From Macrostomum hystrix (taxonomy: Eukaryota; Animalia; Platyhelminthes), in the NCBI GenBank assembly GCA_950097015.1, contig CATNEN010000024.1, positions 1,798,001 through 1,862,000 on the forward strand: a stretch of 64,000 nt of DNA, in the 5' to 3' direction. Positions 1 to 64,000 of this stretch are shown one piece after another. The notes under the pieces are model-generated. The model worked only from the letters and a program-made list of their open reading frames with translations. It was not told the origin of the DNA and made no database searches. Both the position numbers and the translations under genes were made by a program. Each line of letters begins with the position of its first letter. Position 1 is the stretch's first letter.

Positions 1-460
1 TATCCCATGGGAGAAGGATTTGAGTGGATTGCTAGACTATCCCATGGGAGAAGGATTTGAGTGGATTGCTAGACTATCCCATGGGAGAAGGATTTGAGTG
101 GATTGCTAGACTATCCCATGGGAGAATGATTTGAGTGGATTGCTAGACTATCCCATGGGAGAAGGATTTGAGTGGATTGCTAGACTATCCCATGGGAGAA
201 GGATTTGAGTGGATTGCTAGACTATCCCATGGGAGAAGGATTTGAGTGGATTGCTAGACTATCCCATGGGAGAAGGATTTGAGTGGATTGCTAGACTATC
301 CCATGGGAGAAGGATTTGAGTGGATTGCTAGACTATCCCATGGGAGAAGGATTTGAGTGGATTGCTAGACTATCCCATGGGAGAAGGATTTGAGTTTATT
401 GCTAGACACTATACGATGGGAGAAGGAACAGAATGGATTGCTAGTCTATCCGATGATAAA
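1..460. repeat. 37-bp tandem repeat (GAGTGGATTGCTAGACTATCCCATGGGAGAAGGATTT), cut by window start
   Basis: About 11 near-identical units to ~410, then degenerate copies to ~460. Confidence 0.97.
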
Positions 461-979
461 GGAACTAAATAGTACTGCAGCTCTCGAAGATGATCATCGC
501 CGGGTTTCAATCAAAGGTCCCAACTTTATTCTAATCTGAATCCAGTGAACTGCCCATTAAGCCTGCTTCATTAATTAGAAACTGTCACTCTATCGTTGCT
601 AATTTGAGAACTCAAAATCCACTCTAGATTGAGCTTCTTCACTATCCCCCTAGCAGTTTAGAGCTGAGCAAATGAAGAGCTAGTAATTAAGATATTGTCC
701 ACCTTTTGCGCGTCATGGCCCTCGGGCCATGAGATAAGGCAGCTTATCTGTCAGATGCTGAACAATACGTCCTGTCAACAATTTGTCTCGCTCCCGCTCT
801 GGGTGTTAAAAACTTCCTCGACTCTGAACTGTGCTCCACTCAAACAATTTGCGATTTTCTCCCTAGTTGAGATTAAGCCACTCGGAGAACAGCCAAACAT
901 TGCACATAATCAGCAAAGACAGTCAGTCAACCCGGCCTGAATCAACGATCAATTGAGAGCACACTGTAGGGACACTTAC

Positions 980-3900
980 TGATTTCGACCGAACCTTCAT
1001 TACCATCCTGTTCTTCTTCAGTTGGAACTTCTTGATCCTGGGCCTAGAACAACGGGTTGGAAAATCTGCTGTGCGAAACTAAATTCTACATAATTTGCTT
1101 TATTGCTCAAGTATTGAAGTGAGCAAGTCAAGGGGGTAGAAGTGCACTGTCAAAACAGGGGAGCAGAAGGCAGTAGGGGAAAAGGGGATGAGAAGGCAGT
1201 GGGAGAATAGGGGATGAGAGCAGCAGTGGGAGAATAGGGGATGAGAGCCGCAGTGGGAGAATTGGTGATTAGAAGCAGTGGGAGAATAGGGGATGAGAAG
1301 GCAGTGGGAGAATAGGGATGAGAAGGCAGTGGGAGAATAGGGTATTAGAAGCAGTGGGAGAATAGGGGATGAGAAGGTAGTGGGAGAATAGGGATGAGAA
1401 GGCAGTGGGAGAATAGGGATGAGAAGGTAGTGGGAGAATAGGGGATGAGAAGGCAGTGGGAGAACATGGGATTAGAAGGCAATGGGACAATAGGGGATGA
1501 GAAGGTAGTGGGAGAATAGGGGATGAGAAGGTAGTGGGAGAATAGGGGATGAGAAGGCAGTGGGAGAATAGGGATGAGAAGGTAGTGGGAGAATAGGGGA
1601 TGAGAGCCGCAGTGGGAGAATTGGTGATTAGAAGCAGTGGGAGAATAGGGGATGAGAAGGTAGTGGGAGAATAGGGATGAGAAGGCAGTGGGAGAATAGG
1701 GGATTAGCCGCAGTGGGAGAATAGGGGATGAGAAGGTAGTGGGAGAATAGGGATGAGAAGGCAGTGGGAGAATAGGGATGAGATGTAGTGGGAGAATAGG
1801 GGATGAGAAGGCAGTGGGAGAATAGGGGATGAGAAGGTATTGGGAGAATAGGGATGAGAAGGCAGTGGGAGAACATGGGATTAGAAGGCAGTGGGAGAAT
1901 AGGGGATGAGAAGGTAGTGGGAGAATAGGGGATGAGAAGGTAGTGGGAGAATAGGGGATGAGAAGGTAGTGGGAGAATAGGGGATGAGAAGGCAGTGGGA
2001 GAACATGGGATTAGAAGGTAGTGGGAGAATAGGGGATGAGAAGGTAGTGGGAAAATAGGGGATGAGAAGGCAGTAGGAGAATAGGGGATGAGAAGGTAGT
2101 TGGAGAATAGGGGATGAGAGCCGCAGTGGGAGAATAGGGGATTAGAAGGTAGTGGGAGAATAGGGGATGAGAAGGTAGTGGGAGAATAGGGATGAGAAGG
2201 TAGTTGGAGAATAGGGGATGAGAGCCGCAGTGGGAGAATAGGGGATGATAAGGCAGTGGGAGAATAGGGGATGAGAAGGTAGTGGGAGAATAGGGGATTA
2301 GAAGGTAGTGGGAGAATAGGGGATGAGAAGGTAGTGGGAGAATAGGGATGAGAAGGTAGTGGGAGAATAGGGATGAGAAGGTAGTTGGAGAATAGGGGAT
2401 GAGAGCCGCAGTGGGAGAATAGGGGATGATAAGGCAGTGGGAGAATAGGGGATGAGAAGGTAGTGGGAGAATAGGGGATGAGAAGGTAGTGGGAAAATAG
2501 GGGATGAGAAGGCAGTAGGAGAATAGGGGATGAGAAGGTAGTTGGAGAATAGGGGATGAGAGCCGCAGTGGGAGAATAGGGGATTAGAAGGTAGTGGGAG
2601 AATAGGGGATGAGAAGGTAGTGGGAGAATAGGGATGAGAAGGTAGTGGGAGAATAGGGATGATAAGGCAGTGGGAGAATAGGGGATGAGAAGGTAGTGGG
2701 AGAATAGGGATGAGAAGGTAGTGGGAGAATAGGGGATGATAAGGCAGTGGGAGAATAGGGGATGAGAAGGTAGTGGGAGAATAGGGGATTAGAAGGTAGT
2801 GGGAGAATAGGGGATGAGAAGGTAGTGGGAGAATAGGGATGAGAAGGTAGTGGGAGAATAGGGATGAGAAGGTAGTGGGAGAACATGGGATGATAAGGCA
2901 GTGGGAGAATAGGGGATGAGAAGGTAGTGGGAGAATAGGGATGAGAAGGTAGTGGGAGAATAGGGGATGATAAGGCAGTGGGAGAATAGGGGATGAGAAG
3001 GTAGTGGGAGAATAGGGATGAGAAGGTAGTGGGAGAATAGGGGATGATAAGGCAGTGGGAGAATAGGGGATTAGAAGGCAGTTGGAGAATAGGGATGAGA
3101 AGGTAGTGGGAGAATAGGGGATGATAAGGCAGTGGGAGAATAGGGGATGAGAAGGTAGTGGGAGAATAGGGATGAGAAGGTAGTGGGAGAATAGGGGGAT
3201 GAGAAGGCAGTGGGAGAATAGGGGATGAGAAGGCAGTGGGAGAATAGGGGATTAGAAGGCAGTTGGAGAATAGGGGATTAGTAGCAGTGGGAGAATAGGG
3301 GCGCAGAAGGCTCTAACCAGAAAAAGCAGGCCTGTCCGCTGCCGGAGGCGGTGTGGTCGCGCAGCACGATCCCGGTGGTCTCAATGCACAGAGTGGACGG
3401 GCTGCCATCCTCCAACTGCAATTGGAGTGCAGGGGGGGGGGTAAAGGAATCGCACTCTGGAGAAAATATAATCGCAATGTTGAAGTCAAAATTTAGAGAA
3501 ATATTGTCTAGACGGAGCTCAGAAAACTACTGGGACAAGTCTATTGAGTACTACATCGATTCAATGGCTAGTTTCCTATTCAGCTAAAAGTACTGTTCAA
3601 TATATTTTGTATACCATCCCATACAATTTGGAATGTTCCGCACTCACCGTGACACGAAATTTCACTCGACCGTAGCCGTCCAGCCACTTCACATGGCTCA
3701 GAAACTGGTACTCGGCCCGGCTGGCCGGCAGGCCCCTAGAAACAGTGAGAGAGGTAGTCAGAGTATACAGGTAGTCAGAAGAGTAGACAAGTAGTCACAA
3801 GAGTAGACAAGTAGTCGGAAGAGTAGACAAGTAGTCGGAAGAGTAGACGGGTAGTCAGGAGAGTAGACAGGTAGTCAGAAGAGTAGACAGGCAGTCAGAA

Positions 3901-6900
3901 GAGTAGACAGGTAGTCAGAAGAGCAGACAGGTAGTCAGAAGAGTAGACAGGCAGTCAGGAGAGTAGACAGGTAGTCAGAAGAGTAGACAGGCAGTCAGAA
4001 GAGTAGACAGGTAGTCAGAAGAGCAGACAGGTAGTCAGAAGAGTAGACAGGCAGTCAGGAGAGTAGACAGGTAGTCAGAGTAGACAGGTAGTCAGAAGAG
4101 TAGACGGGTAGTCAGGAGAGTAGACAGGTAGTCAGAAGAGTAGACAGGTAGTCAGAAGAGTAGACAGTTGGTCAGAAGAGTAGACAGGCAGTCCGGAGAG
4201 TAGACAGGTAGTCAGAGTAGACAGGTAGTCAGAAGAGTAGACAGGCAGTCAGAAGAGTAGACAGGTAGTCAGAAGAGCAGACAGGTAGTCAGAAGAGTAG
4301 ACAGGCAGTCAGGAGAGTAGACAGGTAGTCAGAGTAGACAGGTAGTCAGAAGAGTAGACGGGTAGTCAGGAGAGTAGACAGGTAGTCAGAAGAGTAGACA
4401 GGTAGTCAGAAGAGTAGACAGGTAGTCAGAAGAGTAGACAGTTGGTCAGAAGAGTAGACAGGCAGTCCGGAGAGTAGACAGGCAGTCAGAGTAGACAGGT
4501 AGTCAGAAGAGTAGACAGGCAGTCAGAAGAGTAGACAGGTAGTTTCCTGTCAAGTCAAGTCAAGTCAAGTCAAGAACCAGTCAAGAGAGTAGACAGGTAG
4601 TCAGAGTAGACAGTTAGTCAGAAGAGTAGACAAGTAGTCAGAAGAGTAGACAGGTAGTCAGAAGAGTAGACAGGTAGTCAGGAGAGTAGACATGTTGTCA
4701 GAAAAGTAGACAGGTAGCGTGATCATTGAATAGGTAGTGAGATTAGTAGGCACGCGGTGATAAGTGGACAGGTGTTTTGGAGGCTGGTTAGTGAGAAGTA
4801 GGCAGCCGGTGAGCAGCCCAGGCTCACTTGAGCATGCGGTAGATGCTGGCCACCTCGGCGTCTATGCCAGGTCGAAGGTCGGCAAACAGAGCGTAGTTGT
4901 TCAGCGGGAAGCCGCGCTGGTGATCAAAGTCTCCGTGATGCGCTGAAGTGAATTTTTAATAGTCAGCCGGTGCCTTTGCAAATTACAGATTCGTCTGTCA
5001 ATTACTTGTCAATTACTGTCAATTGTCCAATAACTACACATTTTTCTTCAATCTCGCGTCATCAATTTTCTAACAATGACCGATCGGTTAAAATATCATT
5101 TTAAATCTTCAAGCAATCACCTATCAAATCACCTATCAATCTTTAATCAGCCATCTGTTAATCTTCAACCAGTCATATGTCAATCTTCAATCAGTCATAT
5201 GTCAATCTTCAATCAGTCATATGTCAATCTTCAACCAGTCATATGTCAATCTTCAACCAGTCATATGTCAATCTTCAATCAGTCATATGTCAATCTTCAA
5301 TCATTCATCAGTTAATATTTTAGAAATTCTCTGGCAATTATCAAACAATAATTTGTGCATCTTCATTAAAATTCTGAAAGCCAAGGTTAGCAATCTTTCT
5401 CTGGATGGGAGATCAGGCGAGTAACTCACACTGCAGCATCAGGGCAGCCAGCCGGGCCGCTTTGTCTCTGGGCACAGTGACCAGGCCAGCCTGAATGTCC
5501 TGTATCGCCTGCAGAAACACCTGCAAGCTAAATAGTTGAATAGTGGGATTAATTAATTGGAGAAGTGTCAGCATTGAATAAGCCCCCTATTAAAACCGTT
5601 TTTATCATGCATTCTAGCATTCGCCTAAATAAATACTTTCCTATCTATATAGATCGTATGCTCACCGAGTTGACTCAGACAGTTCGCGACAAGGATCGTT
5701 CGGATAGAAGCGAACGGCCAGGAATAGCTGGCAGGACTTCTCCCCAACCAGGTCAGACAGACCGCCGCCTGCGGGTCAGGGTGGGAGAAATTCAGGATGG
5801 AGGCTTGAATTTAGAAGGAATTTAGGAGGAAAGCTTGAATTTAGGAGGAAATTAGGAGGAAATTAGGAGGAAATTAGGATGAAAGCTTGAATTTAGGAGG
5901 AAATTCAGGATGAAAGCTTGAATTTAGGAGGAAATTCAGGATGAAAGCTTGAATTTAGGAGGAAATTCAGGATGAAAGCTTGAATTTAGGAGGAAATTCA
6001 GGATGAAAGCTTGAATTTAGGAGGAAATTCAGGATGAAAGCTTGAATTTAGGAGGAAATTCAGGATGAAAGCTTGAATTTAGGAGGAAATTCAGGATGGA
6101 AGCTTGAATTTAGGAGGAAATTCAGGATGGAAGCTTGAATTTAGGAGGAAATTCAGGATGGAAGCTTGAATTTAGGAGGAATTTAGGATGGAAGCTTGAA
6201 TTTACGAGGAATTTAGGATGGAAGCTTGAATTTAGGAGGAAATTCAGGATGGAAACTTGTGCTTTAGGACGAAAGTTACTTGAAAGTTAAAGTTAAAAGT
6301 TAAAAGTTAAAAGTTACTTGAAATGTGTTTAACGTTACTAGAAATTTCTGTTACATTAAAAATAATGAGGGGCATTTTAATTAATTTCTATACTGTTGAA
6401 GAATTAAAATATGAAATAAATAATTGAAATTTGGTTATTTCAGCAAAAATAAAGACTGGCTTAATCCAAAATTAAACTCTGAACAGTGCCTGTTAAAGTC
6501 AAAAAAGATCATAAAGCAATAGTAAGAGGCCGTTCGGGTGCAGATCTTGACGCAAGAAACTCAAGGCCTTCAGACTTAATTTCCTTTGAAGTGTTAAAAT
6601 AATGAAACAAGAGCTGCAGGAAATAGGTAAGAAGTGGTCCCTCGACAGCGCAAATGACAGACAGATAAGATGGCTGGCACTCAATTAGCAACTCAATTGA
6701 ACTCCGCACTGACTTTGAGTCCCATCTAATAGGTTTGATTAGCGGCATTACCGGCCAGGTGCATCCGAGTGAGCAGATGCCTAAGTTGACTACCCGAACC
6801 TTAAGTATACTTGCCACTGACCGGGCAAAATAATAACCTAAGAATTATTGACGCAATGATAGCTTTTAAGCATTGTTGACAGGAACCAAAGTTCCTCAGC

Positions 6901-9900
6901 TTCAAAGACATGTTCGCTGCAGTCCTAGTTTTCTTTGCAATAAAAACAATACCTGAAGTAAATAAAATGAGTCTTGTGGAAGTCCGACAAGACAGCGAAC
7001 AGTCCTGCATTTTAAATTCACCAAGCCTGGTCTATGACCTCAATAAAGCCTGGTCTATGACCTACACCAAGCCTGGTCTATGACCTACATCAAGCCTGGT
7101 CTATGACCTACACCAAGCCTGGTCTATGACCTACACCAAGCCAGGACTATGACCTACACCAAGCCAGGTCTATGACCTCCATCAAGCCTGGTCTATGACC
7201 TACATCAAGCCTGGTCTATGACCTACATCAAGCCTGGTCTATGACCTCAATAAAGCCTGGTCTATGACCTACATCAAGCCTGGTCTATGACCTACATCAA
7301 GCCTGGTCTATGACCTCAATAAAGCCTGGTCTATGACCTACATCAAGCCTGGTCTATGACCTCAATAAAGCCTGGTCTATGACCTACATCAAACCTGGTC
7401 TATGACCTACATCAAGCCTGGTCTATGACCTCAATAAAGCCTGGTCTATGACCTACATCAAGCCTGGTCTATGACCTACATCAAGCCTGGTCTATGACCT
7501 CAATAAAGCCTGGTCTATGACCTACATCAAGCCTGGTCTATGACCTCAATAAAGCCTGGTCTATGACCTACATCAAACCTGGTCTATGACCTACATCAAG
7601 CCTGGTCTATGACCTCAATAAAGCCTGGTCTATGACCTACATCAAGCCTGGTCTATGACCTACATCAAGCCTGGTCTATGACCTCAATAAAGCCTGGTCT
7701 ATGACCTACATCAAGCCTGGTCTATGACCTCAATAAAGCCTGGTCTATGACCTACATCAAGCCTGGTCTATGACCTACATAAAGCCTGGTCTAATACCTA
7801 CACCAAGCTAGGTCTATGACCTCCATCAAGCCAGGTCTATGACCTACACCAAGCCAGGTCTATGACCTACACCAAGCATGGTCTATGACCTACACCAAGC
7901 CTGGTCTATGACCTCAATAAAGCCTGGTCTATGACCTACATCAAGCCTGGTCTATGACCTCAATAAAGCCTGGTCTATGACCTACATCAAGCCTGGTCTA
8001 TGACCTCAATAAAGCCTGGTCTATGACCTACATCAAACCTGGTCTATGACCTACATAAAGCCTGGTCTAATACCTACACCAAGCTAGGTCTATGACCTCC
8101 ATCAAGCCAGGTCTATGACCTACACCAAGCCTGGTCTATGACCTCAATAAAGCCTGGTCTATGACCTACATCAAGCCTGGTCTATGACCTACATCAAGCC
8201 TGGTCTATGACCTCAATAAAGCCTGGTCTATGACCTACATCAAGCCTGGTCTATGACCTACATCAAGCCTGGTCTATGACCTCAATAAAGCCTGGTCTAT
8301 GACCTACATCAAGCCTGGTCTATGACCTACATCAAGCCTGGTCTATGACCTCAATAAAGCCTGGTCTATGACCTACATCAAGCCTGGTCTATGACCTACA
8401 TAAAGCCTGGTCTATGACCTACACCAAGCTAGGTCTATGACCTCCATCAAGCCAGGACTATGACCTACACCAAGCCAGGTCTATGACCTCCATCAAGCCT
8501 GGTCTATGACCTACATCAAGCCTGGTCTATGACCTACACCAAGCCTGGTAAATGACCTACGCCAAGCCTGATATTAAACTTCCATAGAACTTATCAAAGC
8601 ATAAAAGTTTGTTTAACTTACGGCAGCACTTGACCAGGGAGTGTACCGTCTTTCTAACGTTCACCCATTGCTGAAATAGTTTTAAATAGATTGATTGTCT
8701 GAAAAAAATCTTTCAAATTTTAGCAATAATATCAAATGCCACCAAGCTGGGACTCACCAGAGTTTTCCGCGTGTCCATGTACTTCAGACCGAAAAACTGC
8801 TGCTCAGGCACGCCAATTGAGTTAAGCACAGTGCGTAGCAGTTCTTGGCCCTTGTGATTGCCCTGTGGAGTGACATTTTTGCGTGCAATGAGCACTCGAA
8901 TGAATAGAATGGATTGATAATCTATCAAATAAATAAAGGAATAGAATGGATTGCTAATCTATCCAATAAATAAAGGAAAGGAATGAATTGCTAGTCTATC
9001 CAATGGATGAAGGAATTGAATGGATTGCTAATCTATCTAATGGATGAGGGAATAGAATGGATTGCTAATCTATCGCATGGTTGAAGGAACAGAATGGATT
9101 GCTAGTCTATCCCATGGGTGAAGGAACAGAATGGATTGCTGATCTATCCCATGGATAGCCGATCCCTCGGCTAAAGGACCAAGTGAATCGCTAGTATATC
9201 GCTTTGATGAGTGATGGCATTATAGAATTTTCGCCATTGACGGAGAGAAAAATAAGTGCAAGCTCGGATTCGCAGGACAGCAGGTCGAACTGTCAGCCAG
9301 TGTGGCAGCAGTCAGCTGATGCGCGCAGGCCAGGATCGCATTTCAATCTTTGGCTAGAAGAAGTGGCTGCGAGTCGCAGGCAAGAAACCAGTTCCAGATT
9401 GCAGCAAATGTGATTCAACTGGTTCAGCTGAGTCGCGCTAGGGAGAATTCTGTGACTTCCTGACACATCCGATCTCGAATAGCGCTTGGATGGCAAGAAA
9501 GTGTCAGTGCGGAGGCAGCAGTGTCGGATGCAGTGCTGGCGGATGCGGAACGGACTGCAATATGCAATGCGCCTTCCTTCCACTGTCTCTAGTGGCATTT
9601 GCGCTGTGTAAATTTCCCATAGTCCTTTCCATCCTCCTAAAGGCTGCAGTATCGCGGTTGCTTTTTTGAAAAGCTGTTTATATTGTTCTTGTCAAACAAG
9701 TGAAACTATTGAAAGAGCACAGGGGTACTTCAAATGCCCACATCATTTGTTCTGTATCCCCCAAATTATTCAACCATTCGCCGTGAAAATGCAGAACAGA
9801 ACACAGGCAAAAAAATTCTGCTCTACCTGATGAAAGAACTTCCAAAATCACAAAAAATCGGTGCTGACTCGGGTGGCTTTGGTTTAGATGGTGGACTTTC

Positions 9901-12900
9901 TCACGAAAATCGGTCTTTTGGTTTGGGAGGTATTATGAAATTGCCTCTCCGTGCTGTTTTCCTGGGGGAAAAATTGCGTGGTATTTTTACTGGTAATCAA
10001 TTGTGCATGTGCTGACGACCCGGAGTTACTTGATAGCTCATTATTTGAGTCGACATTCTGTATTTGCGATGTAATTTTTAGAGGTTTTTCTACCAAGTCC
10101 TTACATTGACTGTCGATAAGCTGCAGTTGCAGACATCTGGGACTCGACAAAGCGCGCCTAGTTTAGCTAATATGGGAAGAAAGTGCATTCAGAGGCAGTG
10201 TTTATACAACCGCTTCTTTGCTCTTCACTGCCGAGCAAATTAGTTGAATCTGAGAATCGGGGGAACAATGCATTGCTGGGGCTGAGGGGGGGGGCAGACT
10301 ACACAGTCGGGGGCCGAGCAGAAATTGCATCCGGTACACGGGGCCAGGTTTGGCCCGACATCAACTGTGCTACTGCATCAGACTAAAATAAACCCATTCT
10401 TTTTCTATTGAGATTACTGGCTGGGCCGTATCACAATAGCCTGCTTGGCGCAATAGTATTTGATTAGAAAACAAAGGCGAGTTAGTAAAGTCGACTTTGT
10501 CAAGCTTCAGCAAAAGCTAAGGAAAAACTCTAATTACTGGATACAGTGAATGAGCTAAGCAGATGTGTCATTTCTGTGACTCCCCTGCCTTCAGCAAGGT
10601 CTTCCATTTTCGTCTCTGTCTGCACTGTCCTCACCTGTGTCCTAATTCTCCTCACCTGTGTCCTAATTCTCCTCACCTGTGTCCTAATTCTCCTCACCTG
10701 TGTCCTAATTCTCCTCACCTGTGTCCGTCTTGTCCTTACTTGTGTCTGTATTATCCTCACCTACATGTCTGTATTATCCTCACCTATTTTAATTATTCTC
10801 TCCTACCTGTATTCTGCTCACCTGTCTGTAATATTTTCACCTGTTTCTGTCTTGTATTTACCTCTCCTGTATTATACTCCCACTGGCATCTGTCTTAGCA
10901 TCGCAGAGATGGCTCTTAGCACCAAAGTACTATATTTTGGCATCCAAGCAGTTCAGCTGGTCAAGCAGACAAAAATGTTATCTGATCCGGAAAAAGAAGC
11001 ATTTCTGCACAAGGTGTACTTTTCGCGTGGGTTAGTTTGAGCACGAGTTTAAAGCCAAAGTCGAACCTTTTCGATCAATCTGCCCCCCAACTTGTTTGAC
11101 TAGACCCGGTTTCGGTTTAAAGTCCCTGGCGAGGGATTTGGGAGAAGCTGTTGCCAACAGTCGGGTGCCTCTCACGCGAGAGTGCAACATTTAAATAAAA
11201 TGCCAAGCAGGTGAGTCAACAGCACAACTATAAGGGGAAAGCTTCCGTCTAGATCCCCACCAAACTCCCGTTTTCTAGACCAGGCTCATGTGCTGTCCCG
11301 CAAATACACTGGGGAGATCTGATCTGGGCAATTCTGATGCAGTAAACACTGTTAACTGTCGATTCGCTTAACCATTTTTTAGTTTATTTACATTAGAAAG
11401 TTAGATGAGTTCTACATTTTCGCTGAAGCCTGTGTGCCTGAGTTTCACAGCTTTGGTACCGTGCTTTACAGTTGGAAGACCAAAAGTTGCATTTCAAATA
11501 GCAACATTTTATTTTCCTTGAATATTCCAAAACATTCAACCAGCCGATCAACATGAAAATCCAGAACCCGGGCTAAAAGTTTTCGAAATTTCCTATGAAA
11601 CAACTTCTAGATCACAAAGCATCGGCATCATCTTTCTGCTCAAAAATTTTCATTATCTAACTATGTCGGCCATTATCGTTGATTAATAATAATTAATAAT
11701 AATAATTGATTACACCTGCCCCAATCGGGTCAGATATGCAGCCAACAGCCCAGCCGCAGCCATTGCGCAGCGCATCTAAGACTGCGTACAGCTGTTCAGT
11801 CCACGGACTGGGGGGACGCCACACCCACCTTCAATTATCCCAGCTAATACTGGTACCCATTTAACAGCTGGGTGAACTGAAGCACTGCAGAGTTAAGTGT
11901 CTTGCTAAAAGACACAAATTGTTTCAGTAGTGTCGGGAATCGAACCCCCGACCTTCAAGTCGTGAGCCCGACGCTCTAACCATTAGGCTACAACCAATCA
12001 GCTTCAAAGCCTCAAATAAATGCTTTCCAAGCTAAATAAATGTCACCAAGTTGATTGTATAGTATCTTTTGTATTGTTAATTTTAATTATTAAACAAATA
12101 TGGATTCGCCATAGAGGTACGAGTATATACAGAGCAATGTCAGTTGTCCTTGTCACCAGGGTCTTCGACAGGAATCGCTGAATATCTCGACGACGCTGAC
12201 GTCGGAAGGCTTTGAAAGTTGATAGTAAAGGGCGGAAAACTCTGATCCATATGGTGGACTTTCAGGGGGTCGATGGCAGAGCGGTTAACGCGTTTGCCTC
12301 TCGCGCCACGGTCCTTAAGGTCGATTCCGCGGCGAGGCCACATTCATTTGAGGCGCAGCCGCGGAGAGAAGGCTTGGGGGCTTGTCGCGCAATTTACGCC
12401 CTTGAGGGCCAACCTCCAAAGCACAGTGGTGGTGTACACTGCCCGCATATGAGAAAGTCAAGGTAATGTACACGCCTTGTGTGTGAGCGTATGCCTGCGT
12501 AAAGTATCTGTGTGTGTGTGTGCTCAGGAGTCAGTGAAAAGGGCAGAATTGCCTCCTCGCTGGATGCGGGTCTAGTGTCACCGAATAATGTTGCCAATTC
12601 CTTTTATTATTAAAAAACCAAATCGTACGAACCTTCCAACATAAATTCGAAAAGTTGCATTGTCGAAAACTTGATATATTTTCCTGTATTCAAACTTTCT
12701 AAAGTTTCATTTCAATCAAAAAGTTCTAAAATTAAATTGGTTTAATTTCTGAAACTTTTATTTACGCAAAGCTTGTCCTGCTGCTACTCAAGCTCAGCTG
12801 TTAGTTAGGAGAAGACGATCAATTAGAGTACCGAAGTTCGCGGACAGGAGCCGAGAGTAGGTAAGGCATAATTACAAGCTGCCTGAGGGCGGCCGCTATG

Positions 12901-14062
12901 TAAACTCAATCGCTAGTTGCTATGCGAGCTATCATATGCGAGTGACCAAACAATAAAGACAGCGATTACAATAGCCATATGGCTGCACAATGGCAGGGAC
13001 ACTAGCGGCTGGAAGAGGATAATTTAAAGGTACAATAGGACTCCAGCAGGACGCGTCTAATCTTATCTGTGAGATCTCATTATCTCCGTTGTCATGAAAT
13101 CTCTTCGTTTAAATATTAATTAATGAGATGCTAACGATTGCAATCATGAGTTTCAAATAGTATGAGACTCAGTATCTGATCCATGAATTTGAGAATATTG
13201 ATCTCATCCTTTAGTTCGAGATACTGAAATCTCATCCTTTGATAATGTGTGTAGAAAGTTTCCACATTAGAGAGCTCGATAATCTCTTAAGCCTAATCTC
13301 AAAGATGATATCCCAGATGGACAAAGAAGACCCATTTTCCCTACCTAATAAGGCCAAACATGTTTTGTAGGCCCACACTACCGCACTCCACATGAGAACA
13401 CCCCACACTACCGCATTCCACATGAGAACACCCCACACTACCGCATTCCACATGAGAACATCCCACACTACCGCACTCCACGTGAGAACACCCCACACTA
13501 CCGCACTCCACATGAGAACACCCCACACTACCGCACTCCACGTGAGAACACCCCACACTGCCGCATTCCACATGAGAACACCCCACACTACCGCACTCCA
13601 CGTGAGAACACCCCACACTGCCGCATTCCACATGAGAACACCCCACACTACCGCACTCCACGTGAGAACACCCCACACTGCCGCATTCCTTATGAGAACA
13701 CCCCACACAACTGCATTCCACATGAGAACACCCCACACTACCGCACTCCACATGAGAACACCCCACACTACCGCACTCCACGTGAGAACACCCCACACTG
13801 CCGCATTCCTTATGAGAACACCCACACTGCCGCACTCCTTATGAGAACACCCACACTGCCGCATTCCTTATGAGAACACCCACACTGCCGCATTCCTTAT
13901 GAGAACACCCCACACTGCCGCATTCCACATGAGAACACCCTATTAATAAAACCCGGCACAGTAGAAGCTCACAGGCAGCGAGAAGGCCTTCTTGTTTCCG
14001 TCCAACAGTTGAACATAGAAGTCGACCTCCTTGCTGGCGGCGGCGCTGAAGATGGTGCACAT
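980..14062 (-). CDS. FERM-domain (band 4.1 family) protein, at least 10 coding exons; C-terminal exons not resolved
   Basis: Phase-consistent GT-AG exons: 13973-14062 (MCTIFSAAASKEVDFYVQLLDGNKKAFSLP), 8758-8862 (GNHKGQELLRTVLNSIGVPEQQFFGLKYMDTRKTL), 8622-8670 (QWVNVRKTVHSLVKCC), 5666-5768 (..LFLAVRFYPNDPCRELSEST), 5430-5527 (LQVFLQAIQDIQAGLVTVPRDKAARLAALMLQ), 4828-4942 (HHGDFDH..IYRMLK), 3648-3735 (GLPASRAEYQFLSHVKWLDGYGRVKFRVT), 3318-3415, 980-1043 (PRIKKFQLKKNRMVMKVRSKS). Nine exons are listed and at least one more lies downstream. Motifs match FERM lobes F1, F2 and F3 in order. Confidence 0.9.
1180..3295. repeat. 25/26-bp purine-rich minisatellite (GGGAGAATAGGGGATGAGAAGGTAGT) in FERM intron
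   Basis: About 80 variant units read directly; ORFs 1269-2886 are translations of it. Confidence 0.97.
3760..4715. repeat. 20-bp minisatellite (GTAGTCAGAAGAGTAGACAG) in FERM intron
   Basis: Direct tandem units with 17-bp variants and an embedded (GTCAA)n run near 4550-4573. Confidence 0.97.
5115..5305. repeat. 22-bp minisatellite (TCAATCTTCAACCAGTCATATG)
   Basis: About 6-8 units, degenerate at the 5' side. Confidence 0.9.
5790..6255. repeat. 31-bp minisatellite (GAATTTAGGAGGAAATTCAGGATGAAAGCTT)
   Basis: About 14 units, starting next to the acceptor of FERM exon 5666-5768. Confidence 0.95.
7020..8570. repeat. 23-bp minisatellite with two main variants (AAGCCTGGTCTATGACCTACATC / ...CCTCAATA)
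   Basis: About 67 units read directly. Confidence 0.97.
8905..9160. repeat. Degenerate copies of the 37-bp repeat family seen at 1-460
   Basis: Recurring GAATGGATTGCTA(A/G)TCTATCC(C/A)ATGG..GAAGGA units. Confidence 0.8.
10615..10900. repeat. 21-bp minisatellite (CTCACCTGTGTCCTAATTCTC) with degenerate tail
   Basis: About 5 perfect units at 10630-10735, then decayed copies. Confidence 0.9.
11684..11995 (-). mobile_element. tRNA-derived CORE-like SINE (family A), apparently full length
   Basis: Reverse strand: tRNA-like head GGTTGTAGCCTAATGGTTAGAGCG..GGTTCGATTCCCG (Pol III A and B boxes); central TGTGTCTTTTAGCAAGACACTTAACTCTGCAGTGCTTCAGTTCACCCAGCTGTTAAATGGG, resembling the MIR CORE from memory; CAGTCC-GT-GGACTG hairpin; (ATT)n tail. 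Other copies at 30876 and 36660. Confidence 0.85.
12265..12611 (+). mobile_element. tRNA-derived SINE (family B) with HDV-ribozyme-like 3' core
   Basis: Head GGGGGTCGATGGCAGAGCGGTTAACGCG..GGTCGATTCCG (A/B boxes); body shared with copies at 28425, 31906, 35273 and 61414-63065; (TTA)n tail. Confidence 0.85.
13370..13940. repeat. 30-bp minisatellite (CCCCACACTACCGCACTCCACATGAGAACA) in FERM intron 1
   Basis: About 19 units ending ~30 bp from the exon-1 donor; ORFs 13232-13864 are artefacts. Confidence 0.97.
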
Positions 14063-14334
14063 GTCTAGCAGCTGCCCTCAATGCAGCTGATAGCAAGGCC
14101 TATTTTTTTCGTCTAGGTGGCTTTCTGTCTGAGAACGAAATATAATAGGAGGCTAGATTCAGCCTCTGCGCTGCAATGTGAATGCATTTTCATCACAACA
14201 GAGAAAATTATAACTCTCAGACAGTAAATTAGCATGTAAGACATAAATATATTAGAAAATGTGTAAATATCTTAAAATTAGATGAACCATAAAATTTTAT
14301 TTAAAAAAGAATTTGCCTGCTCGCTGGAGAATGA

Positions 14335-14755
14335 CACTCTAATTCCAAGTTACTCACTATAAAATGGCAAGATGGTACTTCCAATTCCAAGTTGCTCGCT
14401 ATAAAATGGCAAGATGGTACTTCCAATTCCAAGTTGCTCGCTATAAAATGGCAAGATGGTACTTCCAATTCCAAGTTGCTCGCTATAAAATGGCAAGATG
14501 GCACTTCAAATTCCAAGTTGCTCGCTATAAAATGGCAAGATGGTACTTCCAATTCCAAGTTGCTCGCTATAAAATGGCAAGATGGCACTTCCAATTCCAA
14601 GTTGCTCGCTATAAAATGGCAAGATGGTACTTCCAATTCCAAGTTGCTCGCTATAAAATGGCAAGATGGTACTTCCAATTCCAAGATGCTCGCTATAAAA
14701 TGGCAAGATGGCACTTCCAATTCCAAGTTGCTCGCTATAAAATGGCAAGACGGCA
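14335..14755. repeat. 42-bp minisatellite (AAGTTGCTCGCTATAAAATGGCAAGATGGTACTTCCAATTCC)
   Basis: About 10 units; produces the 14-aa periodic ORFs in several frames. Confidence 0.97.
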
Positions 14756-16673
14756 CCGCAAATTTAAATCCTGCTTAGCGTCCCAGCTATGAAAAGAGAT
14801 TTGCTGCCAGACATATGAAGGCGAAGGCGTTCACTGGAAAGTTCGGCTCAACTTCAAGCTCAATCGGATTGACAAAGAGTACCTCTTCCCTTAGAGCCTG
14901 GATTTGCGAATTCTTTCACAGAAAGCCGCGCGCCCATCATAGATAATAAGCCGTTTCTTCTGACTAAATCGGTGATTACAGGCAGAAGAGACGGAGAAAC
15001 GGAAGTCACCGGGTCTGTAATAAGGCCAGCTCTACGCTGCTCAGTGCCGAACTCAGCCAGAGAGGACCCGAGGCTTGGCTGCCTCCACTGTTCATAATTA
15101 ACAGAATCACGCAACGGAGAGGACTGCAACGCATGACTCGGCATGATAATGCTGTGAAGGCTGTGAAGGTCGGGACGGCAGGGTTGCATGAAATACCGAT
15201 TGGTGCGCGAGAACCAGAGCACGTGATGATCAAGAGCTTCCAACGGTTCATCAATGGTAGTCCCTCTCGGTGAGCGCGTGACGCAGCGATTTTATTTTTT
15301 TTAGTTTGCATTTTTCATTGCATCCAAAGCAACCCACGGTTAGAAGAGATTTCAAGGAGCTTGGAAGATCAAAGACCTAGTAGGCAAAATCTGCATTGAA
15401 AATGCTCAGTCAGTTGCAAAATAAGACAAAAAGATACGCTGCTGTCTTTGATGGGGAATATATTAAAAACAAGCTGCCAAGGAACTCAGAGTGCTCAATC
15501 GGTTAGTGGAGCCTCTGTGCCACTTGACTGTCATAGTTGAAAGCAAAGCTTTTTTGCGGCCTTGTGCTGTGAGTGACCAGTTCTTTCTAACACGCATTTT
15601 TCACTTAGCGACAGACACAAAAATGCGAATTATTGTCTAAGATAAAATATTATTAAAGCTTAAAACTTTCCTGAGCCTTGAAATTCTGTATACTAGGATG
15701 GGAACTTCTGCATTTACGAAAGTGCTTATTTAGTGTACAATCTCTTCAATTTTATATATCAGGAACGGCGTCAAAACATTAGGCTTGATAAATAATACGA
15801 GTGTGTATGCATATGAGAGCGTCCTATGCATTACGACTGCCTGATTTTGTCCCTCCCGCTATAGATTCAATTAATAGGATTGAAAATCTGACCTACCAAT
15901 CCCAACTGATTGAAGCGAATCCAATCTAACAAAGAGCTAGCCATTGAGCTTTTAATTGCCAACAATTAAAAAAATAGACTTGGTTGTTGAAAAATGCTTA
16001 TTTTTTTAAATAACAGTCTGATATTTCATTTTCATAGGGATAAACGATAAATAAAGAGCTTTGATGACGGCCACAATAAATTTTGGTTACCATAAAAGGG
16101 AAATTGCAATTATTTTTTACTTTTTAATGTAATAATTTAAGCAAAAATCTCACTAGGACTTTTCAATGGGATATTTTGTGACACACAATAGCATTTTAGG
16201 AGATAAACATTATTAGTCAAATAGTGGTTTTTGCGATGCCATGTCTAACAGCGAATTTAGCTTCGGACAGTGGTTTTATAAGCGTCCCTTTCATGGGTCA
16301 ATGTTCAACTTGTACATATAAATGTTAACTGTATTTTAATAAATTACATGGCATTGAAAAATTTTCAGACAAGAACTCCTTGTAATACATAAATATTCAT
16401 CGCCATGAATACCAACTATATATTCGCATCGTCTATAAAGCTTTTTGTTTCACACAGGTGACAGATGGGTGTGCCATTGAGTTCGTGGGATTCTTTAGTA
16501 TAAAAAGGGCCATAAACAAAACAAACAACAAAGTACTGAATCTCTGTCTGTTGAATGAACTTTCTAATTGATCAGTAATGATGCAACAAAAACTTTCCAA
16601 ATTCTTGACTCTAGCTCGCAGTTTTAAGACTCTGTCGAAATTTCGGAGCCACAGATAGTCTGAGCTCATCAAC

Positions 16674-18011
16674 TCAAGCGCTGGTAATTGGTTTGAGAGC
16701 AATAGTTTCGCCGCAGGTGGCCTCTGGTAGGTCGAAGCCGCCGCTACGGCCGAAGCGGCCTCGATTTCGAGAATTGGCACCGCGGCAACGTCTGCAATAC
16801 GCGACGAGCACTGCTGGCAGGCGGACCAGCTCGCGCAGGTCCTGCCGAAACCGTCCGTTGGATATGCAGTAGATGAATATGTTTAGAAAACTGTCAAGAA
16901 GGGTGGCAAACTTTGATAGGCCAACAATTAAAGCGTCAAGCTTTTTGTTGCTAATGCGACCGTCGACTATCTTGCTAATGAAGAGTGGAAACTCCAGTAC
17001 GAGGAAGGTGACACACAGAATGATAACCAACAAGTTGCCTCTCGTGCCCTGCTGACCAGGTTGTCCACCGCCGCCGCCGCCGCGCCTCTGGGACGGCTGG
17101 CTAGATAAGACATTAGACCCGCGCACAGTAGACGAGGTGTTCTTTCGCAAGGACCGCTTTAGCCTGCGGTGCCGCCTCAGGCCCAGCATGATGCGGGCGC
17201 TAAAGTAGCAAACGGCCAGAATTGGACCGCCGGTCTGAAACAGCAGCAGCGCGCCAATTAAGTACCAGTTGTTGAACGCGTCGTACAAAGCGCCGTACAT
17301 TCGCATGTCCAGCGAGTCCAGAGAATAGACATCACCTGGACGCTGGCAGGCGACGCAGGTGAAGTGGAAGAAGCGCGGCAGTGAGATTACCACAGAGGCG
17401 GTTACCGTGGTGGCGATAATGGCATGCACGCGCGACACGCTAGAGAAGACCTTCACAGGCTTCATAGCTCGGCAGACGGCTTCATAGCGGAATGTGGAGA
17501 TGAGTACAACAAGCCAGTTGCGGCCAATGTGAAAGCTGGTCTGGAGCACTATCAGCAGGTTTATCAGCACGCAGAAGAATATGCTGGACTGGATGCCAGA
17601 GAAGGAAAGTGTAGAACTAAACAGGCTGTACTCAGTGATGTGGTACATTAGGAAAAATAAATGGAAGAGAATCTCCAGAAATGACAGTGCCTTGAGCAGC
17701 AGTACAACCATGCACTGGACGGTGGCTCCGGAACTGTCCTGTTTGCTGAACACAGCGAACGATAGCCCATTGCTGAGGATGTTCAGCGCGTTGAAGGCGC
17801 AGAAGGCGGTGGAATAAGGCCGCAGGGTGGCGGCGAAGTGGCAGTTGCGCTGTTGGATAGCTTCGCAGAAATCCGATGTGCCCAGACACACCAAAGAGTT
17901 AATTGAGCTTGGAGCAAACAGCCAGGGATGGTGGGATTGCAGCTCTGACTGGTTGGCTGAGCAAGGTCCATTGCTGAAATTGCCCAGACTGAAATTTCCT
18001 ATGCAAGGCAT
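16674..18011 (-). CDS. Intronless class A (rhodopsin-like) GPCR, FMRFamide/peptide-receptor-like, 445 aa
   Basis: Seven hydrophobic segments; N-terminal N-glycosylation sequons (NFS, NFS, NQS); FRYEAVC in place of DRY; PRFF in TM4; EFP in TM6; DSFLNIFIYC in TM7 followed by an FR helix 8. Confidence 0.92.
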   Translation of the reverse strand: MPCIGNFSLGNFSNGPCSANQSELQSHHPWLFAPSSINSLVCLGTSDFCEAIQQRNCHFAATLRPYSTAFCAFNALNILSNGLSFAVFSKQDSSGATVQCMVVLLLKALSFLEILFHLFFLMYHITEYSLFSSTLSFSGIQSSIFFCVLINLLIVLQTSFHIGRNWLVVLISTFRYEAVCRAMKPVKVFSSVSRVHAIIATTVTASVVISLPRFFHFTCVACQRPGDVYSLDSLDMRMYGALYDAFNNWYLIGALLLFQTGGPILAVCYFSARIMLGLRRHRRLKRSLRKNTSSTVRGSNVLSSQPSQRRGGGGGGQPGQQGTRGNLLVIILCVTFLVLEFPLFISKIVDGRISNKKLDALIVGLSKFATLLDSFLNIFIYCISNGRFRQDLRELVRLPAVLVAYCRRCRGANSRNRGRFGRSGGFDLPEATCGETIALKPITSA

Positions 18012-21000
18012 TGGTAGACGACTCCTAGTCGGCTTCTGGGCTGTGCAGAGAGCTAGATCAGCGTTGTTGATTTGTTGTTTAGCTTTTTTACTTTTTAGGC
18101 GCTTTATATAAGTACGATTGATTTGTTTTAATTTATTAAGCGACTTGTTTATTTGACAAAACTGGACTTAATAAGAGTTGAGCTGTGCATTCTGGATTGG
18201 CTACAGGGCATTAACCAATCCAGTTGCCAAGTTTTATAAAGTGGACATGAAAATAAATACTTATTTGAAAAAAAATTGTTTATTTGAACACAAAATCTAC
18301 TGAAAGTAGCAATATGAGATTTTTCTGTTTTAATTTGAACCATGTATCCACAAGCAGATTACAAGCATGAATAATATATGCTATTTTTGTTTTAGAAAAT
18401 ATAACTCCATTTTCATAATATAGCTTTAGTAAGTTATAAGGTATTATTTCTCTTATATAGTCTAATTAACCTTACATAGGGCCCAGTAAATTTTTATTTG
18501 ATAATTAAATGATTATTAGCAAAACTTTTTTCTTCCATTGATTAATTTTACCTACAATAATCAAGAGACTAATATGAGTAGTAATACTTTACTAACCATT
18601 TGGTAAAAATGGTAACAATAAACAAATCACTACTTTCAATTTCCTTCTATTTTTACCATAATTCAGCTATTTTTACTTAAGCATGCTATAAGTGCATGTG
18701 CCACTTTGTTTATTGGCCATTACTCATATCATATGTTGTGATCCAACATACACTTTTTTACTCATTTTAATTATCACTCTGACTGATATTGCCCATTTTG
18801 GGCTTAGGTTTACTAGCCATATAGGTTTTGTAGCCATGATATCACATGAAGATTGTAGATTAGATTGATAATATTGATCATTGATAATGATATAATATTC
18901 TCTAGAGAGTAAAGAAACAAAGAGCAAAACAAAGAGATTGAAAGCTATTGTTGCTAATTATACAAATTTGAATATCTTTTTAATCTACTAAGTTAAAAAT
19001 CTGTAAATAACCATTTTTTAAAGGAAAATAAATAATTTGCAATGCTACTAATATATAAAAACATATTTTCTGAAATTGGAAACAGGTAATAGGAAATGCA
19101 CACTGTTGGTAACAACTAATTACCATCGTTTTTGTTACCAGTCCTTTGTAACAGTAAAACGTAATGTTGCATAAAAGTAATGATTGTTACAAATAGGTAA
19201 CTAATAAAAATTAATGCACCAAAGTGTGCATTTAAAATATCTAGCTGTATATAGATCAATACTGTCATTGCCAATAATTTTTTGTAATGCAGCTGACACA
19301 AAACGTCAAATAGTTTTAAAACACTAATAAAAGCTTATATTATATACACATTTATTTCTAAATAATGGTTGATAGTTCATTTGAAAAAATAGTTATTGAT
19401 TTATTTGTATAGTTTGCGTCTATTATTAGACCTCTAATATGAGCTATGGGTATTTAAACTAATCCACACTAGTCTAGCTAGCACTAGACATCAACACTTT
19501 AGTTTAGTCCCTACCCTTTCTTTTTTATTTTCTGAAACACAACAATGCAAGAATTTATTTCTAATTTCTACCACAACAACAAATTTACACAGTTCAGAAC
19601 AAATTGAAAAAAGAATAATAATATATAGTATAAACACGTTGCAATAGTGACAATGCCTTCATAATTTTTTATAGAGGACCATATATACATATTGGCATAG
19701 CAGTTTATAGCACCCACCAAGTGATGGGTAACTTTGTCATTTTATGCAGTATTCGTTTTAGCATTTAAATACAAGACTAACAAGTAGCCTAATATCAGTC
19801 AATTGTGATCGATCGTTTGTTCAATTTTTAATTTTTTTTTACATATTAAACATTTTTACACTGGAACTTTAGCAAGTAATTAAAATCAAATGCCAAATTA
19901 ATACTTTCAACTTAGTGCAGTGCAGTGGAACTAATAGCTTGGTTTATGTACTTACATTTTTAGATACTTATAAAACATTTTTAAACATTTGGACTCATAA
20001 AGGGATAAATCACTGAAGGTATCGTAGCTCATAAACTGTATAATTTTCATAAAATCTTGAAAAACGTGGGTGCCCTTTGCAGTTTAAAAATTGCAGATAT
20101 GCGACATTCTCTTTTTTTAAGATATCTTGTTTGTTTTTCCAATTCAATTAGTTTTTAATTATTTTGCTGCATTCGTTTAACTGTTTTACGCGGAAATCGA
20201 AACTGTATTATTATAAATTAAATAGAAGAGTTTGTTTCATTAGTGTTTCACAGTAAAATTTCCGTAAAATCTTAACTTTGAATGTTCAACATTTATGTGA
20301 CGGGAGCAATACATACGTTTCTTGCCTTCCGTTCTCTATAAATTTTAATTATACGAAAATATCGCATTATAAGTTATTAGTAACAAATAACTTCGAACCT
20401 CTACAATGAAATATGTTAAATCGATGAAATGCTGATCTTAGTTGTAAAATATATGCATACTGAACTTTGATTCTGCATCTAGACCACTGCTCTCGCCGAA
20501 TTTAAAAACTATCCACGGACAGCATAGTTGAGCGACGCTTAGGAGGCAAGGATCATTAGTTATTTATTTAGTAATGTACAAGGACCACTATGAGTGGACT
20601 TCGTATACTACTCCAATTGTGGTCCTTGGTCATAATTATCAACAGCTACTCCTGTCGTAAAAATTATTTTAAGTAAAATGAGTTATATATAGGGTTATAT
20701 GTTACGTTATACGTTATATAACGAGTAAAGTATATAGACACAAGTAACTTAAGTAGCCATTGCTTGTTTAAGTAGTAGTATCTATACTTAGTAGTATTCT
20801 TAGTAGTAACCAGTGTCCAGTGCGTGAAATTTTTAGTACTAAGGTGCTCCCCAGTTACTAAGTAGTCCATGTACTGCTCTGTATAGTAGTTGACTGGGTG
20901 TACCAAGTACCAAGTGGGATAGCGATGAAATGTAATTTTCGGCAGTTTGCAAACTTTTGAAAACGTCCGCAGAATTTAGAAATATATAACCTGTATACTG

Positions 21001-22541
21001 TCTATTATAGATAGGCTATAGACGGGTACCAAGGAAGCTTATTATTTTCTGAAGATTTCGCAGAATTTATGGTACCCTACCGATCGTGTTCTACTGTCCA
21101 TCATAAAATCTAAAATTAATTAATGTGCCAGTCATGCGGTAGGCACCTACATAGGGCATGCGTTACAATTATAGTGCAATCGTCCTGTTCTTTTATAACT
21201 ACGACAATCTTTAAGAGCATGAAACTCTTACCAGCACATTCTCTTTGATGGCATAAGTGTTAATTATGCATTTATCGGCACATGTGAAGGATCATCTCAT
21301 ACAAGCGAATTCGTCACATACGAGCGTAGAATCATCCGCGTCAAACATATTCTACACGGAGCCCGCAGCCAGCGCAAGAGGGGCGCCCGACCTGGCGTGG
21401 AAATTTAAGGTCTTTACAAAGTGACGCCTATTTTATCATTTAGCAGTTGCCTGCTGGCTCACGCTGGTGCCAACCGTTACCGCTTGCTGCTGTTTTTTAA
21501 GTTGCCCATTCTCAGTAAAAAACTTAGTTTTTTTCCTTTTCCCTATTCCTTTTTCTCTGGATGGTGTTTCATTTGTATATGTGGGCTCCTAAATGGAAAT
21601 AACTTTTATCAGGCCGACAAGCATTCGAGTAGTAATATTTTTAGCTAACATCGTTGTTGTAAATGGTATGGCTCTGTGACTTTGCAAATGTGGAATTTAC
21701 ATTCGCCCCTAAAGACACAATAACTCGATTACTCATTAGTACTCGCACATACGAGTACAATACTCGTACAAGCCAATATGTGGGAGTATGCATTGTCCGA
21801 TTGCTTCATTGTCATGACGTAAGCGGCCCTGTCTGGCTACTAATTAAGAAAATCTGCAGCGATCCAATTCAAGTACCATGCAGCCGCTTAGAGATAAACA
21901 GGTCCTACCGGCGCGTCCTCGATCTGCAGCTCTTACTGCACATGTGACAGAAAATTGACCGCATCCCTACTATATATACATGGCTAGATTATTGATGGGA
22001 CAGAAAATTGCTATGCTGGAAGGAGGCACATACAGTACAAGCCTCGGTCCAATGAGACTTCGCGATCCCTTTTATCGTAAGTCACAAAGCGAAAAAGCGC
22101 CATAGGGATACAAGCGGTTCGCAGCGACGCAAGCAGGTAACTGAACGCGCGCTGCACATCTGTTCCGCTCTGTGAGAGACTGGCTTCGGGCTTGTGAGGT
22201 GGCGAGTGTGAGAGAGAGAGCGAATCCAGGGTTTGGCTTGGCCTTTTTAGATCTAGCGCAGTGAGAGGGCGACGGTCCGCCTGCACGCCGTGGATGCAGC
22301 GTATTGCATTCCTACAGTGCAGTCCAGATCGCTGTGCAATTGAAATCGTGATTTCCCAGTATCTCAATCGTGACAGCCGTGGCATTTTTTTGCTGGGTCT
22401 CGTCACCTAAAGGCGAGCCGTCTAACTAACCGCATTGCAAGATCAACTTTGCGTCAGCTGTCGGGTGGGTCGGGCCGCGGTTCCGCCAACCGGCAGCAGA
22501 GGAGGAGGTCGGCGGTTGCGGCGGTGGCGTAGGCCTTACAG

Positions 22542-24928
22542 ATGGCGTCGCTGCCAACGCCGCTGCCGCTGGTGCTGCCGCCACTGCTACTGCTGATAAT
22601 GCTGGCTAGTCTGGTACCGACCTACACTGTAACTGGTAAAATGTACATTATTGACTAGGGAAAATGATTTGCACCAAAGAGCCATGCATTACAAGATTGG
22701 GTTGAATTTTTATCCTAAGCTCATAATTTATTGTGAGCAACTTCGATAGTGTACTGTTTGGTTGCTAAGCGAAAAAATAGTCTATAGAAAATTCAGTGAG
22801 GAATAATCAGTGGCTGGTACATCAGTAACCAAACCGTTTTAGCATCCGAAACCATACCATATACCGCGACGTATCCAGACAGTTGAAAACCAAATTAGTT
22901 TTATAGCAGAGGTTGGCAGGTTCTGTGTCGGACAGTAAGCAACTTGCCTTATTTGGCATACTCGTCATGGCTGATTTGTCAAATTTTGATTTTTGTCATC
23001 AAATTTTCAAATTATCAATTTTGGTCGTGAACTACTAAGTGACAATTTTTGCCTATGATTTTCCGGACAGCCAGTCAGCCGATACTGGTCCGGAAAATGG
23101 GGGTTTGGCGGGATATTGTCTCTCCAGTTTCTAGATTCAGACAGCCAGTCAGCCCATACTGGTCCGGAAAATGGGGGTTTGGCGGGATATTGTCTCTCCA
23201 GTTTCTAGATTCAGACAGCCAGTCAGCCGATACTGGTCCGGAAAATGGGGGTTTGGCGGGATATTGTCTCTCCAGTTTCTAGATTCAGACAGCCAGTCAG
23301 CCCATACTGGTCCGGAAAATGGGGGTTTGGCGGGATATTGTCTCTCCAGTTTCTAGATCCAGAGCTCTATGACTGGCTATACACAGCCTCTGAATATGTT
23401 ATCATATGATACCGTAGTTTTGATACCAAGTTCAGAGTTCCTTGGCCAATTCTATTTTCTAGACGGGTGAGGACGAGTCTTTGTCTTTAAATGGTAATCT
23501 ACACTGTCAATCGAGAAATCTTCAATTAAAATTTGCAGCTGCATCGCGATCCGGTTGCACAAAGACCTGCGACCTATTCAGCCAGGAGTGCCTGAACGAA
23601 GAGTGCATTTGCAAACGAACCTGTCAGACAGCAGGACCACCTAGGGTTGGTTTGCTAAGCGAATTCCGTTTAGCTTCATCACAATGGTTTCATAAAAAAC
23701 AGTCATACTAGTTTGAAGGAACTATGCTTCTAGCTTGACCTTAGAGTGGTAGATCTCGGCATGATGGATTTTAAAGCATATTTTTGATTATTAGTACTTG
23801 CTTTACCTACTCAAGTTGCAAGTCGGTAGTGATTTATCTAAATAATTGTATCTACTCATATTTCAATTTAGTTTTGCTTGCTAAGTTTTCGCCAAAAGTT
23901 AGACAATCGGAAGAAATGCATTTAAACGCTTCTTTAATTCCTAGTTAGCCTCACCAGATTGCCACCTTTCTGTACAGGTGTGCACAAACAAAGGATTCGA
24001 ATATCCGTCGAGGTGTCATTTCTTTCGCGATCAGTGCCTGTGCAAGCTTCGCAGCAGCCTGTGTCGTCATAGGGGTGTAGAGTCGGATTACATTCTCATG
24101 TACAGTACTTGCCGCCGAAGATCCGGCAGCTCGAGAGCCATGCCAGGTGAGGTCCACCAGCCAGGTGTAATTTGTATTCGCGATCTTGCAAAAGATCACC
24201 ATTAAAAAATTGGTTATAAATAAAACGAGCGCAATCTACAGCTCCTGAGCCGTTCGGCAGAAAATGCATCAACTACAACAACAGACTGGCAGCGTGGCTG
24301 GGCTACGCGCTCACTTTAAAACTGGTGAGTCCTTTGAAACTGCTACCAAACTGGTCTCTTTTTTTCACCCGTGCCGATTGCATCACTCACAGTCGGAGTC
24401 CATGGTCTCACTCCACGAATTCGAAACCGATGAATATTTAAACGGACTGTACACAAACGAGCTACTGGTATTTGCACCGCTGACGCAGAGAGCTCGCCGA
24501 TTAGCAGAATCATTAACTTACTATCCCTTGGAGACGCTGCAGTTCGACTCCCACATGCCCTCTCTGTGGTTCTGCATCCTGGATTCTGACACTGACGGGT
24601 GAGCGCCACCGTTTGCTGCTTGAAAAAAAAGTGAATAAATTTTCTTGAAGTTTAAGTTCTGATAATGCGAGAAGAGTGCAGTATACGGAGAAATTGCAGC
24701 ATTGCATTTAGAAGACCATTCACCCGCAGCTGGCTGGAAGAGAAGGAGCTGGCACAGCTCACCCGAGTACTGCTGCCTAAGGACGCCTGTATTGAGGCCT
24801 TCATCAGCGGCTGCCTTCAGGGTGGCCCTACAGTCAGCCTTGCCGCATGGCAGGGCCCACACTGCTTCCAGATGCGAGAGGGTGAGCCGCTGGTGCTGTC
24901 GACTTGGGTTGGTTTCTCGAGTAGCTAA
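22542..24928 (+). CDS. SPARC/osteonectin-like secreted protein (signal peptide, follistatin-Kazal domain, EC domain)
   Basis: Phase-consistent exons: 22542-22635 (MASLPTPLPLVLPPLLLLIMLASLVPTYTVT), 23539-23645 (..CTKTCDLFSQECLNEECICKRTCQTAGPPR), 23978-24146 (VCTNKGFEYPSRCHFFRDQCLC..), 24242-24324 (..CINYNNRLAAWLGYAL..), 24393-24598 (..WFCILDSDTDG), 24700 or 24712 to 24881/24928 (WLEEKELAQLTRVLLPKDACIEAFISGC..WQGPHCF). Matches the SPARC pattern SCHFF..C and ELAPL..L.P.EHC...F...C. Last exon boundary uncertain. Confidence 0.85.
23066..23360. repeat. 74-bp tandem repeat x4 in SPARC-like intron 1
   Basis: GACAGCCAGTCAGCC starts recur at 23066, 23140, 23214 and 23288. Confidence 0.97.
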
Positions 24929-25765
24929 GCGAATAGCCCATGTGCAAAATGTAGTTGGGTACTCGAGTGGCTAAGCGAATAGCCCGTGTGCAAAATGTAG
25001 TTGGGTACTCGAGTGGCTAAGCGAATAGCCCGTGTGCAAAATGTAGTTGGGTACTCGAGTGGCTAAGCGAATAGCCCGTGTGCAAAATGTAGTTGGGTAC
25101 TCGAGTAGCTAAGCGAATAGCCCGTGTGCAAAATGTAGTTGGGTACTCGAGTGGCTAAGCGAATAGCCCGTGTGCAAAATGTAGTTGGGTACTCGAGTAG
25201 CTAAGCGAATAGCCCGTGTGCAAAATGTAGTTGGGTACTCGAGTGGCTAAGCGAATAGCCCGTGTGCAAAATGTAGTTGGGTACTCGAGTAGCTAAGCGA
25301 ATAGCCCGTGTGCAAAATGTAGTTGGGTACTCGAGTGGCTAAGCGAATAGCCCGTGTGCAAAATGTAGGTCGTAGTTGGGTACTCGAGTAGCTAAGCGAA
25401 TAGCCCGTGTGCAAAATGTAGGTCGTAGTTGGGTACTCGAGTGGCTAAGCGAATAGCCCGTGTGCAAAATGTAGTTGGGTACTCGAGTGGCTAAGCGAAT
25501 AGCCCGTGTGCAAAATGTAGTTGGGTACTCGAGTGGCTAAGCGAATAGCCCGTGTGCAAAATGTAGTTGGGTACTCGAGTGGCTAAGCGAATAGCCCGTG
25601 TGCAAAATGTAGGTCGTAGTTGGGTACTCGAGTGGCTAAGCGAATAGCCCGTGTGCAAAATGTAGTTGGGTACTCGAGTGGCTAAGCGAATAGCCCGTGT
25701 GCAAAATGTAGGTCGTAGTTGGGTACTCGAGTAGCTAAGCGAATAGCCCGTGTGCAAAATGTAGT
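24915..25765. repeat. 46-bp minisatellite (CTAAGCGAATAGCCCGTGTGCAAAATGTAGTTGGGTACTCGAGTGG) with 53-bp variants
   Basis: About 18 units; some carry a 7-bp insertion GTCGTAG. Confidence 0.97.
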
Positions 25766-27182
25766 CGACATGAGGATTATTATGAGGATAACTGAGGATT
25801 ATGATGCTGGACTGGATTCCAGGATATAAGTGTCATGTGACAAAATCAATAAGCTTTTTTCTAACTTTCAGTTTCATATATACTACAAAAAAATTTTTTC
25901 GGGAACTTTATTAAACTTATTGACTCACTAATAAGCTTCTGCTATAGAGGAGGAAATCGATGGACTTATCTGGCGTGAATAATTTTATTATGAAAGTAGA
26001 TTGTTGGTCTGCTAAAACAACTTTGCATCGGGCGCATTTCGCAGAAATCGAAACAAAGAAATAGCGTTAATTTGCATGCATCAGAGTAGAGCGCGTTTGA
26101 GTACAGTATTTGAGTACGGTACTGACTATGTTAGCGAATCCAAGCCTTGGTGCTAGAGCAGTGTCTGTGCGAGTCGGGGTGTGTTGTTGTGATTGTGATC
26201 CACACGTGCCTTGGCTAGTACATTCATCGCGTAATAATCCTTTCTCAGATATTTTCGAATATGGGAGAATTGGTTTAAAGTCATAGATTAAGCAGCAAAA
26301 TGTGTGCAAAAAAACAAAAAAATGTTCTATGAATGGGCTGTTAGAGTCTGCGGAAGGAGGAGTTCTGCCATGAAGCACAAACAAACCTACCCTTGAATAT
26401 CTAATTTCAGGTGACATCAAATCATCGTGCGACATCTGATCTTCAACCAGACGCTTAAACAAGAAGCCTCCTTAGACTAACTCATCTGTCAGTTTTTCCA
26501 CCAATTGAGAAGTTTTGTGTTTTTGTAAGATTAGGGCAAGGCGTAAAACATGGCTACATTATCTACGAGCGTATTAAGGAGCAGATCAATGAAAAAAATA
26601 TGATTAGAGGAGAAAGTTTCTTGCTAATTATGCGAAACAAAACAGCTTGAATGAGCACTTCAACTTAAAATTAGCTCATAGGTGCTGCAATCTGCGAGAG
26701 TATTGGAAGCTGATTGTACCACTTTAATCTGTGAGCTCAGAGTTTATTGTTGCTAACTGACATGCAGATAATACTGTCATACTATGTTTCTCATCAATAA
26801 TTTTTCGACCTAGGTCACAGGTGTTGTGATGAGCCGCAAGCAAGCAAGTTCGTGCACAATTTTTTGATAGCGAAGCTTTTAGAAACTGCTGTGACAGGCC
26901 CAGAACACCATCTGCTAATACGAGCTATGTTAATGTGCGAATTAGTCTATTAAATATTAAATATGTCTGTCAGCCGACAATGAAAGCTTTCATTTGAATC
27001 TACTCATGACTTGCAAATTTAGACAGATGTTTTAGTTTTTGTTTTCATGTGGTCGAGTGGGTTTTAGTTGAACTTTTTAATCTTTGCTTTCGCCTACCAA
27101 CTTCCGAGAATTGCCACTATAATCATGTTTTTTCTACGTACTAAAGAGGCAGAGGTTCATTTTCGGCTCGGATTGTGTGCAT

Positions 27183-30100
27183 TTATAGCGCATTGCAGGT
27201 GCTGCTGTGGGTGGGCTTTCGAAAATGCTGCTGTATCTTCGCTTCCTCCTCCTCCTGTTGCTGTTCTTGTTCTTGTTCCAATGGTGGATCCATCGCTTGT
27301 CTATCGTGTCGGCCCAGTAGGAAGTAAGTCCTCATCAGGCCTTTGCCTTTGATGTTCACCTCGCCACGGCCCTCGAATTTGAAGCCACCATCGCTATCGA
27401 CTAACGCTCTAAAATAAAGTTCATAACGTTCTTTGCCTAGCCAATTCAAAGTTCAAAATGAAGTAGGCCAAATAACAAAGATACTAATAGGAAAGGTTAA
27501 TTGGATAGGCGCCTTGAGATCGACACAGATTGAGTCGATATACTATGAGTCTACTCACTATGAACATTGGTGAGTAGTGAGTAGAGATGTCGATGAAAGA
27601 ATGAAGGTTGAGTTAGGTGGGTGTCAGAGTGAGGTGGGTGTCGGAGTGAGGTGGGTGTCGGAGTGTGGTGGGTGTCGGAGTGAGGTGGGTGTCGGAGTGG
27701 GGTGGGTGTCGGGGTGAGGTGGGTGTCGGAGAGAGGTGGGTGTCATGGCATCCATCCACAGACGCGGACTGACTCACGCGTAAGACTCCGGGCTGACGTG
27801 AATCCGGCTGGGCAATCCGTGGCTCTCCATGCGCGAGGCCACATTGACCGTGTCGCCGAACAGGCAGAAACGGGGCATCTTGTCGCCCACAACGCCTGCT
27901 ACAGTTGGTCCGGTGTGAATCCCGACGCGAATCTGGGAGTTTATGTGAGTGATGTGAGAGGATTGCAACAAATAATCCCTCATAAAAGTTAAGATTCAGC
28001 AGATGCGACTAGAAATTGGCTCCTGAATTTCTAATTAAACTTAGAAATCAGCGAACCTGCAGCGGCTGCCCCGTAACCGGAGAGCAGACCTTTCCCGCGG
28101 CCTCCAGCATGTCCATAGCCTGCTCAGCGACCATCTCCGCGTGCAGCTGAGTGCGCTCGGGCACACCACCGACCACCATGTAGGCGTCACCTATCGTCTC
28201 CACTTTGTAGACTTTATTCACCTCCGTGGCTTGGTCGAAAAGAGAATAAAGGCTGTTGAGCATGTCCACAACGTCCATCGGTGTGCACTGGCTCGCAATG
28301 TCCGTGAAAGTAACAATGTCCGAGAACAGTATGGTGCAGATGTCGTACTTTTCTGAAAGCGAGGTTAGCTTGCGTAAATTAGAAAGAGAAAGGGACTAGC
28401 GGTTATATAAAGTCAGATTTTTTAGGGTCGGATGGTGGAGTGGCATCGCGTCCGATTCTCGCACTAGTTCATGAGTTCGAATCCGCAACGAAGCCCCATT
28501 TGTTTGGGACACAGCCGCGGAGAGAAGGCTTGGGGTTTGTCGGGCAATGCATATGCCCGTAGGCCAACCCCAAGGTAGGATGATAGGAAATTCAGGACAG
28601 ATACACACACCCTGTGTGAGCGTGTGGCTGCATAACGCAATCTTTCTGCCTGTATTTAAGGTCAGTGGAATGGGCAGAATTGCCAAACACACTGGAGTCA
28701 AGGCCGCAGTGCCCGGAGACAGGGTTTGGGCTTGCAGTCGCTCTGTTTCGCCCCTTGGCTACATACCAGCTTATAAGCGACAGATTTTCAAAAGTAATTC
28801 TCTCAGATGCACTCTAATGATGTGAGAAGTCTTTGTCCGAAAAATCTCGAACTCTTTGTTCACTCGTACCGGCTTTGACCTTCTTGCCATCCAGCAGCTG
28901 CTTCGCCACCTTCGCAGGTAGCATCTGGGACAGCAGGGTGTAGGTCTTATGCTTCTCGACCTCAAGCTCAGCCGTCATGCGCCGCATCTGATAGGTCATC
29001 TCGTCCAGCTGCCGGCTGATGCCGATCTCGGCCAGCCGCTGCTGATTCACCTGCAGCAGCTCCCTTGTGACGTCATAGAGCGGCAGGTCGGACATGCAGA
29101 GCCGCTTCTCCATCATCTCGCTGAGCGTGAGCACCCGCGGCGAGCAGAAGAACAGAAAAAGATGCGTGTCGTCCATGTAGATCATTTGGCCTGCGATGGG
29201 ATTCCGGGGCTCATCTCGGCGCATTGTCTAATTAATTCCCCGCAGCGGACTCTTTCCCGCTGTCATTAATCCTCTTTAAAACTGCGCCAGCGCCAGGACG
29301 ATGGGAGATGATGAGAAAGAAAGCAATTTTCCACTGAACGAATTATCTCCAAGGCCGGTCAGGGTTTTTTCACTGTCATTTGCGAATCCCGAAATGAGCA
29401 GCGCCGAATTCTGAGTCTCGAGCCAGGTCTAATCACTTAATTAGAATGCGCGTGAGGAGATTAGCGAAGGAACAAAGGAATAGCTCTGGGCATAAAGATT
29501 TGGAGCTTGATTGTACTCAACAGTCTTGTTTGTGAACTCTAATTCAACTTGATTGAAGAAACTCACTAGAAATTGGTCTTTAGCAGCTATATGGCAACTT
29601 CAATATGATCATCTGATCAGTGCAGTCTGTCTTTTGTGCTAAAAAAATCGAATTTGTGATGTATAATGACGTTTTTCAGGTCCGAAACGTTTTGTGGACA
29701 TCTATTATACTTCTTATGAAGTCAAATGTCTATGGGTTTTTAAGGCAATAACTCCCACAGATTTACCGTCCAGAATAGTATAGTATTCTAGATTATTATA
29801 ATAACTATATTATAAGAACTATATTATTATAGTATTCAAATAATATAGTATGTAGTAATATAGTATAGTAGAAATAATACGTATAGAGGCACAACACCAC
29901 AAACCCACAAGCATGAAAAAATGAAAAGCGTTTGTCGACGGTAGTACGTAGAATTCATCACAACGCCTAATGACGAGAAAGCAAGGCTGTTTAAAATGTG
30001 AGTGAGGCCAACGGATGGGGCATTTGAAATAGCCTTAAGCGCCTCCAGAATCAGCTGCGACTCAATGCTGAACTAGCCATCGCTCACCCTTCAGCAGTAA

Positions 30101-33100
30101 AGACGTCTCAGGCGATAAGTCATTCGGACCTTTGCGCAGCAGCAGAGTGAAGGCGCTGTTGAGAAAGCGCCGAATAAAGCTGGCTGAGAAAGCCACTGGC
30201 GGGTTGACTAGGTCGCACACCTCTGTGAGGCGCACCGGTTTGGTTGGCGAGCGCAACGCGTGACAGACCGTCTGGATGCCGACGCCGCTCTGCCGCACCA
30301 GCAGCTGGTCGTCGAACACAATATGATAAGGAAAGTGGCGAATGAACGAGCGCACGGTGATGTGGCTGCTCGTTGGGCACCAGGGCTGGAAGTAGTCCTC
30401 CAGGCTCACCACCAGCGATCCGGTCGATGTGAAGGTGACGAGCAGCTTCGCGTGAGTTCGATAGCGACTCTCAGCCGGAAAGTCGGTCTCCACGTTGAGC
30501 ACCTTCAGTTGGATTTCTGTACCGAAGATCTCTTTGGCAACTGTAGTCAGCATGCCTGGACAATGGTCATAAAATTGTACACGGAAATTGCAATCCATGA
30601 CTGTTCATTATCAAGCTATGCGGAAAACCAACAGGTATAAATCACCTTTAATCCAGCTAGTCAGGCCCGACCTGGCGCTGTAGTAATGGAGAATGAAGTC
30701 TCCGGAGTCCTCGTAGTTGCAGCTGCAACAGTTTATTATCGCAGGTTTCTGTTAGGCTTCTGTCAGGCGAGAGTACGATGTGCCAGGCCTCTCAGGGCCA
30801 GAAAAAATTCTATTTTTAGACATTAGACATTAAGCATTGACATCACAACGAGCTTCTTTAAACAACTTTGTGCCCGTTAGTGAGCGTCGGACTAAGGATT
30901 TGAAGGTCGGGAGTTCGATTCCCGACTCCACTGGAAAAATTTGTGTCCGTTAGTAAGAAACTTAACTCTGCATTGCTTCAGTTAACTCTGCTGTTAGATG
31001 GGTATCGACATCAGCTGGGGTAATTGAGGGTGGTTGTGCGTCTGTCCCCCCAGTCCATGGACTGAACAGCTGTAGCTGCGGCCATAAAAAAATATATTAA
31101 TTTTTAATACTTATTTTTATAATTATTAATATATCCGTTTTCTTACATTTTAATTAAAGAAGCATAAAGCTCGGATTTGAAGTATTGGCTAGAGATTGAT
31201 CCTACATCTTAATGGCTAAACTTGTACTCGAAACTGATAACGCCTTACTAAAACATCGGTTTTGCAGATACAATGGATCCTTCTCAGCGTACGAGCTTGA
31301 GATGACATAGAACATATACGAGCGTAGATGATATTCATTTCATTTTTTGTGTGAATGTTCCGTTCTTTAAAGTTATTTTACTTCACATCAATACATTTTA
31401 CCTGTCTCAAAACACAAAAGCTTTCGCTTGTTGCCATGTGCATGTTCAAAGCATTTTATTATGTAGTTAAGGTAAAATAAAGCCTGCATAATTTAAACAC
31501 TTTTGCACCTTTAACAGTAGACTCTCACGAAAATCTTCATCCGGTTTGGCAGGTATCGTGAAGTTGGCAGTGGTTATTTAAAATTCCCCCTGATCTTTCC
31601 AATAGCGTGGTCGTTGTGCTGTTAATAGTTCATGTATTGAAGGAGTTAAAAAATGCTGCAGAACCCACCTGAACGATGGTGGCACCATGCCTTTATTGTC
31701 AATCTGCAGGTAGTCGTGCAGCGAGTCCAGATTGCGAATAAACTTCTTCAGGTCCTGACCGAGCGTGTAGATCATCTTGTCGTAGCCGTGTCGCCTGAAG
31801 TACTTGAAGAAGTAGCGACCGAACATTTCATAGAGGTCGTCCTTGCTCATGCCTGCATGGATAGCCATTAATTGCGACTTCAGTTCTTAATTATCGCTCA
31901 TGATAGGGGTAGCCAGTGCCAGATCGGTTAACGCGTCTGCACTTCGCACCAAGGTCCCTGAGCTCGATCTGCGGCGAGGCCCCATTAAATTGGGCGCAGC
32001 GACGGAGAGAAGGCTTGGCGGCTTATCGTGCAATTTACGCCTTTGAGAGCCAACCTCCAAGGCACAGTGGCAGTGTACACTGCCTGACGATGAGAAAGTC
32101 AGGGCAGATGTATCACCTGTGTGAGTGTATGCCTGCGTACAGTAGATCTGTGTGCGTGTGTGCTCAAGAGTCAGCGAAATGGGCAGAATTGCCTCCTCGC
32201 TGGCTGCGGGTCTAGTGTCATAGTGTCAAAGATATATTGCCATTGCCCAAAGCCCGCCTGCAATAATTATTATTATAACATGGATACAGCACAATAGACA
32301 CACATTATTAATTCTCAAAAAATGGATATTTTTTGTTCTCTAGGCAATTTGTTAACCAGATGCTAGAAGCATCCGCTGATTTCTTCACGGACCATTGTTT
32401 ATTGGATAAACGAGACCATGTACAGCGCATCTGTCGGGTCATCTGTCAGAGTTGTTATCAGACAGAACGATGGGGATTTAATGATAGACTCAATGCCCTA
32501 TTTTTAACGATTGCACAGAGGAAACTGAAGCATAGGCCTTGGTTGTTCGGTTCCCTGTAACTAAAGCAGAGCAGGTGGAACTGGTGACACAATGCCTTTT
32601 GAGCAAGAGTGCAGGAATTTTTAGATTTTTCTTCAGCAGGGGTAAAGAAGTCACACGAAAGGGTACGTGGTTATTATCATTCACTTGCACAAGAAATAAT
32701 GGATCAGTTTCACTTCATCAGAGGTTCACTTTGCTGCAGCCCAACAACACCAAAATTTCACTTTCCTGAAGTTTCACTTCCCTGAAGTTTCACTTCCCTG
32801 AAGTTTCACTTCCCTGAAGTTTCACTTCCCTGAAGTTTCACTTCCCTGAAGTTTCACTTCCCTGAAGTTTAACTTCCGTGAAGTTTCGCTTCCGTGAGTT
32901 TCACTTCCTTGAATTTCCAGTTCACTAAACTAACACTTCTCTGAATTTATTTTTCACTGCCGTAACGCTGAGCAGCAGGAGGAACAGAGATCTCACCCAG
33001 CTCTTTCCTGGCCGCTTCAACCATGCCGTAGAACATTGTGTCAGGATAGCAGTGGAACATGCGAAAGTCGCGGTTATCGTCCAGGTTGCAGCTCATTCTG

Positions 33101-34434
33101 GAGGTTATTATCGAATTTAAACAAAAAAAATTTTTCGGGGTATTATAAAAGCGCGCTAATTCTGCTGAACTCATAAAAATCACGAAATGCTGCTAATAAA
33201 GCTGACTTACATGACATTCTGCCAAGCATTCTTTGACGGCTGGTCCAGCATCATCTCCTTGAAGCAGATGTGGATGTGGCCGTACTGAAATAGTTTTTAA
33301 GTGTTGAGGAAGGCAAAGTTTGTCTTGAAGTTCCTGCAACGATGCTACTCGACTCTCTAGCTAAAATTCTACACGACGTTGTTGCTACGATTCTACTCGA
33401 CGCTGTTGCTACGATTCTACTCGACGCTGTTGCTACGATTCTACTCGACGCTGTTGCTATGATTCTACTCGACGCTGTTGCTACGATTCTACTCGACGCT
33501 GTTGCTACGATTCTACTCGACGCTGTTGCTATGATTCTACTCGACGCTGTTGCTACGATTCTACTCGACGCTGTTGCTACGATTCTACTCGACGCTGTTG
33601 CTATGATTCTACTCGACGCTGTTGCTACGATTCTACTCGACGCTGTTGCTATGATTCTACTCGACGCTGTTGCTACGATTCTACTCGACGCTGTTGCTAC
33701 GATTCTACTCGACGCTGTTGCTATGATTCTACTCGACGCTGTTGCTACGATTCTACTCGACGCTGTTGCTACGATTCTACTCGACGCTGTTGCTACGATT
33801 CTACTCGACGCTGTTGCTACGATTCTACTCGACGCTGTTGCTATGATTCTACTCGACGCTGTTGCTACGATTCTACTCGACGCTGTTGCTACGATTCTAC
33901 TCGACGCTGTTGCTATGATTCTACTCGACGCTGTTGCTACGATTCTACTCGACGCTGTTGCTACGATTCTACTCGACGCTGTTGCTATGATTCTACTCGA
34001 CGCTGTTGCTACGATTCTACTCGACGCTGTTGCTACGATTCTACTCGACGCTGTTGCTATGATTCTACTCGACGCTGTTGCTACGATTCTACTCGACGCT
34101 GTTGCTATGATTCTACTCGACGCTGTTGCTACGATTCTACTCGACGCTGTTGCTACGATTCTACTCGACGCTGTTGCTATGATTCTACTCGACGCTGTTG
34201 CTACGATTCTACTCGACGCTGTTGCTACGATTCTACTCGACGCTGTTGCTATGATTCTACTCGACGCTGTTGCTACGATTCTACTCGACGCTGTTGCTAC
34301 GATTCCACTATCAAGTATTTGCTTTTTCTTAGGCTAAAATAGTTTCATCACAGCAAAGCAAACTCAAATAAAATTATTACGACAGAGAAATATGCTATTA
34401 GTAGCTCTACATATCTCGTGAACATGCTTACCAT
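27183..34434 (-). CDS. Soluble guanylate cyclase beta subunit, GUCY1B2-like (H-NOX, PAS/HNOBA, coiled coil, cyclase, CaaX)
   Basis: Phase-consistent exons: 34432-34434 (ATG then GTAAGC), 33211-33284 ([12 protein letters not shown]..), 32997-33097, 31669-31852 (..LDSLHDYL.., heme-ligand His), 30646-30722 (HYYSAR, YxSxR motif), 30088-30555, 28870-29190 (NQQRLAE..LLSQMLP..VA.QL), 28057-28352 ([19 protein letters not shown]), 27778-27932 ([26 protein letters not shown]), 27183-27408 (..[15 protein letters not shown]). Confidence 0.95.
27615..27745. repeat. 17-bp minisatellite (GTGAGGTGGGTGTCGGA)
   Basis: About 7 units in the last cyclase intron. Confidence 0.93.
28425..28690 (+). mobile_element. 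Diverged family-B SINE copy
   Basis: GGGTCGGATGGTGGAGTGG..GAGTTCGAATCCG head; GCCGCGGAGAGAAGGCTTGGGG and GGTCAGTGGAATGGGCAGAATTGCC shared with other copies; sequence differs after TTGCC. Confidence 0.7.
30876..31084 (+). mobile_element. CORE-like SINE family A copy (trimmed at both ends)
   Basis: GTTCGATTCCCG B box; TTGTGTCCGTTAGTAAGAAACTTAACTCTGC; CCAGTCCATGGACTGAACAGCTGTA matches the 11684-11995 element. Confidence 0.85.
31906..32277 (+). mobile_element. Family-B SINE copy in cyclase intron
   Basis: tRNA-like head, full body, GCCTCCTCGCTGGC at 32191-32204, TAGTGTCA duplication, (ATT)n tail. Confidence 0.88.
32755..32925. repeat. 16-bp minisatellite (TTCACTTCCCTGAAGT)
   Basis: About 10 units. 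Confidence 0.93.
33365..34310. repeat. 24-bp minisatellite (TTCTACTCGACGCTGTTGCTA(C/T)GA) in cyclase intron 1
   Basis: About 39 units; the 331-aa ORF 33342-34337 is its translation. Confidence 0.97.
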
Positions 34435-34744
34435 GCTTATAAGCGTAGCTCAAAAGATTTTGGACTATTGAAGAAATCTGCTGCTCAGTATAACAGCCTT
34501 TTGCTAGCACTCTTTTGAAGCTTCAGAGAGGACTTTTAGATTACTAGCCCGGCCTCTTTTATAATTTAGGCCCCCGCCTTAAAGCCACTGTGATTGGGCG
34601 CCCAAAAGCCTAACTTGACGCTTCAGAGTTGTCTAGAGGCATATTACTGAATCGACAACGACATTACCTAATTGACAAGCACATTACAGTATTTACAAGC
34701 ACACTACAGAATCGACCAGCACATTGCAGCATGGACAAAAACAT

Positions 34745-34855
34745 CACAGTACTGACAGGTACATCATAGTACTGACTGTTACATCACAGTACTGACAGGT
34801 ACATCACAGTACTGACAGGTACATCACAGTACTGACAGGTACATCACAGTACTGA
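34745..34855. repeat. 20-bp minisatellite (ACATCACAGTACTGACAGGT)
   Basis: About 5-6 units. Confidence 0.9.
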
Positions 34856-35272
34856 AGGACTGGCATTCAGGAGTGTAGTACGATTTTAATCATTGTGGGC
34901 TGGTCATGCTCAAATATTAGCGGAATCTCGAGCCCATCGACCAGACCAACGCCTGTGCTCAGAGCCTGATGAGGGCGAGTTTGAAGCGCCCTTTTGTCCA
35001 GCTCATATTTTCTGACTCAAAGTGCCAGCTCTACTGGAAAATTCGAAAGATGGAATTTCGGCCTGGCTTCATTCCTTTATTGAAGTCTCGCTTCCATTAT
35101 CGCACAAATGCTCAAAGCATTTGCAACTCATTTTCAGTTCAGAAGCACAAGCAGACTGGGAAATAAAGGCAATACTGGATGAAATCGTTGATTAGTAATT
35201 CAGATCAACACTGGCTTGAAAGTCCTTTTGCAGTGCTAGATCAATCTGTGCTGTCATGTAGTCTATTATTTC

Positions 35273-35690
35273 GGGGGTGTCGGTGGCGTAGCGGTTAACG
35301 CGTTTGCCTCTCGCACCAAGGTTCCTGAGCTCGATTTCGCGGCGAGGCCACATTTATTTGGGGCGCAGCCGCGGAGTGAAGTCTTGGGGGCTTGTCGTGC
35401 AATTTACGCCCTTTAGAGCCAGACTCCAAGGCACAGTGTGAGTGTACACTGCCTGGCAATGAGAAGATAAGAGCAGAAGTACACAGAACTACAGTGTGAG
35501 CGTATGCCTGCGTACAGTATGGCCAGAATTGGCAGGTTCGCAGCCGCGTAGAGAAGGCTTGGGGCCTCGTACTATTTACAAAATAAATTACTTTGTAAAG
35601 GTGATGGCGTGCCCAACTAACTTTGTAAGGGAGAGAGTGCATAACTGCCTAACGATTAGAAAGTCAGCGCAGATTATCGATTTTTGCCAA
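35273..35690 (+). mobile_element. Composite family-B SINE: head and body followed by a second, more diverged partial body
   Basis: Best-preserved head GGGGGTGTCGGTGGCGTAGCGGTTAACGCG..GCTCGATTTCG; body motif restarts at ~35543 (GCCGCGTAGAGAAGGCTTGGGG); HDV-like core absent. Confidence 0.75.
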
Positions 35691-36420
35691 ATATTACCAT
35701 TGTAGGGGGTGGGTGGGGCATGTGATGATACCATAGGGTAAAATGCGACAGAGGGTGAGATAACGAAGCACAGGGGATGTGAGACGGGCCAATCAAAAGA
35801 GGGTGAGAAGAGAGACAAAAAATGAAAAGCATGATGGCGAAGGATGAAAACAAGCGTAGGACTTCCTGATTGGTTTGATGCTGATAATAGCACAAAAAAA
35901 CCAAGTCACGAATGATGGTTCTTGCATTTTTGGAATGCCAAAACGACAACAAAGATGCTTAAAAGAAGTATTATATATTTGTCATCGGAAAATCTTAGTT
36001 ATGCGGAAAATTAGGAAACAGTAAAAAATTTCTTGTTAGCTTTAAATTCTATAAATCGGTGCTTTAAACAGTGAAATTATTTAATATTAGACATAGAAAA
36101 ATTCCGACTAAAAACGAGCGAAAAGGTTGCTAGGAATTAAATATAGGTTAATTAGCTGAGGCCTTAGATATTGGTAGCGCATCGGACTCATACTTACGAG
36201 CGTACTATATGGATTGGACTTAAAATTCCATTTCTTGGCGAGAAAATCCCGCATCGTCTACAAATTATTTACCAGTTTGATTGATCGATTGAAAATCTGT
36301 AGTAGTATCGATAGTAGAAGTATTAAAATAGTTCCACTAGAAGGTCTCTAGCCCGGCAGAATTCTATTCCGGAGATGCTTCTACGAGTAGGAACGCTAGC
36401 AGCCGCAGGGCCAGAGCCGG

Positions 36421-39400
36421 TCACATGTAGATCTTCCGCTTGGGCAGCGCTCTGTCATCCTCAACGCGGCCCTTCCACTGCGCGTTGGCTGTGCCAAGAA
36501 TGACCTCCATCTGCAGAATGCGCAGGTTCAGCTCCTCGAAGTCGTCGTCAACTTGTTCGCTGTCTGCTTTAGTCGATTGAACAGAACGAATAATAATAAT
36601 TTAACTTTGTGAAGAGATATCAGAAAGATAGAAATGAGACCTAATGGCAATCTTCCAAAGGCTGCGTACAACTGTTCAGTCCGTGGACTGGAGAATCCGT
36701 CAGCCCGACACCAATTTCAACCCCAGCTAAGAATCCAATTCTCGACTTCTCAGTCAGAAAACCAAGACTTCCATCGCTGAGCTGCATAATTTCTTCGTAC
36801 AAAGTACCTGTACTCAACATGCATCTGCACTGTTTAGTAATTTACCAGGGATTAATTACAAGTCATGCAGTGACGGAGCTTCAATTACTAGTACTAAACT
36901 CGTATTGAATCAGTGCTAATTATTATCGCCTCGAGCTCACATTCGCGGTAGTGAAAGTCGGCGTCCACGTGGCGCAGGTGGCCGTGCCTGGCCGAGCAGC
37001 CGAGCAGCCAGCGGACTCGGCGGGACACGTGCTCCACCAGCTCGAGCTTCTCCGGGTCCGAGTGCCAGTTCTGTCGGACGCAGCGGAACGAGTTGATCAT
37101 GATGGCCACGAACACGTTGACCATGGTGAGACACACGAACAACATGAAGGCGAAGAAAAACAGTTTGGCCAGACCGTCCCCTCCGTGCGAGAACAGATTC
37201 TTGAACTCCATGCTGTCTGCAGGTGAACAGGATTTGTAAACTGCATGCTGTCTGCAGGTGAACAGGATTTGTAAACTGCATGCTGTCTGCAGGTGAACAG
37301 GATTTGTAAACTACATGCTGTCTGCAGGTGAACTGGATTTGTAAACTGCATGCTGTCTGCAGGTGAACAGGATTTGTAAACTGCATGCTGTCTGCAGGTG
37401 AACTGGATTGGTAAACTGCATGCAGTCTGCAGGTGAACAGGATTTGTAAACTGCATGCTGTCTGCAGGTGAACTGGATTGGTAAACTGCATGCTGTCTGC
37501 AGGTGAACTGGATTGGTAAACTGCATGCTGTCTGCAGGTGAACAGGATTTGTAAACTGCATGCTGTCTGCAGGTGAACTGGATTGGTAAACTGCATGCTG
37601 TCTGCAGGTGAACTGGATTGGTAAACTGCATGCTGTCTGCTGGTGAACTGGATTGGCATGCTGTCTGCAGGTGAACAGGATTGGTAAACTGCATGCTGTC
37701 TGCAGGTGAACAGGATTTATAAACTGCATGCAGTCTGCAGGTGAACAGGATTTGTAAACTTGCTATTTCAAGCCTATCGACTTTGCCATTCGGTCTTCCC
37801 GCTAAAAAATTCTGTGATGTCTGGATCATACTTCAGTATTTAGCTAAAGCCCCTCCCGCGCCTCCTCACTGGTGGCCAGAATGCTGAGGGCCTCCACAGC
37901 CGTGGCGAAGCTGCGGAACTCGCGGACGGTGCCGTAGAACATTAGGTAGCCGGCCTGCACGAATGCCAGGAACAGCAGGCCGAACATCACTGCGAAGGTC
38001 AGCAGTGGCTTTGCGGCAGTCCTCAGCACCTCAACCAGCAGCACCATGCGGCGGCTGAAGCTCAGCACGCGCAGGAAGCGAACGGTGAAGATGAACACGA
38101 CCACACCGATGAACACCTGGTTGATCTGGGGATTAAAGTGATGAACAAATTCTCAATGAAAAACTGCAGTTAGAAGCATCTGGCATCTCACAGCATCTCA
38201 AGCGCATCTTGCTGCACAAACAAATGTAAAAAACACATTGCTGGATAATAGCTAGTTTTCTAATAGATCAGTACATCACCTGACACAGTTGTAAAGTACT
38301 TGGACATTTAAATATGAGAATTTGGTGCGTATCGTGGACTGGTCAATGTGTCACCGGGGGCAGACAGGTATGCGGACTAAAGATGCTGTCTCAGTTTGTC
38401 AGGCACAAGAGCACATAGTCATGAATAAGCAGCGTGCTAACAGGTACAAACGGCACAAACCTCTTCGTACAGCACCAGCCACTGGAAGTCGATGAACTTG
38501 ACGGGGTTGGCCTGCATGAAGCTGATTAGAGCCTGCTGTACTGCGATCTTCACCAGGTATAAAACCACCTCCGCTGTACAGAACAGCATCAGGCACAGGT
38601 CCAGATACTTGAATGAGCTCTGCAATCAGAATTCGGTGAAAGCTGCATTAAGTCAAGCATTTGAAAGAAGGTACATGCCAAATTTGACTATCGACTGTTA
38701 GAAACTAACTTTACTAAAGCAAACTGCAAACAAACTTTTGTCGAGAATGAGTTGAAATATTCAGAGCCCCTGACCTGAAAGTAGCCCCAGCGCTGACGAT
38801 ACAGAGACCGAAGTTCCTTGATGATGAAGGCGATCACCAGCAGGAGGGTGACGATGTCGAGCAGAGCGTAGAGCAGCGCCTCTGGTCCACCATATCGGTC
38901 CAGCCGCAAAGTGTGGACGCTTGGGTTTGCCACGAAGCCACCGCCTCGGAAAGCCTCGAACAGCACGCTGACGTAGGTGTACAAGTTGCTGCCCGGGTTG
39001 TACAGCAGAAGCTCCAAGAACAGGCCGCGCGTCTGCCGATCAAGCCAGTTCTGCGAGGACAAGTTTGCGATGACGCTGGCAGCGCTCAGGCGTGAGTCAC
39101 CAAGGTAGGCGCTGTAGCCGCCACCTGCGTAGGTGGCGAGCAGACCCGACAACGGAACGCCAAGAGACTCCAGGGCGCTTGTGTAGTTCCACTCCGGGTA
39201 GGCGGCATCCGCTGCGGTCGGTGATCGGATTGGGTGGCGTTTGATGTTCCGTACAGTGGGATGCGGGTTCGATTCCTGAACTAACAGATACAAAGGTTTT
39301 GCTTGCTGCACCTACCTGTTCCGTTGCGAAGCACCCAACCTGGCAGATATGAGCGCTCGTCATCTTCCAGCATATCGTAATCCTTTATGCAGCTCGGCAC

Positions 39401-42400
39401 CATATCCGCAAACACCTTGGGCGCGTGGCACGTGGCCTCAGGCTTCAAACGCAGCTGCCGCAGACGCGGCTGCCGCAACAAAAAGCCGGCAAAATCTGCG
39501 GCCAGCCCCGCAGTCAGCATTGCACAGGCCTTGCCGTTGTAACACTCCGAAGGGTAAAGCGTCAGAAGGACGGTGTTGTTCAGGTACTTCCAGAAGTCGG
39601 CGCTGATTTTTACCTGGTCAGCCGAGTAAATCTCATTTCTGTGCATCCTCGAAGTGGCCAGGTGACTCCCGTTGAGCAGCATGCCCTGCAAGCTGGAGTT
39701 CTGCAGGTAGGCTCTCTCGTCTAGGTTGGTGTAGGCCATCAGGACGATAATTATCAGAAAGATGAGATAGAAAGCTGCGTCCCTGAGCATGGCGTCCAGC
39801 TGCTTCTCTCTCAGTCTGGATCATGGAGTGAAAATCGGAAATAATATTTGCATGCTGCTATCGTATTGAAAACGAAAAGGAGCTAAAAATTCGTTTATGA
39901 TCAAGCTGAGTAACTGCAATATATACACTTGTACCTTCGAGCTAATCTACGCTCATAGCAATGTCCAATGCATCTTAAACGCAATGCCTCCTGAGCAGCA
40001 ATACCACTCACCTCTGCTTCCGCATTTGCTCTAGAATGTGCGGCTTTGGTGCAGCCGGAACTGCCAGTGACTTCAGGAATTGCCTCATCGCCTGCAGGTC
40101 TGTGACGTCTCGCAGCGGCACCACCTCATGGACCTTCGGCACGCCGCGCTCCTCCAGCTCCTGCATCATCTCGTCCTCGTCCTCGCTGACGCGGCCAAAG
40201 ATCAGAGCGTAGAACAGGATGGCCAAGACGATTTTGATTGGCTGGACCAGAAGCACGGACTCCAGCACCGTGACCGCCATGGCTGCAAGCCACTCGCATG
40301 TCTTTTTCTCTCCAAGGACGCCGCCGAACTCCACCATGAGGTAGACGCACACTGCGACACTGGCGAACGACAGAAAGTAGCCAACAAAGTGCGACCACCA
40401 AGGCAGCGGCCAGACAACGGAGATGACACGATTACAGCAACTGGACGACTGCTCAGGTTGTTCCACAGCCTCCTCTTGAGACTCGCTGAGCGTCAGTTCC
40501 TCCGTCTGCGGGAATGCCGCAGTCTCGGCCGCTGATCGAGCGGAAGCCGGCGTCAAAGGCTTCGTCGGATCGACTGGTGGCACGTCGGGCTTCCAGTAGT
40601 CGTCGCCTGCGTCGAATTCGATGTACATGGCCAGTAGCAGTTCACGTCTGAGGCTCTGCTGGCCCGCAGACTGCTCTCGCAGAGCTCTTGCAGTCGGTGC
40701 GGATGAGGCCGCGCTGCTCTTGACGCTGTGTCGAACCCTGCGGTGCTTAAACAGCACTATGATCAGCAGGTTTATCGGCAAAATGATCAGCGTTGACACC
40801 GTGGCAACGTAGAGGCTGTGTAGTGTGAGTCGTACAGGGCCGATCTCGACAATCCGAGGGCTCTCGACGTACTGACTCTGGTCATAGTACATCATGTTAG
40901 CCATCATTGTGCTCATGAGCAGCACCAAGCAGGCCGTGGCTCTTTGCACTCGTGTGAAGCGGCTTCGCACCGGCCTGGTCACCACTGACAGCCACAGGTG
41001 GCCGTCACGCATACCGGCGTGGGCCTTGCTCCAAAACACGACATTGAATGCGCGCAGCTCCTCTGGAGAGGCCACTGAGAACACGCGCTCTACCTGGAGG
41101 AAATATTTGGAACGGTGACAAATTGAATCATGGATCAAGGGAATTTCATCGACATCGACAACTCTACCCGCGTTTTCTCTACGAGTTCTCTACGTATTCT
41201 CTAAATGTCTGAATCGACGAGTTTCAGTTCCAAGCTAATTTCCCAACGCAAGAAGTAACAACAGCCCCTCCGCACCATGCCATCGTCCTCCACGCAGGAG
41301 AGCCACCTGTTGCACAGGAAGTGGTACTTGTCCCCGGTCTGCTGGTCCACAACCATGGCCCGGCTCAAGTACCAGCAGGGATCCGAGCCGCTGTTGTCGT
41401 GCCAGATCCTCAGGTGGGTGAGGCGTCCCAGACCATGCGGTGTGGTCATGTAGAAGGTGTCAACGCTGCCCTTTGACAGGACGGGTCGCAAGGGCGTGTT
41501 GAGCGGCCGTCGTCCGGACTCGCAGTTCTCGCCCGTCAGAATGAAGCAGACGTTCGCCGTGGTGCCGGCGCCTCTCTGGTTGCCCGTCCAGAATGTCAGC
41601 TCGTATCTGGACAATATCATAGCGACTTAATGCAATCTGCAGACAATCAATGTCAACAATCAAATAAGATAGACTACTTGAAGAGGTCCCATTGTATTCT
41701 CAAATTATATCGAGGGCTGGTGCATTAGACATTTTGAAAGGTGCTTTTATGAAAAATCGTCCAGAGTTACAGAAAAACATGCTCTACTGAGAATGAGCAG
41801 TGGCAATACCTGTACGGATCAGCTGGGTAGTTGTCGATGAGCGGCACAATGCCGACCTGGATGAGGTCACGCTCATCCTTGCGCCGAGCCCAGACCAGGA
41901 TGATCAGGTACAGGCAGACGACTGCGATGGCCAGCGCAAACGCGATGGGATTTGTGTCCAGCCGCAGCCAGCTCGAGTCAGCTGGGTCGAAATCGATCGG
42001 CGGCACGTAGAAGTTCGCCATGAAGGAGGTCAGGTGACGCGAGTAGCAGTGCAGCATGGTCGGAGTCGAGCACTGGCCCTCCTGAAGCGGTGGGTCACCG
42101 ATTTACTTATTTAAATCTATTAATTTCATTGGAGTATTCACAGAAGTCACTCTGTTTCGATCCAGCCCTGCGCTTGCTAGCCAACTCACATACAAGCCGG
42201 TTTTATCCAACTGAAACGCCTTCAGATTGACGTAGTTACATGCCGACAGGAAGTGGGACAGCTTCACTTCAGCTTGAATGTAGAGATTCTTTTTGATTTC
42301 CAGCTTCCCAGTCGGATTGCCGACGGACGTGTCGCTGAACTTCACTCTGCCGCTGGCGGGAATCCGCAGCATCCGAACCCCGAAGCGCCACTTCTGCCTT

Positions 42401-45400
42401 GCTTCACGCCTGTGAAATTTCCGATCATCTTCGAATTAGCATTGAGCCAATCAACTCTACTACAGAGTTACTTCTAAATTAAGAGGTGTTTGTTTTCTTA
42501 ACATCTCACAAAGCATGCTCGAGTTTATACGCAAGCCAACACTCAGCGCAAATCACAAGTGGACTGACGCGCGAGGCACTTACGAGCCGAGCGTGTCACT
42601 CGGGAAGAAGCAGGTCCACGGATCCGGTAGCAACTGCTCAGCACTTGAGCAGGAACCAAGACGAAAGCAGTGACCGGACATGCACTGACAGTGGGCCGTC
42701 TCCCAGCCAGCCTCAGACCTCAGTGACAGCCCAGAAGCTTCTCCTACGGACACGCAGTTGGTGAAGCGTCCATCAGCAGCTTTAGTGCAGTTGCACAGCC
42801 GCATTGTGTAGTTCGAGTCGATGGCTTGATCAACAGTCCGACTGGGCGGACCGCAGGCCACTCGGGGCCGGAGAGGGGGCAGCTGGCACAGGTGGTCATA
42901 GTTTTTCTCGGACGGTGTACCATCCTTCCGCAGGAAAATCAGAATCTCGAACGCGTCGGTTGGTACGCTGCTGCTGCTAGCGAGACTGCGGTAGTTGACG
43001 TAGCGCTCCGCCTTGACAAAGAGGGACGAGCCCTTACTGATCGTGATGACGTGCTTCCCCATGTTGTCCGACTTCGGTCCGGCCTGCAGGTAGACCTCGG
43101 TGAGTGCACTGGCGCTGACGTTGCGAAGCATCCGCATCTCCACCCAAGAATTGTCGTTCAGGTCTGTGACGTTGAACTCCTGCGAGTTCTCGTTCATCAT
43201 GCTCATCGAGTAGGAGTAGCTGGGACTCGCGTCACTTGGAGTGGCCAGTTGGTAAGCGTTCAGGTCGCTCTTGATCATCTGTCAAGGCGTGTCAGGACGG
43301 AAAATATTAATAAGCAAGTGTAGCGCGAACTGGCAATTTAGTGACTCATTCAGTTCGGATGCATAAATCTTCTTACTTGATAAATACTTTTGAATGCGTT
43401 ATGTAATAGGTGCACTAGATGTTTTTTTCTGCGCCGTTAAATTCATTCAATGTCGGTAGTTTAATCATTTAGTCAGAACTGTAATCAAGCCATTTCTAAT
43501 TAGTACTTATTTCATATTCTTATTTTCTCAGATTTTCTCGTACATTTTTAATTACTAGTGTGCTGTTGTCAGACAAAATCACACAAAGTGACATTTTTGC
43601 AAAGTCACTAGAGTGCATTCACTTTGTTCACGAAATCCTGTGCGCAAGTCTTGAAGACAATGTTCCGAAGCTGCTTAAAGTTTAGGCAAAAATTAAGCTA
43701 AGTGTCATACGCGGTCTCGAATTCTGCTTTTGCCTTTAGCAAGAGAGCATTCGTATCTTTTTCAATTATGTGTTCGTGAAAAAGCATCTAAGTCTGTGAG
43801 AATACTTAATACATACATTAACTAATACATCAACTCACCGTAGTCACAACCGTCTGAGAGGCCCGCATTCTTCCAGGATAGGTGGGATCCGGTTCTTGAA
43901 AAATAGTGTCGCCATTTCTGTACGAATTTTGTCCAAGTCGGAAGAAGCTACAGTCACTGCTGCTAGCGTCGCGAATAGCCATTTTTACTAAAAAAATCAA
44001 GTGGGTCAAAATCAAAACTTATAATGCAATTCTGAAATTTCCCAACTTTTCTTTGTCTCTTTTCTAAGAACACATAATGTGGAACAACTCAAGAGTTCAG
44101 CAAATCTAATCGTCGTAAATTTTTTAATTCTTGATTTAATTTTTTCTAGAAAGTGTATATATTATGTATATCTTATGTCTGTTGAGACATCGTATGTCTC
44201 AGAAGCGGACTCACAGTCTCCCATGTCTTTCGACTGGTTTCGTCGGACGTTCAACACCAGGGATTCGGCCTGCATCACTGTGTCACCCTCACGATTGACC
44301 ATCTTTTGAGCCACCGCCTTCCCACAGTCCTCGATCGACTTCATCACGTCAAGAGCGGATTGTGAGAGCTGCTTCTTTGTTTCTGTTGATGTTCCGTTGA
44401 AGGGATCTGAGACGCTGATCTCCTTCAGGTTGCTGACCGCCGGCTTCAAGATATTTCTGGCAACTCGCATGAAATTTATCGTAGCCGATTCCACACTGTC
44501 AAATGTGACCGTCTCCTCCTTGACTGCAGACTGAAGACCCTGGCTGATGAGTGAGAGGCCTTTTGACGTTCGATCGATTCCCTGAGGCGTAAGCTCCTTC
44601 TCCACTGCGGTTGCGTAGCTGTACATTGCCGTCGCCTGAATGATGTTGTTCAGCTGTGTTGCAGCTGGCACAGTATTTAGCATGTTCTCCACGGTAGTAG
44701 TGATGTAATCCACCAGCTTGTTGCGCAAGGTCACACGCTCAGTCAGAGTGAGACCATCAGAAGCTGTGATAACAGTGGCTGAACTGACTGTCGCCGTGAT
44801 GTTGCCAAAGCTCGCTGATGTCTCCAATGAGGCAGTACTGACAGTAGAGGCCCCAGTTGTTGCAGTAGTTGTCATTGTGCTAAAAGTACTCTTTTCAGCT
44901 AGACTCGAAGCCTCACTGATAGAGGTTGCCATGGTTGCGCTAGTTGTTGTGCCGGCAGATGTAGAAGTCGTTCCAGCTGAGGCTGAGTTGAGAACGGCCA
45001 GAATCGGAAGGACTGCACCAGTGAGTTGATTGACATTTCCAAGAGCGCTGGAGCTCTCAATCTCAGTGAGGTCATTGTTCAGTGCGCTCATCGATGGGAT
45101 GGTGTTTGGATGTACCGTCACAGACTGGAATGTGGCAAAGCTGGAGGCCTGACTGGAATCGGTCACGAGGATGCAAATGGACAGGCGGTAGCCAATGAAA
45201 GCGAGACCAGGTGGCAAGAGCTTCGTATCGGGTAGTCGGCACGCGGTCTCAGCTGGAATGGAGGAGTTGAGCGCTAAAGTAGCTGAAAACGAGACCAACG
45301 AGGGACTGATCTGACATACGACTCACTGGGAGCTTCAATGTTCATGGAAAACTCACAGATCGCGACTGGCGAGCACTCCTGCATGTTGCTAGGGCTGGGC

Positions 45401-48400
45401 AGCTGTGAGTAGCCGATGGTGTAAGTGAGGGGAGCGTCCGAGTCCGAGGCACCCGAGCACTCGATCTGGAATCTGTCTCGCAGTGCCATGCCCTGACTCG
45501 GCGTCACAGTCACCGTTAGCGAGGACACACTTGGTACGTCGTTGATTGCCAGGTAGACCATGCGGAAGCCGTAGTTCTCAGGTGTGTCACCGCGCCAGGA
45601 CTTGACACGCAGAATGTAGTAGCCACTGCCAGGCATGAAGAAGCCCTTGCAGGACAGCGAAATGCCAGACGACTCGATGCCTGGGAATTAAGGCCACAAT
45701 CGGAGTGAGTAGATGTGCACCATGGCTACTCATTAGGGCCATTTCAGTTCGTAATGCATTGCTTCTTACCCGTTTGTGTGTAGTCTCGACCGCCTGCGAA
45801 TGGGTAGGAAAGAACGTGTAATTTGTTAGGCCTTAGGTCATCCATTTTAGGACATTTTTCTAGCAGCAACCACTGGAAATAATTCTCAAAATCACAAGAC
45901 TGTGCAATTCGAAAACCAGCGTAAAATCTCTTTAAAACTTTTAGCACAGTGTAGACAATAAATTTTGCAATCGATCAGGGCCATCTAGTGGATCTAATTG
46001 ATCTACGTCTACGTATAATCCAGTTTTTATTTTCATTTAAATATAAGAGAGCAAAAAAGCTTCAAGGCTAAAGGACTATTAAGTTGAGAGATAAAAACAA
46101 ATGAGATTGATTGTCCTCTGCAACATCACTAGACCGAGAACTGAACCAATACATTGTATTGCTACCTGAAATACATTAGTTAACTAATCAATTTAGTCAG
46201 GAAGTCGCATTTACAAATGGAAACAAACCCCAAGACTAGCTTAGTAAATAAATGAAAAGAAGCAATATTATCTGTTTGATTTTGTGAAGGAAAGTCACTG
46301 AAATTGTTTGCAATCTGAAATAGCTAATCCTAATTCGTACCAACAATGTTCCATTGATTCAAGCCACCGGAAGTCTCAAGTCCGTCCAAGTATGCGGTGA
46401 TGTTCGCCATGCTGAGGTCCGTCGGGCAGGTGGCGAACGGCGTCTCAAGTCGAGACAACTGCCATCGGAAGTGATATCGAACACTGGGCACGTAGTTAGC
46501 AATGAGAGACTGGAACTTAAGGGGAATCTCCTGGTTCACAATTATTGTGTCTGAGGAGCACGAGTTGCCGAAGATTCGAGTCATGCAGTTGCTGACGCAC
46601 CTAACAGAATGAAGAGGAAGGCACATATAATTTTAGCAATGGAATATACATATATAATAAGCAGATAAAAGTAGATGTGCATCTGCTTCTTAATTAAAAA
46701 CATACGTTGCTATTACTTCACAATCCTTAACACGCATCACAACTCGCCACTAATCGATCAAATTGTAATGTTCTACCTCAACACCAATGAATTTCACGGA
46801 AACTATGGCTTATTGCTACTGTTTGTTTAAAGTACTTCAATGTAAAAAACTCACTGAACGCTCATTAATGGTGACGGCCCCTTTGTGAGGCTGAGCTGAA
46901 TCTGTGACATGACTGGAGGAACCTCTGGATGCGCCGCGTCTCGAACTACCATTAGCAGCACGTGGTCGTCAAGCTCGAACATGTAGTGCGTGTTGAGGCG
47001 CAGCACACCAGCGTCCATGTAGTAAAGATAGTTAAAAGTTCCTTTCATGCTGTCCGTGCGCCAGCTTGCAAACGCCGCGCTTTCGTAGATCGCCTGTATG
47101 CCTGGATCGTTGAATTGTGAGGCTGTCAGATTCACACGCCAACTGGACAAGTTCAGCGACTTCAGCTGGTGTACATAGGTGCTCCAGATGTTGGCCAGGA
47201 AGCAGCCGCGAAGGTAGCCTCCACTGGCTGCACTATCCGGACAGCCGCGGCCCTGCCAGTTGACATCGTACCGTAGGTTGGCATCCAGCATGACGCGCGA
47301 CTCGCATGCTCGGTAGCAGTAAAACTCGTACTTCAGGTCGCTGACCTCACCTCCCTCCACGAACAGGTTCGGGTTGGAGCTGCAGGTCGGATCCAAAGTC
47401 ACCGGATTGCCCCACATTGTCTGCACCAGGCTTCCCGCTCGGAACCACCTTTTCTGATCTTCGTCGTACACAGCAGTTTTCAGGCACGGCTGCAGGGCGC
47501 CAGTGATGACCTCGAATACCACCGATTCCTCCACCTTCAACAGTGGAAGGTCAGTCATGAATGCTTGTAGGGTCACACGGTAGGTTCGCATCGCCTGGAG
47601 GCTGAAAGCTGGCAGCTTCAAGCTGCGCAGGTGTAGGTTTTGGTTGTCGAACATTGTGCCATCTGTGTTGAAAGAGAACGTCTTGTTGCCCACCAGCTCG
47701 GGGAATTTATTGTAGAATGCAGTGAGCTCTTGTGCGTAGCTCCTCCACCTGTTCTGTGAGCTGTTGTAGATCTCGACGATCCAGTGAACTGTAACCCTTG
47801 TGCTGAAGCAGTTGATAACGAGGTTGCTCTCCAGCTGGATCGCTGTGTTTCGCATGTATCTGGTTGAAGTCCAGCGGGATAACTGAGACTTTGGGAAGAC
47901 GCAGCGGCCCTTGCCGATTACCATCAACCACTGAACCTCCAATCGAGATACTAGGTTGGCAGCAAAGAAGCTGACATTCTTAGAACCTTCCGCTGTCACT
48001 TTCTTGCTCAGGGTTCCCCTCTGAGTCGGAGTGTAGCCGAACAGAGAGAAATTGTACAGTCGGTTGTACAGATCAGTGAGATCAGACACCCAGACGCTGT
48101 TCGCTCCCATTTGGAAGAGACCGCTGGACTCACAAAAGGACCGATTGCCGAAAACGTGGTAGCTGATCGAGTCGCTGAGCGCTGAGCCCCAAGCAGTGAA
48201 GTCGATCTGGTAGCATGCATCAGTGCCGGGTGTACCCAGATCTACTGAAATCGGGTTCGTTGCATCGATTCCGTTGGACGCCTCAGCATTCAGCAAGATT
48301 CCAAATATGGACTTGTGCACCTTGATCTGCATCGTCACAAGCTTCCAACTGACGGCGTTCGATACATTCACAGAGATGGAGAAAGCTCCGGGTAGTACAT

Positions 48401-51400
48401 ACGAGTGCGACATTTCGGTGAGAGAGTTTGTCACCATGCTGCTGTCACCAAAGTTCCACTGGCAGGTGACTGGACACTTGTCGCTAAACGGAACTGTCAG
48501 GATAAATGTGACGGCCTTCTCGAGTGGAAACACTCGATTCGCTGCTGCCGCGACTTTCACAGAGTCAAGTGCAAAGTCCGGATGCAGACTGGCACGGATG
48601 GTTGTGGCTGACAGATCAGGCAAAAGTAAAAAGTTTAGCCGAGAAGTTTGATCTGAGAGCCGACTCGGAATGCTGAGCAGTGCACTAATTTGTCCAGCAT
48701 CTCCGACCGTCAGATCAAGGGCCGAGCAGAAATGGAAGTCAGAGCTCATTGCTGTGCACGCAGTGTTCTGAGCACTAGTTCCGGCTGAGCAATGGATCAA
48801 ATGATCAGCTCTGGTCGAAACAGTCGTCGTGTTTACTGTGAGCGTGAGATTGATGTCGAACAGAGGCTGCGTGCTCTCAACAGTCCGGTTTCGACACAGC
48901 AGAAATGGTACCAGCTGCTGGTATGTGGGTTGTGGCAGAATCAGCGGTGGCGGATCGCGCAGAGCTAGTAGAAACTCACGAGGATCTCCGATCACGACAC
49001 TGATCACAGTAGAACAGCTGGCTGAGCTCACTCGATTCTGCAGTCGAACGGTGACTGTGAAGTTCCCTGGCATGGTGAAGTTGTGAGTGATCGTGAACCA
49101 TCGACTTCCGCCTTGATCGGGGATTGATTCTGTCCGTCCGTCACCAAAGTCGACATCGGCTGTGAAGTCTGATCCAAACACGACGCTCACATTGAACTGA
49201 GCGAGGGTCTGCAAGGGTGCTTTAACGAACGTCGAGCTGAGTGTCACAATCTGGGCTCCGACAATGCGTTCCTGGACAACTAGCGACTGCTGAAGTTGAA
49301 TCTGCGACACCTGGTTTTCAACTACTGCCGTCACATTGTATGTGCCTCGTCTAACGTACGGATGAACGTAGGCCGCACTGTTGGTGGTCGAGTCCCAGGA
49401 AGCGAATGTTTTCGGTTGTACTGGTGTGCCGTCTCCAAAGTCCACAACGACTGAAGCGTTGGTGGGCAGATAAGCAGCTTCGTTGTCGCAGAAAAACGTT
49501 GCAGTGCCATTCACAGGACCCGCCTGTGTCAGCTCCAGCAACTGGCTCACGTTCAAATAGACCTTGTCTGGTGTGACTGGGTTTTGAACATATATTGTCT
49601 GGAACAAATCGTAAAGTTAAAAATATATATACACTGCTTCTCAAACATAATCAACTAGGTAAATCTTCAAATCACGTAGCCTCACCAAATTGTTTGACCA
49701 GAACCGTGAAACGAAGTTGACAGCTTCAGCCTGTACTGTCCAAGCTCCAGCGGTGCTGAAGTTCCACTGCTGCGTCAACTCTGGACCGATGCGGCTGCCA
49801 TCGGTGAAGTTCCAAGTGTACACTGGCTTGCTGCCCTGGTGTTGCAGTACATAGAAGCTCACGACGGAATGGGTCTTATCTGCAAGTTATTGTCGTGGCA
49901 TCGAATTATTTCCGCCGGAACGTCATTGACGCTTAGAGAAACTTCTTTCAGCAAAAATATGAGTTAACTTACAGTGCGTTGCGTTGGAGGCGATTCTGAC
50001 GCCCAATATTGGCACTTGGACTCGGACCAGCTTGTTTTGCATTGACGTGTCGGCCAGATTGTTGGTCAGCTTTACGCTCACGTTGTACAGGTACTCATCT
50101 GAGCAGTCCAGGTGGGTCCCACCAGAGCAGGTGTTGTTTCCGAGTACGGCGCTGGCTCGAACGCTTCCGCTGCGGTAGCCAAAGAACTCCACAGCTTTGG
50201 CAACACCAGGAGCCGAGGGCGGCGCCGCGGTGGCCGACAGACTAGTGATGCCGCTGGTGACGCCGGAAGCGGGCACGAAGTAGTCCGGTCGTGGCTGCTG
50301 TGCGCGAACCGAGACGGCGCGGCTCGGATCCGAAACAGCCAGAATGTCGCCTGGTTGGAGCACAATGTACTCGTGACTGGCGTTCAGCTGCAGCGAGTTG
50401 AAGCCGACGGTGGCGACTGTCAGAGTCACGCGTTGAACCGTTGACAGCTGGCCTGCGAACATCGGAAACTGGCTCGCGGGTCCGGTGGCGCTGGAGCATT
50501 GGCGCTTTTGAAGGCTCCAGCGGTCACCGCTGCAGGCGAATGTCCGAACGCTGGGCTGGAGACCACAGGACTGGCCAGTCGGAATACAGGTGTTGCTCAC
50601 ATAGCAGTAGGTACTTCCAGCCGTGCACTGGGGGCGCAGCACCTGTGGCGATACGCAGAAGCAGTTTTTTTTAAGTTTTCAATGCTTATGCTGTACTCAC
50701 TTAGAACAATGGTTGCTTTACCTCTTTCCTCTTTACTTCCCCTAACCCTTGGTATAATTGCTGCACCCCCTTTTATTTTCTTGCTTTTTCACAGTGGCTG
50801 ACCGAACGACTAAGAATCATCTGAGTAACTTCACGGACTTGATTTTCTGTCCCTGTCAGCTAGTCGTCGCCCACATCAACGAGACATATACGACCATTGG
50901 ATCATAATGAGACATCTTATTGGATTTGGGATGAGGGGGATGTGAGATGGTATGGATGTGCAGTCAACTACCCATATGCCCTCCGTTTCACCGCTTTGCT
51001 GTTTGATAAAGAATTAATTTAAATTGCTCCTAAGTCGGAAACGAATGAGCCAACACAAAGCCTCATCTACGAACTCAGTCCTGTCCACTTGGCCGCAAGC
51101 TTCACCTGAACTTCAAAGCTAGCGCCTGAAGACACGTTGGCGTGAAATGCGACGCTGGTGATGGTGCACGCGACGCTGACGTCATAGTTGAGCAGCAGCA
51201 GCCCGGCTGAGCTGCTGTCGGCTGTGTACGGCTGCTGACTCTCCGGCTGTCGGAAGTTCACGGGCACCGCATCTGTAGAAGTTGTGAGCAGCATTTTTTT
51301 CGACAAACCATTTTAGGAGCCAATGCGTCCACCATACAAGCCTAAAGCAGCAGCTGTTATTTTGACTATTTGACTTGACTTGAACCAAAGTGCATCAATC

Positions 51401-53522
51401 TAGAAAAATATCGAGCTGCGGAGTTCGAACTCACTGACGCCGCTGATGACCACAGTCTTGCCGATCTTGAAGTCGACCTCCGCAGTCACATTCGAGCCAA
51501 GCTGGAAGGGCGCAGTGATTGTCACCTCGCTGCCCCAGGTGGCGTTGCCATCGGTGAAGCCGTCTGCAGAAACTTGGACGCTGCCGACAGCCCTGAGTCG
51601 CTGCTGCACTCGAAGCACGGCGGTCAGCTGGACGGGAGAGCTGAGCAGCTTCGGCTGCTTGACCTCTGTGTTCAGCAGAGCCTTTTGCTCTGCGGAGAAG
51701 GCCGGTTTGTCAAAGGGATTTAGTCTTCTAATGATGACTCAAAGAAGAAAACTGTTGAATTTCAAGTATTGACCTGACCTCGACAATCAGACTAGGTCTT
51801 TTTTAGCAGCCCAATAAATATTTGTAAAAGCTTTGACCCCGTTTAATAAGGCATATGTGTTTTCTTAAGTTTAAACTTTAACGCTGAAATTTACTCTGCC
51901 GAGATATGACCTCAAAACCCTTAGCCACTACGATTCCGTTGTCTTTTGAACGATTATAAGCTTTTTGACAATACATTTGTGATACATCAAGCACACAGTT
52001 CTAAGTCAACATTAAAAATAGACAAAAATCTGAATAACTCCGCAGAATAACAAAATTTTATTTAACTTAGAATAGAAAACTCTTCTTAAATTGCTCGACT
52101 AAATATTTAAAAAACTTTCCTGCGCCCCGTGTTGGGCCTTCCCTGAATTTTTTGTTTTACTTTGTGGCCACGTTCGACACAGAAAAGCAGAAAGCAATGA
52201 AGCCGCTCACTCGGAAAGTTCTCTCGCACCGGGACGCCGGTCTCCGTGCCCTGCTGAGTCCGCTGCCTGAGTTCCTGCTGCCAGTCAGTCCACACAGAAT
52301 GGTCCAGCACGGTGGCTGTGCCGTCGTTGATGTCGATGGTGATGTCCACCGTGTCCCCGCTAGTGACCAGTGCAGAGGGAGCTGCAGGACATGCGGGGTG
52401 ATGAGGATTGAGATAATTTGATGTAAGATGATGGGATGTGAGATGATGGGATGTGAGATCATGGGATGTGAGATGATGGGATGAGAGATGATGGGATGTG
52501 AGATGATGGGATGTGAGATGATGGGATGTGAGATGATGGGATGTGAGATGATGGGATGTGAGATGATGGGATGTGAGATGATGGGATGTGAGATGATGGG
52601 ATGTGAGATGATGGGATGTGAGATGAGGAGATGTGAGATAATTTTATGTGAGATGATTTTATGTGAGATTGTGAGGTTGTGAAACAGTGAGGATGTGAGA
52701 TGATGAGGATGCGAGACAATGGGAGTGGGATTGTGATGATGTGAAACGGTAAGGATATGAGATGACGGGGATTTGAAGCTCTCTACCACCTACCCCCAGA
52801 GACACGCATGGCAGCCTTCTTGTAGGTGGGCACAGAGCGGACGGTGCCGACGAAGGTCCAGTTGACGAAGCAGGCGGCAGTCTGGGACCAGGTGGTCACT
52901 TCGCAGGTGCCGGGTAGGCAGAACTCGGAGGTGGCATTGCCCAGGGCGGCTACAGAGGCGTTGCTGCACTGGCAGCTCTGGTTCGTGTACACGGCGTAGC
53001 TAAACGAAAGCAGTTTTGTTAAATAAAAATTATACTAGTATTTTAGACTGGTTTCCCTCTTCATTTGGTCAAATTTAGAGATTCAAAATCAATAAAATAG
53101 GTCGATCGTACTACCCCATGACAAGACTTGCATGGATTGCTGCTGGACTTGATTTTGTGTTTAAAAATGCTAGTAAAACTACTCAGAACTTTGGCTCACC
53201 TGTAGTCCATCTGTCGGCAGGTCATCAGGCAGTTGTCAGTCGGGTCAGTGGTTTCCACCGGAACCACGCCTGGGTTGACCCGGAACTCCCGCCTGGCGCT
53301 GCCCGGCTGGTGCAGCTGCTTGCACGGGTACCGGTCGGCGGCTGTCCAATTGAAGTTTTAGGAAATATACTCGTATTTACTGATGATTCGAGAGTTCACT
53401 TGGCAATAAATGAATTTACACGAGGTATGTGTGATTGACTAACTCAAATAATCTATTTTTGTCCTACCTGCCGAATGGACAAGCGATTCACAAGTGACAA
53501 GCAGCAGCAACAGCAGCAGCAT
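36421..53522 (-). CDS. Polycystin-1-like receptor-channel (signal peptide, WSC, PKD repeats, REJ, GAIN/GPS, PLAT, 11-TM region, C-terminal coiled coil), more than 20 exons
   Basis: Signal exon 53468-53522 (MLLLLLLLVTCESLVHSA); WSC-like exons 53200-53341 and 52794-52999 (CLMTCRQMDYSYAVYTNQSCQCSN); PKD repeats (VDFGDG, WNFGD, WNFTDG) and REJ in the large exon ~46851-49610; GPS CYSRHLTSF at ~42016-42060; PLAT (ELTFWTG..AGTTANV..LRIWHDNSG..WYL) at ~41273-41620; HLWLSV..RFTRVQR at ~40940-41000; TOP domain (WLDRQTRGLFLELLLYNP); last exons 36941-37216 and 36421-36566 (..FEELNLRILQMEV..IYM*). Not every internal boundary was resolved. Confidence 0.93.
36660..36730 (-). mobile_element. Fragment of CORE-like SINE family A
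   Basis: GCTGCGTACAACTGTTCAGTCCGTGGACTGG matches 11782-11811. Confidence 0.65.
37205..37760. repeat. 35-bp minisatellite that contains the polycystin splice acceptor
   Basis: About 16 units; minus-strand unit ACAGCATGCAGTTTACAAATCCTGTTCACCTGCAG; the last unit runs into exon 36941-37216. Confidence 0.95.
52430..52660. repeat. 15-bp minisatellite (GATGGGATGTGAGAT)
   Basis: About 13 units, ~50 bp from a polycystin acceptor. Confidence 0.95.
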
Positions 53523-53673
53523 TGTTGTTGCCAGTTTTCAATCTATTAAGAAATTGCACGCGTAACTCGCTGCTTGTAAATTCAGACGATTCAAATCCGA
53601 AACCGTTTTTAGGCGGATCCACGGCCTAACGTTAATAAAAATTGGCTCCTGTTTTACCCTGCCTTCGCTGTCC

Positions 53674-53679
53674 TTTATA
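53674..53679 (-). promoter_or_regulatory. Candidate TATA box for the polycystin-like gene
   Basis: TATAAA on the minus strand ~150 bp upstream of the ATG at 53522; motif only. Confidence 0.3.
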
Positions 53680-54301
53680 GTTTTACTTCAAATTATCATC
53701 GGTTTATCCGTCACCATGGCCGAGGCTGTGTTCCACATATAGTTTTGATGGGACATTGTCTGCGCAGCTAACAATGGGGGGTAGGAGATGGCGTTGGACT
53801 GGAACGATGCAGCGACAGGCACAAAATTGGCATGCAGGCTTCGGTTTAATCCCTCATCGTATCACCTCCCTCGAAGAATACAGTCGATTTCGATTGTCTA
53901 TTTAGACGAGGAAGGTATTCTGATTTGAGAGATAGGGATCTCAAAATTTTCTATTTCCCCCTAGGTGCTGCTTTTTTACCATGGCAACGGACTGGCAGTA
54001 AATAGAGGAAAAATCGAGGAATAGAGAGATAGACATCAGCCCCAAACACCCGGTAATTGCTTTTCTAGCTAATCGCGAATCGTTTGGTTGAATAGATTTC
54101 CACCGCTGATTGAGTCCGGAGTTGAAGAATCAGAAAATTTTCTGTCTACTATTTTTCCAGAATCACGAAGAGAGAGAATTACTCTCATTTTTCTTTTCCA
54201 AATGCTTCGCGTCAAAATGCGGGAATGGTAACTAATTTGGAGTGCTGCACAAACAATTGCCCTCCTCAAGGTGGAAATTATTCACTGCTAGGGGTTGGCC
54301 A

Positions 54302-54306
54302 TATAA
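54302..54306 (+). promoter_or_regulatory. Candidate TATA box for the secreted-peptide gene
   Basis: CCATATAAGAGG ~70 bp upstream of the ATG at 54371; motif only. Confidence 0.35.
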
Positions 54307-54370
54307 GAGGCGGTGCAGCTGTTTGCCCACTCCTTCTCTGATTATCTTTGTTTAAACGAAAGTCTAAGTG

Positions 54371-54592
54371 ATGCCGAAAGTCCTGTCGAGCGTGCTCGCA
54401 GCCTCCAGTGCTCTGGCACTGCTGCTGCTTGTGTTCCAGTCCGAGTCGGTTGTTGCTCTGCCTGCTTCTCACCCAACGTCCGAGACCGTTTTCGAAACCG
54501 CTAAACGACAGGCGGCTCCGTTTCGCTATTACACCGGACAGATGTATGAGTTCAGGAAGAAGGTGAGCGGTCAGGTGTCAAAGCACTTTTAG
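54371..54592 (+). CDS. Putative secreted peptide (neuropeptide-like) precursor, exon 1
   Basis: Signal peptide MPKVLSSVLAASSALALLLLVFQSESVVA, then KR-QAAPFRYYTGQMYEF-RKK. Donor GTGAGC at 54563; candidate exon 2 from 55222 (KARFRADDAVRDY) and exon 3 from 55330; the unspliced frame stops at 54592. Confidence 0.65.
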   Translation: MPKVLSSVLAASSALALLLLVFQSESVVALPASHPTSETVFETAKRQAAPFRYYTGQMYEFRKKVSGQVSKHF

Positions 54593-54644
54593 AGCGGCTT
54601 CTTGAGCAGTACTCTGTGTGGCAGAGTAAAGATAAATCAGTGCA

Positions 54645-55102
54645 GTGTCAGGGTAAGCAGTGTCAGGGTAAGCAGTGTCAGGGTAAGCAGTGTCAGGATA
54701 TGCAGTGTCAGGGTAAGCAGTGTCAGGGTAAGCAGTGTCAGGGTAAGCAGTGTCAGGATATTCAGTGTCAGGGTGAGCAGTGTCAGGGTAAGCAGTGTCA
54801 GGATATGCAGTGTCAGGGTAAGCAGTGTCAGGGTAAGCAGTCAGGGTAAGCAGTGTCAGGATATGCAGTGTCAGGGTAAGCAGTGTCAGGATATGCAGTG
54901 TCAGGGTAAGCAGTGTCAGGGTAAGTAGTGTCAGGGTAAGCAGTGTCAGGGTAAGCAGTGTCAGGGTAAGCAGTGTCAGGGTAAGCAGTGTCAGGGTAAG
55001 TAGTGTCAGGGTAAGCAGTGTCAAGGTAAGCAGTGTCAGGGTAAGCAGTGTCAGGGTAAGCAGTGTCAGGGTAAGCAGTGTCAGGGTAAGCAGTGTCAGG
55101 GT
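54645..55102. repeat. 15-bp minisatellite (GGGTAAGCAGTGTCA)
   Basis: About 30 units with GGATATGCAGTGTCA variants. Confidence 0.96.
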
Positions 55103-55597
55103 TAGAAATTACAGGGTAATTGGTTTCATTCAAGGTAAAGCATGGCGGAATCGTTATTTGGTATGTGCTGTCGGTTTATAAATTATTTCACTGTTTATTT
55201 TTCGTTAAAAAAAATTTACAGAAGGCGCGTTTTCGCGCAGACGATGCTGTCCGAGACTACGTACGTAAGCTGGAACACTTGCTAATTTTTTAACTATACA
55301 GATACGAAGACCGTCGATTTATTTCCAGATTCTGCCCGACTCCAAGTGAGCCGCCCACAATAGCGAGCCACACCTACTTGTTGTGACTCTGCTAACTTGA
55401 CTGGTTAAATAAATTAATTGCCGAATCACCTCTCACTACTAATATGAGACAGTAAAGAGAAAAGTACAATTTTACAGCTCCTTCTTTGATTTTTTAAAAG
55501 CTTAGACTATATTCTTCCATGACGAGTCAGTAAGGTTTACAACACCTTCAACCATTTCGGCTTGGCTTGAGGGGTCAGTCTTTCAGTTTGATGGTAG

Positions 55598-56304
55598 TTT
55601 TAGCCTCGGAGGGTCAGTTGGTTGGTAGTTTTAGCCTCGGAGGGTCAGTTGGTTGGTAGTTTTAGCCTCGGAGGGTCAGTTGGTTGGTAGTTTTAGCCTC
55701 GGAGGGTCAGTTGGTTGGTAGTTTTAGCCTCGGAGGGTCAGTTGGTTGGTTGTTTTAGCCTCGGAGGGTCAGTTTGATGGTAGTTTTAACCTCGGAGGGA
55801 CAGTTAGTTGGTATTTTGAGCCTCGTAGGGTCAGTTGGTTGGTAGTTTTAGCCTCGGAGGGTCAGTTGGTTGGTAGTTTTAGCCTCGGAGGGTCAGTTGG
55901 TTGGTAGTTTTAGCCTCGGAGGGCCAGTTAGATGGTAGTTTTAGCCTCGGAGGGTCAGTTGGTTGGTAGTTTTAGCCTCGGAGGGTCAGTTGGTTGGTAG
56001 TTTTAGCCTCGGAGGGTCAGTTGGTTGGTAGTTTTAGCCTCGGAGGGTCAGTTTGATGGTAGTTTTAACCTCGGAGGGACAGTTAGTTGGTATTTTGAGC
56101 CTCGTAGGGTCAGTTTGATGGTAGTTTTAGCCTCGGAGGGCCAGTTAGATGGTAGTTTTAGCCTCGGAGGGTCAGTTGGTTGGTAGTTTTAGCCTCGGAG
56201 GGTCAGTTGGTTGGTAGTTTTAGCCTCGGAGGGTCAGTTGGTTGGTAGTTTTAGCCTCGGAGGGTCAGTTTGATGGTAGTTATAACCTCGGAGGGTCAGT
56301 TGGT
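55598..56304. repeat. 31-bp minisatellite (TAGTTTTAGCCTCGGAGGGTCAGTTGGTTGG), left arm
   Basis: About 22 units, interrupted by the Gypsy element. Confidence 0.96.
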
Positions 56305-56524
56305 TCGCTGCGGCTGGGTCGCTGCGTTGTCAGTTCGGCTGACGAACGGCTTCATTCGATCATGGTGCACCAATAATTTACGCCTGCCGTTCTCGGAGCG
56401 CACTCGGTAGTTCACGGGGCCGACCTTCTTGATGATGGTGTACGGGCCGGACCACCTGTTCGATAGTGACTTACACTGGCCGCGCTTCATCGCCTGGTTC
56501 GTCAGCATCACCAGGTCCCCGACC

Positions 56525-58375
56525 TTAAACTCGACAGTCTCGGCGCCGGTAAAGGATCTCCAGCGGAAACTCCTGGATGAGCTGCAGCCAGCGCGCCAAC
56601 CGTCCCGCAGGCTCCTTGGTGTTCAGCAGTCCGATGATCGGCTTGTGGTCGGTGAACAACTGGATACGGCTGCTATTACTCAGGTACATTCGAAACTGCT
56701 TGAGACTCCATACCACGGCCAGGAGCTCTCGGTCCGTGGTGCTGTAGTTGCGCTCGGCCTTGCTCAGCGTTCTGGAGGCATAGGCCACCGGCAGATCCTC
56801 GCCGTCTCGCTCCTGGCTGAGCACCGCACCCAAAGCGACGGCACTGCTGCCACAGCTGATGGTAACGGGTCGATTGAAGTCTGGCAGCTGGAGCACGGGA
56901 GCCTGGGTAAGAGCGTCCTTCAGCTTGGCTAGTGCTGCCGCATGCTCGTCTGTCCATGCGAAACCCCCAGCGCTTTTCTGTGCCAGATGGTGCAGCGGCT
57001 TGGCGATGTCGGAGAAGTTGGGCACAAACCGGCGGTAGAAGCTCAGCATGCCGAGGATGCGCCGGACGTCCTGGTCCGACCGCGGGTCTGGCATCTGTCT
57101 GATCGCCTCGACCTTCTCTGCCGACGGTGCGATGCCGCTCTCGGAAACCTCGTGGCCCAGGTAGGTGACCTTCCGATAGGCGAAGAAGCTCTTGCCAGGG
57201 TTCAGCTTCAGTTTGGCGGACCGCAGACGCTGAAGAACATTGGACAACGACTGGAGATGACTCCCGAAGTCCTTGTTGAAGATGATGAGATCGTCGATAT
57301 AGGCGATGACCACCTCCCAGCTGAGCCCTGTCATAATGAGTTCCATCATGCGCTGATAGGTTGCTGGCGGATTGCACATGCCAAATCCCATTTTCCTGAA
57401 CTGCATCAAGCCGCTCGAAGTGTAGAAAGCAGTTAACGGCCGGTCCTCCTCCCTGACTTCCACCTGGAGGAAGCCTTGTCGCATGTCGATGGTAGAAAAC
57501 CAGGTGCAGCCAGCCAGAGAGTCGAGTGCCTGGTGCAAGTGCGGCAGCGGGTGAGCATCCTTGACAGTGAGGCTGTTTAGCGCTCGCCAGTCTACGCAGA
57601 CTCGGATGTCATTGTTCTTCTTCCTGACGATCATGAGATTGCTGGCCCATGGGCTTGAAGACGGCTCGATGACGCCATGTTTTTGCATTTGAGCAAGCTT
57701 CTCGTCCACTTGCTTCCTGAAGGCGTGCGGCACACGACGGGGTCGCTGACGAATCGGATGTGCGCAGTCTTCCAGCTCGATCTTGTGTTGTGCAGCGCCA
57801 CTCGTCCCTACGTCGAATTCGTGTGCCGAGACCACATCGGCGAACTGTGCCAGCAGAGCCTTTAGTCGGTCGCCGTCGACTGCTGGCAGATCCGGGTTGA
57901 TGTTGAATTGGTCCACAGGGCCTCGCCAGTCGTGCAAGTCCTCGTCCTCCTCGACGATATCGGCGCTCTCGAAGGTTCCGATGTTCTGGTTGGAGTACAG
58001 CGTGACTGGAGTGCATCCCAGATTGCACACCCGCACTGGGATTCTTCCATCGTTCGAAGACACTGCGAACACTCGGCAGGGCAGCACTCCAGTTTTGTCA
58101 ACGAACTCCTGGGAAGGTTCGAAAATGCCCTGGGCCTGCTTTGTTTCGATTGCCACCTTGACAACCTTCGTCGCTCTCGGCGGCACGACTACAGCGTCTT
58201 GAACTCGGGCGATGAGCACCGTGGGAACCATGCAGCAGGACGACGACGCTCCTCGTTCAGACTCGGTGCTGCTGAACGGGACGGAAGCCTTGTCAAAGGT
58301 AACCGTCTGGGCCTTCTGGTCGATGCTAAATTGCGATGAAGCCATCCTGCTGATGAAGTCCATTCCAAGGATGAA
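56525..58375 (-). pseudogene. pol: Gypsy pol remnant (protease tail, RT, RNase H)
   Basis: RT motifs PWAS..IVRKK..RVCVDWRALN, STIDMRQGF, MGFGMCNPPATYQR, YIDD, YLGH; RNase H CGSSAVALGAVLSQ..NYSTTDRELLAV..TDHKP..RLARW; breaks off after EILYRR. Confidence 0.9.
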
Positions 58376-58386
58376 GTCAGGTTAAA

Positions 58387-58706
58387 GCACAGCTCGCGTA
58401 GCGTCTCGTTCTCTCCGCGCTTCCTTGCGTGGAATGTGTTCATGGCCTTGAAGCTGTCAGACTCGCCACCGTAAAATTTTGTAAGCGCGGTTTCAATTTC
58501 CTTGTAGCTCTTCTGCTTCGTCGGCTCGAGATCCCAGACGATCAGTTGCGCCTCTCCAGTGAGCAACAGTTTGACTTTTGACGCCGATGTTTCGTCGTCC
58601 CACTTTGCATCCTGGCTGAATTCCTCAAACATACGCAGCCATCTTCGCACGTCAGTGTCGTCTGTGCCACTAAACTTTGGCGGCATAAGTGCATTTGAGT
58701 AGGCCA
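58387..58706 (-). pseudogene. gag: Gypsy gag N-terminal fragment
   Basis: MPPKFSGTDDTDVRRWLRMFEE..WDD..KVKLLLTGEA; fused out of frame to the pol remnant near 58380. Confidence 0.8.
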
Positions 58707-58727
58707 TTAGAGCTCTGGGTTCTAGCT

Positions 58728-58738
58728 CGCTGCCACCA
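58728..58738 (-). other. Primer-binding site TGGTGGCAGCG
   Basis: One nucleotide after the LTR end; complementary to a tRNA 3' end CGCUGCCACCA, as in tRNA-Leu (assignment from memory). Confidence 0.8.
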
Positions 58739-58739
58739 A

Positions 58740-58957
58740 TGTAAGAGCCGGCGAAATTTAGATTGTCAGAAAGTACGCACGAGTTTATTTGGCATAACGA
58801 TTCAATATATACGAGCAGGGCAGTGATGAGCACGATGAATAATAAAATAGGCTAAAGCCAGCCCCACCCCCAAGCGGGTGAAAGGCCGACGCCATGTACA
58901 TTTAGACCAATCAGACAAGACGAGCCAACGCACAACACACCACGCAGGAACCCCACA
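58740..58957 (-). repeat. 5' LTR (218 bp)
   Basis: Minus strand begins TGTGGGG and ends CTTACA (TG..CA), contains AATAAA, and is followed directly by the PBS. Confidence 0.85.
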
Positions 58958-58960
58958 GTA

Positions 58961-59085
58961 TAGTTTTAGCCTCGGAGGGTCAGTTGGATGGTAGTTTTAG
59001 CCTCGGAGGGTCAGTTGCTTGGTAGTTTTAGCCTCGGAGGGTCAGTTTGTTGGTAATTTTAACCTCGGAGGGTCAGTTGGTTGGT
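58961..59085. repeat. 31-bp minisatellite, right arm
   Basis: About 4 units of the 55598-56304 repeat. Confidence 0.93.
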
Positions 59086-59859
59086 GGTTTTTTTCTGCGA
59101 TGCTGCATCGTTGACCTTGTTCTTTTTTATTTGAGCGTTTTGTAGTTTTTTTAATACTGCTTTGTTTTATCGCTCTCTCCTTGATTCTTGGCCTCAAAAC
59201 ACAACTCACGTGAGACGAATAGATCAGAGACAAAACGAAGGAGTATCTATTATAGAGAAACTTTTACTTTTCAATCAGTTTTGTTACTCTGATCTTAGAG
59301 CAATAACAGTCGCAGATATATTGTTACACTCTTGGATTTTAGGTTTGGCTGAGATTTTAGGTTTTACTTAAAGCCAGATAATAATAACCGGACAGCCGTA
59401 AAAGCCGCTAATCTCCTAGAAAAAACGGAAACATTAACTCGGATATTCCAAGACAGTAGAATGGGTTAGATTTCCTGGAAATTCGAGTGTACAAATCTAC
59501 TGTCGGGTACACTGTTCGCAATGCAAGTACAGGGCGAAAGCCTCAGCATTAAGTACAAGCCCGTACAAGCAAGTAAGAGATGTGAACTAGGAACCAAAGC
59601 ATAATTGCTAAAAATAGAATCCGTAGAGTTGCCTTATGCTATTGCGCCTATAAATACGGCTCGTATGCACTAGGAAAGCCGACTGAGTTTTAATTTCTCT
59701 CTTACACGTTTAAGTCGCCACATGGCTCCAAGAGGTAAAGTAGTACTCTTCCAGTCTGCCACACTCCCAATTTCACATTCCTAATATCAAACTCTCGCTG
59801 CTAACCTCACACTCAAAACATTATTCGCACTCTCTATCACACCGTCTCCGAATCTCACC

Positions 59860-60005
59860 CTCTCCGATTGTCGCCCTCTTAAAATCTCACCCGCTCAGAA
59901 ATCTCACCCTTTCAAAATGTAAATCTCTACAAATCTCACCCTCTTAAAATATTCACCCTCTCAAATCTCACTTTAAAAAAATCTCACCCTCTTAAAATCT
60001 CTAAA
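59860..60005. repeat. Degenerate ~19-bp repeat (AAATCTCACCCTCTTAAAA)
   Basis: ATCTCACCC recurs several times. Confidence 0.7.
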
Positions 60006-60062
60006 GAGCGTCGCCACTCGGACCCAAAGCTGACTCTAGTTCGTAGTGCAGCCACTGACATA

Positions 60063-60601
60063 GTGAACGGAGTGTTTGACACGCCCGCCGCTGCGCAAAA
60101 TGTCTCGCAGCCGCATCCGTCGCCGCCTGGGTCCCAGCAGCCCGGCCACGGCCCGGACAGAAAAGACATGAAGGCAAAGATCAAATGCCAGTTGGAAGCC
60201 CTGAAGGAATCGGGGATTTACGCAGAGTTGAAGGACTCAGTCGACACCTATCTGAGGCAGCAGGGCAAGCTCAGCGACACCGAGAGCATCGTAGACGACT
60301 TTGAGGTGAATGTTTTGACGTCACTACTCCTAGTAGCATAACTGGATAGCATGTGGCTCGCTTTAATATGTACCATTTTACTGCTGATCTTTAACAGTTC
60401 GACTACAGCGACCTTAATGGCCGGGTGCAAAAAGTCAAGACATCAAGAATGGCCCTCGTGTCAGAACTGAAGAGCACCATCGGGCCGAATACCGAATTGC
60501 TGCTGAACGGCACGGCTGTAAAAAACGATCAACAAACGGTCTACAACTTGTGGTCACAGCAGAACTTGGCCAGGCACGGCCGACCTTATAAGATGCAGCA
60601 G
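60063..60601 (+). CDS. Unknown protein, two exons visible (~60063-60305 and 60398-60601)
   Basis: GC-rich open frames joined in phase 0 by a 92-bp GT-AG intron (..SIVDDFE|FDYSDLNGRVQKV..); no ATG at the start, so probably internal exons; no family recognised. Confidence 0.6.
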
Positions 60602-61413
60602 GTGGGCAGGTGCAGTTCCGGCTGATTCGTCCTATACCATTTGTCTGTGAAAAAATCATGGGCGTGTTGAATCGTTTTTAAATATATTTTCAATCTCTTC
60701 AATATCTACAATATGAGCTCATTTAAAAATCCAGTTCATGTATTACGCTGGTGCATAATTTAAACTCCCCGTAACAAATAATACTTTGTTTAAATCACAG
60801 TAAAATTTCTCTAATTAAAACTATTTTAATATGTAAGTTTTCCTTTTCTCTAAAAAGTAAGTTGATTTACTTCGCAAATCACTTTACAGTAGTCAAAAAA
60901 AAATTTTTTTAAACTTCTAAGATATATTTATTGTTAAAACCTTCAAGTTTTGTTTAAATACAGTCGCTTTGCCAGCCCGAAAACAACTCACAAGTGCCGC
61001 ATTGAACGAAAAATTCAATACCTAAAGTGAAAAATAAGCATTTTGAATGGAATTATTGTTTTAATTCTCAATCATTTACACAAGTGAACTTTATCTGACG
61101 ATGTAGATGCGATAATTATTGATTAGCGGTTATTTGAAAACTAATAGAGACGAAGTTTATTTGAATGGTATAATTTTGTGTCGTATGCAGGGAGGCAGTG
61201 TAAAGTTAAATTGAAAGAAATGTGAAAGGGTGTAGCGCGTACTCGGCATGCGGAGAGATATTTATTCCAAATGTAAATCTCGATTTCATTATGGCATCAT
61301 TTCGACGAACAGAAACTGTACAACAAAATAAGAGTATGGGACAAAGTGACACAGTCACAATACGCTACTGCAAAATCAACATAAACTTGTAGTTTATGAA
61401 GTAAAGCACTCGT

Positions 61414-61755
61414 AATAATAATAATTGTAGGAGGGATGTGGGCATCATTTGGTGACACTAGACCCGCAGCCAGCGAGGAGGCAATGCTGCCCATTTCGCT
61501 GACTCCTGAGCACACACGCACACAAATACTGTACGCAGGCGTGCACTCCAACAGGTGTGTACATCTGCCCTGACTTTCTCATAGTCAGACAGTGTACAAT
61601 ATTCACTGTGCCAAGAAAGTTTGCCCTCAAGGGCGTAAATTGCACAAAGCCTTCTCTCCGGAGCAGCGCCCCACATAAATGTTGCCTCACCACGGAATCG
61701 AGCTCAGGGACCTCGGTGAGACCGGCAAACTCATTAACTGCCCCGCCACTCACCC
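61414..61755 (-). mobile_element. Family-B SINE copy (repeated at ~62095-62411 and ~62749-63065)
   Basis: Reverse strand: GGGTGAGTGGCGGGGCAGTTAA..GCTCGATTCCG head, shared body, HDV-like core, (ATT)n tail on the first copy only. Confidence 0.88.
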
Positions 61756-61830
61756 TCCAATAAAACGCCATACAGATAAATAAACGCAAGGCTTAGAAGC
61801 TGTGTAAATTTAACTCATGTGTGAATCACC

Positions 61831-62058
61831 CTGTGGCGGCGCAGGGGGGGGGGGGGCGGGGGGGGGGCGGGCTGCCCCCGGGTGACCACCCCTCACCACC
61901 CTCAGGGGGTGACCACCCACTTAAAAAAATTTGGTACTTTACCATATTTGTTCAAAAGTGTGGTCACCCCATGGGGCATGGGGGGTGGTCACCTGAGACC
62001 TCAGGGGGGGTGACCACCCAACCACCGCCCCCCAGCTGGCGGTCCTGCGCCGCCACTG
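61831..62058. mobile_element. Non-autonomous hAT-type MITE, copy 1 (228 bp)
   Basis: 15-bp TIRs CTGTGGCGGCGCAGG / CCTGCGCCGCCACTG (1 mismatch); 8-bp TSD GAATCACC at 61823-61830 and 62059-62066. Confidence 0.88.
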
Positions 62059-62486
62059 GAATCACCACACAGAATGTGGGCATCAGGAGGGATGTGGGCA
62101 TCATTTGGTGACACTAGACCCGCAGCCAGCGAGGAGGCAATGCTGCCCATTTCGCTGACTCCTGAGCACACACGCACACAAATACTGTACGCAGGCGTGC
62201 ACTCCAACAGGTGTGTACATCTGCCCTGACTTTCTCATAGTCAGACAGTGTACAATATTCACTGTGCCAAGAAAGTTTGCCCTCAAGGGCGTAAATTGCA
62301 CAAAGCCTTCTCTCCGGAGCAGCGCCCCACATAAATGTTGCCTCACCACGGAATCGAGCTCAGGGACCTCGGTGAGACCGGCAAACTCATTAACTGCCCC
62401 GCCACTCACCCTCCAATAAAACGCCATACAGATAAATAAACGCAAGGCTTAGAAGCTGTGTAAATTTAACTCATGTGTGAATCACC

Positions 62487-62712
62487 CTGTGGCGGCGCAG
62501 GGGGGGGGGGGCAGGGGGGGGCGGGCTGCCCCCGGGTGACCACCCCTCACCACCCTCAGGGGGTGACCACCCACTTAAAAAAATTTGGTACTTTACCATA
62601 TTTGTTCAAAAGTGTGGTCACCCCATGGGGCATGGGGGGTGGTCACCTGAGACCTCAGGGGGGGTGACCACCCAACCACCGCCCCCCAGCTGGCGGTCCT
62701 GCGCCGCCACTG
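62487..62712. mobile_element. hAT-type MITE, copy 2
   Basis: Same TIRs and the same TSD GAATCACC. Confidence 0.88.
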
Positions 62713-63140
62713 GAATCACCACACAGAATGTGGGCATCAGGAGGGATGTGGGCATCATTTGGTGACACTAGACCCGCAGCCAGCGAGGAGGCAATGCTGC
62801 CCATTTCGCTGACTCCTGAGCACACACGCACACAAATACTGTACGCAGGCGTGCACTCCAACAGGTGTGTACATCTGCCCTGACTTTCTCATAGTCAGAC
62901 AGTGTACAATATTCACTGTGCCAAGAAAGTTTGCCCTCAAGGGCGTAAATTGCACAAAGCCTTCTCTCCGGAGCAGCGCCCCACATAAATGTTGCCTCAC
63001 CACGGAATCGAGCTCAGGGACCTCGGTGAGACCGGCAAACTCATTAACTGCCCCGCCACTCACCCTCCAATAAAACGCCATACAGATAAATAAACGCAAG
63101 GCTTAGAAGCTGTGTAAATTTAACTCATGTGTGAATCACC

Positions 63141-63365
63141 CTGTGGCGGCGCAGGGGGGGGGGGGCAGGGGGGGCGGGCTGCCCCCGGGTGACCACCCCT
63201 CACCACCCTCAGGGGGTGACCACCCACTTAAAAAAATTTGGTACTTTACCATATTTGTTCAAAAGTGTGGTCACCCCATGGGGCATGGGGGGTGGTCACC
63301 TGAGACCTCAGGGGGGGTGACCACCCAACCACCGCCCCCCAGCTGGCGGTCCTGCGCCGCCACTG
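63141..63365. mobile_element. hAT-type MITE, copy 3
   Basis: Same TIRs and the same TSD GAATCACC. Confidence 0.88.
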
Positions 63366-63712
63366 GAATCACCACACAGAATTATTATCAAATACTGACT
63401 ACTCAATATCTGTTGTAGGATTTAATTCATGACTCTACTGCCAAATTATCTAAAATCCAAGTACAGCTTAGGTTAGCAACGAATTAAATTAAGATCCATT
63501 ATACACTTTTACCATGTAGTTGCACTTGCTGGCTCAACAATATCATGCCACACTCGCAAATAGATAGACAATATGGTGTTGCTTATGCGGCTTGAATCTG
63601 AATGCCGCCATTTGAGTGCAAGTGTACCGGGCGCGCTGTGATTGGCGATACCATATGGGGGTATATATCTATAATCAAGCATACTAACTATGGGCCTCAG
63701 GGCAGTGGCTTT

Positions 63713-64000
63713 TTATCTAGCTTTAAGTATGCTTTCTATGAAGTACACAAAAATTTCTGTTAATTCTGTGCTTTCCTGTGTCAATAAATACACCATTTTG
63801 TCATCAACGGCTAGGCTTTCAAAATTTCGAACAGTACCTGCCACTTTCTCTATGAATTTATTTCTACGAGTAATTGGAATATGAACAGACCAATCGCATC
63901 TAAAGAGAATATGAATTTCGTTCTCAACCCCGACTCTACATTTTGGACATGTTCTGTTTTCATAAGCGATTTTCGGTCCTACAGTGCGCAATGTCTGACA
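63713..64000 (-). mobile_element. 3' end of a non-LTR retrotransposon ORF2 (C-terminal Cys/His zinc knuckle), cut by window end
   Basis: ENRTCPKCRVGVENEIHILFRC is the R.C..C....E.E.H.L..C motif typical of LINE ORF2 C-termini; stop at 63713. Confidence 0.75.

Follow-up and report, generated by a model that had tools for sequence, protein, structure and literature searches.

A SINE family of the flatworm Macrostomum hystrix with a predicted three-way junction near its 3' end and a probably coincidental likeness to the HDV ribozyme

We analysed a stretch of 64,000 nucleotides from the flatworm Macrostomum hystrix (the window), in which an earlier note had seen the core of a hepatitis delta virus (HDV) ribozyme near the 3' end of a repeated element. 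This region is probably part of an ordinary non-autonomous retrotransposon, of which it forms the 3' third; the 3' domain is a candidate junction for recognition by a LINE. Thousands of copies of the element, a SINE whose head resembles a tRNA, are scattered through the genome. Most likely, we have here a new SINE family of an ordinary kind, and an addition of low significance. As part of the same explanation, the identity of a 14-mer in the SINE to part of the HDV ribozyme is probably a coincidence that retrotransposition has copied about 2,000 times.

The SINE is non-coding and about 350 nt long. From 5' to 3', it consists of a degenerate tRNA-like head, which carries A- and B-box-like motifs; a body of about 180 nt; a GT-rich segment of about 30 nt; the 3' domain, of 89 nt; and a tail of (ATT)n. 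The HDV-like 14-mer (GCCTCCTCGCTGGC) lies in the 3' part. The A- and B-box-like motifs of the head (TGGCAGAGCGG and GTTCGATTCC) are spaced as in a tRNA; ARAGORN and the Rfam tRNA model (E ≤ 10) call no tRNA there. An exact 20-mer that spans the 14-mer occurs 2,161 times in the 220-Mb genome, on many contigs and on both strands, and identity among the young copies is 97-100%. At least 18 copies are flanked by target-site duplications of 11-16 bp. The copies have (ATT)n tails, and 5' truncations are scattered. A text search of the literature with six k-mers from the SINE gave no match.

The family varies in structure. The GT-rich segment is missing from a subfamily with at least 152 dispersed copies (counted by a pattern across the deletion junction; six fetched copies agree). 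In a mini-variant (L053), the head is joined directly to the 3' domain. The 89-nt domain (the 3' module) is intact in both. The window contains these copies and relatives:

12265-12612, forward strand: SINE copy with the region in question; it shares about 79% identity with a young copy from the genome and is truncated or degenerate at its 3' end
12493-12499, forward strand: GCCTGCG, the proposed 5' strand of helix P1, inside the GT-rich segment that the subfamily of at least 152 copies lacks
12523-12615, forward strand: 3' module of this copy; 47.5 bits with our three-way-junction covariance model (R1); hairpin B has lost its 3' strand
12551-12564, forward strand: HDV-like 14-mer with one substitution (GGA for GGC)
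28425-28780, forward strand: old, divergent, single-copy relative of the SINE, with CAGATTTT flanking it on both sides
28654-28761, forward strand: module of the divergent relative (R1, 21.3 bits)
31906-32277, forward strand: SINE copy that ends in an (ATT)n-like tail; identity to the young copies is about 81-86%
32163-32263, forward strand: three-way-junction module of the same copy, scoring 77.6 bits with R1; the exact 14-mer is at 32191-32204
35283-35520, forward strand: partial SINE copy, head and body without the 3' module
61413-61758, reverse strand: SINE unit 1 of a tandem array; a variant with a 9-nt deletion, (ATT)4 at 61414-61425, and the 14-mer at 61469-61482
62085-62414, reverse strand: SINE unit 2, which has no tail and runs straight into the spacer; 14-mer at 62125-62138
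62739-63068, reverse strand: SINE unit 3; 14-mer at 62779-62792
61429-63382, reverse strand: the tandem array, about three units of 654-656 bp that are 99.4-100% identical

Each unit of the array comprises one SINE and a GC-rich spacer of about 307 bp with a long inverted repeat. The array looks like a local segmental duplication: the tandem arrangement is a single, nearly identical duplication and not the usual organisation of the family.

The 14-mer itself is as the earlier note had described it. It is exact in the 32-kb copy and in the three reverse-strand units, and it has one mismatch in the 12.5-kb copy. All 14 of its bases agree with P3-L3-P3' in the HDV ribozyme sequence published in PMC10377752, and it has the form expected of that part: a 3-bp P3 that closes a 7-8-nt L3 of the UCCUCGC type. 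Allowing up to two mismatches, the window contains nine matches, versus 0.4 expected by chance. Across the genome, any given 14-mer is expected to occur by chance about 1.6 times, and we found three occurrences that are unrelated to the SINE (L094, L101, and L102). A perfect match to the most conserved part of the HDV ribozyme is nevertheless unusual, and it counts against the explanation that we favor.

The rest of the ribozyme is another matter. The proposed P1 (GCCTGCG with TGCGGGT) can indeed be drawn with seven pairs, three of them G-U, and it is paired in 94% of the cells of our alignment of copies. But it shows no covariation, and its 5' strand is absent from the subfamily that lacks the GT-rich segment. 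As the earlier note had cautioned, the two bases after TGCGGGT, where GG should pair with the CC of L3 to form P1.1, are CT; we find that CT is what the family has. A genome-wide pattern of the 14-mer (with one N), seven Ns, and GG returned seven places, all of them mutated SINE copies or unrelated sequences; a SINE copy in which GG comes directly after TGCGGGT accounts for just one.

P2 and the catalytic C-x-A-A (J4/2) layout had been proposed as features of the element. The pairing of GGGCAGCATT with AATGATGCCC (9 of 10 positions) does hold in the three tandem units, but GGGCAGCATT has no such partner in the 32-kb copy or in the ground state of the family. Similarly, the 12.5-kb copy does have GGCAGAATT and AATGTTGCC, but what pairs there is a different and non-homologous segment of its truncated tail. 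Both the AATGATGCCC partner and the CCAA that precedes it arise from the 9-nt deletion. This deleted form is found at 12 places in the genome (about six independent loci), versus 801 places for the undeleted form (the full 27-mer of hairpin B), so the layout belongs to a rare derivative and not to the family. The two central pairs of P2 form in just 5% of the alignment cells. In the ground state, the only P2 that can be drawn is GGGCAG with UUGCCC, preceded by GCCA.

Covariance models gave no sign of a ribozyme either. Four copies of the SINE had no Rfam match (E ≤ 10) to HDV_ribozyme, CPEB3, drz-Agam, or HDV-F-prausnitzii; the entire genome had no match to RF00094 at E ≤ 1; and no ribozyme family was found in the window at Rfam's gathering threshold or at E ≤ 10. 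Because the Rfam models for HDV are narrow, these negatives are weak on their own. The covariation in P1, P2, and P3 that the earlier note had called for did not appear: across 58 copies, neither the HDV model nor the junction model described below rose above shuffled alignments. This is expected for copies that are decaying neutrally.

If the transcript were cut at the predicted G1 (position 227 of the SINE), then genomic copies might start there. Among 62 copies, 47 of the alignments start at positions 1-24, that is, at the head of the SINE, and the others begin at various points between 51 and 264. There is no clean start at 227, and the one ambiguous case, at 226, has degenerate sequence that continues upstream. 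Since most copies are full length from the head, the RNA from which they were made was uncut. Lastly, HDV-like helices (nested subsets of them) reach about -10 to -16 kcal/mol, versus -43 to -45 kcal/mol for a non-HDV fold of the same region. With P1.1 missing, P2 and J4/2 rare, the P1 strand absent from a subfamily, no start of copies at the predicted cut, no match to a model, and a more stable rival fold, the proposal of an HDV ribozyme core is not upheld. And because the remaining parts of the ribozyme are missing, the region around the 14-mer most likely represents a structured but otherwise ordinary SINE tail.

For the 89 nt before the tail, folding into a compact three-way junction is predicted, with a minimum free energy of -45 kcal/mol. 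Shuffled sequences average -27.9 kcal/mol (z = -5.56), none of 200 was as stable, and the centroid structure is the same as the minimum free energy structure. In the predicted fold, CAGGAG pairs with CUCCUG to close the junction. Hairpin A is CAGCGA..GGGCA-GAAU-UGCCU..UCGCUG, and hairpin B is GCUGCGGGU...GCCCGCAGC, which encloses an inner stem and has CAAAUGAU as its loop. The three strands of the junction have 1, 0, and 1 unpaired bases. The bases of the 14-mer are split between two helices: they form the 3' strands of the two stems of hairpin A and the first bases of hairpin B. We also considered whether the junction could be a hammerhead, but strands of 1, 0, and 1 nt leave no space for the CUGANGA and GAAA cores, and there was no Rfam match.

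This junction is a thermodynamic prediction, and the 58 copies show no covariation for it beyond shuffles. Two divergent relatives, each present as a single copy (the one at 28654-28761, and L096), hint that pairing was retained while bases changed. In the relative at 28654-28761, GCCAAACACACTGG replaces the 14-mer, and hairpin A can still pair. These changes can be explained by CpG decay or by chance; for the sole apparently compensatory pair, in the 28.6-kb relative, two CpG decays suffice.

We propose that the 89-nt junction most likely serves as a domain by which a LINE reverse transcriptase recognises the SINE. RNA polymerase III would transcribe the SINE from its head. The folded 3' domain and the (ATT)n tail would then be recognised by the reverse transcriptase of a putative partner, a LINE of the stringent type. 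Insertion would occur by target-primed reverse transcription, which is consistent with the 11-16-bp target-site duplications. Copy number, tails, duplications, and 5' ends were observed, as was the lack of HDV features, and the stability of the predicted fold was computed; what we infer is that polymerase III transcribes the SINE, that the junction has this function, and that a partner LINE exists.

To look for that LINE, we listed the best 150 matches to RVT_1 and examined the 3' flanks of 22 reverse-transcriptase loci. The 3' ends that could be read fell into four groups by their tails, (AAT)n, (GAA)n, (AG)n, and (CAA)n, and three loci had no recognisable simple-repeat end. None of the four groups is similar to the SINE's 3' module by BLAST, by Smith-Waterman alignment (z ≤ 1.6 against shuffles), or with R1, and this includes the (GAA)n-tailed ends that we examined, which had no significant similarity to it. 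Three IUPAC patterns that required a non-SINE context beside segments of the module returned only mutated copies of the SINE. Also, we found 79 places that end in GGGTCTAGTGTCA(ATT)n, and none of them is near any of the reverse-transcriptase matches that we listed.

A rival reading is that the 3' domain has no structural function. It would be the inherited 3' sequence of a young and fast-amplifying SINE, only the (ATT)n tail would matter for mobilisation, and the junction would be incidental. The lack of covariation and of a LINE with a homologous tail (among the 3' ends and patterns that we searched) both fit this reading. So does conservation, which is fairly even along the SINE (0.93-0.99). 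Also, a second SINE family in the same genome has only a 13-mer and the (ATT)n tail in common with this one. But the fold is far more stable than shuffled sequences, its junctions have almost no unpaired bases, the best-conserved 20-nt windows of the SINE are in the module (positions 261-300), and the module was retained both in the subfamily that lacks the P1 strand and in the mini-variant. Given these observations, we think it is unlikely that the 3' domain has no structural function.

Another reading takes the 14-mer, along with the bases on either side, for a relic of an HDV-like ribozyme. A SINE ancestor would have captured it by template switching from the 5' end of a LINE, after which it would have been disabled and re-used in the fold of the tail. 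This would account for the perfect identity with P3-L3-P3', and also for the seven-pair P1 with wobbles and the short P2 (GGGCAG/UUGCCC) that can be drawn in the main subfamily. The earlier note had offered such a capture as a fallback. It finds no support in the genome: we found no locus outside the SINE with the same P3-L3 followed by P1' and GG, and the 14-mers outside the SINE are about as common as expected by chance and never precede P1' and GG. Furthermore, the old relative at 28654-28761 has unrelated bases at the position of L3 while its hairpin A remains pairable, the P1 strand lies in a segment that an entire subfamily does without, and a given 14-mer should arise by chance more than once per genome. 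We consider a relic to be very improbable. That the 3' domain descends from such a captured ribozyme, rebuilt into a three-way-junction recognition module, seems to us more doubtful still. As for an active, non-canonical HDV-like ribozyme that manages without P1.1 and cuts the SINE transcript at G227, the resemblance of the motif is all that speaks for it, and we give it hardly any credence: besides the missing P1.1, the rarity of P2 and J4/2, and the lack of a covariance-model match, the cut would part the promoter-bearing head from the tail in a family where full-length copies make up 47 of 62 and no copy has a clean start at 227, and the competing fold is more stable by about 30 kcal/mol.

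Our preferred reading, a SINE with a candidate LINE-recognition junction, has precedents in the tRNA-related SINEs that depend on stringent LINEs, such as UnaSINE1 and UnaL2 of eels, and in the LINE 3' tails of zebrafish (PMC4176376, PMC3747384, PMC5786205). Like UnaSINE1-type SINEs, this element has a tRNA-like head (here with A- and B-box-like motifs), a body, and a 3' domain, predicted to fold, that adjoins a short tandem-repeat tail, along with target-site duplications, 5' truncations, and thousands of dispersed copies. Unlike for UnaSINE1 and UnaL2, none of the LINEs that we examined has a homologous 3' end. Also, the predicted structure is an 89-nt three-way junction instead of a single stem-loop, and the repeat in the tail is (ATT)n.

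The SINE resembles the HDV-like ribozymes at the 5' ends of non-LTR retrotransposons (R2, RTE, and L1Tc/NARTc; PMC6765202, PMC3185411) in that the host is a retrotransposon, P3-L3-P3' is identical to that of genomic HDV, and pairings that resemble P1 and a short P2 are possible. It differs from them in lacking P1.1, a conserved J4/2 or P2, and a match to a covariance model. Furthermore, its motif is near the 3' end of the element instead of the 5' end, and copies do not start at the predicted cut. Ribozymes are also known from SINE-like elements, such as the hammerhead of Sm-alpha in Schistosoma and the retrozymes (PMC6765202, PMC7761336). Like these, our element is a SINE-like repeat of a flatworm, and one locus in the window is a tandem array. 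But its junction has almost no unpaired bases and no Rfam ribozyme match, and its array is a single local duplication that includes the 307-bp spacer.

A perfect 14-nt match to the HDV core, once multiplied 2,000-fold by retrotransposition, can mimic conservation, and it should not be taken as evidence of a ribozyme. If the reading of descent from a ribozyme were true, a catalytic RNA fold would have become a tag for protein binding, with the 14-nt P3-L3 as its fossil. As it stands, the finding matters little: a flatworm genome gains one SINE family, whose tail is (ATT)n and whose 3' domain is predicted to be Y-shaped. Should the partner LINE of this SINE come to light, its 89-nt junction would be convenient for studying how the reverse transcriptase of a stringent LINE recognises its template.

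The HDV-like motif lies within a repeat of ~350 nt. When we searched the genome (a eukaryotic assembly of 220 Mb in 42 contigs), we initially obtained 2148 candidate copies, and the exact 20-mer GCCTCCTCGCTGGCTGCGGG occurs 2161 times, counting both strands. In an alignment of 35 copies, the order is head, body, GT-rich segment, conserved 3' domain, and (ATT)n tail. The head begins GGGGGGTGAGTGGCAGAGCGG and contains A-box- and B-box-like motifs. Young copies are 97-100% identical to each other and have target-site duplications of 11-16 bp. This repeat is a SINE. The earlier note also described it as tRNA-derived, but neither ARAGORN nor the Rfam tRNA model (E up to 10) called the head as a tRNA, so that label comes from the promoter boxes only. 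By the features that we tested, the element is a SINE with a tRNA-like head and a structured tail. Our literature search, which included a text search with the SINE sequence, turned up no account of this family. The window contains these members:

12265-12612, plus strand: full or nearly full SINE copy
31906-32277, plus strand: full or nearly full SINE copy
35283-35520, plus strand: partial SINE copy
28425-28780, plus strand: old relative of the SINE
61429-63382, minus strand: three SINE copies inside a tandem array

The 14-mer is present at every site that the earlier note named, and its sequence matches P3-L3-P3' of the published HDV ribozyme in full (PMC10377752). In that ribozyme, P3-L3-P3' is followed by P1' GCCGGCT, P1.1 GG, P4, GAA, and P2' (PMC10377752). 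The main subfamily of the SINE allows the proposed P1 to be drawn (GCCTGCG with TGCGGGT, three of the pairs being G-U), but another subfamily lacks its 5' strand: copies with the junction CCTGTGTGAGYGTRTGCTCAGGAGTCAGCG lack ~30 nt containing GCCTGCG. This subfamily has at least 152 dispersed copies, and the 3' domain is intact (six examples examined). In the mini-variant L053, the head is joined to the 3' domain. Where P1.1 needs GG, the aligned copies consistently have CT after P1'. A genome pattern of the 14-mer (with one N), seven Ns, and GG matched 7 places, each either a SINE copy that has mutated or an unrelated sequence; TGCGGGT is followed by GG in only 1 of them.

The claimed P2 did not hold across the family. 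Its partner, AATGATGCCC after CCAA, is restricted to copies that have lost 9 nt (TGTGCCATT or similar). This variant is found at 12 genome places (three in the window's array, six within one minisatellite, and three others), and the undeleted GTGTCACCAAATGATGYGCCAYTGCCC is found at 801. The segment taken for the P2 partner in the 12.5-kb copy is a different, mutated part of a truncated tail. The two central P2 pairs are formed in 5% of cells (58 copies).

Cleavage at G227, the G of GCCTGCG, would split the transcript into a head with the promoter and a product with the tail, so that copies would be expected to start at 227. This start was not seen among the 5' ends of 62 copies: 47 lie at positions 1-24 and the other 15 are scattered from 51 to 264, and the lone copy that starts near 226 extends further upstream in degenerate form. 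Four SINE copies had no Rfam match to HDV_ribozyme, CPEB3, drz-Agam, or related families (E up to 10), and the HDV ribozyme model RF00094 had zero matches genome-wide (E up to 1); HDV-type covariance models are narrow, and their null result is supportive only. The HDV-like helices have predicted energies of -9.8 kcal/mol (P1+P3) and -10.5 kcal/mol (P2+P3+P4), or -15.5 kcal/mol for P2+P3 in the 9-nt-deletion variant, and pseudoknot-free folding of the region gives -39 to -43 kcal/mol. We rejected an HDV-like ribozyme, which fails at P1.1, at P2 and J4/2, in position, and in covariance-model matching.

The genome has 13 occurrences of the 14-mer outside the SINE context: nine mutated SINE copies, three unrelated GC-rich stretches, and one single-copy relic. 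Any 14-mer is expected about 1.6 times by chance in 2 x 220 Mb, and a chance match would then be multiplied by retrotransposition, so the match to HDV needs no special explanation. We conclude that the HDV-like core is coincidental. That the 3' domain is instead a remnant of a LINE ribozyme that was captured and remodelled into a tail fold is highly improbable; of the possible sources examined, the three unrelated GC-rich places lack P1' plus GG. Because ribozymes are already known in the non-autonomous elements NARTc and Sm-alpha (PMC6765202), confirming one here would have added a new variant, not a new category.

For the 89-nt segment that starts with CAGGAG and ends with CUCCUG (minus strand of a fetched copy, L004:1478-1566), a three-way junction is predicted. 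Its minimum free energy is -45 kcal/mol, with an identical centroid structure; shuffled sequences averaged -27.9 (z = -5.56), and 0/200 were as stable. The predicted parts are:

closing stem: CAGGAG/CUCCUG
hairpin A: CAGCGA/UCGCUG around GGGCA-GAAU-UGCCU
hairpin B: GCUGCGGGU/GCCCGCAGC around AGUG/CAUU and CAC/GUG, loop CAAAUGAU
junction strands: 1, 0 and 1 nt

In this predicted junction, the 14-mer comprises UGCC(U) and UCGCUG of hairpin A plus the first G of hairpin B, whose 5' strand is the proposed P1'. The best-conserved 20-nt windows of the SINE are at positions 261-300 (majority fraction 0.98 vs 0.89-0.97 elsewhere). Copies within the family show no covariation for the junction, as expected, because they decay neutrally after insertion. 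Two divergent single-copy relatives give a weak hint of conserved pairing. The relative at 28654-28761 matches R1, our covariance model of the 3' module, with 21.3 bits; hairpin A is retained, with a C-G pair replaced by U-A, and the bases at the HDV L3 position are unrelated. We graded this support as weak because the U-A may stem from two CpG decays and the stability of the relative's fold is unremarkable (z = -0.74). The other relative (L096:337-430, minus strand; G000:C30:3434471-3434651) is a relic that shares the 14-mer and its flanks; here a similar loop, CCAAAAUGAUU, is closed by a 7-bp stem of different sequence, ACCGUCG/CGACGGU. The end of this relic is A-rich, and its surroundings are intron-like.

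The array at 61429-63382 (minus strand) has ~3 tandem units of 654-656 bp that are 99.4-100% identical, each made up of a SINE with the rare 9-nt deletion and a GC-rich spacer of ~307 bp. It is probably a recent local duplication. The spacer contains a long inverted repeat, GGTGACCAC...GTGGTCACC, with weak miRNA-precursor-like Rfam matches (E 0.02-0.15, far under gathering scores). Two minisatellites elsewhere are SINE-derived: one at L030:804-1398 repeats a 29-bp unit that derives from SINE positions 238-265, and one at G000:C38:4081433-4081685 (period 39 bp) includes the hairpin-B loop of the 9-nt-deletion variant. The window itself has five long minisatellite arrays, with up to 67 units:

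3663-4500: period 20 bp
6881-8500: period 23 bp
33204-34400: period 24 bp (a mechanical ORF, 33342-34337, falls within it)
54536-55200: period 15 bp
55429-56441: period 31 bp

Also on the minus strand are an LTR-retrotransposon pol gene (56525-58363; ORF of 612 aa with RVT_1 and RT_RNaseH domains) and an open frame of 918 aa (46851-49607) that encodes three PKD domains and probably represents host-gene exons.

Given the A and B boxes, polymerase III would transcribe the SINE from its head. By analogy with stringent-type LINEs that recognize structured tails (reviewed in PMC4176376, PMC3747384, PMC5786205), a reverse transcriptase of this type may recognize the folded 3' domain together with (ATT)n. 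Target-primed reverse transcription would then produce duplications, tails, and truncations, which are seen in the copies.

To look for a partner LINE, we examined the sequence 3' of 22 reverse-transcriptase loci (L061-L082). These ends form four readable tail groups, (AAT)n, (GAA)n, (AG)n, and (CAA)n, and none of them is similar to the SINE's 3' module, with R1 among the comparisons. Genome patterns that demanded non-SINE context beside the module found only SINE copies and no LINE. The (GAA)n family has a hairpin, GGGCATCATCTGATGCCC, shortly upstream of its tail.

Other families share the (ATT)n tail. A second SINE family (L056:775-1172, plus strand; G000:C7 near 1,696,100-1,696,500) ends GGGTCTAGTGTCA(ATT)n, and this 13-mer is also found in hairpin B of the SINE studied here. 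The 19-mer at its end is present 79 times in the genome. Its head is much more tRNA-like than that of the SINE studied here, and it carries a target-site duplication of 11 bp, CTCTTTGAAAG. A third family, at 11707-11830 of the window (minus strand), ends GGGGCAGGTGTAATCA(ATT)n. Elsewhere, its member L059 has a variant end and L040 ends AGGACAGGTTTAATCAAC; both have GTCCATGGACTRAACA upstream. A further (AAT)4 run in the window (36589-36600) has a 3' end that is unrelated. Since the second and third families also end in (ATT)n, a LINE that uses (ATT)n probably exists in this genome. These shared ends suggest that a single (ATT)n-type LINE serves several non-autonomous families.
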